64,000 bases of DNA from Macrostomum lignano. Taxonomy: Eukaryota. The translations under genes were made by a program, and so were the position numbers. The stretch covers positions 47,583-111,582 of the forward strand of contig NIVC01000437.1 in assembly GCA_002269645.1 (NCBI GenBank), given 5' to 3'. The notes under the pieces were generated by a model, which was given only the letters and a program-made list of their open reading frames with translations, was not told where the DNA came from and ran no database searches. Position 1 is the first letter of the stretch. Every line of letters begins with the position of its first letter. This document shows, in pieces, positions 1 through 64,000 of the stretch.

Positions 1-923
1 AAGGCGCCGTAAAAACATTGAACCAATTAAATTGCGCAACTTATTTCTCAGGCAGTCAGTATCAGCCTCAGTTAAAGTTAACAAAAAGATTGCGCAATCT
101 AAATCAACCCTCAAATACACAGCAACCGACCCCCCTTCCAATACGCAGTGCAGCTAGAAATTGAACTCCCCCCACCAACTATTGGGGGTCGGTCGAACCC
201 CCATTAAACTCCAAAATGAGCACAATCTTTGCAGAAAGCTAAAAGTATGAAAATCTTTTCTTGAATGCTGTGAATTTAATTTTCATATTTAAAGCAAAAA
301 ACTTATATCCCCGAACTCATTGCAGCAAGATCTTTCCAGCAATATAAGTCTCTCCTCTCTAAGTTCAAAACTCGAGCAACAGTTAGTGTTTGAAACTTTC
401 TGATTTTAAGCATTGAAATATCGAGTGTACGTTCACTGCCTGCTAAAGATGCTCGCAAGTTTATGCATTAAAATGCACTGAATTTCACTGTGCAAAAAAT
501 ACACAGGGCTTCCTGTTAAAAAACAGAACACAAATAGTTGCGCAATTGTCTATAAAGTCAGTCAGTGAGCCAGGGTTCAAGTGTACACACGCAGCCACTG
601 AGAACGCGACCATCCCCCCACTTGAGAGAAAATACACTGCCAAGATAGAAAAATTTTATGGCGCAATCACTAAAATTGATGCAAATTTTCAGCTCCAAGC
701 AGAAAGAGGGGACAATTAAGATTATCAAAGGTCAAGACCGCCATTTTCTGCTTTTTTAGGGATCTTAAAAACTGAAAATGAAAGATTAAAATAGCCTAAA
801 GCCATCCTCGGAAAATTTGCAGTTTTCCCATATAAGTTTCAACGCTGACTTGCAAGTATTCTAGGAGGAGTTATCCAACAAACACACACACACACAGACA
901 AACAACGCACCAACTTTAGTATT

Positions 924-925
<2 letters not shown>

Positions 926-954
<29 letters not shown>
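926..954 (+). repeat. (GATA)n microsatellite abutting the ENaC exon
   Basis: About 7 GATA units; a (CA)n run lies just upstream (~881-897). Confidence 0.95.
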
Positions 955-955
<1 letters not shown>

Positions 956-1628
956 GGACTGCTGGTACCGAGAAGTCGCCCGACTGTCAATTGAGCAGTT
1001 TAACTGCACCATATGGCGGCTCCCGCTGCCCTGGGAGTATCGCGCAGCGCCATCGTGCTTTAATCTGACCCAAGTTCCTTCTCCTCCGCAGATCAACCCG
1101 ACTCTACTCAGACAGCGAGAGGCAGTTTTGTACAATGCGACCGATCTGTGCAGTGGCAAACCGCCCTGCAAGCTGCGGACGTACAGTTACGCTTACTCTT
1201 CTAGCGACTGGCCATCCGATGCGTACTGGAACACCTTTCTTAGAAGCTATATCAGTAGTTTTCTGATCAATAGAAATGGACCAACGCCCGGATTTTCGTA
1301 TTTAGTACACAATGCTACTATTGAACAAGTTCGGCAGTCACTGCTTCTCCTGGAACTGTCTGGAGCCGAGTTTAGAAGTCCCGAAGTTCGCCTGTCACTT
1401 GCGTACAGTTTCAATTCGTTGACTGCCGATGTTGGAGGTTTGTTGGGCCTCTTTCTGGGCATGTCGCTTTTGTCGGTGCTGGAACTGCTGGAGCTGCTGC
1501 ACGACTGTTGCCTGATCCTTGGTAGGCGGCTGCGCCTGCGGCTGCTCAGAAAAGCAGTTGGCGACTCGCCTGAGAAAGAGAGCGGCACCGAACCTGGCGA
1601 GTTTGGCGAGACGAGTTCGGCCTTCTAG
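955..1628 (+). CDS. DEG/ENaC (ASIC/degenerin-like) sodium channel, 3' exon only; upstream exons not identified
   Basis: Frame open from ~954 (EDCWYRE...FNCT...C...CSGKPPCKLRTYSYAYSSSDWPS) to stop 1628. Contains the TM2 signature YSFNSLTADVGGLLGLFLGMSLLSVLELLE with a G-x-S filter (GMS). In-frame TAG at 948-950, so entry must be by splicing. Confidence 0.9.
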
Positions 1629-3066
1629 CTTTGAGAAGGGCATCATTTGTTAAAGGACTTGAAACGTTGTAGACACAACACACATGGTTACCGTACATAC
1701 AGAGGTCAATGCATGTACTTAGCCGCCTGGGCTGGGAATACTCATTGTTTGCTCTAAGATCGTGATTAAACTACCACTGTGTTACAACTGTAGCAGTATT
1801 GGTCAGAAAACAGAATAACTGCTTGTAGTATTGTAGACGTCTTATATATCTTTTTTTATATATTCTAATATCACTAAAAATCCACCTTTCTGCGTTTTAT
1901 TTGGTAAAAACTGCTTTCAGTTTGGTGCGACACACGCAGCGGAAACGAGCCAGGCCGAAAGATATGGTTTGCCATAGGCATGTACAGAAAACCAGCAACC
2001 AATTTGGTTGGAACTGGTTCTAATTGGGATAACTAAAGATTCTCTCACGGTCCACCCAGCTGATTTTGGAATAAGGGCCTCTATGTGCCATGCCTCAACT
2101 TCTTATCTATTGTACTAAGCTGCTATTCTTGGGCAGACCAAATTGGACGCAGCAGTTTTCAAATTGCATGTCCAAATTCCAAATGCTTTCTGCATTCTTC
2201 TTAAGTCTATGGCCGGACCCTAAGTGGCTGACATGTCCGCCTGCTACGAAGAGAATTCGAACCAAATTAAACGCAGATTTCACCAAATAGAGCGCAAAAA
2301 TATAATTAGTCATCACCTATTTCAAACGATAGTCGATTGAAGTACATCTCACACAATTTTTGCCATTACGAGCGTACTATCGTAAATTCTATTAAAATTA
2401 GAAAGAAAAGAAAGAATTAGCAAGTTTAGTCGATATTAATAAATATATCTAGTCTTGAAGTTTGGCCATGAGCGATGAGAGGACACATGTAGTATATAAG
2501 AAGCGATTTCGGTCCAAACAAGTGGGTTTACCGAGTTGGCAAAGAAATTTTATCAAACCAGTGTTTACAAGCCTTATATTCTGACACTGTCGAACGCCAC
2601 CTATTTGCCACGTCACCCATATACAGGAGCATTATATTTCTTGTACAATAATCTTATAAATGTGCAGAGAACTAATACAACTCACTGTGTTCCACCTATT
2701 ATTGCACACTGACCAGAAAAGATTTAAAGAAGCGCACAAAAATCTTTTTGAGCCCCCATATGCCACGAGTAAAATTCAACAGACGTGTGTTCTTGTGCTC
2801 TGAATGGGTGAATAATGGCATTTTCTAAGAAAAAAACGTAAGCAGCTTTAAGCGGATTTGGACTGCAGCGCAAGCTTGTAGGAAAATCCTCCAATTGGGC
2901 TACCGCTGCTGCAGCGGACCTGAGTTTGGCATTCCCTGCCCAAGCTGTTGCCATTATGCCGCATATTTATATTTTGCTTTGCCTGTAAAGTTTTTACTAT
3001 GACCGCCGGACCCATACTGCTGCATAGACCCAGAAAAGCAAGCTTTCAGACACGAATCTGCATGCA

Positions 3067-9548
<6,482 letters not shown>

Positions 9549-9989
9549 TTTTTCAATGCGTTGAAGCCGATTTTTTTAAATTTACCGCATAATTAATTAC
9601 GTCTAATTACTCCCGTAGTTTCGTTTTAAGTGATCGAAGCAAAATAGTTGACGGTTTCGGTCACTTGGTTCAACTATATGTTAGCACAAGCCATGCGCAG
9701 ATCATTATATTGCTAAGCTTCGTATTTAAAATATTGCTTCATTAACGCTTCACTGCAAATGCTGATATTTAAATTTTGATCGAAAATAAGTTAACTCAAT
9801 AATTTCTTCCAAAAAAAACTTGACAAAATCATTATTCATTTTATCTTTAAATGCATTAGATTATTTGCCATGGCATACAAAACTTTCCTTCTCCTTTTCC
9901 TTTTCGATTCAAAAAGATTCAAAAAGTTTACCAATCTTTTGGGTTACTTTACATATACTAAACACTAATTATTACATCTTTGATTCTGT

Positions 9990-10243
9990 AACAGACAGAG
10001 AGACCGACGGACAAACAAACAGACACCAACACAGGCAGACAGACACTAAGACAGGCAGACACTAAGACAGCAGATAGACAGACGGATAGACAGACAGACA
10101 GACACTAAGACCGACACTAAGACAGACAGGCAGACAGACAGACAGACACTAAGACCGACACTAAGACAGACAGGCAGACAGACAGACAGATAGACAGACA
10201 GACAGACAGGCAGACAGACAGTCAGACACTAAGACCGACACTA

Positions 10244-10284
<41 letters not shown>

Positions 10285-10285
10285 G
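9990..10285 (+). repeat. Compound GACA / GACACTAA repeat
   Basis: Visible; lies between the convergent P4H-like and METTL24-like 3' ends. Confidence 0.9.
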
Positions 10286-10669
10286 TGTCAGCAAGCTTCT
10301 AGTTATTGACAATCAGCTGATACAATCATATAGCTGAATCTAAAAACAAAAAGAAATCAAAACTGGTTTGTTGCACATACTGCATGTGTAGTGTGAAGTC
10401 GCGTGCAAAGTTTGTATTTTAATTCTGCCTTAAACGTCCGCCATACACTACGCAAAATGAGGTTCAGCAAATAAAAAATGGACGCTAAAACTATACACTC
10501 AAACACAAGGAGTTCTTGAAAAAGTGGGTTACCCTAGACCAACTGAAATACAAACTACATAACTGTAGTTTTAGGACGCTAAAATGCGCTTTTGAACAAA
10601 AAGCTGCTTGAATGAACATTGTTTTAATTTTAAACTTTACTTCAAAGAAAACTACCAGAGGCAGCGCAC

Positions 10670-12526
10670 TTACTGGATATTTTTAATAAAATTAGTATTC
10701 AGCATATACAGCTCATAACAGCAGGGTCTTTTCAAGCCGCTGTATGATTTATATAATCTTGACCAGGGGTTCATGTCCCATTTCCAAGTTCGAAAGCCGA
10801 TGTTGAAAATGTCCAAAAGAATCCTTACGAACCGACGGTAGTTAGATGCTCTGTAAAAGTAGCCGTCCGTGTGCGTCTCAAACAGAAGCTGCTTCACCCT
10901 AGCCAGGCAGCCCTCTTGTAAAGCCTGCGCTAGCGAGTCCCATTCTGCATATTCGATGTCAATCTTGAGAATGTCGATAGTCGAATTGCCCGGCACAAGT
11001 TCCTGAAACAGTTGGCACAGAGAGCGCATCTTCCATCCTTCGGATGAGGTTTCATTGTTTGACGACAGACCGATGCTGTAGAACCAGGAACTGTTCTTAC
11101 GCCTGTGATCCTTCACGCCTAGCATGCTGGGGTCAAACATGAACACTCGGCAGCCGAATCTGTCCGCTAACTCGTCATCGTATTCCCAAACGTCATTGAT
11201 CCCGAACGAGAAGGCGATGCAGCCTTTTGACCGACGAATGTCAAAGGGCTTGCTGAAGCAGACATCCCAACCGCCATCCTTTATGGACCCGATTCGCTTG
11301 CTATTAGGGCAGAAGATATGCTGCTGCTCTACTAGCTGATAGTACAGATATTCCAATTGGGTCTGAGACATGGCAGCGAGGTTAGCTCGGAGTGCTACAC
11401 GAATTTGATCACAGTGCTGTCCTTTGAAAATTGGATTATTCTTCAGAGGAAAGTCAATAAAGCTTCCAATGTCGTTCGTCAGTTTGATATTGGCAGAGTG
11501 GCTGCTTAGGAAATTGACGTTAATGTAGCTTAGGTGCACTATACTGGCACCTATTGAGGTGTTTGCTTTAAGTGCACTTACATTCCATTGTCGAAATCCA
11601 ACACTTTTCAGTTCCATCAGAGCACGAATATTTCTTTGAAGCTCGTCAGACGTCGGAGACTTTGTTACGTCGAATTCAATATTCAAGAGTAGCTGCTTTG
11701 TTAGTCCCAGCGAACCGTCAGTCGCGGCAGTTTTCAGCAGTGAAAAATGTCCTGACTGGATGTCGATTTTCAACACGTCGATCACTGATTTATCGGCTTT
11801 GAAGCGCTTTAGGTAGCCGAGATAAGTGTTGGTACCGACAATGTCGTTAGTAGTGAAGTTACCTAGACCCTCTCTGAGCAGTAGAATGCGTTCACTGTGC
11901 AGTCGACTAGATCGCGTCATTTTCGGGTAAAATGACAATACATAGCAGCCATGAACTGTGGAGAAGTGTTCTTCGAATACTGGAGACGTCACATTGTCGC
12001 TGAATGAGAAGACGTAGCAAGGCTGAGTTGGACTGTATTGACCCGCCGTGCACACGTTGTAGCCAGTCGTATTTTTACCGTTTTTAACCATTGCAGTCTG
12101 GTTATTGTCGTGACAGAGCTCCGTTGACTGCTTCAGCATCTGCTTGAACATATTTTCCAACTCTGGTTTTGTTTTGCTTTGCAGTTGGTGTCGAGTTAAG
12201 AGCTTGGAACGCTTGATGGTTGCCTTGGCCATGTCAACATTCCAGAGCCATTGCGCAAGTGTTCCCAAGGATAAAAAGCTGCTCCCTGGTTTACCTGTTA
12301 AAGTTTCGGAAGTTTGTGTATATTGGCTCAATTGAGCAACGAACTTACTGGATCCACTGCGTAGAATTACAGTTTTTATACTTATTACAGTCAGCATTGC
12401 AATTATAAATCCGATGGTTATTCTTTTTAAGCATGTCGTACTTTGAAAACAGCCGTGCCTCCTCCATTCGACCAGAAGCAGATGCATCGTGCGCGATTTT
12501 GTCTGACTGAGAGAATCCTCTTGCAT
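10670..12526 (-). CDS. METTL24-like (Methyltransf_22/FkbM-related) type II membrane protein with two tandem methyltransferase domains, 618 aa, intronless
   Basis: Single ORF with an N-terminal hydrophobic anchor (ITIGFIIAMLTVISI). C-terminal domain: GSIKDGGWDVC...SFGINDVWEYD...FMFDPS...IDILKIDIEYAEW...VKQLLFETH. The N-terminal domain is a degenerate copy: GYNVC...PCYVFSFS...IDVLKIDIQ...TKQLLLNIEF. Confidence 0.85.
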   Translation of the reverse strand: MQEDSLSQTKSRTMHLLLVEWRRHGCFQSTTCLKRITIGFIIAMLTVISIKTVILRSGSSKFVAQLSQYTQTSETLTGKPGSSFLSLGTLAQWLWNVDMAKATIKRSKLLTRHQLQSKTKPELENMFKQMLKQSTELCHDNNQTAMVKNGKNTTGYNVCTAGQYSPTQPCYVFSFSDNVTSPVFEEHFSTVHGCYVLSFYPKMTRSSRLHSERILLLREGLGNFTTNDIVGTNTYLGYLKRFKADKSVIDVLKIDIQSGHFSLLKTAATDGSLGLTKQLLLNIEFDVTKSPTSDELQRNIRALMELKSVGFRQWNVSALKANTSIGASIVHLSYINVNFLSSHSANIKLTNDIGSFIDFPLKNNPIFKGQHCDQIRVALRANLAAMSQTQLEYLYYQLVEQQHIFCPNSKRIGSIKDGGWDVCFSKPFDIRRSKGCIAFSFGINDVWEYDDELADRFGCRVFMFDPSMLGVKDHRRKNSSWFYSIGLSSNNETSSEGWKMRSLCQLFQELVPGNSTIDILKIDIEYAEWDSLAQALQEGCLARVKQLLFETHTDGYFYRASNYRRFVRILLDIFNIGFRTWKWDMNPWSRLYKSYSGLKRPCCYELYMLNTNFIKNIQ

Positions 12527-12642
12527 AAAATCCGATTGCTTATTTAATTTACGTTTAATGGGCGCCTTCGCAGCAAGGAATCAATAGTCTATGGTACAAC
12601 TACTTTTGTACCGGGACCAATATATCATTTAATGGTCATTTA

Positions 12643-12870
12643 ACAGTAAACATTTGTAAGTTTTCCCACAAAAATTTGGTTGCGAAAAATTGCTCCAGAG
12701 GCGAGTTATTGAGCACAGAAGTGTACGCTAGCAAAAGATTGTCTATGGCAGCTGTGTATGGCAAAGCTTGGCAGAAAAGCTAACGTTCACTTCTGTGCTC
12801 AATAACTCGCCTCTGGAGCAATTTTTCGCCACCAAATGTTTGTGGGAAAAAACTTACAAATGTTTACTGT
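12643..12870. mobile_element. MITE-like inverted-repeat element, 228 bp, ~80-bp TIRs
   Basis: ACAGTAAACATTTGTAAG...GAGCACAGAAGTG is the near-perfect reverse complement of CACTTCTGTGCTC...CTTACAAATGTTTACTGT. No clear TSD. Confidence 0.8.
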
Positions 12871-13377
12871 GGACCTGTTAAATTACTGTGCTATAGGCCT
12901 AACTGCTCACTCACAGTGAGCGCACAAAGTGTTACCTTTTTTTGGGACACCCGTTATGTGTAGTCTCTGGCCCGAAAAAAAGACTCAGTGTAAAAGTAGA
13001 AGCTGCACTTTGTACTTCAACTGCAGACATAGCAATGGATAAATAATCAGCGGTCCCAGTGCGTGACAACGATTGAGACTTGAGTTTATTTGAGTCTGTT
13101 GAGACTCTTGAGTCTGTTTAGACTCTACTGGTTGCAGTCTCCAGAAGGACTGCCCCTGATAGGTCTTAGAGGACTATCAGAGGTTTCCATAGCCATACCT
13201 AGAGTGCATAGAGGCACTGCTAGAAGAAGGAGGCTTAATTCAGACCGCAGTTTGGCGCAGGGATCCCATTGTTAATTCTGAAGCTTCCTATTGGTCCGAG
13301 CGACAGAATCCGGCCGGAACTAATTGAAGAAGGAAAGAATACTCGGACCCGACCTACGAACGACAGTCAGAAGTGAC

Positions 13378-15063
13378 TGTAGCGTATTCACTAATATTAT
13401 AAAAGTATTGCAGCTAGCGTATTATAACTACTGTATTCTAGAAACTTCCGCGTAAACACGCACTTTCCATATTTGGCATTTTGAATTCCCGCGCACCCCC
13501 ATTCTAGAAACTGCTTCTCGAACTTTCCGGATTCCGGAATGTTCCATCAACACGAATATAAATATACAGCACCCTAGCACGCAATTACTCAAGCCCGTTT
13601 TCTCTATTCTTTTCCACACGGAAAACAATCAAAGAAAAATTAAAGCAAACGAACCACCGCGTTTCACGCCTCAATTATTTTCGCAATTCTACAACTGGTC
13701 CGGTGAGGCGTCCAAAATTCATCTGAGTCCCCAGCAGGGGGCTAGGCCGTCGAAGTGCGTGTAAATATCCGTGTAAATACTGCCTGAATGTAGCATAACG
13801 CCATCATCGACATTGCCATCAACGCCATGCCTCATCGTCGTCTGCACGCGCCCGTCGTCCACGCCACCACTGGATATAGCTACCGGATGCATCATACATG
13901 TACGACACGATATTAACCTGATCGACGTAATTCTACAAACGTGGTATCGAAGTTGACACGGAACTCATCGACGACAGACAGACAAATGCCTACACGGGTA
14001 TTACCAGGCCGTTCGATAGAGTCTTCCGTGAACCCCACCAAATTCTACGCCAAAATAAGCCGAAATATCACCAGTCAACCAAGCTGCTATATTGAACAAG
14101 GAACGCGCGGCTGAAACCTTCGGCGATCGTCTTTATATGACACCTTCCACGAGGTGATCGACATCCCGAGGGGCAACCCAGCCTGTCAATCGGTTCGTCT
14201 TGTGCGCTCCATCAGCCATGCCCAGCAATATTCAGCGACTGCCCGCCGTCGTCCTCATATTATTCTCGGGAGTCTGCCTGCAATTCGAAAGGTCGTCCTG
14301 CCTGACGATCCGTCGTCCTGGAGTGTGGCTGAGCGTGCCACAAGCATCCCAAGTTCTCCTACCAGAAGCGCGTTGCGTGTACACCTGCTACGAGATGCCT
14401 ACCGAAGCAGAGCGACAGCCCGCCTCGACTCACGGTGCACCGATCTTGTTCCGGGTGTCGTCTGTCTGCATCCTGGCACATTCCGTCTATGTACATTGCT
14501 ATTCGGCCAATCGGGGGCATCGCAGTAAGGTCTGATTTGCGAAATAACTAATTAATCAAGCAGCTTGACTTCACAAGTAATAACGTTTCACTTATTATTG
14601 AATATGTACATCATCGCCCCTATGCTGTAACAGTTTGAAATCTGCATGTACAAACGTACATGTCCATCCCCCCCCAATTCATCGTCTAATGTATATAATT
14701 TTTTCCTGTACTTCTCCAGGTGACTCCGTCTCCGGCGGGGGAACTGTTGTAGCGTATTCACTAATATTATAAAAGTATTGCAGCTAGCGTATTATAACTA
14801 CTGTATTCTAGAAACTTCCGCGTAAACACGCACTTTCCATATTTGGCATTTTGAATTCCCGCGCACCCCCATTCTAGAAACTGCTTCTCGAACTTTCCGG
14901 ATTCCGGAATGTTCCATCAACACGAATATAAATATACAGCACCCTAGCACGCAATTACTCAAGCCCGTTTTCTCTATTCTTTTCCACACGGAAAACAATC
15001 AAAGAAAAATTAAAGCAAACGAACCACCGCGTTTCACGCCTCAATTATTTTCGCAATTCTACA
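13378..15063 (+). mobile_element. Non-autonomous LTR retroelement (TRIM-like), 1686 bp; LTRs 13378-13693 and 14748-15063
   Basis: Two 316-bp direct repeats offset by 1370 with TG...CA ends and a 4-bp TSD TGAC (13374-13377 / 15064-15067). PBS-like TGGTCCGGTGAGGCG at 13696; purine tract GGCGGGGGAA just before the 3' LTR. No gag/pol motif seen internally. Confidence 0.92.
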
Positions 15064-15299
15064 TGACTACAGACGAGATCTACCCGAGATCGACATTGAA
15101 GAGATATCTCATAAGGACTCAAGGTAATTGAATACCTTCTGTTGACTTACTGGGTTGCCTAGCTACTGAGCTAGAAGTGATTGTTCCTTGATTATCGAAA
15201 GTCGGGTAATAAGGAACACATCATTACAACAAAAATAGTGAAAAGAAGATAGAATAGAAACAATATAATATTAATATTTGATTACACCTGTCCCAATAA

Positions 15300-15586
15300 G
15301 CAGATGTGCAACCGACAGCTCAGCTGCAACTATTGCGCGGCGCGACTGAAGGCTGAGTATGGCGGCTGATCAGTCCAAGGACTAATGAGGGGGGGGGGGG
15401 TAAACACACATTCTCAATTATCTCAGCTAATGCTGGCGCACAGATTACAGCGGGGTGAACTGAAGTAATGCAGAGTTAAGTGTCTTTCTCTTTCTCCAGG
15501 ACAAATTGTTCTGAGTGGAGTCGAAAATCGAACCCCTGACCTGCAAGTCGTGAGTCCGACGCTCTAACCACTGGGCCACAACCTCC
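15300..15586 (-). mobile_element. tRNA-derived SINE family 2
   Basis: Minus strand: A box TGGCCCAGTGG, B box GGTTCGATT, then a body (AAGACACTTAACTCTGCATT...TTCACCCC) shared with 27590-27765. Confidence 0.75.
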
Positions 15587-16664
15587 AAGCCACCGAAACA
15601 TCATCTTGAAACAATTTTCTTTCAAGTTTTCAACTCGACAATGTTTTCAGTTTCATCATAAAATCATTTTTTCTCCCTGTGTGTGAGATTCTTTTGAGTT
15701 GCACTCGCGATGCTTCTAGTTGCCACCAAATTGCTTTGTTGAAGCGAGTCCCCACCAGCCTTTTAGCTCCCGATTTGTCGACGCAACACTCATCCTGAGG
15801 ACTATGGGCATTTTTGCTTTAGAATAACACAACTCAGAAATAGCTCACGACCGATTCACAGGAATACTCGATATTCATGTAAGGGGTCTTTGACTCAAAA
15901 ACACAAAAATTAATATTTACTTGAGATAGATGAAGCTGAGAGATCTGTGAAGCTAACAAGAGTCTCTTTGTGCCACAAGCAGACTGAAAGCCCGGCTGTA
16001 GTGGCGTGCGGTGTGGAATTTTGATTAATTTGGGCGGCCAACTTTAGAGCGCCCGTGACGTGGTTTGTATTGCATCACTGTTGCTGTCTCTCTGACACCT
16101 TATCACTAAGTGGATGTGTACTTTTGAACATTTACTTTCTTATGCTGCATAATTAAATCATTCGCGCATTTAAATAATAAAAGGCTTACAGTTATGAGAA
16201 CTATTCTTTAATTTTCTTTAATCAGACAAACTATATGACATGTACAACAACAGCGTGCAAAATGTCCTGACAGGTGTATTGAAATGACCGAAACCAATTT
16301 GATCAATATTATCGTGCATCTCGGTAAGTAAAATTTTCAAACCCAGCGTGTACGTAAAGCAAAGTTTATTGAACATGGAATACGCAGTAAAACTTCAATT
16401 GTTTATGCGTGTGCATGAACAGGTGAAAAAGGGCTAATTAAGTGATGTAACCCCGCCAATCAAGATCACAATTTGCGTACATCAAACCTTAACGTGCACT
16501 CAAAAGCCTGAATAGACAGTCGTTCCCCTACTTAATTAGTTTTAGGCCAGTTTGGAACAACTTGGAAAATCGAAACCTCCCCATTTTGTGGCCTATTTAA
16601 CTAAGATAAAAATATAACTATCCAATCAGTTTGCCAGCAGTGGATTCTCAATACTTACTGGCAA

Positions 16665-19600
16665 ATGAGTTGTCCTGCCATGCAGCTGACGTCATGCAGC
16701 ATTCAGTTCAGCAAGCTGGGCGACCCGCTGATGTCGCTCGATTTTGCGTCCAACGAGGCGCAGACGGCGTCCACTGTTACAGTTTACAATCGGAAATCGT
16801 TCGGCATGCAAACCAAAGTCTGCGATGCCCCGCTGCCAAAAAGTGGCAGTTCGTCCTCGAATGAGTTGAAGAGCCTGCTTCATCAAATATTGACCGCGGT
16901 TGAGTCTTTCAGAACAGAGATCGGCTTCGACAAAGACTTTCACGGCAAAGCGGCTGCTCATCCTGAGCAGGGCATGCTAGCATTCCACTTCTCCCAAGGC
17001 CCATCATCTGCGGAGGCCCCGAATCAGCCAGTCTGGAATGAGGCCTGGACTCGAACCCCTAGAGCCGATTTTCCCTCGAAAATCGAAGTGGCTAGCGGTG
17101 AATTCGGACATCAATTCGTGTTTCGAGCGGGTAAAATGCTGACGGAGCTTAGAAGAAAGGTAGTTAACAAATGTCATTTGTATTTTTTACTGGCAAAATA
17201 TATATTTGATAATTTAGATGGTTCTCATGGACATAGTCGCCCAATTTATAAATGGCATAGGTTTCCAGGGTCACTGGCATGAGCACAGTCACCTCAGCTG
17301 TTAATGGCATAGGTATCCATTCAGGTCACTGGCATGAGCACAGTCACCCCAGCTGTTAATGGCATAGGTATCCATTCAGGTCACTGGCATGAGCACAGTC
17401 ACCCCAGCTGTTAATGGCATAGGTATGCATGCAGGTCACTGGCATGAGCACAGTCACCCCATCTGTTAATGGCATAGGTATCCAGGTCACTGGAATGAGC
17501 ACAGTCACCCCATCTGTTAATGGCATAGGTATCCAAGGTCACTGGCATGAGCACAGTCACCCCAGCTGTTAATGGCATAGGTATCCAGGTCACTGGCATG
17601 AGCACAGTCACCCCAGCTGTTAATGGCATAGGTATCCAGGTCACTGGAATGAGCACAGTCACCCCAGCTGTTAATGGCATAGGTATCCAGGTCACTGGCA
17701 TGAGCACAGTCACCCCATCTGTTAATGGCATAGGTATCCAAGGTCACTGGCATGAGCACAGTCACCCCATCTGTTAATGGCATAGGTATCCAGGTCACTG
17801 GCATGAGCACAGTCACCCCATCTGTTAATGGCATAGGTATCCAAGGTCACTGGCATGAGCACAGTCACCCCATCTGTTAATGGCATAGGTATCCAAGGTC
17901 ACTGGCATGAGCACAGTCACCCCATCTGTTAATGGCATAGGTATCCAAGGTCACTGGCATGAGCACAGTCACCCCATCTGTTAATGGCATAGGTATCCAA
18001 GGTCACTGGCATGAGCACAGTCACATAGAGATTTCGATTACATGAGTGTGTACAAGCACATGCAGCGTCATATTGTTTTCATTTCAACACTGCTCCAAAA
18101 AAACGTCCCGTTGAACAGCGCAACAACCGGGAGACCTTGATGATCACTGATGTAAACGGCGTTAACAGTACCGGCGACGAAGAAATTTTCGACGCCATCG
18201 ACAGTGAAATATCGGATAGCCATCGAGTGTGCTTCGGCGTTCGCTGGACAGCCAGAACTGGCCGTCTGCGCGTTGTCTGCTGGCTGCATCCTGAGTGGCC
18301 GGAGCAGCGACTGGCACGAGCTGGACCGCATTACAGCGCCTGGCTGCGCAGTCGAATGAGGAAGGCCGCTGTTAACAACTATCTGTGCGTATTCGACGAT
18401 TTTGTTGGAGAACGAAACCTGAGTAATTCAAATGATGTCGCGGAGGCTGTACTGGCAGAGGCTGACGGCAGAGGAGAAGGTAAGTTTACACTGAGTTAGC
18501 GAGGTAACTTGGTACTTCTCGGTCCCTCGGTCACAGTCATATCGAGATTTTTATGACGTAAGTGAGTGTGTACAAGTACATATAGCACACGTCTAGCTTT
18601 CTTTGATGTAAAACTTCGAAGTTCACATAGGGCAGGGCTTTGACAACTGTCGCAAATTACGAAATGGACAGTTGACCCGAGAGAAAGGTAGAAAGTTAGC
18701 GAGTTAGTCAGACCGATTCCACCGACCTCACAGCACTCAAAAGGATACGTGCGCAGGAACACACTAACGCAGGACACTTGTCTTGAGGGTTTAGCTCACG
18801 TGCCCCTAAGTAAATCATAAGGCAACCCTTGATTAATTTTCGGGCACAATGTCCAAATCCAGGGAATTTCAACGCGAGAGTCAGACGCGTTACCGCTGAT
18901 GTTCTCTGGCCCTACGACGTTAATATAGCACTCGGTTTCTTACTTTTCCAGACTGCCCGCTATTTTTTTTGGCCGTGGAGTCGCACAGTTTCACCGTGGC
19001 CGATTGGCTCCTCGAATACAGAAAAAAACTGCTTCGACAAGAAGACGACAGGATCGAAGTTGTTACCATTCAAGCAATCGACGCCTACAATAAATGGGGC
19101 GACACGGCGCTAACGCGTTGTTGCGGTCGCGGCGGTGATGCAAAAGTCATCAATTACTTGCTGTCCAGAGGCTGCGATCGGCTTCATCAGACAGACATCA
19201 CCGGTAACACCGCTATGCACCGACTCGCTGCATCAATCCCGTCAACTGCCGACGGTCAGACTGTGGTTCGGCCGGTGCTCAACGCCCTGCTGAATGGATT
19301 GTCGGTCGATCTGCTCACGGAGTGGCTTGCCAAGGAGAACCACGCAGGGGAGCGAGCGGCGGCTTTAGTTTCCAATGCCGCTATGCTGGATGCTCTGTTG
19401 GAGGCGTTGGAAATTCCAATGGCCAGGTGACGAAGTTAAATTATTGTATTCTTGCTTTTGTTTAACTTGCACCGACCAGCCTGTTTACAAGATTTTAGAC
19501 TATTTTGGGGAAATAACGCACCAACCATACTAGAATTTGTGTCACAATCCAATGCGTCACCATTCAAATTACAGTTTGTGTCACCATCCAAACTACAGTT

Positions 19601-22600
19601 TGTGTCACCATCCAAACTACAGTTTGTGTCACCATCCAAACTACAGTTTGTGTCACCATCCAAACTACAGTTTGTGTCACCATCCAAACTACAGTTTGTG
19701 TCACCATCCAAACTACAGTTTGTGTCCCTTCAAGTTTATATTGTGCCACCCCCTCATCGGGCAGTTTGTGACCGTCGCCATGCAATACGTGTCGCCATTT
19801 AGTGATAAACTTTTGTCTCCCCTACCTGCATGTATGCAGCGCTCAGAGACACCAAGCTGGGACACTCGGCAGGCCCAAACTCGACTGCCAGCTGCTGTTT
19901 CGCTCGGCCAGCGGCTCCAGCATCGGGCACAGTCTGGCAGCTTTCGGCAGTCTTGAAGCCGTCGAGCCGGTGGTCACTGGCCGGCTGGGCGTGGAAACTT
20001 GGAAAGAACTGCTGTGCGGCAACTGCCAGTTCGGCTACACGCCGATGCACGCAGCCTGTCAGACTGGGAAATGGTCCAACGTTGCCTACCTGATCCAGGA
20101 AATGATCCAGCCTCCGCCGCCTCCGTCTGCGCTGGACTTGGCTATCAGAGAGCGTCAGCTTGTCACCTATAAACAGTTTAACAATTTTGCCGATTGCATG
20201 AAGACTGGGTCGAATATTTGCACCGAATCAGCTGATATGAGCTGCTCTGATGCTGAGGCCGTAGCTTTAACCATTTTGGATCGAGCAGAAGACTGCCTTG
20301 TGGCTGCGGATCAGGAGAATGGTAATCTACCTTCTATAATGCGAGTTGGCGTGGTAGCTCAGCTAATGTATCGGCTTATCTATCAGCTGGTGCCTCAGAA
20401 ATATTTGACTTGGTCACGGTTTCTTAGAAAATCTTTTAATCCCAGACAGGTGTCTCCACAACAGGCAGGCATCCTAAACAGTTTTTGAGACATGTGCCCC
20501 TGACAGGTATCAGAGACAGTTGTCACAGACCGGTATCACAGACAGGTGTCACAGACAGGTGTCACAGACAGGTGTCACAGACAGGTGTCACAGACAGGTG
20601 TCTCAGACAGGTGTCACAGACAGGTGTCACAGACAGGTGTCACAGACAGGTGTCACAGACAGGTGTCACAGACACGTGTCACAGACAGGTGTCACAGACA
20701 GGTGTCACAGACAGGTATCACAGACACGTGTCACAGACAGGTGTCACAGACAGGTATCACAGACACGTGTCACAGACAGGTGTCACAGACAGGTATCACA
20801 GACAGGTGTCACAGACAGGTATCACAGACACGTGTCACAGACAGGTGTCACAGACAGGTGTCTCAGTCGTACAACGTTCTCCCATACCCAACGCTATCCA
20901 GACAAAACTGAGGCGGCCAACTTTCGCCTCCAGTGGTCCATGGCCGCCCTGGCAACCACAGCGTCGTCTGCTTTTAGCGACGACGCCAGCAGAGACCCGG
21001 TCCTCGGCTGCGTTCAAGCGGCCCTCCGGGACGGGTCGGCAGCGCCGCTGCGGGGTCTGATTCGCGGTAGCGGCTCGGACGACAGCTCGGGATTGGGCCT
21101 GGCGCTTCAGGTTTGCTGATTAAATTGTTGATTAAAATTTAAACTAGCGATTGCATACTACTGACGAGTAGGGGCATCGAGATTGGGCGTTCATCCCTTT
21201 TTTGCGTGTGAAAAATTGCAAACTGACATGACTAGTTTTCTTCAGGAATTCTTGACGCTCGCAAGACGAGTTGACGAGTCTGTAATGAGCTTGTGACAGT
21301 AAAGATTCCGCAGGACAAGTTCTGGACAATCGCGACTTCTCAATTTGTTTGGAACGTGCAGTGGGACGGGGAAAGAGCACAAAGCGAGGAGAAATGAAAG
21401 GGAAGAGAGAAAAGAAAGGAGAGGGGACATGAAGGATGCAGAGGGCGCAGAGGGCGCAGAGGGCGCAGAGGGCGCAGAGGGCGCAGAGGGCGCAGAGGGC
21501 GCAGAGGGCGCAGAGGGCGCAGAGGGCGCGGAGGGCGCAGAAAAAAGGATACAGAGGACACAGAGGACACATTGGACGCAGAGGAGAGGACACAGAATAT
21601 AAAGAACACAGATGAGTGGACACAGGCGAGGGCACAGAGGAGAGGACACAGAGGACCCAGAGGACACAGAGGACGCAGAGAACACAGAGGACACAGAGGA
21701 CGCAGAAGAGAGGACACAGGAGAGGGCACAGTGGACACAGAGGACACAGAGGACGCAGAGGACGCAGAGGACGCAGAGGACGCAGAGGACACAGAGGACG
21801 CAGAGGACGCAGAGGACACAGAAGAGAGGACACAGGAGAGAGGACACAGAAGAGAGGACACAGGAGAGGGCACAGTGGACACAGAGGACACAGAGGACGC
21901 AGAGGACACAGAGGACACGGAGGACGCAGAGGACACAGAAGAGAGAGCACAGGAGACACAGAGAAGAGGACACAGGACGCAGAGGAGAGGGCACAGGAGA
22001 CACAGAGAAGAGGACACAGGACGCAGAGGACACAGAGGACACAGAGGACGCAGAAGAGAGGACACCGGAGAGGGCACAGTGGACACAGAGGAGAGAGCAC
22101 AGGAGACACAGAGAAGAGGACACAGGACGCCGAGGAGAGGGCACAGTGGACACAGAGGACACAGAGGACGCAGAGGACACCAGAGGACACAGAGGACACA
22201 GAGGACACAGAGGACACAGAGGACGCAGAGGACACAGAGGAGAGAGCACAGGAGACACAGAGAAGAGGACACAGAGGACACAGAGGAGAGGGTACAGTGG
22301 ACACAGAGGACACAGAGGAGAGAGCACAGGAGACACAGAGAAGAGGACACAGGACGCAGAGGACACAAAACTTGCATTTCTTGCAGGCCCTGGAGTCGCA
22401 GCCGCACCAACTGCTCAAACTCACTCTGCCGGGCGAGAATCTCACTTGTCCAGGGAGTCTGGACGGCCTTCTCGGCCTGGCACTTCGGCGGAAGAAGTGG
22501 CAGCTGGCTGGCGAGCTGCTGCTGGCTCGCCAGTTCGACCTGCTGCCAGCCTGCCTGGGCATCATGCTGACCCTGCGGCTGCGACAGGCGGACCTGCTGC

Positions 22601-25600
22601 AGCAGTCAGACGAGAGTCAGGCAGCTGCGCTACTTGGCAGCAGTTCCAGACGACGGGGCAGCGCTGTTGATGTTGAACTACCGTTTGAACTGGCAGAGGT
22701 GAGGCACCATTTGAGCGCAGGAGACCACTTTTAAATTGTAAGAAAACCCATTTGGTTTCAAGCCTTGGTTACGTAGCTCGGGCAAAGTGAAACTGTATCT
22801 AAAAGTTTTCAAAATAACGTTTTCAAAAACTTTAACCATCGAAATTTGCGTATTTGTAGCATCCATCTGTTTCACTTGTCCATGGCTCTGTCAGGACTCG
22901 ACACATTGAGTCGAATCATTTCATTCATACCTGCTCTTCCAATCTCAAAAAAAACTCTTTCAAGGCTCTCTACAGTCAGGCAAAGCAGGTGTTCTGCACG
23001 GCGCTCCAGCGGCTCTACAGGGGCGCCATCACGGAGGCGCACAAAGGCCTGGTGTTCAACTATCTCGGCGGTCGGTTTCACGGCGGTGACAGCTCAGGCA
23101 GGGGACCCCTGTTCTGTCCGGACGTGATTCGCGGCGATAGCGACGGCAGCGACGGTCGGTGCCTTTTCGACCTTATGCTGCTAACGCACGAACCGGAGCT
23201 GCTGGCTCTGCCCTGCGCCACAGACTACGTCGACCTGCTACTGGCCAGCCCGCGAACCTTCTGCTGTCATCTGTGCCGCGACAGCCACGGCGACCGGCGC
23301 TTGGAAGGCCCGAGTTGCAGCTCCGGCCCGGTTCGAATCATCTCGAGCCTCTGGCCGGAACGTGGCGACCGGCTGCGGCGACGTCTGCCAAATGGCTGCA
23401 CTCCGCAGGTCAGCATGCTTGTCTGCGCGCTCTTCAATGCCGCCTTTCTCTGCCTGCTTGGCTTCTACGTGTACGAGGTGAGGAAATTACCGGCTTAACT
23501 TGGTGAAATAAATGGTCAGGGAGGTGGACTGAAGTAGAGGTTCTGAGGGATACGATGACTGAGCAGACACGATGACCGAGCAGACACGATGACCGAGCAG
23601 ACACGATGACCGAGCAGACACGATGACCGAGCAGACACGATGACCGAGCAGACACGATGACCGAGTAGACACTATGACCGAGCAGACACGATGACCGAGC
23701 AGACACGATGACCGAGTGGACACTATGACCGAGCAGACACGATGACCGAGCAGACACGATGACCGAGTAGACACTATGACCGAGCAGACACGATGACCGA
23801 GCAGACACGATGACCGAGTAGACACTATGACCGAGCAGACACGATGACCGAGCAAACACGATGACTGAGCAGACACGATTACCGAGCAGACATGATGACC
23901 GAACAGACTCGAATACGTGTCAAAATCTAAATATACTAAATTACATACTAAACTTTCGAAAACCAACCTGCTAATTCCTCAGGTGGGAGAACCGAGATCT
24001 CACGGCGCAATGATGTTTTTGAAGCTGCTACTCCTGTTCTGCGGCCTGTCCTACTCTGTCCAAGAGTTGCAAGACGTTCGATCCGTAAAGTTCGTGCCGG
24101 GTTATAAATCGATGAGCTTTTGCAAGCGACTGTCCTGGTACCTGTCCTACAGATGGAACCTAGTGGACATTGCAGCCATGGCATTTCTACTGATTGGATT
24201 AATTTGGATCATTGTACTGGATGCTACAACCGTATCGTATAAAGAAACCACCAACGGTTTGTCGTACTACTTTGCCAGGTAAAAACTACTTTGTTGATTA
24301 GCAACCGCCAACCGCAACTTGAGATTAGAAACACCAATTAGCAACATCACAGTCAGATTAACAACCCTGCTTTGAGATTAGCAACCTTCCTAAGCGCATG
24401 ACGCGTATTCACCTGAAGCATAGCAACACCACATCTGCATTCTCCAGGCTATTTTTAGCTGTGTCATTCATCTTCTACTGTATGCGGATGCTGTCCAGTC
24501 TTGGTTATTTCGAACGTCTCGGCCTCTACATCAGCATCACTAAGACGACAATTATGATGGACGTGATTCCGTTTCTGATTGTCAATGCGTTTTTTCTCGC
24601 ATCGTTTGGTATATTGATTGTGTGCCTGCTGTTTCCCAGCGGGCACACCTACGTGCAAGGTAAGCGATGATTTATCTGCGACTGAACCAGCATTTTCTAT
24701 CAGAACAAAGATCATTCGTGTCAACCTGTAAAATGTAGGAATACACCTGTAAAATGTAGGAATACACCTGTAAAATGTAGGAATACACCTGTAAAATGTA
24801 GGAATACACCTGTAAAATGTAGGAATTCACCTGTAAAATGTAGGAATACACCTGTAAAATGCAGGAATACACCTTTAAAATGTAGGAATTCACCTGTAAA
24901 ATGTAGGAATTCACCTGTAAAATGCAGGAATACACCTGTAAAATGTAGGAATACACCTGCAAAATGTAGGAATACACCTGTAAAATGTAGGAATGCACCT
25001 GTAAAATGCAGGAATACACCTGTAAAATGCAGGAATACACCTTTAAAATGTAGGAATTCACCTGTAAAATGTAGGAATTCACCTGTAAAATGCAGGAATT
25101 CACCTGTAAAATGTAACAGGTGTATTCAACCAGTAAAATGTAAGAAGACACCCATTACACTTGTCAAATATAGAAACAAAGCTGCGTCTTTCAAGAAGCA
25201 TTCTTCGAATTCTTGAACCAAAACAGGCAACAACTACGAGAACCCAACTCGATCGGAGATGCTATCAACCGGCTCCTACATCACCGAGGTGTTCCAGCGC
25301 CCTCTGCTCGCCCATTTCGGCGAGTTTGGCATGGACTGGCTGCGCCAGTGCCAGCGCGATCCGCCCAATTCTGGTCAGGAGTCAGAAAGAAACTGCCCTC
25401 ATCCGCTTGGCAACAAAATCTATACCCGAGCAGTTCTGTTCGTCTATCTGCTCATCATTAGCATAGTGCTCATCAATGTGCTCATCGCAAAGCTCAGCCT
25501 GACAGTTGGCAAAGAAGACGAACGAGCTCGCGTCATCTGGAGAAGTTTCCGGGCCCAGCTGCTGGCCGAGTTCGGCGGAGAAAGTAACTCGACGCCGCCG

Positions 25601-26680
25601 ATTCTGCTGGCCATCGCCTGGATTGTGACGTCCCCCGCCAGGCTGTGGAGATGCTGCACGTCTAGGAGGTCGCCAACTGCCGACTCGGTTGGGGGCGCCG
25701 CAGCTGCACAAGGGCACAACGATGTCAACGGAGGTGCTTCAGCTGTTACTGTGACTGCAACTGCTTCCAGTGAAGACTATTCGTACAACATCACGAGTGA
25801 CACGGTTATGACCACTGTAGTGGCCAAAGGTTCTCAGGGAAGCCTGCTATCGGAGGCTGAGAAAGCCGAACTGGGCAGAGCTGATGAGGTGAGTTCCCTC
25901 ATGCTACCAGTAGTTGCCGGAGACTGTGTGCGATTGCGTTTCTGCTTGCTCCTCGGGAGCTCGAAGGTGTATAGGTGGCTCAGTAACTTGAGATCTGGGT
26001 CGTATGGGAGGCTGGCCCAGCAACTGAGGGTCTGTAAGAGGCTGGCCCAGCAACTAAGGATCTGGGAAACTAATCCAGCAACTGAGGATCTGGGAGGCTG
26101 GCCCAGCAACTGACACTATGGGAGGCTGGTGGCCCAGCAACTGAGGATATGGGAGGCTGTTGGTCCAGCAATTTTTGAGGATCTAGGAGGCTAGCCCAGC
26201 AACTGAGGATCTAGGAGGCTAGCCCAGCAACTGAGGATCTGGGAGGCTGGCATAGCAACTGAGGATCTGAGAGGCTGGCCCAGCAACTGGGGGATCTGGG
26301 AGGCTGGTAGCCTAGCAAATGGGGGATCTGGGAGGCTGGCCCAGCAACTGGGGGATCTGGGAGGCTGGTGGCCCAGTAACTGGGGTATCTGGGAGGCTGG
26401 TAGCCCAGCAACTGGGGGATCTGGGAGGTTGGTAGCCCAGCAACTGGGGGATCTGGGAGGCTGGCCCAGCAACTGGGGGATCTTGGATGCGGTTTCGTGA
26501 TAAAAAGCAAACTCCTTATCTTTTAAACCACCTCAGAGGAGCAGCGCAGCCCTGCCCTGGTGGCAGGTTGCTCACGGCAACAATCGCATGGCGCCGAAAG
26601 ATTTCCGCGAGTTTCTCTGGTTCCAGTCGATGCAGTTCAGAACAGTGCGACAAAAGTTCGCCATAGCCAGTCGCAATTGA
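16665..26680 (+). CDS. Ankyrin-repeat TRPM-like cation channel, ~1389 aa. Exons 16665-17130, 18066-18479, 18952-19426, 19840-20321, 20902-21110, 22387-22698, 22980-23477, 23983-24278, 24448-24659, 25227-25888, 26537-26680
   Basis: All 10 introns GT-AG with matching phase; total 4170 nt (1390 codons). Ankyrin motifs GDTALTRCC, GNTAMHRLA, GYTPMHAAC. TRPM-like S3 RWNLVD, S4-S5 MRMLSSLGYFERLGLYI, pore VFQRPLLAHFGE with two pore-loop Cys, S6/TRP box INVLIAKLS...WRSFRAQLLAEF. The ATG could lie further upstream. Confidence 0.88.
17250..18024. repeat. 51-bp minisatellite, ~15 copies (channel intron 1)
   Basis: Unit GTCACTGGCATGAGCACAGTCACCCCAGCTGTTAATGGCATAGGTATCCAG. Confidence 0.95.
19570..19725. 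repeat. 24-bp minisatellite (channel intron 3)
   Basis: Unit ACAGTTTGTGTCACCATCCAAACT. Confidence 0.95.
20500..20865. repeat. 13-bp minisatellite (channel intron 4)
   Basis: Unit GACAGGTGTCACA. Confidence 0.95.
21436..22368. repeat. Purine-rich 9-bp-based compound repeat (channel intron 5)
   Basis: (GGGCGCAGA)n followed by mixed GAGGACACA/GAGGACGCA units. Confidence 0.93.
23552..23905. repeat. 17-bp minisatellite (channel intron 7)
   Basis: Unit GATGACCGAGCAGACAC. Confidence 0.95.
24724..25114. repeat. 21-bp minisatellite (channel intron 9)
   Basis: Unit ACCTGTAAAATGTAGGAATAC. Confidence 0.95.
26006..26482. repeat. ~27-30-bp G-rich minisatellite (channel intron 10)
   Basis: Unit GGAGGCTGGCCCAGCAACTGAGGATCTG and variants. 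Confidence 0.93.
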
Positions 26681-27429
26681 CTACTGCCCGACCATAGATT
26701 TCAAAGCTATAATTTTATAACCCTTATCGGCTTCTGATAACGGTGGCGGCATGTTTTATTTTATTTTCTCTCTCAATATTTCAAATTGGATTTGTAATGA
26801 TTTAACAATATTATCGTGTTTTAACCACGTTAATAGACATTTTTTTCGTTGTGTGGCGTGTCCGTTTAAACTTTAATGTACATGTCGATAAAATATAAGT
26901 TTACAAGCGCTATCGTGTTTTATAATAATGCTACCTAAAGGAAAACAGAAATCTACTGTACTCCATCATTTTCTACCAATTTTTATCCAGAAGAGGCAAC
27001 AACCTCCGAAGCACAGTGTGTGTAGTACATAATTGAGATGAAGATAAGGTAAGCAAAGTCTGTTAAAAGTGTTGAACTTTGAACTTTGACAAGAATCACT
27101 AGGGGAGTCATTGCAAACAACTTCCTATATAGTGACTCTAGCGACTTTAGCAAGAGTTGTTGTTTTAACGTAGTTGTTATGTACCGTTTTCATCAGATGG
27201 GGCCGCTTTACGTCCAGTGTGAGTGCGTGCTCAGGGTTCAGTACTCGTAAGTAAAAATAGCTTGCCGCCTCACGGTTTCCGTTGGACTGTCGCCTTTAAG
27301 TTGTGGCAACACATCAAATTAGCCCCTGCGAACCCGCTAAATGTACCATCATTGTAAAAACCTAGCTCATCGACTTGACATTAAATGTTCCCCCTCCCTT
27401 ATAAAGATAATAATTGCACGGCGGTTGCA

Positions 27430-27800
27430 AGCACTGGCGCAACCGTCATTCCGTTGATTGTTCCATCAAATTCTCGGACACTTGAGCAAATACAAGCGCA
27501 CCAAATACTGTACGCAGGCACGCACTAGTACACATGTTCTCACACGGTTTACAGCTGTCCATGCAATGGTTGGCCCTTTTGGTTGCCTTAACAGGCAGAT
27601 GTGCAACCGACAGCTCAGCTGCAGCTATTGCGCGGCGCATCTGAAGGCTGCGTACGGCTGTTCAGTCTAAGGACTGGGGGCCGCCACACACATCCTCAAT
27701 TACCCCAGCCGATGTTGGCACCCATTTTACAGCTGGGTGAACTGAAGCAATGCAGAGTTAAGTTGTGAGTCAGACCCTCAAGCCAACTAGGCTAAAACCT
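27430..27800 (-). mobile_element. SINE family 2, degenerate copy with internal deletion
   Basis: 27596-27762 aligns with 15300-15480. 27490-27530 carries the GTGCGTGCCTGCGTACAGTA block also present in SINE family 1. Confidence 0.6.
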
Positions 27801-30222
27801 CTTGACAACATAATAATACATCTGAAATAATACTGAAAACACCAAAAACACACTGGACAGTTTTTAGCGCAACAAGGACTGACACGGACAATTGGACGGC
27901 GTAGCAAACCGTCTTATTATTATTAGATTATTATAGTAATTTATTATTAAATAACTTTTTGACACCAAGGAGAAAAGCAACATCGATATTAGGCCAGTTT
28001 CAGTGTGCACTTAACTTGGGGAGACAGGGAAAAGCGATAGATAAGACTAATAAAAATTCTAGAAACTTCTTCTAAAGGTAAGCTTGTAAAACTGCTTCTT
28101 TAACGGCAAGAGATTACTGACAAGACCGAGTCGCGCTTGGACAACAGGGGTCGACTAGAAAAAGCAGACATAAAAAAGTTTATGTATATTACGAGTTATT
28201 ACTATAAAAAGTTATCGGAGACAAAAACAGCTAGAAAAGTCGTTGTGGAACACGCATACTTAAACAAACATAAGTAGCATAAGTTGCGTGCAAGATAAGA
28301 TAATACTAACGAGACAACAATATAAAACATGGCTTTGATGACAGGATTTCACTGTACTGGGCTTGTGCGAACTTATAAAGAGTCTGATTTACATAGCGAA
28401 CTCTTCACCAGTAACTGTAACAAGCGAAATTCGACAAATTCAGGGGTTTCGTCCATAGACATGTACTAAGTAGAAAGTCGCTTTGACATTTGCAGCTTTA
28501 TAAAAGCTGTGTATTCAAGCCCGAGAAGGATACAGAGGCTGTCTTTAAAGCAAGTCTGTCTATAACATAGATCCTAAAATTGTGGCTTGTGGCCATAGAT
28601 CTTATATTCCCTAAATAGGCCACTTTGTATGGCGGAGCAATAGGGAAAGCGCGACCGCTGTTTATCGCCAATTGTGCGAAAAGAGCCGACATGGGTTGCT
28701 TAAATTTTGAGTTTACTCGCAGTAGCTTAGGGACATAGACGCTATTTTTTGAGAATCGAATAAAACTTCTGAATTAATTAAAAAGCTACTCAATTAAACT
28801 AAGAATGAAGAATTCACATGAATTCAATGCAGAGACTACTGACGAAATTGAGTTCAGTAGTTGATTTTCGCGCTGTCGCGAGATACAATTTTTTTTTACA
28901 TTAGCTTCTATGGCCACATTAGCGGATAATGAATGGTCCATCTTGTGTATATGATCTTTGTTTGTGGCTAGCTAAAGGCTGGATCTATTTCATAAGGTCT
29001 TTCATGGCCCCGTGTTGATGAAATCAAAATCGTTGACGCTTGTCATTCGTCGCTATTTTATGAAATCGGCCCCTGATCAGACATGGTCATTAAGAAACAC
29101 AACTCGGTCCTAGCAGGTAAAAAAGTCAAATCAACAGAAGTAAACAAAGACGTCGTGTGCAGTTTATCCAATAAACACACTTATAAAAAGCCACGCTAAC
29201 TGACTAGAATCTGATTGTCCAGAATACACAACAAAAAGTCAAGACTAAAAATCACAAATATGAAACTTTAGACAAATAAAATCGATTTGATAGAACAAAG
29301 AGTTGACTACATACTTAATCCGTGTACACGACTGGAATGATTGGGGCAATGGCAAAACCTGCATTACAATATTACAGATAAATAGCAATAGTAACTTGAC
29401 AAAAGGTTCTATTTCAAAGACACAGGTGACCACAAAGACGTTGGGGAATTGTAAACAGCAGGGCATTGAAGCCGCAGGGAGTAACTATATGGGATATAAC
29501 AATTGGATAGGAGCATTTCTTTACTGATGCGTACAAAGCATTGTTGCTAGAAGACTGACAGATACCAACACGCCATAAGGTAGAGACGGACAGACAAGCA
29601 AATACAAAATTTAGCCGACCTTACATTTTTGCACATTGCATCTTACAATACTCAAAAGTCTATTGAAATACAACAAAAACAAGGTTAATATGACAGTGAT
29701 AGCTTTATCACAAGTCGCCAGAAAGTCGTCATTTTGCATTTACCTCATCAAGTATTGTATAACAACTCTATTTAGGCTACTTGAGTTAGTAGACAGTTAA
29801 GCACTAACACAACCTAAATTTTTACAATTGACTCTCTGCCGCTTGAGTCGTTAAAAAGTCGCAAGAGTCTCCCAGAGTAATTAGAATCACTAGTGAGCTG
29901 TTTGCAATGACTATTTTAGCGGTTCTTGTCACGGTTAACACTTTCAAAGGGTTTGTAGAAAGTAATCAAATTTAAAAAAATTCTATATTGACCAGAAAAT
30001 ATGAGAAATACTGACGTGACAAACAGAGAAACGCAGATTCAAACAAATAGCTGTAAAAGCTGTAGTGTTCAGTTCGATAAAGCTGGAATGCCGTTAATAA
30101 AAAAACGCTACACACACACACACACAGATACACAAACACACAGCCTTTGCTAACAACAGAAACTAACACTAGATATGACTATTGCCGATATAATGATTGC
30201 TCGATCGAATGCTTGAACACAG

Positions 30223-32004
30223 TCACCAGCCGCCACCTGGGGACGGATAGGACAGCTGGCTGCCTAAATTTGATAGCGGCATTTCTAAACTGTTGCCAAC
30301 CGGATGCACCGGCTGCTGCTGCTGATAACCTTGATGATGCCAATTAGATTGGTAATCAGCCGTATTGCCTGGATACTGACTGTACAGCTGCTGCTGCTGC
30401 GGCGGAGGCGGATGCGCCTGATATTGGCCGCTTTGATAATCCATCGGCGTCATCATGCCGCCCGGATGCTGCGCCGGATACTGATGATGATATGGCGATG
30501 CGGCAGGCATAGTGTAATGCGAACGATACTGATGCTGCTGGTTGTACGGATGCTGGGGTGTACCGTAACTGTGATATCCGTGATACCCAGATCGGTTATA
30601 GTACAGGTGCTGCTGCTGCTGTTGCTGCTGCTGCATCGGAGGAGGCGGCGGAGGCGGCGGCAATGATTGCAACAAGCTGCTACCAGCTGAAGAAGAAGAG
30701 TTTCCGCTAGTTGAAGAACTCTTCGGCTTGCACAGCTCCTGTTCTAGAGCTGGCATCAGAGAGGACACTGATGCGGCCGCTGTTGGACTCTGTTTCATTT
30801 CAACACCCGACTGGGTAGATTTTCTACCTGAACGACCAGCAGAAGGCTGCTGCTGCTGCTGCTGTTGTCGCTTCTTCGTGGATGATGGCGACTGCGGCGG
30901 CGGCAGCGAGGCGAGCAGAGACTGTTGCTGAGTTGTCAGAGCTTGAAATTGGCCCGAGTTACAGTCGGGCATTTTTGGCTTGCTGTTAACCTGCTGTTGA
31001 GGATGACGGCACACCAGCGCTCTGCTGTCATATTCAGGAACCAGAGTATCTTCTTCTGGCACGCAACGAACTCGTTGAGTTATCGGAGCAGCCGGCTGAC
31101 AAAACTCGTCGAATTCAATGTCAGCATCAATCTTAGGCCGCTGACTGTCTAACAATTTCAATTGCTCATCAAATCTATTAGAAGATTCAATCCAACGTTG
31201 CAGTCGACAATTTGAAGATTTTTCATCATTACTTTCGTTTTCGAATTCAGCTGTTGGATCGGCGGATTTTAGCGTTGATCGAAATCGCTTCAACAGCGGA
31301 TGGGTTGGTGACGGAGGCGACGCGGAGGGCGGCGGCAGACGGGCAGGCCCGAGAATCTGCATCAGTAGTCGATGATTGCGACGGTATCTGTCAGTGGCGG
31401 CTTGCCTGATTGATTCTGCAGGATCTGGCAGGTCTTCCCATTCGGGCTCTTGATAATGATGGTGAAGCAAGGACTGGTGTCGTCTGTGAGGATGCTGGTG
31501 ACGCATCGGCTGATGCTGATGATGATAAGAGCTACGCTTCGAACCGCTTTGCTCAGGAAAGTCATACACTGATGAGCTGTTCATCTGTTGCTGCTGTTGC
31601 TTCTGCTGCTGCTGCTGCTCTCGATTAGCCAACCAAGCTTTGTACTGAGGCGAGTTGTGATAGAGCCTCATAGCCTCAGTGTGCTTGGCTTTCTCAACCT
31701 CGTATTCGTCAACCAGTTGCTGCTTTTCCGGCTCGCCAAGTTCTCGCCACATGTGGCCGATAATTTTGCCAACTTCCCACAGTTTCAAATTGGGATTGTC
31801 GGCCTTCACGCGGTCCCATACTCTCCGGCTGTAGCGCATGTACGGCATCAGCGGTTTCTCTGGCGGTTTTGGTGGCTTGCCGCTGCGACTGCGCGGCTGC
31901 TGCTGCTGACCTGACTGCGGCTGCAGCGGAGGCGGCGAAGATGAGGGAGATAATGCTGACTGCTGCTGCTGCTGATCATGATTCGGCTTGACTGATTGGC
32001 TCAT
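30223..32004 (-). CDS. SMARCE1: SWI/SNF subunit BAF57 (HMG box), 593 aa, intronless, Q/P-rich tail
   Basis: KPPKPPEKPLMPYMRYSRRVWDRVKADNPNLKLWEVGKIIGHMW closely matches the BAF57 HMG box; NHRLI motif present as YRRNHRLLMQIL. Confidence 0.93.
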   Translation of the reverse strand: MSQSVKPNHDQQQQQSALSPSSSPPPLQPQSGQQQQPRSRSGKPPKPPEKPLMPYMRYSRRVWDRVKADNPNLKLWEVGKIIGHMWRELGEPEKQQLVDEYEVEKAKHTEAMRLYHNSPQYKAWLANREQQQQQKQQQQQMNSSSVYDFPEQSGSKRSSYHHQHQPMRHQHPHRRHQSLLHHHYQEPEWEDLPDPAESIRQAATDRYRRNHRLLMQILGPARLPPPSASPPSPTHPLLKRFRSTLKSADPTAEFENESNDEKSSNCRLQRWIESSNRFDEQLKLLDSQRPKIDADIEFDEFCQPAAPITQRVRCVPEEDTLVPEYDSRALVCRHPQQQVNSKPKMPDCNSGQFQALTTQQQSLLASLPPPQSPSSTKKRQQQQQQQPSAGRSGRKSTQSGVEMKQSPTAAASVSSLMPALEQELCKPKSSSTSGNSSSSAGSSLLQSLPPPPPPPPMQQQQQQQQHLYYNRSGYHGYHSYGTPQHPYNQQHQYRSHYTMPAASPYHHQYPAQHPGGMMTPMDYQSGQYQAHPPPPQQQQLYSQYPGNTADYQSNWHHQGYQQQQPVHPVGNSLEMPLSNLGSQLSYPSPGGGW

Positions 32005-32191
32005 GATTGGACAGCTGCAGCTGAAATCATCATTGTTTTGTTTCGTATTGAATATTAATTGGTAAAGTTGATAAAGTTGAATGCTACTTAAATGTTATTT
32101 TCCTACTAATATTTTTCGCCTACACCTACTTTCATGGCGGCCACTGGGTGCATGATCATTATCATTACCAGACAGCGAATTTTAATTGCCA

Positions 32192-32810
32192 ACCCTAATT
32201 CATACCCCAAATCTTTCCTAAACCCTAACCTTTAACTTAAACCTTATTCCTAACCTAAACTCCAACCCTAATCTATAACCCCAACCCTAACCTGAACCGC
32301 AACCTTAACCTAAACTACAACCTTAGCGTAAACCGCAAACTCAACATGAACTACAACCTTAGCCTAAACCGCAAACTCAACCTAAACTACAACCTTAGCC
32401 TAAACCGCAAACTCAACCTAAACTACAACCTTAGCCTAAACCGCAAACTCAACCTAAACTACAACCTTAGCCTAAACCGCAAACTCAACCTAAACTACAA
32501 CCTTAGCCAACCCGAAAACCACAATCCTAGCATAAACTGCAACCCGAACCTAAACTACAACCTTAGCCTAAACCGCAAACTCAACATAAACTACAACCTT
32601 AGCCTAAACCGCAAACTCAACATAAATTACAACCTTAGCCTAAACCGCAAACTCAACATAAACTACAACCTTAGCCAACCCGAAAACCACAATCCTAGCA
32701 TAAACTGCAACCCGAACCTAAACTACAACCTTAGCCTAAACCGCAACCCTAACCTAAACCTAAAACCTAAACAGTAAACCCTAATCTAAAGCCAACCCCC
32801 AACCCTAACC
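32192..32810. repeat. Degenerate telomere-like array (C-rich on +) with a 36-bp higher-order unit
   Basis: AACCTTAGCCTAAACCGCAAACTCAACCTAAACTAC = six degenerate AACCCT hexamers; CCCTAA units at the edges. Confidence 0.85.
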
Positions 32811-33541
32811 AGTCAAAAGTCGGAAGCTCTAAGCAAATTCTATTAAAATAATAATTTCAAACCAAAAAATAGAACAACAGCTACCATGATTTCCACCCTA
32901 GTATAAAATGTCGCATTTGAAAACGCAAATTTTAATTTTGTTGTTTTAAAATTTTAACTTGGAAAACTAACTAAGCCTAACAAATGGTCGATACAAACAA
33001 CAGTCAACGAAGCATTGGATTCACTGCGTTGAACAAATTTTACAAGCTAAAAATGAATTAAAGCAACTATTCAGTACTGATTAAGGTTAAATAACGTACA
33101 TGATAATGTTGCTTGTTTTGTACAGTTAATTTAGTGATTAACGAGTGAAAACAAGTATATTAAAATGGGATCGAGCCGTGCACTTCAAATTGATGCGGAA
33201 TAAACACATCATAAATTTATATAATAAAAGCTAAAATCACATTTTTATCGAGGTCACATTCAATAATTCTCGCTCAGATTGAATTTTCAACTAAAGGAAA
33301 AAGCTGAAAAATCTACACCAAACAAATAAAATTAGGGCAATATTCAGTTATGGGTGATTACTCGTATAAGTAGCATAGTTTGCATATTACTAAACTAGCA
33401 AATTAACTAGCCAATACAAATTTCAATTATCAACCCGATTAAAACGGTACCCAGACCAAGCAGCGTCCCAGAATTACTGGAGTCGCCCCGGAGACAAGTC
33501 TTAAAACAACGAGATGTCACGGTACAAGCCGCCAAAAAAAA

Positions 33542-34226
33542 TCGTCAAAGAGTCGCCTAAAAGTCAATTTGAGGCCTTTTATCGTCTGCGACTCTGGGTG
33601 AGACTCAAGTGACTGGGGCTTTTTAGAATCGCATTTCGCATTTATGACAACAACTCAATGTCGTATACTCAGGGGGGCCGTAGCCCAGCGGTCTAGCGCA
33701 GGCTCTGGTGTGCCAGCGACCCAGGCTCGATTCCAAGTGCAGTCACATTAATTTGGGCCTGAATTGGAATCTCGGCTTGGCTCTGCTCGTGCAATTAACG
33801 GCCTTGAGAGCCAACCCCCCAAGGCGCAGTGAAGTGTACATGCCTAACGATAAAATAAAGTTAGGGCCGCTGTACACTCCTGTGTGAGTGTGTGCCTGCG
33901 TACGTATCCGCGCGCTTGTGTGCCTGCTCAGGGGAGTCGGGCGGAATGGGCAGTAATGCCTCTCGCCGGTTGTGTGCCAATGTCGCTTAAAGTGCGCCAG
34001 GGTGCACACAACCCCCCTGCCCCCCCCTGCCTTTAATAAAAAAATGTCGTATACTTACTTAAGTGAGTACAAAGTTAAGCGCTAACAGAACTATTCTTGG
34101 TCGACTTTTTGCGACTCTCTAACGATTCTACAGCTCACGTGATGCGGTAGTTTGACTTGTTAATAGGTCACAAGAGTCGAGCTACCAAGCTGTTTGAAAT
34201 GACTCTTTAGACGACTCTTATCACGG
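33542..34226. mobile_element. MITE-like element interrupted by a SINE
   Basis: AAGAGTCGCCTAAAAGTCA (33548-33566) is an inverted repeat of TGACTCTTTAGACGACTCTT (34200-34219). Related ends at ~27086-27140 and ~29885-29934. Confidence 0.5.
33670..34042 (+). mobile_element. SINE family 1, full-length copy
   Basis: 13-bp TSD AATGTCGTATACT (33657-33669 / 34043-34055); near-identical to the 6625 copy. Confidence 0.92.
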
Positions 34227-34344
34227 TAAGGTTTTCAACGGACAGGATCATCATCAACACAACTAAAAACATATTTTGTAAAGGAAAACATTTGAGTTAA
34301 ATCATAATCCAGCTTGATTTGTTGAACTGTCAATTAATAATGAA

Positions 34345-37169
34345 TTAATTCTGACCGCCGCGAGCTCTCCTAGCCTTGTGCTTGTCAAAGCGAGCCTCCA
34401 TCTCGTCCAACACCCTGGGTGTGTACCGGACCACCAGTTTCACTGTGCCCTGGGCAGCCTTCAACAGATCCACAGCTTTCTCGTGGTGCTCGTTCTCAAC
34501 TGACACGCCATTGACGCTGAGCAGCTGATCGCCGCGTTTCAGACTGCCCTCGCGGTCGGCCACGCCACCAGGGATGATCCGGCTGATGTAGATAGGCGAG
34601 TTCTGCTCTTTGCCGCCCATCACGTTGAAGCCAAGGCCTTCCTCAGTTTTTGGCAGTTCAACAACCCGCGGATGCGCGTGACCTTCAGCGGCGGCGAAGG
34701 CAGCCACGGTGGCTTTGGCTGTGGCCGAGGCGCGAACCTCTGGACTGCCGCCAACGTCGACAGTCTCGTAGACATGTTCGTACACTTCGCGAACCATGTT
34801 GCAGAAATCCGACTGTAGAATACGACTTAGAGCGGCCAGCTTCTCGTGCTGAACATCTGGGCAGCTTTGAAGCTTCTCAAGTAGCTCCACAGCGCGCTGG
34901 ATGTCTGTCAGGGAGGCAGGTGGGGGTTACTATATAATTGGGATCACAGAGATGAAGTCATGGTTAAGAATGACTTCTTGGGACTTAACAAGAGGTTTTG
35001 TCTAATTGCAATGGTAATATATAGTGTATAAATGTCATCTTTATATAGATGAACTAGGATATATACATATAGATATAGTAAGTTAACTATGAGCAATTTG
35101 ACTACCACACATTAAGTATCAATCTAGTCCTAATCTAATCCTAGACCTTAACTCAAATAGTAAACCTAATAATCTAAAAACCTTAGCCTAACCTAAACAA
35201 TTAGAAATAAATATGTAACAAAGAGTAAAACCAACTTATAGCTTATTAAACTAGTCTAGAATACTCAGACATTGTCAAGTTATATTGATATTTATCTGTA
35301 ATATTGCAATGTAGGTTTTGCCATTGTCTTGATCATTCGAGTTGTATACATTGATTCAGTATATAGACAACTCTTTGTTCTTTCAAATCAATTTTATTTG
35401 TTGAAAATTGTATTTTAGAATCTATTTTTTCTTCATTTATAATTACTTACTTAAAAAAATTCAATTTTCAACTAGCATAATGTTCTTTGCTGCTTTTAAT
35501 TTTATTACAAAGTTAATACACAAATAAAAATAAATTATAATTCAGTTTAACTAGAAAATTGAACCATACCTGGCAAGAAAATAGTTGAAATGTTCAGTGT
35601 TGGGCACCATTAATGAAAATCTTTACTTCCATTAATAGCAAAAACATTAGCATTAAAACAAAAAATCTTAACTTATAAACTCGTAATTTCATTAAGTTAA
35701 CTGATTATTGTTAATAAGCAATAATCCATTAAAGTTAACACAGAAAATAGAGAAATCTTGTACTAATTTCCAAAGTAGACTTCACAATGCACTATCTTTG
35801 CTTTTGTACCTTTTTAGTGAAACACAGAGGTCATTTAAAGAATTTACGAGCTAAAAAGTAATAAATAATATTTTTAAAAACTTGTATGTATAATACTACT
35901 AAAGGTAAGCATATGGTAAAATAATTAACTTAACTATTTGAAACTTGAAAGCTAATTAGTTAATCAAAAAATATGATTAGGAAGGTTGTTTTAGTAGCAT
36001 TAACAGGCACACTAGAAAGTTAAGAAAGATTGGGAAAGAAGTGAATCAAAGCGATTGATGCTCACGTATAACAATAAAGTTAAACAAATTTTATTTATTA
36101 TTAAAGTTTATTATTAAGAAGTTGTTACATTTGCATAATCATCCTTATAAACAAAGAGATTAATTAGGCATTTAGGTAAATTCAAATACATTTGTAATGT
36201 TATAACTTCTCATCAAACTTATATTTTTGTTCTTTCTTTATGTCTTTATTTGGTCATTGATATTGTCATTAACATTAATGATGAATTTGTCTCACACAAT
36301 TATTAACACAAATTTGTTAATCCCTTAGTTCAAAAAAATCTTCATGGCAGTCTGTTAATGTTAATAAAAAATCTTAATGCTTATTCTATTCATGCTTATT
36401 AACAGATTAATGCTTATTTATTAATGGATTGGTGCCCAAGGCAATACTGGAAATGTCAATTAATAAACAAATAGTTGCTAAATGAATAAACACATTATCC
36501 TTAAGATATAGCATCAGTGGTCATAAATCTGCTTTGTTACCAAAGTGGCTATTATCAAAGAAAGTGGATTATATTCAATCTAAGGGTAAATAAGTCATCA
36601 TATAAACATTTTAATATTATTGGTTTTAATGGAAGTAGAACCAATTAACCAAAGTTATTTTTATTCTAAAACAGGGCCTTGGATATCATTATATCCAAAT
36701 TTATGTTTAAAATTATTTAAACATGCAAAACCAGAAGATTGCTATTTAATTATGATAGCAATTTTTCAATGGCTATATGTCAAGCAAAAAATTTGTGCCT
36801 AAAATAGTTTTAAAGTTGACAGAAACAAACTTTAAATAGTGCAAAATGGTATATACACTTTTAAAGCTTAAATTAAAAATCATTTTATATATTTCTACTC
36901 TATTCTGGCTTTGTTCTCAGTCAGAGAAAAGTAGGTTTTAGACTCAACATTTAAAATTTGTTAGATTTTAGACTATTTTGCTTCAAGTAGAAGAAAACAA
37001 AAATAATAAACTATTAAAAAGCAAAAATGATGCCAGCTTTATACTGGATCAGGAAAGAATAATCCGTAAAAAGGTCAAACTAGGCCAGGCCAGCAGGCCC
37101 TAATGTTTTGCCAATAGAATAGAATGAGTTGTGAGCCTCACCTTGTTGAAGGGTCAGTGGCTCCGCCAT
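34345..37169 (-). CDS. LIN7: Protein lin-7 homolog (L27 + PDZ), 195 aa; exons 37169-37142 and 34904-34345
   Basis: Exon 1 MAEPLTLQQ(G|GTGAGG) joins phase 1 to [13 protein letters not shown]...[39 protein letters not shown]; total 588 nt. Confidence 0.96.
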
Positions 37170-38104
37170 ACTATTCGATTTTTTAATGTAAAATATGGTA
37201 GTAGGGTAGTTATCGCACAGGTTAGATTTATAGTATTCTAAAAATTCTTTTTACTAATTCTAGACTTCTAAGCAGTAGGTTCGATAAAAAAACATTGTTT
37301 TCTTCCGAAGAAATAATAGGAAGGAAATATTGTTAAATTTTTAATATCGTTTTATAGGTTGCATATTAAAACAATCCAATAAAATAACCTAATGTATTTA
37401 CTATATTTCGAAACTACATAAATTTTTGAAAAAGTACAATGCTTTTTTATATTTGTTTTACTAGTTAACAGCAGATTAGTTTTTTAAATTTTATCATTTC
37501 TAGAAAAACCAGAAATTTACAGTCACAATTCTCTTTATACGATATTATAATGTATAGAAATTACTCAATCGCGTGTTTTTTCGTTAATCAGTATCGACTT
37601 ATGCGATGTCTGAATTCTTTGGAACTGTAGACTCGTTTTTAAATATTATTTATTAATTTCGGTAAATAAAAAATCCACGTGCGACGCTACACAATATGAA
37701 TAATTATCGTGTCATAAATTAATGAATACTATGAATAACATGAATAATTTTTCATATCTCGTCGCATCTGCATATTTAATTTCCACATATCATTTAGGCC
37801 ATATTATATTTTAGGCCTAATGTAAAATATTCACGACAATCACTATATAATATACGTCATATACATGTATACCTACTAATATCCCAAGACCCAAAGCAAA
37901 CAGAAACATTGCAACTAATTTTTTACTAATTCTATACATGTCAAAATAGCCTCAGCTAAATTTTTAGCAAATATTTATTTGAATACTTTGCTAAATATTT
38001 TGTTGTATGGTAGGCCCTACTAATCTATGCTTTGATGTTGAATATTTGAAAAGAATTATTTACTTGCTTGTTATTTATACTTTCCTATACATCTATTGTT
38101 ACCA

Positions 38105-39365
38105 TACAAGGGATACTCCAAAAGTTATGCAATTCAACCACTTGCGCAAGTCGCACAATTTTTTAAAATCAACCCTTTGTACAATAAACATGTATATAGA
38201 CATAGTTCCCATCTCAATTTTCAAGTGAATTTATATATGCCTGCACAACCCCTAGTCAAAGTCAGTGACTCCTTAACTGTACGACCGTAGCCATGGAATT
38301 GAATCATGATCAGAATCAGCTACTAATTTGGTACTGCCACAAGCAAAAGCTTATGGCACTTGAGACTCATGCCAAGCTACTGACAACATTAGAGGCTCAA
38401 ATGCTATCATATAGTCATATACTACTGTTACATACTGGTATTGCGAGTTCCAGGTTGGCAGGACTAGCTTTTCTGATGACCCCCAGCCTGGGAGACCTCC
38501 AATAGCAGTGGTGGAGGAAAACATCGCTGTAATGCAGGAGCTGATCCATTAGGATCTGCAAATCACCATGGACATATTAGCTATGATTATGAATGTCGGC
38601 ATTGGATTGGCAGTGGTCAATATAATTTGACACGATCACCTGAGAGTCAGGAAGCTTTGTGCCCAATAGATACCCCACATCCTAACAGATGGTTAGAAAC
38701 AGGCCCGCATGGAGTTCTGTCAGTTTCTCATCAATTGATATGAGTAGGGGAGCCATCAGTGCTGCTCTAAAGTTATCACATTGGTGATGAGACATTTTTC
38801 TATCATTTTGATGCCGAGACAGTGTAGCAGTGCAGAGTGGGTGCTGAAAAGTGGGCAACAACCCCTGAAAGCAAGGTGGTCCCAGTCCTAGGGCAAGGGA
38901 ATGTTTGCCATCTTCTTTGACTCACAAGGTGTGGTGGCGATGGTGAAGCTGGAGGGTCAAACTATAGTCACTGCTCGATGGTACACTAAAGAGTGTTTGC
39001 CAGTTGTGATCCAGAGGGCACCAAGGAAGGGAATGCAAGGGCAGAAGTATTTCAATGCTACCACATCTGCCCTACCCACCCTGCTCACTAGACCTTACCC
39101 CCTGCAACTTCTAGCTCTTTCCAGAAATCAAAAAGTCTCTTAGGGGGTGCAGGTTTTAGTCCGATGAGGTGCTGGAGCAGGTGACAAAGGAGGCAATTGA
39201 CAGCATCCCAAATGAAGAGATCCAGGGCCTCATGAACAAGTGGCTCGGATGAGTGCATAAGTGTTTATAGTTCCAAAGAACCTACTTTGAAGGATTGTAA
39301 TAGAAAAGTTTGGCTGAATTAACTTTAACTAGTTGAATTGCAAAACTTTTAAAGTATCCTTTGTA
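38105..39365 (+). mobile_element. Decayed full-length Tc1/mariner transposon, ~1.26 kb
   Basis: TA-bounded TIRs TACAAGGGATACTCCAAAAGTTATGCAATTCAAC and GTTGAATTGCAAAACTTTTAAAGTATCCTTTGTA. Transposase remnants GDETFFYHFDAET, MFAIFFDSQGVV, PCSLDLTPCNF*LFP, broken by stops and frameshifts. Confidence 0.9.
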
Positions 39366-40669
39366 TATAATATGTATATATATATTTACATATAATAATT
39401 TCTTAGACCCTTTTTCTGAATCATTTGCTAATTAATATAAAGGCCTAACAAAAGACAAATTTAACAAAAAACTAAGAAAAATATTTGTGAATACTTCTTT
39501 TTTTATACTATACATCATAAACCTAATAATTTATATTATTATGAACCTAATGATGCTTGGAGTATGAAGTGTCAAAATAAAAGTAGTAACAAATATTGTT
39601 TTAATGAAATGAAATTTAAATAAAACTAAATGCAATTATAAAGTACATCATTTCATCAGTAGAGAGGTTAGATAGTATACCAATGATCATGATCTCAAAT
39701 TCTTACTTAGACTTATAATCCAAAGGAAAATTGGATTCCCATAAAATCAAGATCTTGACCCTAGAAATAGGAATTTGGAATAGCTCTTTTAAGTGAACTT
39801 TTTACTCATTTTTAGAATTAGTGATTACTTGAATGCATTTTGTTTTAACTTTTATTTTTTATTTTATTATTTTATTAGTCTTAAAACTTTGTATTTGTTA
39901 TATTATGTTTTACTTATTCTCTAGTAAGTGTAAATATAAGTCTATATTATAGACCCAAAAACTATAGTATACTAAAAAACCTAATCCAAATAGCTATTTC
40001 ATCCCTATGACTGCATCTTTGATAGTCATATATGCATAGATTTGAGACAAGCATCAATTGATCTCATTGGCTAGGATGCCATCTATTATTTCCTCTTTTT
40101 GCTCCTTTATTCTCTTCCTTCTTTTTCTGTCTTACATATAATCTTTCCTAGCAGTTTTCCTTTGTTCATTTTATTTTTGTACCTAAATTTTTAGCCTCAA
40201 GAGTAGTTTATATATCTCTAGCTTTATATTCTTATTCTATACATACTACTATTAGTACCTCTAATGATCATGTCTTATCTCTTGTCAAATTCCAAGTGCT
40301 AACTTCACTATGCCTTCGAGGTTGGCCCTCAAAGGTGTTAATTGCATAAGCAGAACCAAACCAAGATTCCAATTTAGCCCCAAAATTAATGTGACTGCAC
40401 TTGGAATCGAGCTTGGGCTATTGGTACATCACAGCGCCGTGTTAGGCCACTAGGTTATTGCACCTCTAACTATGGCACAAACAACCTAGCTAGCCAATGT
40501 CTGTTTGTGTACTTTAATGTTTTTTTCACTCCTACTTGTAACAAATAAATTACATTTCTTGTTATCTATCTTTACTGGTGTAAGAATTAATTTGTTAATC
40601 TGCAGCCTAGCAGTTCATTACTGATTATTGTAAGCCAAAGAAAAAACTTTTCTCTGCAATCAGAAAGCA

Positions 40670-43600
40670 ATGGGCTCAAATGTGAGCACCCTGTCTGAGC
40701 TAACAGGCCCAGTCAGAAATCCTCTACTTGAAAGATTCTGCTCAGCGGAGCCTCTGGCAGCTGTGGCTGACTTAGACGAGACTGAAGCTTTCTGGACAAA
40801 TTTGTTAAGTCATCAGCTCTGTCCTCCCGTGACCTCTCGCGCCTCTCGCGACTTTGACGAATCTCTAGCGCTGCCTTACCTGGCCCACCTGGCTGTCAAC
40901 AATCGAACTAGCGGCAATCTCAATGCACTACTTCGGAGAATCATTAAACTGACTGACGAGCTAGATGATGCTGTGCTGCAGCCGCTGGCTGATAGACAGC
41001 GCAGATCCCGGCATCTCAGCCAGCTGGGAGCTGCCCTGTTCATGGCCCGTTGTTGCATTAAATATCTGTTAGAATCGGAGAATGAGCGAAGCTTACTTGA
41101 GCACATGGAATTCTGTCCTGTTGAATATGACAATCAGGTGATTTGCTTTGTTTTTGTGCAAATTGGCAGTCTGGTGTCTGTTTCAGATAAAATTGTCTGA
41201 AATTAAATCCTGTCAGATATAGACATCCTACTGACAAGAAATCCTGTCAGCTATAAACATCCTACTGACAAGAAATCCTGTCAGCTATAGACATCCTACT
41301 GACAAGAAATCCTGTCAGCTATAGACATCCTACTGACAAGAAATCCTGTCAGCTATAAACATCCTACTGACAAGAAATCCTGTCAGCTATGAACATCCTA
41401 CTGACAAGAAATCCTGTCAGCTATAAACATCCTACTGACAAGAAATCCTGTCAGCTATAGACATCCTACTGACAAGAAATCCTGTCAGCTATAGATATCC
41501 TACTGACAAGAAATCCTGTCAGCTATAAATATCCTACTGACAAGAAATCCTGTCAGCTATAAATATCCTACTGACAAGAAATCCTGTCAGCTATAAACAT
41601 CCTACTGACAAGAAATTCTGTCAGCTATAAATATCCTACTGACAAGAAATCCTGTCAGCTATGAACATCCTACTGACAAGAAATCCTGTCAGCTATAGAC
41701 ATCCTACTGACAAGAAATTCTGTCAGCTATAGACATCCTACTGACAAGAAATTCTGTCAGCTATAAATATCCTACTGACAAGAAATCCTGTCAGCTATGA
41801 ACATCCTACTGACAAGAAATCCTGTCAGCTATAAACATCCTACTGACAAGAAATTCTGTCAGCGATAGTATATATATCCTAGTGACAAGAAATTCTGTCA
41901 GCTATAAATATCTTACTGACAAGAAATCCTGTCAGCTATAAACATCCTACTGACAAGAAATTCTGTCAGCGATAGTATATATATCCTAGTGACAAGAAAT
42001 CCTGTCAGCTATGGACATCCCACTACACTAGAAAAACTCTCATCTAAAATCTTAACAGCGTCATAAATTAACCATCTCAAATTTTCGCAGGACAATGACG
42101 ACAACGCATCCGTCATTGAGAAGAAGTCGTCATCTTCTGACAGCTCACCGGACGTCTCTCAAAACTCGTCAGACAATGAAGACAATGCCGAGTCGTCCTC
42201 TGCTGCACCGTCCTCGGTCGCTGCCGACTCTGGCACCACAATAGAAGATTACGTTGAAAGTTTAATCAAATTAGTCATTCTTCTACCAGTTGATGAGGAA
42301 GCATTTCCTGCTCTTCTAGAAGCAATCAACAGCTTGCTAGTACTGCTGAGCCTGAGAATGTACCACGGCTGCAAGTCAAGTGCCCAGCTGGCATTCTACC
42401 AGATTCTCTGTGCTGGCAGATGCGCACCTTATGCCAGAAGGTTGACGGCAACTTTAGTGCAGCGGTTTGTGGCGGCGCCGCCAGCTCCTGATCGATTGGT
42501 AGCTAGCGCGCCGCAGGCACCTTCTCAGGTAGATTATATAACAGGGGTTTTCGTTTGGATAGTCTTATGTTTTGATTTCTCCGCCTAAGTGTTGCTCTGC
42601 GCTGATTGGCTGCTGTATAACTGTGTCTTTTGTAACTGTGCGCTGATTGGCTGCTGTATATCTGTGTCTTTTGTAGCTGTGCTCTGATTGGCTGCTGTAT
42701 ATCTGTGTCTTTTGTAGCTGTGCGCTGATTGGCTGCTGTATATCTGTGTCTTTTGTAGCTGTGCGCTGATTGGCTGCTGTATATCTGTGTCTTTTGTAAC
42801 TGTGCGCTGATTGGCTGCTGTATATCTGTGTCTTTTGTAGCTGTGCTCTGATTGGCTGCTGTATATCTGTGTCTTTTGTAGCTGTGCGCTGATTGGCTGC
42901 TGTATATCTGTGTCTTTTGTAGCTGTGCGCTGATTGGCTGCTGTATATCTGTGTCTTTTGTAACTGTGCGCTGATTGGCTGCCGCATCTGTCCCTCATGG
43001 TACCATGTGTAATAGAAATATACTATCCAGAATGCATATTTTATATATGCTTGAAATTTTATACAAAGTTATTATTTACTTGAAATATTATACTGCAATT
43101 TATTAAGGTGTACAATGCGGCAGCGTCCTTAGCAACCGGTCTATGGTACATGGTGACTCTTGGATACGGAAGCGGCAGTGGCGGCACTTCAGCAGCTTCA
43201 ACCGTTTCTAAAACAGATGAGCCGGTAAGATGATAAGTCACGTGACTCAACACTGATTAAAATAAGTGATTAACTGTTTCCTCTAAATCTTCCCCATTCC
43301 CAGACTCGAGCTGAACTCAAACGCAACCTGTTGAGCCGACAGAGCCTGCTGCTCTGCCTCGCCCTCGCCCTCAGTCCCGGCTACTCTTCCAACGAAGACG
43401 AGTTGGACACTCCCTACCGTGACGCTCTGCTCGAATGCGACGCCAAGTTGCTAGGGAACTATGCCGGTCTGCTAGGCGCCATAGCAACTAATTTGCCTCA
43501 AGATGAAGCTCTGCTGCTGCTCTACCTGCTGCTCCACCCGGCCGGTTCGCACGCCCTGAGGAACCACCTGGCTTCAGCTGGGGCCAATAATCCTCAACTG

Positions 43601-44092
43601 TTAGCCTCGCTAACTCTGCCACTGTTGCAGTGCATTCACTCGGCTAACACTGAGCCGCAGTCGCATCGCCTGTACATGGCTATGATCAACTTGCTCATGC
43701 TCACTGAGCAGCCCGACCTGTGCAGGGCTATGCACACCGCTCCCCTGCCTGGCGGTGCGTCGCCTGCTTGGCTAACGGAGAGACAGCTGGGTCCGCAGGG
43801 CACTCTGGGCAGCCTACTAGTAGTAGTGCTAGCCAGATGCGTGCAGCTCAATCTGCATAAACTGGGCAGAGGCGGCGGCGGTGGTTACCTGCCTAGCAAC
43901 TGCATGGCAGCGCTGGCCAATCAGTCTACTCAGGCCCGATCGCTGCATCCTTACGCCTGTCAGAAGCTGCTGGGCCTGCTGACTCTCATTGCGACTCGGA
44001 TTGAGAAGCTGGAGCAGCAGAAATCGACAACGTAAGCAGACAGCTTCAATTATTGAATGAGCATGCAGCCGCTAGCTGATAGACACTGACTC

Positions 44093-44169
<77 letters not shown>

Positions 44170-44172
44170 TGC

Positions 44173-44233
<61 letters not shown>

Positions 44234-44269
44234 CACAGACACACAGACAGTCAGACAGACAGACAGACA

Positions 44270-44365
<96 letters not shown>

Positions 44366-46346
44366 GGAAGGCAGGCAGGCAGGCAGACAGACAGGCAGGC
44401 AGACAGACAGGCAGACAGACAGACAGGCAGACAGACAGACAGACAGACAGGCAGACAGACAGACAGACAGACAGACAGGCAGACAGACAGACAGACAGAC
44501 AGACAGACACAGACGGACAGGCCGCACCCCTCCCCAGCCCGCAGCAGTCCCCAGACGAGCTGGCAGCCCTAGAGGCGGCCAGCCGCAGCATCCTGGAGGT
44601 GGTTAACGGCACCCTGAGCCGGGTGAGCCTGGCCGCTAACCCGCACCTGGTGTACACCATGCTGCACCAGCGAGCCGCTCTGTTCAACAAGCGACTGCTG
44701 CAGAACCGCACAGAGCTGGCTGAGCTGGCGGCAAACCTGCTGACGGTGTCGCAGCACTTCGCCGCCGCTGTGGCGAGAGACTCGGCGGCCGGGTCAGCGG
44801 CAGCTCAGCAGCAGCAGCAGGCGGCGGATGGTGGCGAACTTGCCGCCCTGCCGCCGCCTTCGCAACTGTCCGAGGCTCGGATTATGCAGGTGAGAGGGAG
44901 AGCTCTGGTTTATAATGATGATGTGGGCACTCAAAAGTCGGTGGACTGTGTTCAGGCTTTATGTTTCGGTATTGCATTTTACGATCCCTCCTCTAATTGG
45001 CGTCGGTCAGTGTAATTGGTCATTGAGTTGAATTTTAGTCTGGGAAATCTTAGTTGTTGATACCGATATCCTAATTAGGAAAAAAACTCACGCTAGAGAA
45101 ATCCCAGTTAAAGCAAACCCCAGTAACGGAAATCACAGCTAGGAAAATCCCAGTTAGGGAAATGTCGTTTAGAAGAACCACAGTTAAGGAAATCAGTTTT
45201 TAATGAAATCCCGGATAGGTAACAGTTAGGAACAGTTACAGTTTAGGAAATTCCCGTTATGGATTTCCCAGTTAGGGAATTCATAGTAAGGGAAATGTTC
45301 TTTAGAGAAATCTCAGTTAGGGAAATGTAATTTGTGGGACATCCCATATAGGTAACTCCCAATTAGGAAATTCCCGTTATGGAAATCCCAGTTAAGGAAA
45401 TCCCAGTCAGGGAAGTCCCAGTCGGGGAAATCCCATTGTTGTAAATCCCAGATAGGTAATTCCCAGTAAGGAAATTCCCGTTATGGAAATCACAGTTAGT
45501 GAAATCCCAGTTAGGGAAATCCCAGTCAGGGAAATCCCATTGTTGTAAATCTCAGATAGGTAACTCCCAGTAAGGAAATTCCCGTTATGGAAATCCCAGT
45601 TCTGGAAATCCCAGTTAGGGAAATCCCAGTTATAGATATCCCAGTTAGGGAAACCCCAGTTATAGATATCCCAGTTAAGGGAAATCCCATTGTTGTAAAT
45701 TTCAGATTTGTAACTCCAAGTTAGGGAAATTCCATTCAGAGAAATTCCATCTAAAGAAATCATTTTTAGGGAAATCCCAGTTAGAAAAATCCTTTTTAGG
45801 GGAATCCTATTTGTAACAGTTCCAGTTGTTTGCGACATTTGAAATTATTGATAAAAAAGCATGGGTGCAAATGCTAGCTTAAAACCTTGATTCAATCGCC
45901 TCACCAATTCGCAGGTAATCTCCTCAAGCTGCGCCAGCTTCAAACGCGAACGACTCCGCCAGTTCCCGGAGCCACGATTTAAATACGTTGAAGAGGCCAA
46001 GCCGGACGATTTTTTTGTGCCTTACATCTGGGCTCTGGTCTATAAGCACTCGGGACTGTACTTTAACCCCGCTAGAATCACCTTATTGAAGCCGGCGGCG
46101 TCTGCTGCTTCTGCTTCCGCGTCCGCTTCCGCGTCTGCTTCCGCGCCTGCTTCTGCGTCTGCTTCCGCGCCTGCTTCCGCGCCTGCTTCTGCGTCTGCTT
46201 CTGCGTCTGCTTCCGCGCCTGCTTCTGCGTCTGCTTCCGCCGCCCGGTCTGGGACAGCAGCAACAACAGCAGTAGCAAAAGCAGCCAAAGCCGCCACTTC
46301 CGCCTCAGCCGTTGCTTCCGCTTCAATGGAAACCACTGTTGTTTAA
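40670..46346 (+). CDS. DYM: Dymeclin, ~844 aa. Exons 40670-41137, 42091-42528, 43108-43224, 43304-44031, 44538-44889, 45915-46346
   Basis: MGSN myristoylation start, FWTNLLS, NNRTSGNLNAL, ATGLWYMVTLG, LAANPHLVYTML, FPEPRFKYVEE...FFVPYIWALVY. Phases consistent; total 2535 nt. Confidence 0.93.
41207..42012. repeat. 34-bp minisatellite with internal hairpin (DYM intron 1), ~23 copies
   Basis: Unit ATCCTACTGACAAGAAATCCTGTCAGCTATAAAC; CTGACA...TGTCAG dyad. Confidence 0.95.
42598..42982. repeat. 41-bp minisatellite (DYM intron 2)
   Basis: Unit GCTGATTGGCTGCTGTATATCTGTGTCTTTTGTAGCTGTGC. Confidence 0.95.
44092..44520 (+). repeat. (GACA)n/(GGCA)n microsatellite (DYM intron 4)
   Basis: Visible array. 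Confidence 0.97.
45050..45830. repeat. Degenerate ~15-bp repeat with GGGAAATCCC palindromic cores (DYM intron 5)
   Basis: Recurring GGAAATCCCAGTTA variants. Confidence 0.85.
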
Positions 46347-46476
46347 ATTTTTTTATAAGAAATGCTATGGTAAACAAATTCGTAAGACTGACCCGTACAA
46401 TGAAACTGGCTAATTGATGATAGTAATGTTTTTTGTCAACGTTGGTTTTGGTCAAAACTGACTGTACTCAGACACA

Positions 46477-47393
46477 AGTGTACACTGACATGTTTAGCTT
46501 CAGTATCTAGTACAAGTGAACACTGACACGTTCAGCTTCAGTATCTAGTACAGGTGTACACATTTAGCTTCAGTATATAGTACAGGTGTACACATTTAGC
46601 TTCAGTATCTAGTACAGGTGTACACATTTAGCTTCAGTATCTAGTACAGGTGTACACTGACGTGTTAAGCTTCAGTATCTAGTAAAGGTGTACATGTTTA
46701 GCTTCAGTATCTACTAGTACAGGTGTACATGTTTAGCTTCAGTATCTAGTAAATGTGTACGCGTTTAGCTTCAGTATCTAGTACAGGTGTACATGTTTAG
46801 CTTCAGTATCTAGTACAGGTGTACATGTTTAGCTTCAGTATCTAGTACAGATGTACATGTTTAGCTTCAGTATCTAGTAAATGTGTACGCGTTTAGCTTC
46901 AGTATCTAGTACAGGTGTACATGTTTAGCTTCAGTATCTAGTACAGGTGTACACGTTTAGCTTCAGTATCTAGTACAGGTGTACATGTTTAGCTTCAGTA
47001 TCTAGTACAGGTGTACACTAACGTGTTTAGCTTCAGTATCTAGTACAGGTGTACACTAACGTGTTTAGCTTCAGTATCTAGTAAAGATGTACATGTTTAG
47101 CTTCAGTATCTAGTACAGCATCTAGTACAGGTGTACACATTTAGCTTCAGTATCTAGTACAGGTGTACACATTTAGCTTCAGTATCTAGTACAGGTGTAC
47201 ACATTTAGCTTCAGTATCTAGTACAGGTGTACACATTTAGCTTCAGTATCTAGTACAGGTGTACACATTTAGCTTCAGTATCTAGTACAGGTGTACACAT
47301 TTAGCTTCAGTATCTAGTACAGGTGTACACATTTAGCTTCAGTATCTAGTACAGGTGTACACATTTAGCTTCAGTATCTAGTACGGGTGTACA
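46477..47393. repeat. 32-bp minisatellite
   Basis: Unit TTTAGCTTCAGTATCTAGTACAGGTGTACACA. Confidence 0.95.
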
Positions 47394-47854
47394 TAGATGC
47401 GTTGATTTTCTCCACATTAGTGTACACGTGTGTAAAATAAGTTGAAGATCAAAAAATCCATTCCTTTATATCATTTGATTTGCAGAAATAATTTCGCTGC
47501 AGTTTCCATTTGTTTATTTACATTTATTGCTTTATTATTAGCTAGCTTTTTTGCAGAGCATTACCTGATTGAGACAGCAAATCTTGCTGTACAATTATTT
47601 ATGTTTATTTTCATTATCCATTGTTAAATATTTGCTATTTATCACCGTATATCTCTTGATGTTTTCTGGTGATAGGTGAGCTATAAAACTAATATATTAC
47701 TCATTCACGTATATTCTATCAGCGAGTTTCTGGCTACTACTGTGAGTAGGATTTTGTATGTTTTCATTATTCATCGGTTTTTTATTTAGGCTTTGTGAAC
47801 TGTTTTGTAGGTTGTTATTGCAGTTTCCGATTATCTATTGTCGATTGTAATGCA

Positions 47855-49362
47855 TTGTGAGTTGTTGGTTTTGTCCATTGGGAGTTGTGGCTTTTGTGGA
47901 TTGTGAGTTGCTGGTTTTGTCCATTGGGAGTTGTGGCTTTTGTGGATTGTGAGTTGCTGGTTTTGTCCATTGGGAGTTGTGGCTTTTGTGGATTGTGAGT
48001 TGCTGGTTTTGTCCATTGGGAGTTGTGGCTTTTGTGGATTGTGAGTTGCTGGTTTTGTCCATTGGGAGTTGTGGCTTTTGTGGATTGTGAGTTGTGGGTT
48101 TTGTCCATTAGGAGTTGTGGCTTTTGTGAATTGTGAGTTGCTGGTTTTGTCCATTGGGAGTTGTGGCTTTTGTGGATTGTGAGTTGCTGGTTTTGTCCAT
48201 TGGGAGTTGTGGCTTTTGTGGATTGTGAGTTGCTGGTTTTGTCCATTGGGAGTTGTGGCTTTTGTGGATTGTGAGTTGCTGGTTTTGTCCATTGGGAGTT
48301 GTGGCTTTTGTGGATTGTGAGTTGTGGGTTTTGTCCATTAGGAGTTGTGGCTTTTGTGAATTGTGAGTTGCTGGTTTTGTCCATTGGGAGTTGTGGCTTT
48401 TGTGGATTGTGAGTTGCTGGTTTTGTCCATTGGGAGTTGTGGCTTTTGTGGATTGTGAGTTGCTGGTTTTGTCCATTGGGAGTTGTGGCTTTTGTGGATT
48501 GTGAGTTGCTGGTTTTGTCCATTGGGAGTTGTGGCTTTTGTGGATTGTGAGTTGCGGGTTTTGTCCATTGGGAGTTGTGGCTTTTGTGGATTGTGAGTTG
48601 TTGGTTTTGTCCATTGGGAGTTGTGGCTTTTGTGGATTGTGAGTTGTTGGTTTTGTCCATTGGGAGTTGTGGCTTTTGTGGATTGTGAGTTGTTGGTTTT
48701 GTCCATTGGGAGTTGTGGCTTTTGTGGATTTTAAGTTGTGGGTTTTGAGGATTTTAAGTTGTGGGTTTTGAGGATTTTAAGTTGTGGGTTTTGAGGATTG
48801 TGAGTTGTGGGTTTTGAGGATTGGGAGTTGTGGGTTTTGAGGTTTGGGAGTTGTGGGTTTTGTGGTTTGGGAGTTGTGGGTTTTGAGGTTTGGGAGTTGT
48901 GGGTTTTGTGGATTGTGAGTTGTAGGTTTTGTGGTTTGGGAGTTGTGGGTTTTGTCCATTGGGAGTTGTGGCTTTTGTGGATTGTGAGTTGTTGGTTTTG
49001 TCCATTGGGAGCTGTGGCTTTTGTGGATTTTGAGTTGTGGGTTTTAAGGATTGGGAGTTGTGGGTTTTGAGGTTTGGGAGTTGTGGGTTTTGTGGTTTGG
49101 GAGTTGTGGGTTTTGTGGTTTGGGAGTTGTGGGTTTTGAGGTTTGGGAGTTGTGGGTTTTGTGGATTGTGAGTTGTAGGTTTTGTGGTTTGGGAGTTGTG
49201 GGTTTTGTCCATTGGGAGTTGTGGCTTTTGTGGATTGTGAGTTGTTGGTTTTGTCCATTGGGAGCTGTGGCTTTTGTGGATTTTGAGTTGTGGGTTTTAA
49301 GGATTGGGAGTTGTGGGTTTTGAGGTTTGGGAGTTGTGGGTTTTGTGGTTTGGGAGTTGTGG
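47855..49362. repeat. 46-bp minisatellite (dimer of a 23-bp unit) grading into a 23-bp array
   Basis: CCATTGGGAGTTGTGGCTTTTGTGGATTGTGAGTTGCTGGTTTTGT, then GGGTTTTGAGGTTTGGGAGTTGT. Confidence 0.95.
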
Positions 49363-49717
49363 ATTCGTGGAATTTCGAGAACTTAACAATCAAATTTGTT
49401 TTACTACGAAATGTTTCAATGGTTTCAATTTGTGCCTTAGCCTCCATTTTTGATCCAAAATAAAGCATTAACAAAGTTTTCACGGTTTTCTTGTTGCAAA
49501 AATTACCTAACATTATTCTTTTTGCCTCATTAAATTTAGCGAATTCATCTTCGGACATTAACGACTTTTGTTGAAGTTTTCAATTTTTATTCTGAAATTT
49601 CGCACCTGAAAAAAATAAATAAACTGTTTAATTGCTGACCAGCAGCGTCGCTTCTGTTGAAGCCGTTTCATTTTTTCGTATGAAAAACTGTGGGTTTTTT
49701 TGCTTTTTATTGCTACA

Positions 49718-50367
49718 GGTTAGGGTCAGGTTTGGGTTAGATTAGGGTAGGGTTTAAGGCATTTTAGGTTCAGGGTTAAGGTCAGGTTTGTTTTAGGGTT
49801 TAGGTCTGGTTAGGTTTAGGGTTTAGGTCAGGTTAGGTTTAGGGTTTAGATCAGATTAGGTTTATGGTTTAGGTCAAATAATGTTTCGGGTTTAGGAAAG
49901 GTTAGGTTTAGGGTTTAGGTTAGGTTTAGGGTTTAGGTTAGGTTAGGTTTAGGGTTTAGGGTCTAGCTCAGGTAAGGCTTAGGGTTTAGGTCAGGTTAGG
50001 TTTATGGTTTAGGTCAGGTTAGGTTTAGAGTTTAGGTCTGCTTAGGTTTAGGGTTTAGGTCAGGTTAGGTTTAGGGTTTAGGTCAGGTTAGGTTTAGGGT
50101 TTCGGCCTGGTTAGGTTTAGGGTTTAGGTCAGGTTAGGTTTACGGCTTAGGTCAGGTTAGGTTTAGGGTTTAGGTCAGGTTAGGTTTAGGGTTTAGGTCA
50201 GGTTAGGTTTGGGGTGTAGGTCAGGTTAGGTTTAGGGTTTAGGTCAGGTTAGGTTTAGGGTTTAGGTCAGGTTAGGTTTAGGGTTTAAGTCAGGTTAGGT
50301 TTACGGCTTAGGTCAGGTTAGGTTTAGGGTTTAGGTCAGGTTAGGTTTAGGGTTTAGGTCAGGTTAG
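49718..50367. repeat. Telomere-like array (G-rich on +), 23-bp unit
   Basis: GGTCAGGTTAGGTTTAGGGTTTA, a mix of TTAGG/TTTAGG/TTTAGGG motifs. Confidence 0.88.
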
Positions 50368-51362
50368 AGTTTGCATTGAATTAGTACGCACTTGAAGTCT
50401 TGGCTAGCAAAGGTCGCAGCCCCAACCAAAATATTCATGTAGTGCAGTCCCAGAGCAACTACTTTTTCAGGCATGAGGTGCTTGGGTGAGTATCTGTATT
50501 CCCTTGGCCCTAATTAATTATTAACTGGTTTGTTAGATTAGATACATAGAGTGGCCCACTTCGTGGATATAGTTCGCCTTTATCTAAGGCACTAATGCAT
50601 TATGGATAGTAGTTAGTGCCAGTGGTGGGTGAGGCGTGACAGACAAGACAGCTCTTGCTGCTTTTGTTTTTGGTTGTTTGGCCTTCTTCTGACAGCTTTG
50701 CAGTTACTTCTGCTGGGCGGGCGGCTTCTCGGTCTGGTGCGAGATGTAATGCTGTAAAGCATTAGTGGCGCATGCTGAATTCCCTGCTGCTATTTTTCTG
50801 CTGTCGTGGGCTGAATTTGTTTTCATCTCGTCAGCCTGAAATATCCCGCAGTTTGCCATCCGTCCCTGTCTCTGCGTTTGCCCTCCGACTTGCTTTTTGC
50901 GTGTAATATTTTTTCCCTTCTAGTTCCCTCTTCTCACTCCCTGCTCTTCCTCTCAACCTTCTCCACCTTTTCACCCTCTACCCTCCCACATCTCTACCCT
51001 TTCCCTATCTACCTTCTCCTCTCTCTGCCAATCTTGTCTCCTCCGTCTCCCCCTCTAGCCTCTCCTTTACTTTCTTCCCTCAACCTTGACCCTTCAAGCC
51101 GAATCCTCTACCATCTTATCTCTACTTCCTGGCCCCTATCTACTCTATTCTTTCATCGCTCTCGCCTTCCCTTCACATTTTTTATTCCTAATTCTTTCAT
51201 TTTCCAGCCTGTCTCAGTTTTCATTATGCATTGTATCAGCCTGTTGAAGCAATTGCAGAATCTCTTGATCCAGTTATAAGTCACGGCTGCATCAGATATT
51301 CAACATGCTTATTAATTGCCCAAGTCGCATCGGGACAAGCAGCTTACGTATCTTGTATCCTT

Positions 51363-51720
51363 TTTTTATTAGAGGCAGGGGGTTGTGTGCACCCTGGCGC
51401 ACTTTAAGCGACATTGGCACACAACCGGCGAGAGGCATTACTGCCCATTCCGCCGACTCCCCTGAGCAGGCATACAAGCGCGCGGATACGTTACGCAGGC
51501 ACACACTCACACAGGAGTGTACAGCGGCCTTAACTTTATATTATCGTTAGGCATGTACACTTCACTGCGCCTTGGGGGGTTGGCTCTCAAGGCCGTTAAT
51601 TGCACAAGCGAGCCAAGCCGAAATTCCAATTCAGCCCCAAATTAATGTGACTGCACTTGGAATCGAGCCTGGGTCGCTGGCACACCAGAGCAGCTGCGCT
51701 ACCGCTGGGCTACGGCCCCC
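51363..51720 (-). mobile_element. SINE family 1, full-length copy
   Basis: 14-bp TSD TATCTTGTATCCTT (51349-51362 / 51721-51734); reverse complement of the 6625 copy. Confidence 0.92.
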
Positions 51721-52214
51721 TATCTTGTATCCTTACGAATTTGGTCCCGCATTTTCTCAAGTCCAGTTCGTGACGATTTTGTAGCAGAGGGCCCCGGATA
51801 CTGTTCCTCGATTGCGCTTTCAACGGCTCTCGAGGATTAGATGACTCTCCCCGACTGTTAATGGAGCAAGGCTTATTTTCTGCTCGGCAAGTAGTTTATA
51901 ATTGCGCAGTCACGAGAGAAGCATTTTAAGTGCCTATATATACACAGCAAAGAGAAGATCGGCTCAGTAATAATGCATTAGGCTGCGACCCCATTAATAT
52001 TCAGTCAAGAATTGTGTGCGCGCGCGCGCGCTTCAGATTCGCATGGGTGAAGCGCGATCTTAATCTCTTTCTGTATTCCCTATTTGCACACGGAATCCAC
52101 CATGCGCTGGACTGAGCCGAAGACTCCCCGAGTCAATAACTGGAGTACTTGTAGCAACTCACTCACCAAAATGCATTTCTGCGGATCATCTCTTAGTTAG
52201 AAGATACTTATAGT

Positions 52215-52460
52215 CAGGCGAGGGGCTGTGTGCACCCTGGCGTACTTTAAGCGACATTGTCACACAATCGGCGAGAGGGATTACTGCCCATTCTGCCGAC
52301 TCCCCTGAGCAGGCATACAAGCTATGCACAATCGCACACTTACACTTACGGCCCTAACGTTAAACAACACGAGCAGAGCCAGGCTGAGATTCCAATTTAT
52401 CCCCAAACTAATCTGACTGCACTTGGAATCGAGCCTGGGCCGCTGACACATCAGCGCGCT
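52215..52460 (-). mobile_element. SINE family 1, older copy with internal deletion
   Basis: Aligns by eye to 51380-51700 with many substitutions. Further fragments at ~40330-40460, ~6005-6120 and ~4420-4490. Confidence 0.75.
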
Positions 52461-54391
52461 GGGCTATTAGAACTTCAAGACTTCTATCAATTGTCAAATG
52501 TGAGTAATAAGTAAAGCATGGAGTCTGCAGATGACCTGCAACTTATGTGGGTCATAGAGGCTCGGAATTGTAAAGGCTTGTAAACTAACTATAGGCTTGT
52601 AAAAGACGCTTCCAATCCAGATTCTACTTTAAGGAGGCCATGACAGGGACAGCTGGGAGCAGCGTATCTAACGAATTTCGTTCCCTGATTTGCCGTCCCT
52701 CCCCGTTTCTACTTTCGTCTCCCTCCAACCCTCGCCCACCCCTCCCACAGCCGTCCAGATGCAGATATAAAATCCCTTGGAGAGAGAGATATATCATCAA
52801 TTCAGAAAGCATTCTTCTTTATTTTCTTCCCATTTCCTTCATCATTTCCCAGTATATAACAGCTAAAGGAATCTTATAGTTTAGCAACCCGTATCCATAT
52901 ATTTATCCATATTTAGCCAATGAAATATATCAGCGTCTATTTAACCAAAATTCTTCGTAGAAGCAGGTGGCTGAATTAAAGATTCAACTATTTTCATTAA
53001 ATTGTGCGCCTTTAAAGGTGAGGAAATATTGAGGTTTTTTCTAGCACTTGCTTCGTCAAGTTTTTCATTTGCTGCTTAGCTCTCATTTAAGTATTCAAAG
53101 TAACAACAGAGACGTTAAGGGAGAGGAGATAGAAATGAAAGAGGGGAAAGAGAGATAGAGATGAGAGAGGAGAGAGATGAGATACCTTAAGAGAGGGGAG
53201 AGAGAGGGATAGAGATGAGAAAGGGGGAGAGAGATGAGACAGGGGAAGAGAGATGAGACAGGGGAAGAGAGATGAGACAGGGGGAGAGAGATGAGACAGT
53301 GGGAGAGAGGGATAGAGATAAAACAGGAGAGAGAGGGATAGAGACGAGACAGGGGGGGGAGCGACAGAGATGAGACACAGGAGAGAGAGAGAGGGATAAG
53401 GATGAATAACAAAAAACAACTCGAAATGAATATCTAGATATCCGCACCAATCCATTCTGAGCACTGCAAATTTCTCTAGTGTGGTATTCAATCCAATCAA
53501 GGATTGCCATAATTAATCTGGGAATTGCATATTTCCCAACGGGTGTAATCTGATCCTAGACAAAAAAAAATAATCAAAGCGGGAAAAACTGATTGAATCT
53601 ATAAGCGTCGGACGCACGACGAAATCCTTGAATCTGATTTGTACTTTTAAGAATTTGGATAGTAAGATAAAAAATAGTCTTGTTCTCGAAAATAATTATA
53701 AAATTGGCTTACAATCACAGTTTCAGCAAGAATTTTTTTACAAGAGATGCTTATATGTTAAGACAATTAGGAAATTCACGCCACATTGCGTGCTCTGAGA
53801 CTCGCTCTATCTGTGTAGGATATTTGGGGTGGGACAGGCCGATGTCGGCAATCTATGCTCTACTCTGTCTACATTTTTGTAGAACTGTAATACGAGTATA
53901 TGCAATTCTAAAAATAGCCTTGCCGAAATGCAATCGCTAAATCCCGGTGGCTAACTGCAGGGACGGACAGTACTGCGACTGTTGGGTTAGCAGTGTGAGA
54001 TTCGTGGATCGATATAAGAAGAGTAGCATCTGGGGCAGTTGCATGGCATCTTCGCGCACGCAGCATCCGCCCTGTCGCGCGCAAGAGAGAGAGAGAAAGA
54101 GAGAAGGGACAAGAATAGAGAATGGGTAAAAACCAAGCTTGGGATAGAATGTTGTGCAGAGTGGGAGGGAGGGAGAGAAGAGGCTTGGTGGTCTAGAGTA
54201 GGAGTTTCGACAGTTTACATGTACCTGATTGCGTACTTTCATGCTCTTATGTTTCTTAGATGCAAAGTGGCTCTCACCGATTCTTTGCTTGTAACGATTT
54301 ACGATTTACATTTTTACGTTGTTTTGACCGATTCGAACCGCTAAGTTACCCGAATCCCATGCTAGTAAAGTTTTAAAACTAACTTTTCACC

Positions 54392-54708
54392 AACCACCCA
54401 CACAGCCAGTTCAGACCCCTCACTATCGCACCAACCCCCCCCCCCCCACACAGCCAGTTCAGACCCCTCACTATCGCACCAACCCCCCACAGAACCAGTT
54501 CAGACCCCTCACTATCGCACCAACCCCCCCCCCCCCCCCACACAGCCAGTTCAGACCCCTCACTATCTCACCAACCCCCACAGAACCAGTTCAGACCCCT
54601 CACTATCGCACCAACCCCCCGCAGAACCAGTTCAGACCCCTCACTATCGCACCAACCCCCCCCCCCCACACAGCCAGTTCAGACCCCTCACTATCGCACC
54701 AACCACCC
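54392..54708. repeat. ~40-bp C-rich minisatellite immediately upstream of the four-repeat gene
   Basis: Unit CAGCCAGTTCAGACCCCTCACTATCGCACCAACC(C)n. Confidence 0.93.
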
Positions 54709-54782
54709 GCAGCATTCCCCTACTCCAATCAACCAAACGTTGCTGCATCCGGCAGCCCTAGCCGGCCTGCAAAATAGCCGGA

Positions 54783-57700
54783 ATGGGCAACCAAGCCAGC
54801 AGTGGTGTCGCAAATCGTCAGAATCACCATCGGGGTCGTCGGCGTCGCGGCGGCCACACCGGACCTCTAGGCGACACGACACCGGCTGACTGGCTGATGA
54901 CGCTGAGTCTGCGCGGCAGCAGCTGCCTCCAAGCCTGCAACTGCGACCCGGACACCGCGGCGCTGATGCAATCAGCTTTGGCACAGAGCTACCGGCCCGG
55001 ACTGAAGTGGTGCAATCACGATGGTCGACTGTGGACAGCGAAAATGCAGGGCCAGCCGTGGCACAGTCAGTGCCCCCGCGAGATCGACCAGATGGCTAAG
55101 CACGCTCTTAGCCAATTGTTGCAATCTTTATTTAGAGCCGGCTGGCGTCATCCAGTTGCTATGGAGACGTTGAGACGCTCGCAATTGTGCACCTGGTTAT
55201 TGACGAAGCAATCGCCATTGCCGGAGACTGAAGTGTTTTGCCTGGCGCCGAGCTGCTCTGATCGACTCACTTTGCTGGGCAGACCGCCGCCTGGGGCGTA
55301 CAATGCTGTGGTTGGGGCTGTGCAGCGGTGTTGGCCAAAGGGACTCCGACCTGCGGCTGCTGGGGCCCCCGGCTGCTCTCACGGTGGGTTAAGAGTGTGA
55401 GAGACGTTGTGATTGAGAGTTTGTAGAGTGAGGCTGTGGTAGAGTGAGACTGTAATAGAGTGAGGCTGTGGTAGAGTGAGACTGTAATAGAGTGAGGCTG
55501 TGGTAGAGTGAGGCTGTGGTAGGGTGAAGCTGTGGTAGAGTGAGGCTGTGGTAGAGTGAGACTGTGGTAGAGTGAGGCTGTGGTAGAGTGAGACTGTAAT
55601 AGAGTGAGGCTGTGGTAGAGTGAGGCTGTGGTAGGGTGAAGCTGTGGTAGAGTGAGGCTGTGGTAGAGTGAGACTGTGGTAGAGTGAGGCTGTGGTAGAG
55701 TGAGGCTGTGGTAGAGTGAGACTGTGGTAGAGTGAGGCTGTGGTAGAATGAGACTGTGGTAGAGTGAGGCTGTGGAAAAGTGAGGTTGTGGTAGATTGAG
55801 GCTGTGGAGCCTGTGGTAGAGTGTGGCTGTGGTAGAGTGAGGCTGTGGTAGAGTGTGGCTGTGGTAGATTAGATTGAGGCTGTGGTAGATTAAGACTGTG
55901 GTAAAGTGAAGCTGTGGTGGACTAAGACTGTGGTAGAGTGAGACTGTGGTAGAGTGAGGCTGTAGTAGAGTGAGGCTGTGGTAGAGTGAGGCTGTGGTAG
56001 AGTGAGGCTGTGGTGGACAAGACTGTGCTATAGTAAGGCTGAGACAATGGTGAGGCATTGTGAGAAGCTGACAGTACACTGTGGAATAGACAGACATGCA
56101 CCTGCAACTTATAGAATAAATTGTTTTATGGAAGACGGCCGCACCGTGTGAAATTTCCCCTACTTAGACAATCAGCTCAATGAGCAGCAGCAGGGAACTA
56201 CCGAGCTGCGTCTTCGAGGTAATCCGTGGAACGCCTACGAACGGGAACTGCGTGACGCGTCGCAGTGTCTGGCCGCCTGCGCAGCCGCCATTGGCGATAT
56301 TAAAGAAGTCAGAGAAGACAGAGCCGATGGAGTGAAATGGCTGCTGGCCATGGCCTGCTGCGTGAGAGCGAGCCAGCCCAGCTGTCTGTTTTTCTACTCG
56401 CGTTCGGTCAGGGGTGAACGTCTGGTTCGCAAGAATGGAGGAGAAAACGGCGGCGAGGTTGGAAAGATTCATCAATGCAACAAAGGCGAAGGCGAGGGCG
56501 AGAGAAATGCGACTAATTTGGCTACTAAGTTGGATTGTCGCTATCGACTGTTGGGATTTTCGCCGCCAGATTATGTGCGACTGCTGCCGTGTAGGTTGCC
56601 TATCGAGCAGTACCCATAGGGAGATGCGATAGGAGGATCGGGTATAGAGGAAGAGGGGATCGAGAAAGTCGAGGGAGATGGGGTAGAGAGGATGAGGGGG
56701 TAGAGAGGAGAGGGGTAGTAAGGGAGGTGGGGTAGAGAGGAGAGGGGGTAGAAAGGGAAAGGGGGTAGAGAGGGAGAAGGGGATAGCGAGAGAGAGGGGT
56801 TAGAGAGGGGGGTGGGGTAGAGAGGGAGAGGGGAAAGAGAGGGGGATAGCGAGGGAGAGGGTGTAGAGAGGGAGATGGGGAAAGAGAGGGAGAGGGTGTA
56901 GAGAGGAAGAGGGGGAAAGAGAGGGAGAGGGTGTAGAGAGGAAAATGGGGAAAGAGAGGGGGAAAGAGAGGGAGAGGGTGTAGAGAGGGAGATGAGGAAA
57001 GAGAGGGAGAGGGTGTAGAGAGGGAGAGGGGGAAAGAGAGGGAGAGGGGAAAGAGAGGGAGAGGGTGTAGAGAGGGAGAGGGGGAAAGAGAGGGAGAGGC
57101 GGTAGAGAGGGAGAGGGTGTAGAGAGGGAGAGGGGGAAAGAGAGGGAGAGGGGAAAGAGAGGGAGAGGGTGTAGAGAGGGAGAGGGGGAAAGAGAGGGAG
57201 AGGCGGTAGAGAGGGAGAGGGTGTAGAGAGGGAGAGGGGGAAAGAGAGGGAGAGGCGGTAGAGAGGGAGAGGGTGTAGAGAGGGAGAGGGGGAAAGAGAG
57301 GGAGAGGGGAAAGAGAGGGAGAGGGTGTAGAGAGGGAGAGGGGGAAAGAGAGGGAGAGGCGGTAGAGAGGGAGAGGGTGTAGAGAGGGAGAGGGGGAAAG
57401 AGAGGAAGAAGGGGAACGAGAGGGAGAGGGGGGGAAGATGGAAGGGCAGGGACAGAGCGAGGGAGAGGGAAAGGGGTGTTAGTTAGAAAGAAAGAAGATA
57501 TATAAAGGTAGAGAGAGGCAGTTTTGGACAGTAGCTAATGTAAGAAGACTGCAAGTTGCGCAAGGAAGAATGGAGACGGAAGGACAGTAAGAACAAGAGT
57601 GAAAGTCAAGGCCATAAGGCAGAAAAAAACAGATTATAAAAATGCAGTAATTCAATTTCAATTACTTGCAGCGGACCAAGCCCTGCTTTCTGCCATGTAC

Positions 57701-58540
57701 CACCGACTCACCAAGTCTTCAAGGTCACCTTGCCAACAACAGCAACAACAGGAGCAGCTCCTAGAAGAGCAGCAGCGGCAGCCGCTTCAACAGCAGCACA
57801 AGCACCTTCGCCTTGGCGGGTCTCCTTGGCGACCAGACACGCCTGTTGCTGCCCGCTCCGCCCGCCTAGCGGTTCTTGAACTGTTGAACGCGGCTGCATG
57901 GTCAGTTGGCGTCCCGGATTCCTGGCTACCCAGCCAGCCAATCAGAGCGTCTGGTCGGGTAACCGAGAAGCCCTATCTGCTGCTTAGCAGTGACTCCAAG
58001 CGCTCAGAATCCGACAGTTCGCAGCGGCGTCAGCGTTTCGTCTGTCTGGCACCCTCCGGTAGCAGCGCCCTGATGTTGGCTGGAGCAACAAGAGCTGAGT
58101 CTCGATTGGTCCGCGACACCTTGGAGTCTGCTGGCGCCCTGGCAGACGAGGAAGAGTTTACTAACGCTAAAGCCTCGCTTGTTGTTGTCGGTTTCCAGTT
58201 GAATCGTCGGTTTTGGTCTACTGGAGGGTCCGGCGGCGGCGGAGGCTTGGCTTCCGCCAGGACCTGCTGCTGCTGCTGTTGCTTTTGCTGCGTCTGCTGC
58301 TCCTGCGGTGGCAACAGCGCTGGCGGCGGAGGAGGTCAGGGAACAGCCGGTCATTGGCTTCTGCTTGCTTTGCTCACTAGACTGACTAGGAGCGAGTGCG
58401 GTTTCCGCCTGCTGTGCGCTTCAGATGTGGCGTCGCGTTTAGTGAGCAGATCGGACACGGTGCCTGAGGACTGGCCGACTCTGTGGCTGGCTGCACCGGC
58501 TGTTGAGTCAGCCGATGAGGCCCGGAAAGATTTTGTTTGA
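54783..58540 (+). CDS. Uncharacterised ~630-aa protein of four diverged modules; exons 54783-55383, 56168-56590, 57672-58540
   Basis: GT-AG junctions in phase (1, 1); total 1893 nt. Recurring MQGQPW / LRGNPW / LGGSPW / LNRRFW motifs; N-terminus MGNQAS. Confidence 0.75.
55418..56040. repeat. 16-bp minisatellite (GTAGAGTGAGGCTGTG)n, intron 1 of the four-repeat gene
   Basis: Visible array. Confidence 0.95.
56640..57470. repeat. GA-rich polypurine repeat, intron 2 of the four-repeat gene
   Basis: Visible array. Confidence 0.93.
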
Positions 58541-58626
58541 ATTGTTTTTTGTTTAACTGTGTAGCTGGAGAGGGTGAGGGTGAGTTTGATTTGCGAGCGC
58601 CGTAGCCTAATCGATTCCCAATGCTT

Positions 58627-58766
58627 GTGCAATCAAGGCCCTTGAGGGCCAACCCCCAAGGCGCAGTGAAGTGTACATGCCTAACGATAAAATAAAGTTA
58701 GGGCCGCTGTACACTCCTGTGTGAGTGTGTGCCTGCGCGTATCCGCGCGCTTGTGTGCCTGCTCAG
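58627..58766 (+). mobile_element. SINE family 1 internal fragment
   Basis: Matches ~6762-6890. Confidence 0.85.
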
Positions 58767-59329
58767 GTGATTGCCAGACCCATTTATTTGGCTTTGAACG
58801 CCAAGCCCCCAAGGTCCTTGTGTACTTCCCTGAGCATGAGATAAAGTTAACACCCTATGTGAGTCTGTCTGCGTGTACGTGTCACGGATCTGTTTCGCCT
58901 GTTTTTTGCTGCTTTATGATTGTCGCGTTGATTTTCCTTTCATTGCGAAAAAAAACTACAACATTGATTGTTGCGTGACGAAGATACTCCAATAAAGATT
59001 TTATTTCATTGTTCTTGATGATGCTGCTTCTGATTGGATTTACCAATCGGTGGCATTGCGAGTCATCGGAAGTGTCTTGTCTTGTACTTATTGCTGACGT
59101 TGTAGTTATTTTTTAGTGCCATAGATAGAATATCAGGTACTCGTATGTTTATTCGTCTCTATCTGCCTGTTTGTGATCTGATTATGCCCTATTTTTTCAT
59201 CGCTAAAGTGTGAGCTGGAGCCGTTAAATGGATTTGAATTTATAGAAGTCTAATTTTCTAACCCTCCAACCGCGCTTCAGTAAGCTGCACTTTGGAATAT
59301 AAAGCTTCCGTTTCCTATAGTATTGGACA

Positions 59330-59650
59330 ACCACTTTATCAACTTGCTGCTGTTCTTCCTTCCTTTCCATCCTTATCGGCGATCTCCCTCCATCAAATCT
59401 TCAATTGACAATCCTGCCTCACCTTTATCCTATAGCAGCTGAAGCACTACTGTATAAGCACTTCTATGCCGTGTTTATAGTAAAGTACAATGGGGGGCTT
59501 ACAGACCAGTTCTAGCCCTTGGCTCCTAAGCAAATACGAGCTATTTGAAGAATAAATTCTAAAGCAGCTTTTTAGTAAGTGCTTCAGTGCGCTGACAAAT
59601 TCTAAAGAGAATTTGCTCAGGACTTTAAATTGGATTGACTCAAACACGAC
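59330..59650 (-). mobile_element. Possible LINE (RTE-like) 3' relic
   Basis: Interrupted minus-strand reading L*DKGEAGLSIEDLMEGDRR*GWK loosely resembles RTE ORF2 C-termini. Weak support. Confidence 0.3.
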
Positions 59651-59689
59651 TCAAGATGGAGGGCTATTCACACGTGACTCTGAATAAAG

Positions 59690-61136
59690 CGATTCGGACA
59701 CGACTCTAAATGGGGTGATTCAGACACGAGTCTAAATGGAGTGATTTAGACACGAGTCTAAATGGGGCGATTTAGACACGAGTCTAAATGGGGTGATTTA
59801 GACACGAGTCTAAATGGGGCGATTTAGACACGAGTCTAAATAGGGCGATTCAGACACGAGTCTAAATAGGGCGATTCAGACACGAGTCTAAATAACGCGA
59901 TTCAGACACGAGTCTAAATGGGGTGATTTAGACACGAGTCTAAATGGGGCGATTTAGACACGAGTCTAAATGGGGTGATTTAGACACGAGTCAAAATGGA
60001 GCGATTCAGACACGAGACTAAATAGGGCGATTCAGACACGAGTCTAAATGGGGTGATTCAGACACGAGTCTAAGCGGGGTGATTCAGACACGAGTCTAAA
60101 TAGGGCGATTCAGACACGAGTCTAAATAGGGCGATTCAGACACGAGTCTAAATAACGCGATTCAGACACGAGTCTAAATAACGCGATTCAGACACGAGTC
60201 TAAATGGGGTGATTTAGACACGAGTCTAAATGGGGCGATTTAGACACGAGTCTAAATGGGGTGATTTAGACACGAGTCTAAGCGGGGTGATTCAGACACG
60301 AGTCTAAATAGGGCGATTCAGACACGAGTCTAAATGGGGCGATTTAGACACGAGTCTAAATGGGGTGATTCAGACACGAGTCTAAATGGGGTGATTCAGA
60401 CACGAGTCTAAGCGGGGTGATTCAGACACGAGTCTAAATAGGGCGATTCAGACACGAGTCTAAATAGGGCGCTTCGGACACGAATCTAAATGGGGCGATT
60501 CAGACACGAGTCTAAATAGGGCGATTCAGACACGAGTCTAAATAACGCGATTCAGACACGAGTCTAAGTGGGGCGATTCAGGCACGAGTCTAAATAGGGC
60601 GATTCAGACACGAGTCTAAATAACGCGATTCAGACACGAGTCTAAATGAGGCGATTCAGGCACGAGTCTAAATGGGGCGATTCAGACACGAGTCTAAATA
60701 ACGCGATTCAGACACGAGTCTAAATAGGGCACTTCGGACACGAGTCTAAATGGGCGATTCAGACACGAGTCAAAATGGAGCGATTCAGACACGAGACTAA
60801 ATAGGGCGATTCAGACACGAGTCTAAATAGGGCGATTCAGACACGAGTCTAAATAGGGCGATTCAGACACGAGTCTAAATAGGGCGATTCAGACACGAGT
60901 CTAAATAGGGCGATTCAGACACGAGTCTAAATAGGGCGCTTCGGACACGAGTCTAAATAGGGCACTTCGGACACGACTCTAAATAGGGCGCTTCGGACAC
61001 GAGTCTAAATAGGGCGATTCAGACACGAGTCAAAATGGAGCGATTCAGACACGAGACTAAATAGGGCGATTCAGACACGAGTCTAAATAGGGCGATTCAG
61101 ACACGAGTCTAAATAGGGCGCTTCGGACACGAGTCT
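59690..61136. repeat. 26-bp palindromic minisatellite, ~55 copies
   Basis: Unit GATT(C/T)AGACACGAGTCTAAAT plus ~5 variable nt (AGGGC/GGGGT/AACGC). Confidence 0.95.
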
Positions 61137-62607
61137 ATTTTTTTCGTAAACGTTACTACTAAATTTGAAGCATTTTTGTGTAAAGCCGAAACTACGCTCG
61201 TGGTTCACTTTTTAATATATTTTCCAATCTCTTGGTGAGTGTGTAGTGCAGTGCAGTGTGTCATGTAAGTGAAGGCATATCAACTATTGTTGAAGTAGGT
61301 GTCTAGCAATAAAGAAGGCAATGTCCATAAAATTCCAAGAGGAACTGTTTAGAGAGGGATAGAGATGAGGCCATACTTATGTGGGGGCCACCATATAAGC
61401 CACTCAGCTTTCGTGCTTGGCGTGTGTTATAGACTGCCGTGCGACACCTTATTTTTCCGGCTTCGTTGCACTTTTATAACTGCCGGGCAATATTGGCCGT
61501 GCAGCAATTCTGTCGTTGTGTGTCGCTCAAGTCTTCTCTCGTCTCTTTCTATCTTTTAGTCTCCCGCCATCTCTGCATGGTGCTCAATCAATACCAGCTA
61601 GCTAGGCCGCAACCCGATCCCCAGCCAAAAGACTTATGCTAAAAAAATTCTTTCAAAGCTGCATTTATGAGCCAATCTATCGTGCAGTGAAACATCTTTT
61701 TTTCAATTTAAGTCTCAATTAAGTATATGGCTGAGTGTATTCCCTTAGCTCGCAGCAGTTAAAACCTATGCTTTTAAATTTATTTATACTTGAAAGTCTC
61801 CAGGGACTCGAATTCATTTAAATTTTATTATTTAACCTCGCGTAACGCTGGGTGTTCTATCCGGAGGTTTTTTCCTTTCTTAATCAAGCTAAAATCATGT
61901 AAATTTATTCGATCCTCAATTTATTAAAATGAGTTACTATATGAGTTACAACGCTTTTGGTCACAACTTTGGGGCTTTGTACCTCAGTGCCTTGTGTCTC
62001 AGTGCCTTCCTCAGGTTCTGGCCCACATGAGGGGGTCAATTTTCCCTCATGAGGGGGATGTGTTTACCGGCTCTCTACTACCCCCCCCCTAAACAAGAAA
62101 TTGAGTTTGCCTTGTTCTTTCTTATCTGCCCAATTTGATACGCATTTCGTGCTTCCGATACATATAGGCAGCTATATTTAGCTACCCCGGAAGTGCAAGC
62201 TGATTACGGGCAGAGGGAGACATTGGCATCTCTGTCGGGAGCGAAGACAGCTGCTCGCTTTTTATCTTGTGTGTCTTAATAGTTCTCCTGCTTTTCTTAA
62301 ATTCATTTCCTGCTGTATAGCGGCGGTCTTTGCTGCGACCCTATCGTTTCGCTGTCGGCAGGATTTCAGGAAATGAGATCAGTTGGGATAATTAAGCAGT
62401 AATTTCACCGACTCAATTGATCTATCTATGCTCAGATTGAAGCTTCTTACATTCAGCGATTTTCTTGTCTAAGAAAAATCGAACTGTTTTCTTTTGCTGA
62501 CTAGGTATAATCATAAATCATGTATTGTACTTCAGTTTTTTAAAGCCATTTCTCCTGTTTTTATTCCAGCCGATATATTGTCGTTTATTAACGAAACGGT
62601 CTTGCCA

Positions 62608-64000
62608 ATGAGTTCCTACTTTAGTCGTCTAACTAAACTGCTATTCGAACTCGAATCTGTTGGGGGAAATGTCTACAGGTCTATATTGATACCTGGGTGA
62701 GTGTCTTTGCTGTTGTCAAACATACGTGTCCTTAATGGCTATTATTGAAGTGAGGTTAAAATGACGTTTTTGTCGAATTAAATCAGAGGTCCACAAAGCA
62801 TCTGTATCCGGCCCTCGGGTCCTTTTGAAACTTCTCAGAAGCAATCCGGCCCGCTCAGGGTTTGTGTCTCTTCTTAGCTCTCTTCTCTCACCTCTCTCTT
62901 CTCCTCTTCTCTCCTCTCCTCTCTTCTCCTCTTCTCTCCTCTCCTCTCCTCTCCTCTTCTCTCCTCTCCTCTCCTCTCCTCTCCTCTCCTCTCTTCTCCT
63001 CTCCTTTCGACTAAATGTAGATTAAATGATACATTAGAAATTTATATAATATTTTATTAAATAAAGCAGTACAGATACAGATTTTTACTATCGCGACTTT
63101 TACAGATTTTTGACAAATTTATAAAATAAATATACTTACACTCTACTTATTTTAGTATAGCATTGAGCTCGCATCGCACTCCCCACCCATTGACATTTCA
63201 GCAGCCAGCCGCTTTGGCAGGGCACTAGACGCGCTTATTCGGCGGCCAAGTAGCGCGCTCAGTGCCTCTCGGCTGCCTATAAAACCGTGGCCAGAGGATC
63301 GCTGTGTGTCACAGTTTTCACAGCTATTTTATCTCGCTTGTAAAGCTTTATATCTTGTTAAGTTGTAAACAATTCGCGAGGGGGGTAGACAAGTGTGAAA
63401 CTAATAGAACGTTTGGTTAGGTGGCTGGGCTGGCTGCGAGACTGGATATTTTATTGCCGGCTAGCTTGTTGTACTCGTAAAATGTACGTTTGAGCGGGCT
63501 ATAAAATTTATTGCCGCGGAGTGGGGTGGGCGCTGCCGCGTAGAATGTACACTGTGGTTTAGCTTTCGCAAAGGCCCAAACAACCTAATATGCAGGATCC
63601 GAAAAGCCTGTTGCTATTTTTAGAAATAGGTAATTCCGTTTTCAATTTAATGACCTTCGGGAACCCCTTGGGTAATAGAAGCATAAAAATCTACGGTTTT
63701 GGTTTAACAATCCGCCTCAGGAGATACAAAATGTATGCGATTTTCATCAATTTGCTAATGTTATTACTTGAAACATTATATTAGTAGTAGTAGTAGTAGT
63801 GTAACATTTACTTATTCCTATAATGTTTAGGCGACCAAGCTCTGCCAGTGTACTATCACGTTAGACAAATCCGCGACGGCCGCTCCTACACTAGTCGCAT
63901 GATTGAAGGCGTTCAAAAGGACAAAACAATCTTCTCAAATGATTGCTTCATTCTCGAAACCCGAGGCCGATATAGTGCATATTACTCAACCGATGCCAAA
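62608..64000 (+). CDS. ACOT8: Acyl-CoA thioesterase 8 / TesB-like, 5' part; exons ~62608-62696, 63202-~63339, 63831->64000; apparent 1-bp indels (pseudogene or assembly error)
   Basis: Motifs recovered across frame changes: LFELESVGGNVYR, LFGGQVA, AQCLSAAYKTV, CHSFHSYFISL, GDQALPVYYHVRQIRDGRSYTSR, IFS-MIASFSKPE...HITQPMP. Confidence 0.8.
62875..63005 (+). repeat. (CTCCT/CTCTT)n polypyrimidine repeat, ACOT8 intron 1
   Basis: Visible array. Confidence 0.93.

What the first reader, a model, noticed from the sequence alone, without database searches (positions are those of the whole stretch)
16665..26680. Chimeric TRP channel: canonical ankyrin repeats fused to a TRPM-type channel core
Established: TRPM N-termini consist of MHR1-4, including the SLOG-like MHR1/2, whereas canonical ankyrin arrays typify TRPA/C/N/V. 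Seen: exons 3-4 encode GxTALH-type ankyrins. Exon 7 has MHR4/pre-S1-like sequence (DGRCLFDLMLL...ELLALPCATDYVDLLL). The pore-S6 closely parallels TRPM4/2 (VFQRPLLAHFGE vs VFYRPYLQIFGQ, a two-Cys pore loop, WRSFRAQLLAEF vs WKAQRYRLIREF). No SLOG, Nudix or kinase domain was recognised, and all 10 junctions are in phase, so this is one gene. Inference: an undescribed TRP architecture, with the ligand-sensing MHR1/2 replaced by ankyrins, that may gate on different stimuli; an acidic filter (FGE) hints at Ca2+ permeability.
Basis: partly seen in the sequence, partly recalled or inferred. Interest (0 to 1): 0.75.

Follow-up and report, generated by a model that had tools for sequence, protein, structure and literature searches.

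The report
Flatworm ankyrin-bearing TRPM-like channel gene
This is a real 11-exon gene of the flatworm Macrostomum lignano for an ion channel with ankyrin repeats in front of a TRPM-type pore. That design is already known from the parasite drug target TRPM_MCLZ, so this is a new relative and not a new kind of channel.

Summary
An 11-exon, 1381-codon gene (16665-26680, + strand) can be built with ten canonical, in-phase GT/AG junctions. Exons 3-4 encode ankyrin repeats that pass Pfam's cut-off. Exons 7-10 encode a six-helix channel whose best matches by sequence and predicted fold are all TRPM. No SLOG/MHR1-2, Nudix or kinase domain was found in the protein or the window.

Near-identical fragments place the window in Macrostomum lignano. 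That genome holds at least 19 clusters of ankyrin + TRPM-like channels without SLOG. [quoted passage not shown] I identified those orthologues by their published residue numbers.

The window gene is not an orthologue. It sits in a divergent clade (89% bootstrap) that is, as far as source names were retrieved, all Macrostomum apart from one metagenome contig. Its best but weakly supported sister (41%) is the TRPM_MCLZ group.

It most likely forms a tetrameric, non-selective, Ca2+-passing cation channel gated through its S1-S4 pocket.

Still unverified: exons 1-2, which have no homologue, and the single-transcript claim.

Verdict: new member of a known kind, modest interest.

The parts
16665..17159 (+). 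Exon 1 (aa 1-165), putative start codon. No recognisable domain.
   Evidence: First ATG of an open stretch, with a phase-0 donor AAG|gtagtt. Codon-usage score is +0.156 in frame against -0.23 and -0.21 out of frame. No homologue in any search, so it is unverified.
18119..18479 (+). Exon 2 (aa 166-285). No recognisable domain. Its 3' end supplies the start of the first ankyrin-like unit.
   Evidence: Acceptor gaacag|CGC and donor AAG|gtaagt, in phase with exons 1 and 3. Codon-usage score +0.111 in frame. No homologue found. hhalign against SLOG was negative.
18952..19426 (+). Exon 3: ankyrin repeats (GDTALTRCC..., GNTAMHRLA...).
   Evidence: Pfam Ank_2, Ank and Ank_4 over aa 292-378. 87% identical to M. 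lignano fragment P0003, which starts at the same residue.
19840..20321 (+). Exon 4: a further ankyrin repeat (GYTPMHAAC...) and the start of the helical linker.
   Evidence: Pfam Ank_3 and Ank_5 at aa 505-530. Paralogue models P0005 and P0006 support the donor at 20321/20322 (..AADQEN|D|KTEAANF). A longer in-phase alternative (to 20449, joined to 20934) lacks that support.
20902..21110 (+). Exon 5: Ala/Ser-rich linker segment.
   Evidence: In phase on both sides. Covered by P0003, P0005 and P0006. P0001 runs across the exon 5/6 junction. Low AF2 confidence.
22387..22698 (+). Exon 6: linker helices with the family motif LLLARQFDLLPACL (MHR4-like).
   Evidence: phmmer against paralogue linkers: P0021 at E 1e-12, also P0013, P0015 and P0018. 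The QFDxxP motif appears in the family consensus. Profile-profile comparison: Clade I linker against TRPM_MCLZ-group linker gives 96.6%, E 6.6e-10, and that group against canonical MHR3/4 gives 99.5%, E 1e-22.
22980..23477 (+). Exon 7: distal linker, pre-S1 and helix S1. An alternative acceptor lies at 22965.
   Evidence: Contains the quoted DGRCLFDLMLL...ATDYVDLLL. AF2 pLDDT is 80-94 for most of it. Foldseek alignments to TRPM extend through it.
23983..24278 (+). Exon 8: S2, S3 and the start of S4. Carries the TRPM-type cation-site residues (S2 ..VQELQD.., S3 ..RWNLVD..).
   Evidence: HMMER alignments to nvTRPM2 and hTRPM4. Family alignment. E, N and D are nearly invariant columns.
24448..24659 (+). 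Exon 9: S4, the S4-S5 linker and S5.
   Evidence: Junction AG|G = Arg restores ..YYFAR|LFLAV.., as in P0151 and P0165. The conserved S4 Arg is present.
25227..25888 (+). Exon 10: pore helix, filter (HFGEFG), two-Cys pore loop, S6, TRP helix (VIWRSFRAQLLAEF), STPPILL re-entrant segment and a low-complexity tail.
   Evidence: AF2 pLDDT is about 85-95.
26537..26680 (+). Exon 11: conserved C-terminal helix (DFREFLWFQSMQFRTVRQKF) and the stop codon.
   Evidence: P0007, P0151 and P0165 confirm the junction ..GRADE|RSSAALPWW.. and the end of the protein. The motif FLxxQxxxxRxxR appears in the consensus of the 43-sequence family alignment. AF2 predicts a helix with pLDDT about 88.

Best explanation
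The locus is a single protein-coding gene of Macrostomum lignano, or a very close relative. It encodes a subunit of about 1380 aa of the ankyrin-bearing, SLOG-less "TRPM-like" channel class, whose characterised member is Schistosoma TRPM_MCLZ.

Shown here:
- About five or six ankyrin-like units, three of them canonical.
- A helical linker homologous, by transitive profile comparison, to the MHR4-type linker of TRPM.
- A six-helix TRPM-type core with pore helix, FGE filter, two-Cys loop, S6, TRP helix and a conserved C-terminal helix.
- No SLOG, Nudix or kinase module.

Inferred:
- Four subunits form a non-selective cation channel that also passes Ca2+.
- Gating runs through the S1-S4 (VSLD) pocket. 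This pocket keeps the TRPM cation-site residues (S2 Glu and Asp, S3 Asn and Asp) and the S4 Arg, so cytosolic Ca2+ and/or a small ligand are the likely stimuli.
- Gating by ADP-ribose through MHR1/2 or NUDT9H cannot occur, because those modules are absent.
- The ankyrin array takes the structural place of MHR1/2-MHR3 in the cytoplasmic ring.

The gene is a divergent paralogue from a large Macrostomum expansion, not an orthologue of TRPM_MCLZ.
For: Organism and family:
- Fragments 76-98% identical are all M. lignano UniRef entries.
- More distant hits (26-33% identity) are ankyrin + Ion_trans proteins of M. lignano, Opisthorchis, Dicrocoelium and Schistocephalus.

Core is TRPM-type:
- PDB phmmer gives nvTRPM2 at 2.5e-12, then TRPM4, TRPM2 and TRPM5. 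NOMPC scores 2.6e-5, and no TRPC or TRPA is in the top 60.
- Paralogue P0017 aligns to nvTRPM2 from residue 579 (the region between SLOG and the TM core) to the TRP helix at 127 bits. Its TM domain scores 34 bits against NOMPC.
- The AF2 model with an alignment has pLDDT 69.8 and pTM 0.69. The Foldseek top 50 are all TRPM, with 580-720 aligned columns.

No SLOG.

Linker homology.

Known architecture:
- PMC10788528, PMC11731825 and PMC12861061 describe it.
- P0204, P0203 and P0212 carry exactly the published TRPM_MCLZ residues: H827, H831, Y864, E868, R943, H946, Y1038 and Y1117, plus Y940 and F952.

Placement:
- Clade I is supported at 78% (Kimura NJ) and 89-91% (ScoreDist NJ).
- The TRPM_MCLZ group is supported at 70%.
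- Clade I + TRPM_MCLZ group is the best arrangement at 41%, against 12% for Clade I basal.

Functional residues are conserved. TRPM_MCLZ raises cytosolic Ca2+ and carries inward current in HEK293 cells (PMC10788528).
Against: - No transcript data were available. Joining the ankyrin and channel halves rests on phase, on database gene models of paralogues (P0001, P0003) and on the conserved architecture of relatives.
- Older database models of this gene family split the two halves: P0151 and P0165 start at exon 6.
- Exons 1-2 have no homologue.
- Pfam Ion_trans and PF25508 do not reach E 0.1 on this protein. The direct profile match of its linker to canonical MHR3/4 is weak.
- The sister relation to the TRPM_MCLZ group has only 41% bootstrap, from distance trees with a single outgroup family.
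- Two to three of the six predicted meclonazepam-contact residues (H827, H831 lost; Y1117 is Phe) and the pore Tyr are not conserved, so the pharmacology cannot be transferred.
- Ion selectivity and the gating stimulus are inference only.
Confidence: 0.8

Rival explanations
1. The window gene and its Macrostomum clade (Clade I) are a separate, unrecognised TRP family that branches before TRPM + TRPS. It would keep the ancestral ankyrin N-terminus from before the SLOG domain was acquired.
For: In the Kimura-distance NJ tree, Clade I sits next to the TRPN sequence P0086, with all SLOG-bearing TRPMs and the TRPM_MCLZ group on the other side. That split has 47% support. The Clade I linker has no direct significant match to canonical MHR3/4. 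Himmel et al. inferred an ankyrin-free TRPM-TRPS ancestor (PMC7306681), so an ankyrin-bearing outlier would be informative.
Against: With the better-corrected ScoreDist distances and two TRPN outgroups, Clade I is basal in only 10-12% of replicates and joins the TRPM_MCLZ group in 41-70%. The branches are long, so long-branch attraction to the outgroup is expected. The linker is homologous to that of the TRPM_MCLZ group, which in turn matches MHR3/4 strongly. Where source names were retrieved, the clade members are all from one genus, apart from one metagenome contig. That pattern fits a recent expansion.
Confidence: 0.1
2. The model joins two neighbouring genes: an ankyrin-repeat protein (exons 1-5) and an N-terminally short channel (exons 6-11).
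For: UniRef models P0151 and P0165 begin exactly at exon 6, and P0003 covers only exons 3-5. Intron 5 is the longest at 1.3 kb. No transcript evidence could be obtained.
Against: Exon 6 starts without a Met, at a phase-0 acceptor that matches the phase-0 donor of exon 5. P0001 reads across exon 5 into exon 6. Full-length relatives carry ankyrin repeats, linker and channel in one protein. One of them is the Schistocephalus protein P0046/P0197, whose record name suggests a transcriptome origin (not checked here). Another is the cDNA-cloned Sm.TRPM_MCLZ (PMC10788528). The split UniRef models are fragments with frame errors.
Confidence: 0.06
3. It is a decaying or non-functional paralogue within a much-duplicated family.
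For: It is among the most divergent members: Pfam Ion_trans is not detected, GP is replaced by GL in the S4-S5 linker, and the pore Tyr is lost. M. lignano carries many redundant copies.
Against: The 1381 codons are uninterrupted across 11 exons with intact splice sites. Every exon shows coding-type codon usage. The nearly invariant family residues are kept (E, N, D, R, G, N, W). Copies 95-99% identical to the core and channel half exist (P0165; P0151).
Confidence: 0.04

Closest known systems
Sm.TRPM_MCLZ (Smp_333650) and its orthologues in trematodes, monogeneans and cestodes: the 'TRPM-like' clade of Rohr et al. 2026
   Same: Same domain order: N-terminal ankyrin repeats, no MHR1/2-SLOG, no NUDT9H or kinase, MHR4-type helical linker, TRPM-type VSLD, pore and TRP helix, about 1380 aa. 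Shared S2 Tyr and Glu, S4 Arg and S3 Asn/Asp. It is the best-supported sister group of the window's clade.
   Different: The window gene is not an orthologue. It lies in a separate clade (89%) that is, where source names were retrieved, Macrostomum apart from one metagenome contig, at about 20% identity in the core. The S1 His pair becomes Cys and Asn, the pore Tyr1038 becomes Leu, the TRP Tyr1117 becomes Phe, and the variable S4 residue is Ser. The filter is FGE rather than FEV/FDI. It has 11 exons against 3 in S. mansoni (PMC10788528). PF25508 (MHR3/4) is detectable in several M. lignano paralogues of that group (P0017, P0026, P0036) but not in this protein.
Canonical TRPM channels (TRPM2/4/5/8 and TRPM1/3/6/7; nvTRPM2)
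   Same: They are the best sequence and fold matches for the linker, transmembrane and TRP regions. Shared features are the S2/S3 cation-site residues, the two-Cys pore loop, the F/YG(E/Q) filter, the TRP helix with Trp, and the PPP re-entrant segment.
   Different: This protein lacks MHR1/2 (SLOG) and has no detectable TRPM_tetra coiled coil. It has canonical ankyrin repeats where TRPM has SLOG plus the first part of MHR3. The 2026 survey states that all TRPM and TRPS members have all four MHRs, but it sampled no flatworms (PMC13143021).
TRPN / NOMPC
   Same: An N-terminal ankyrin array and a TRP-box channel. It is the next-best non-TRPM family by sequence.
   Different: The core similarity is far weaker: 26 bits against 49 for this protein, and 34 against more than 127 for paralogue P0017. 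The window protein has only about 5-6 ankyrin-like units against 29. The TRPN sequences P0086 and P0192 fall outside the clade.
TRPC
   Same: A few N-terminal ankyrin repeats, linker helices and a TRP box with a proline-rich re-entrant segment.
   Different: No TRPC chain appears among the 60 best PDB sequence matches or the 50 best fold matches. There is no Pfam TRP_2 hit.

Membership tests
Canonical TRPM | N-terminal MHR1/2 (SLOG; Pfam LSDAT_euk PF18139) | tested here: not met
   No Pfam hit at E<=0.1 on the full protein or E<=1 on separate exons. A local SLOG HMM finds 17 other proteins but not this one. hhalign of aa 1-300 gives probability 0.2%. tblastn of SLOG-bearing N-termini against the whole window finds nothing.
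Canonical TRPM | MHR3/MHR4 region (Pfam PF25508) between the N-terminal domain and S1 | tested here: inconclusive
   There is no direct Pfam or local-HMM hit. Transitive profile homology exists: Clade I linker to TRPM_MCLZ-group linker at 96.6%, then to canonical MHR3/4 at 99.5%. Foldseek alignments of 580-720 columns extend well beyond the roughly 330-aa core.
Canonical TRPM | Six-helix core with TRP helix, closest to TRPM among TRP families | tested here: met
   PDB phmmer: TRPM at 2.5e-12 to 1e-5, NOMPC 2.6e-5, TRPV3 7e-3. The Foldseek top 50 are all TRPM.
Canonical TRPM | C-terminal coiled-coil tetramerisation domain (Pfam TRPM_tetra PF16519) | tested here: not met
   No Pfam hit. A short conserved C-terminal helix of a different motif is present instead. 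Whether it forms a coiled coil was not tested.
TRPM-like / TRPM_MCLZ class (architecture) | N-terminal ankyrin repeats in place of MHR1/2-SLOG, followed by a TRPM-type channel, with no enzyme domain | tested here: met
   Ankyrin repeats pass Pfam gathering scores. SLOG, Nudix and kinase are absent. The core is TRPM-type. The architecture is defined in PMC10788528, PMC11731825 and PMC12861061.
TRPM_MCLZ orthogroup | Clusters with Smp_333650 orthologues in a tree of the channel core | tested here: not met
   The verified orthologues form a clade with P0015, P0040, P0045, P0046, P0056 and P0064. The wider group that also holds M. lignano P0017-type genes has 70% support. The window gene lies in the separate Clade I at 89%.
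TRPM_MCLZ orthogroup | Conserved VSLD pocket residues H827, H831, Y864, E868, R943 and Y1117 | tested here: not met
   The window has Cys, Asn, Tyr, Glu, Arg and Phe at the aligned positions. Three are identical, and the Phe is a substitution also reported in Gyrodactylus (PMC12861061).
TRPN | Long (about 29) ankyrin array and a core closest to NOMPC | tested here: not met
   About 5-6 ankyrin-like units. NOMPC scores 26 bits against 49 for TRPM. The TRPN sequences lie outside the clade.
Any TRP channel | Forms a cation-conducting tetramer | not testable with these tools
   This needs heterologous expression and electrophysiology.

The most novel reading that the evidence does not exclude
The Macrostomum clade containing this gene is an old, unrecognised TRP lineage. 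It would branch before the TRPM/TRPS split and keep the ancestral ankyrin N-terminus that TRPM and TRPS later replaced with SLOG. On this reading it is not a fast-evolving offshoot of the TRPM_MCLZ group. One intronless relative on a marine metagenome contig (P0013) hints that the lineage may exist outside flatworms.
Probability: 0.1. Interest if true: 0.6.

Novelty: new member of a known kind. Interest (0 to 1): 0.3.

Why it matters
TRPM_MCLZ and TRPM_PZQ are the validated or candidate targets of meclonazepam and praziquantel. The origin and diversity of flatworm TRPM-type channels therefore bears on anthelmintic design.

The published work covers parasitic flatworms only. The two large TRPM/TRPS surveys did not sample platyhelminths (acoel flatworms only in one), and state that TRPM and TRPS lack ankyrins or always carry all four MHRs.

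This locus shows that a free-living, early-branching flatworm holds a large expansion of ankyrin-bearing, SLOG-less TRPM-like genes, with at least 19 clusters at 50% identity. One clade is far more divergent than TRPM_MCLZ.

That is useful for rooting the TRPM-like clade. It may also provide a tractable free-living model for these channels. It does not change what is known about TRP architecture.

Tried and rejected
- The search for homologous proteins with the full 1381-aa model found nothing. With a 21-sequence core alignment it returned only 5 hits. The word index is saturated or too insensitive here, so the index-free representative search carried the work.
- Pfam on separate exon peptides gave no channel hit. 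Even the full protein misses Ion_trans.
- AF2 of aa 1-674 without an alignment gave pLDDT 36 and is unusable. I did not use its alpha/beta pattern in exons 1-2.
- hhalign of aa 1-300 against SLOG was negative.
- Supplementary FASTA files of the two TRPM_MCLZ papers are not held. I recognised the orthologues through published residue numbers instead.
- Rfam and tRNA scans of the window were empty. The bacterial promoter/terminator scan is irrelevant to a eukaryote.
- The longer exon 4 with a shorter exon 5 (1413 aa) was rejected, because P0005 and P0006 support the shorter splice.
- The Kimura-NJ placement of the clade next to TRPN was not upheld with ScoreDist distances and a second outgroup.


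Full report
**The sequence.** The window is animal DNA of about 45% G+C with many minisatellites. On the + strand between 16665 and 26680 I rebuilt the gene from open stretches and splice signals. The result is eleven exons and ten canonical GT/AG junctions, all in phase. The product is 1381 codons ending at the TGA at 26678-80.

An alternative longer exon 4 with a shorter exon 5 is also in phase. Database models of near-identical paralogues (P0005, P0006) use the shorter splice. Exon 7 has a second in-phase acceptor 15 nt upstream, which P0151 and P0165 use. Those models confirm junctions 6/7 to 10/11 and the C-terminus. P0001 reads across exon 5 into exon 6, and P0003 links exons 3 to 5.

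**What it encodes.** On the full protein, Pfam finds only ankyrin families, above their gathering scores. Ank_2 scores 37.4 bits and Ank 32.1 bits, at aa 292-378 and 505-530. By eye there are five or six ankyrin-like units, three of them canonical.

The channel half is too divergent for Pfam Ion_trans. Against PDB sequences its best matches are Nematostella TRPM2 (E 2.5e-12), then TRPM4, TRPM2, TRPM5, TRPM1, TRPM3 and TRPM8. NOMPC follows at 2.6e-5 and TRPV3 at 7e-3. No TRPC or TRPA chain is among the 60 best.

An AF2 model of aa 576-1381, built with a 43-sequence alignment, reached pLDDT 69.8 and pTM 0.69, with 85-95 across the membrane domain. Its 50 best Foldseek matches in the PDB are all TRPM channels. 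The alignments span 580-720 columns, far more than the roughly 330-residue core.

**What is absent.** No SLOG/MHR1-2, Nudix, kinase or TRPM_tetra domain is detected by Pfam. A local SLOG HMM recovers 17 other proteins but not this one, and hhalign is negative. tblastn of SLOG-bearing TRPM N-termini against all 64 kb finds nothing.

**Weak points of the model.** Exons 1-2 (aa 1-285) have no homologue in a search of 1.84 billion representative proteins, nor among the retrieved relatives. Their only support is splice phase and codon usage that is clearly coding-like in the proposed frame. AF2 without an alignment gave an unusable model for this region, with pLDDT 36. No transcript data could be reached.

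**Relatives.** The index-free search returned fragments 76-98% identical. All of them are Macrostomum lignano entries, which identifies the organism. The next hits, at 26-33% identity, are full-length "hypothetical" proteins. Their Pfam content is ankyrin repeats plus Ion_trans, and sometimes the TRPM MHR3/4 family PF25508, but never SLOG.

These proteins come from at least 19 different 50%-identity clusters of M. lignano. Others come from Opisthorchis, Dicrocoelium and Schistocephalus, and one comes from a 5-kb marine metagenome contig binned as a bacterium. SLOG-bearing canonical TRPMs appear only further down the list.

Paralogue P0017 aligns to nvTRPM2 continuously from residue 579, which lies between the SLOG and the transmembrane core, to the TRP helix at 127 bits. 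Its membrane domain scores only 34 bits against NOMPC.

The window protein's own linker does not hit canonical MHR3/4 directly. Its clade's linker profile matches that of the P0017/parasite group (96.6%, E 6.6e-10). That group in turn matches canonical MHR3/4 (99.5%, E 1e-22).

**Comparison with the literature.** The architecture is published.
- Park et al. cloned Schistosoma mansoni TRPM_MCLZ (Smp_333650). They showed that it raises Ca2+ and carries inward current in HEK293 cells, and described its long N-terminus of ankyrin-like repeats (PMC10788528).
- The 2024 review states that it "lacks the NH2-terminal MHR1/2 or SLOG domain" and instead has modules reminiscent of ankyrin repeats (PMC11731825).
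- Rohr et al. 2026 found it in over sixty parasitic flatworms and proposed calling the clade "TRPM-like" (PMC12861061).

A search with the Opisthorchis protein retrieved schistosome and cestode orthologues. The S. guineensis sequence has H827, H831, Y864, E868, R943, H946, Y1038 and Y1117 at exactly the published positions. S. turkestanicum has Y940 and E. granulosus has F952. This ties my "Group A" to TRPM_MCLZ.

MHR3 and MHR4 of ordinary TRPMs are themselves reported to contain divergent ankyrin repeats (PMC13143021, citing Burroughs 2015). The two large TRPM/TRPS surveys say that ankyrins are absent from TRPM and TRPS (PMC7306681), or that all members have all four MHRs (PMC13143021). The 2026 survey lists no platyhelminth species, and in the 2020 paper the only flatworms I found mentioned are acoels.

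**Placement.** I built neighbour-joining trees of the S1-TRP region.
- With Kimura distances and 100 sequences, the window gene groups with P0001 (100%) inside "Clade I" (78%). Clade I contains P0011, P0020, P0021 and a tight group of long ankyrin-rich proteins (100%).
- In that tree Clade I lies next to the single TRPN sequence, but with only 47% support.
- With ScoreDist distances, two TRPN outgroups and the verified TRPM_MCLZ orthologues added (107 sequences, 292 columns), Clade I has 89% support and the TRPM_MCLZ-containing group 70%.
- Their union is the tree's topology, at 41% bootstrap. Clade I is basal to everything else in 12% of replicates.

The gene is therefore a divergent paralogue, not an orthologue, of TRPM_MCLZ. 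The deeper relation is only weakly resolved.

**Mechanism.** Several things are shown. The S2 Glu and the S3 Asn and Asp of the TRPM cation site are kept, and the S2 Gln position is Asp. Also kept are the S4 Arg, the pore helix with an FGE filter, two pore-loop Cys, the S6 Asn, the TRP-helix Trp, the PP re-entrant segment and a C-terminal helix whose motif appears in the consensus of the 43-sequence family alignment.

The rest is inferred. The protein probably forms a tetrameric, non-selective cation channel that passes Ca2+. Gating probably runs through the VSLD pocket, by Ca2+ and/or a small ligand. It cannot use ADP-ribose sensing by MHR1/2 or NUDT9H. Two to three of the six predicted meclonazepam-contact residues and the pore Tyr differ, so drug sensitivity should not be assumed.

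**Verdict.** The finding is a correct reading of a real gene. "Chimeric" and "undescribed" do not hold. It is a new, divergent, free-living-flatworm member of a known kind. Residual novelty lies in the size of the Macrostomum expansion and the unresolved position of its divergent clade.

Noticed in passing
window 17251-18024, 19556-19726, 20502-20866, 21438-22363, 23552-23912, 24724-25115, 26005-26487: Seven of the gene's ten introns are largely filled by a different minisatellite each. Unit lengths are 52, 24, 13, 9, 17, 21 and 28/93 bp, with 7 to 75 copies at 72-98% match. These arrays create long spurious ORFs on both strands.
   Followed up: partly
window 10673-12580 (-): An uninterrupted 636-aa open frame with a C-terminal FkbM-type methyltransferase domain (Pfam Methyltransf_22 at 3e-17, Methyltransf_21) lies upstream on the opposite strand. 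It bounds the 5' side of the channel gene.
   Followed up: partly
window 30226-32094 (-) and 34348-34926 (-): Downstream neighbours on the minus strand are a Gln/Pro-rich HMG-box protein (HMG_box 3e-14) and a Lin-7-like L27 + PDZ protein (PDZ 2e-21, L27 3e-16).
   Followed up: partly
window 13456-13761 and 14826-15128 (+): Two copies of a roughly 300-bp element give nearly identical open stretches (TRTFHIWHFEFPRTPILETASRTFRIPECS...), about 1.4 kb apart. They lie between the methyltransferase-like gene and the channel gene. This is probably a dispersed repeat.
   Followed up: no
window 47818-49579 (-): Long open frames made of a Pro/Thr/Gln-rich peptide repeat (..KPTTHNPQKPQLPMDKT..) coincide with a strong GC-skew anomaly at 48-50 kb. 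I did not determine whether this is a repeat-encoded protein or only a minisatellite.
   Followed up: no
P0013 (protein found; 5106-bp contig): A 1537-aa ankyrin + TRPM-like channel that groups with the window's clade is deposited as a protein of a 'Kangiellaceae bacterium' MAG. Given its length relative to the contig, it is encoded essentially without introns. It is almost certainly eukaryotic DNA mis-binned into a bacterial genome, and it is the only non-Macrostomum member seen.
   Followed up: partly
P0015 (Opisthorchis viverrini, 1906 aa): This record has two TRPM-type membrane domains in tandem, at 684-992 and 1401-1684. It probably concatenates the alternative duplicated exon 3a/3b that Rohr et al. 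2026 describe for trematode TRPM_MCLZ (PMC12861061).
   Followed up: partly
P0120 (1708 aa, source not looked up): One SLOG-bearing TRPM among the hits also has a Pfam Ank_2 match upstream of the SLOG domain, at aa 63-119, E 1e-7. Ankyrin and SLOG can therefore coexist in one TRPM-type protein.
   Followed up: no
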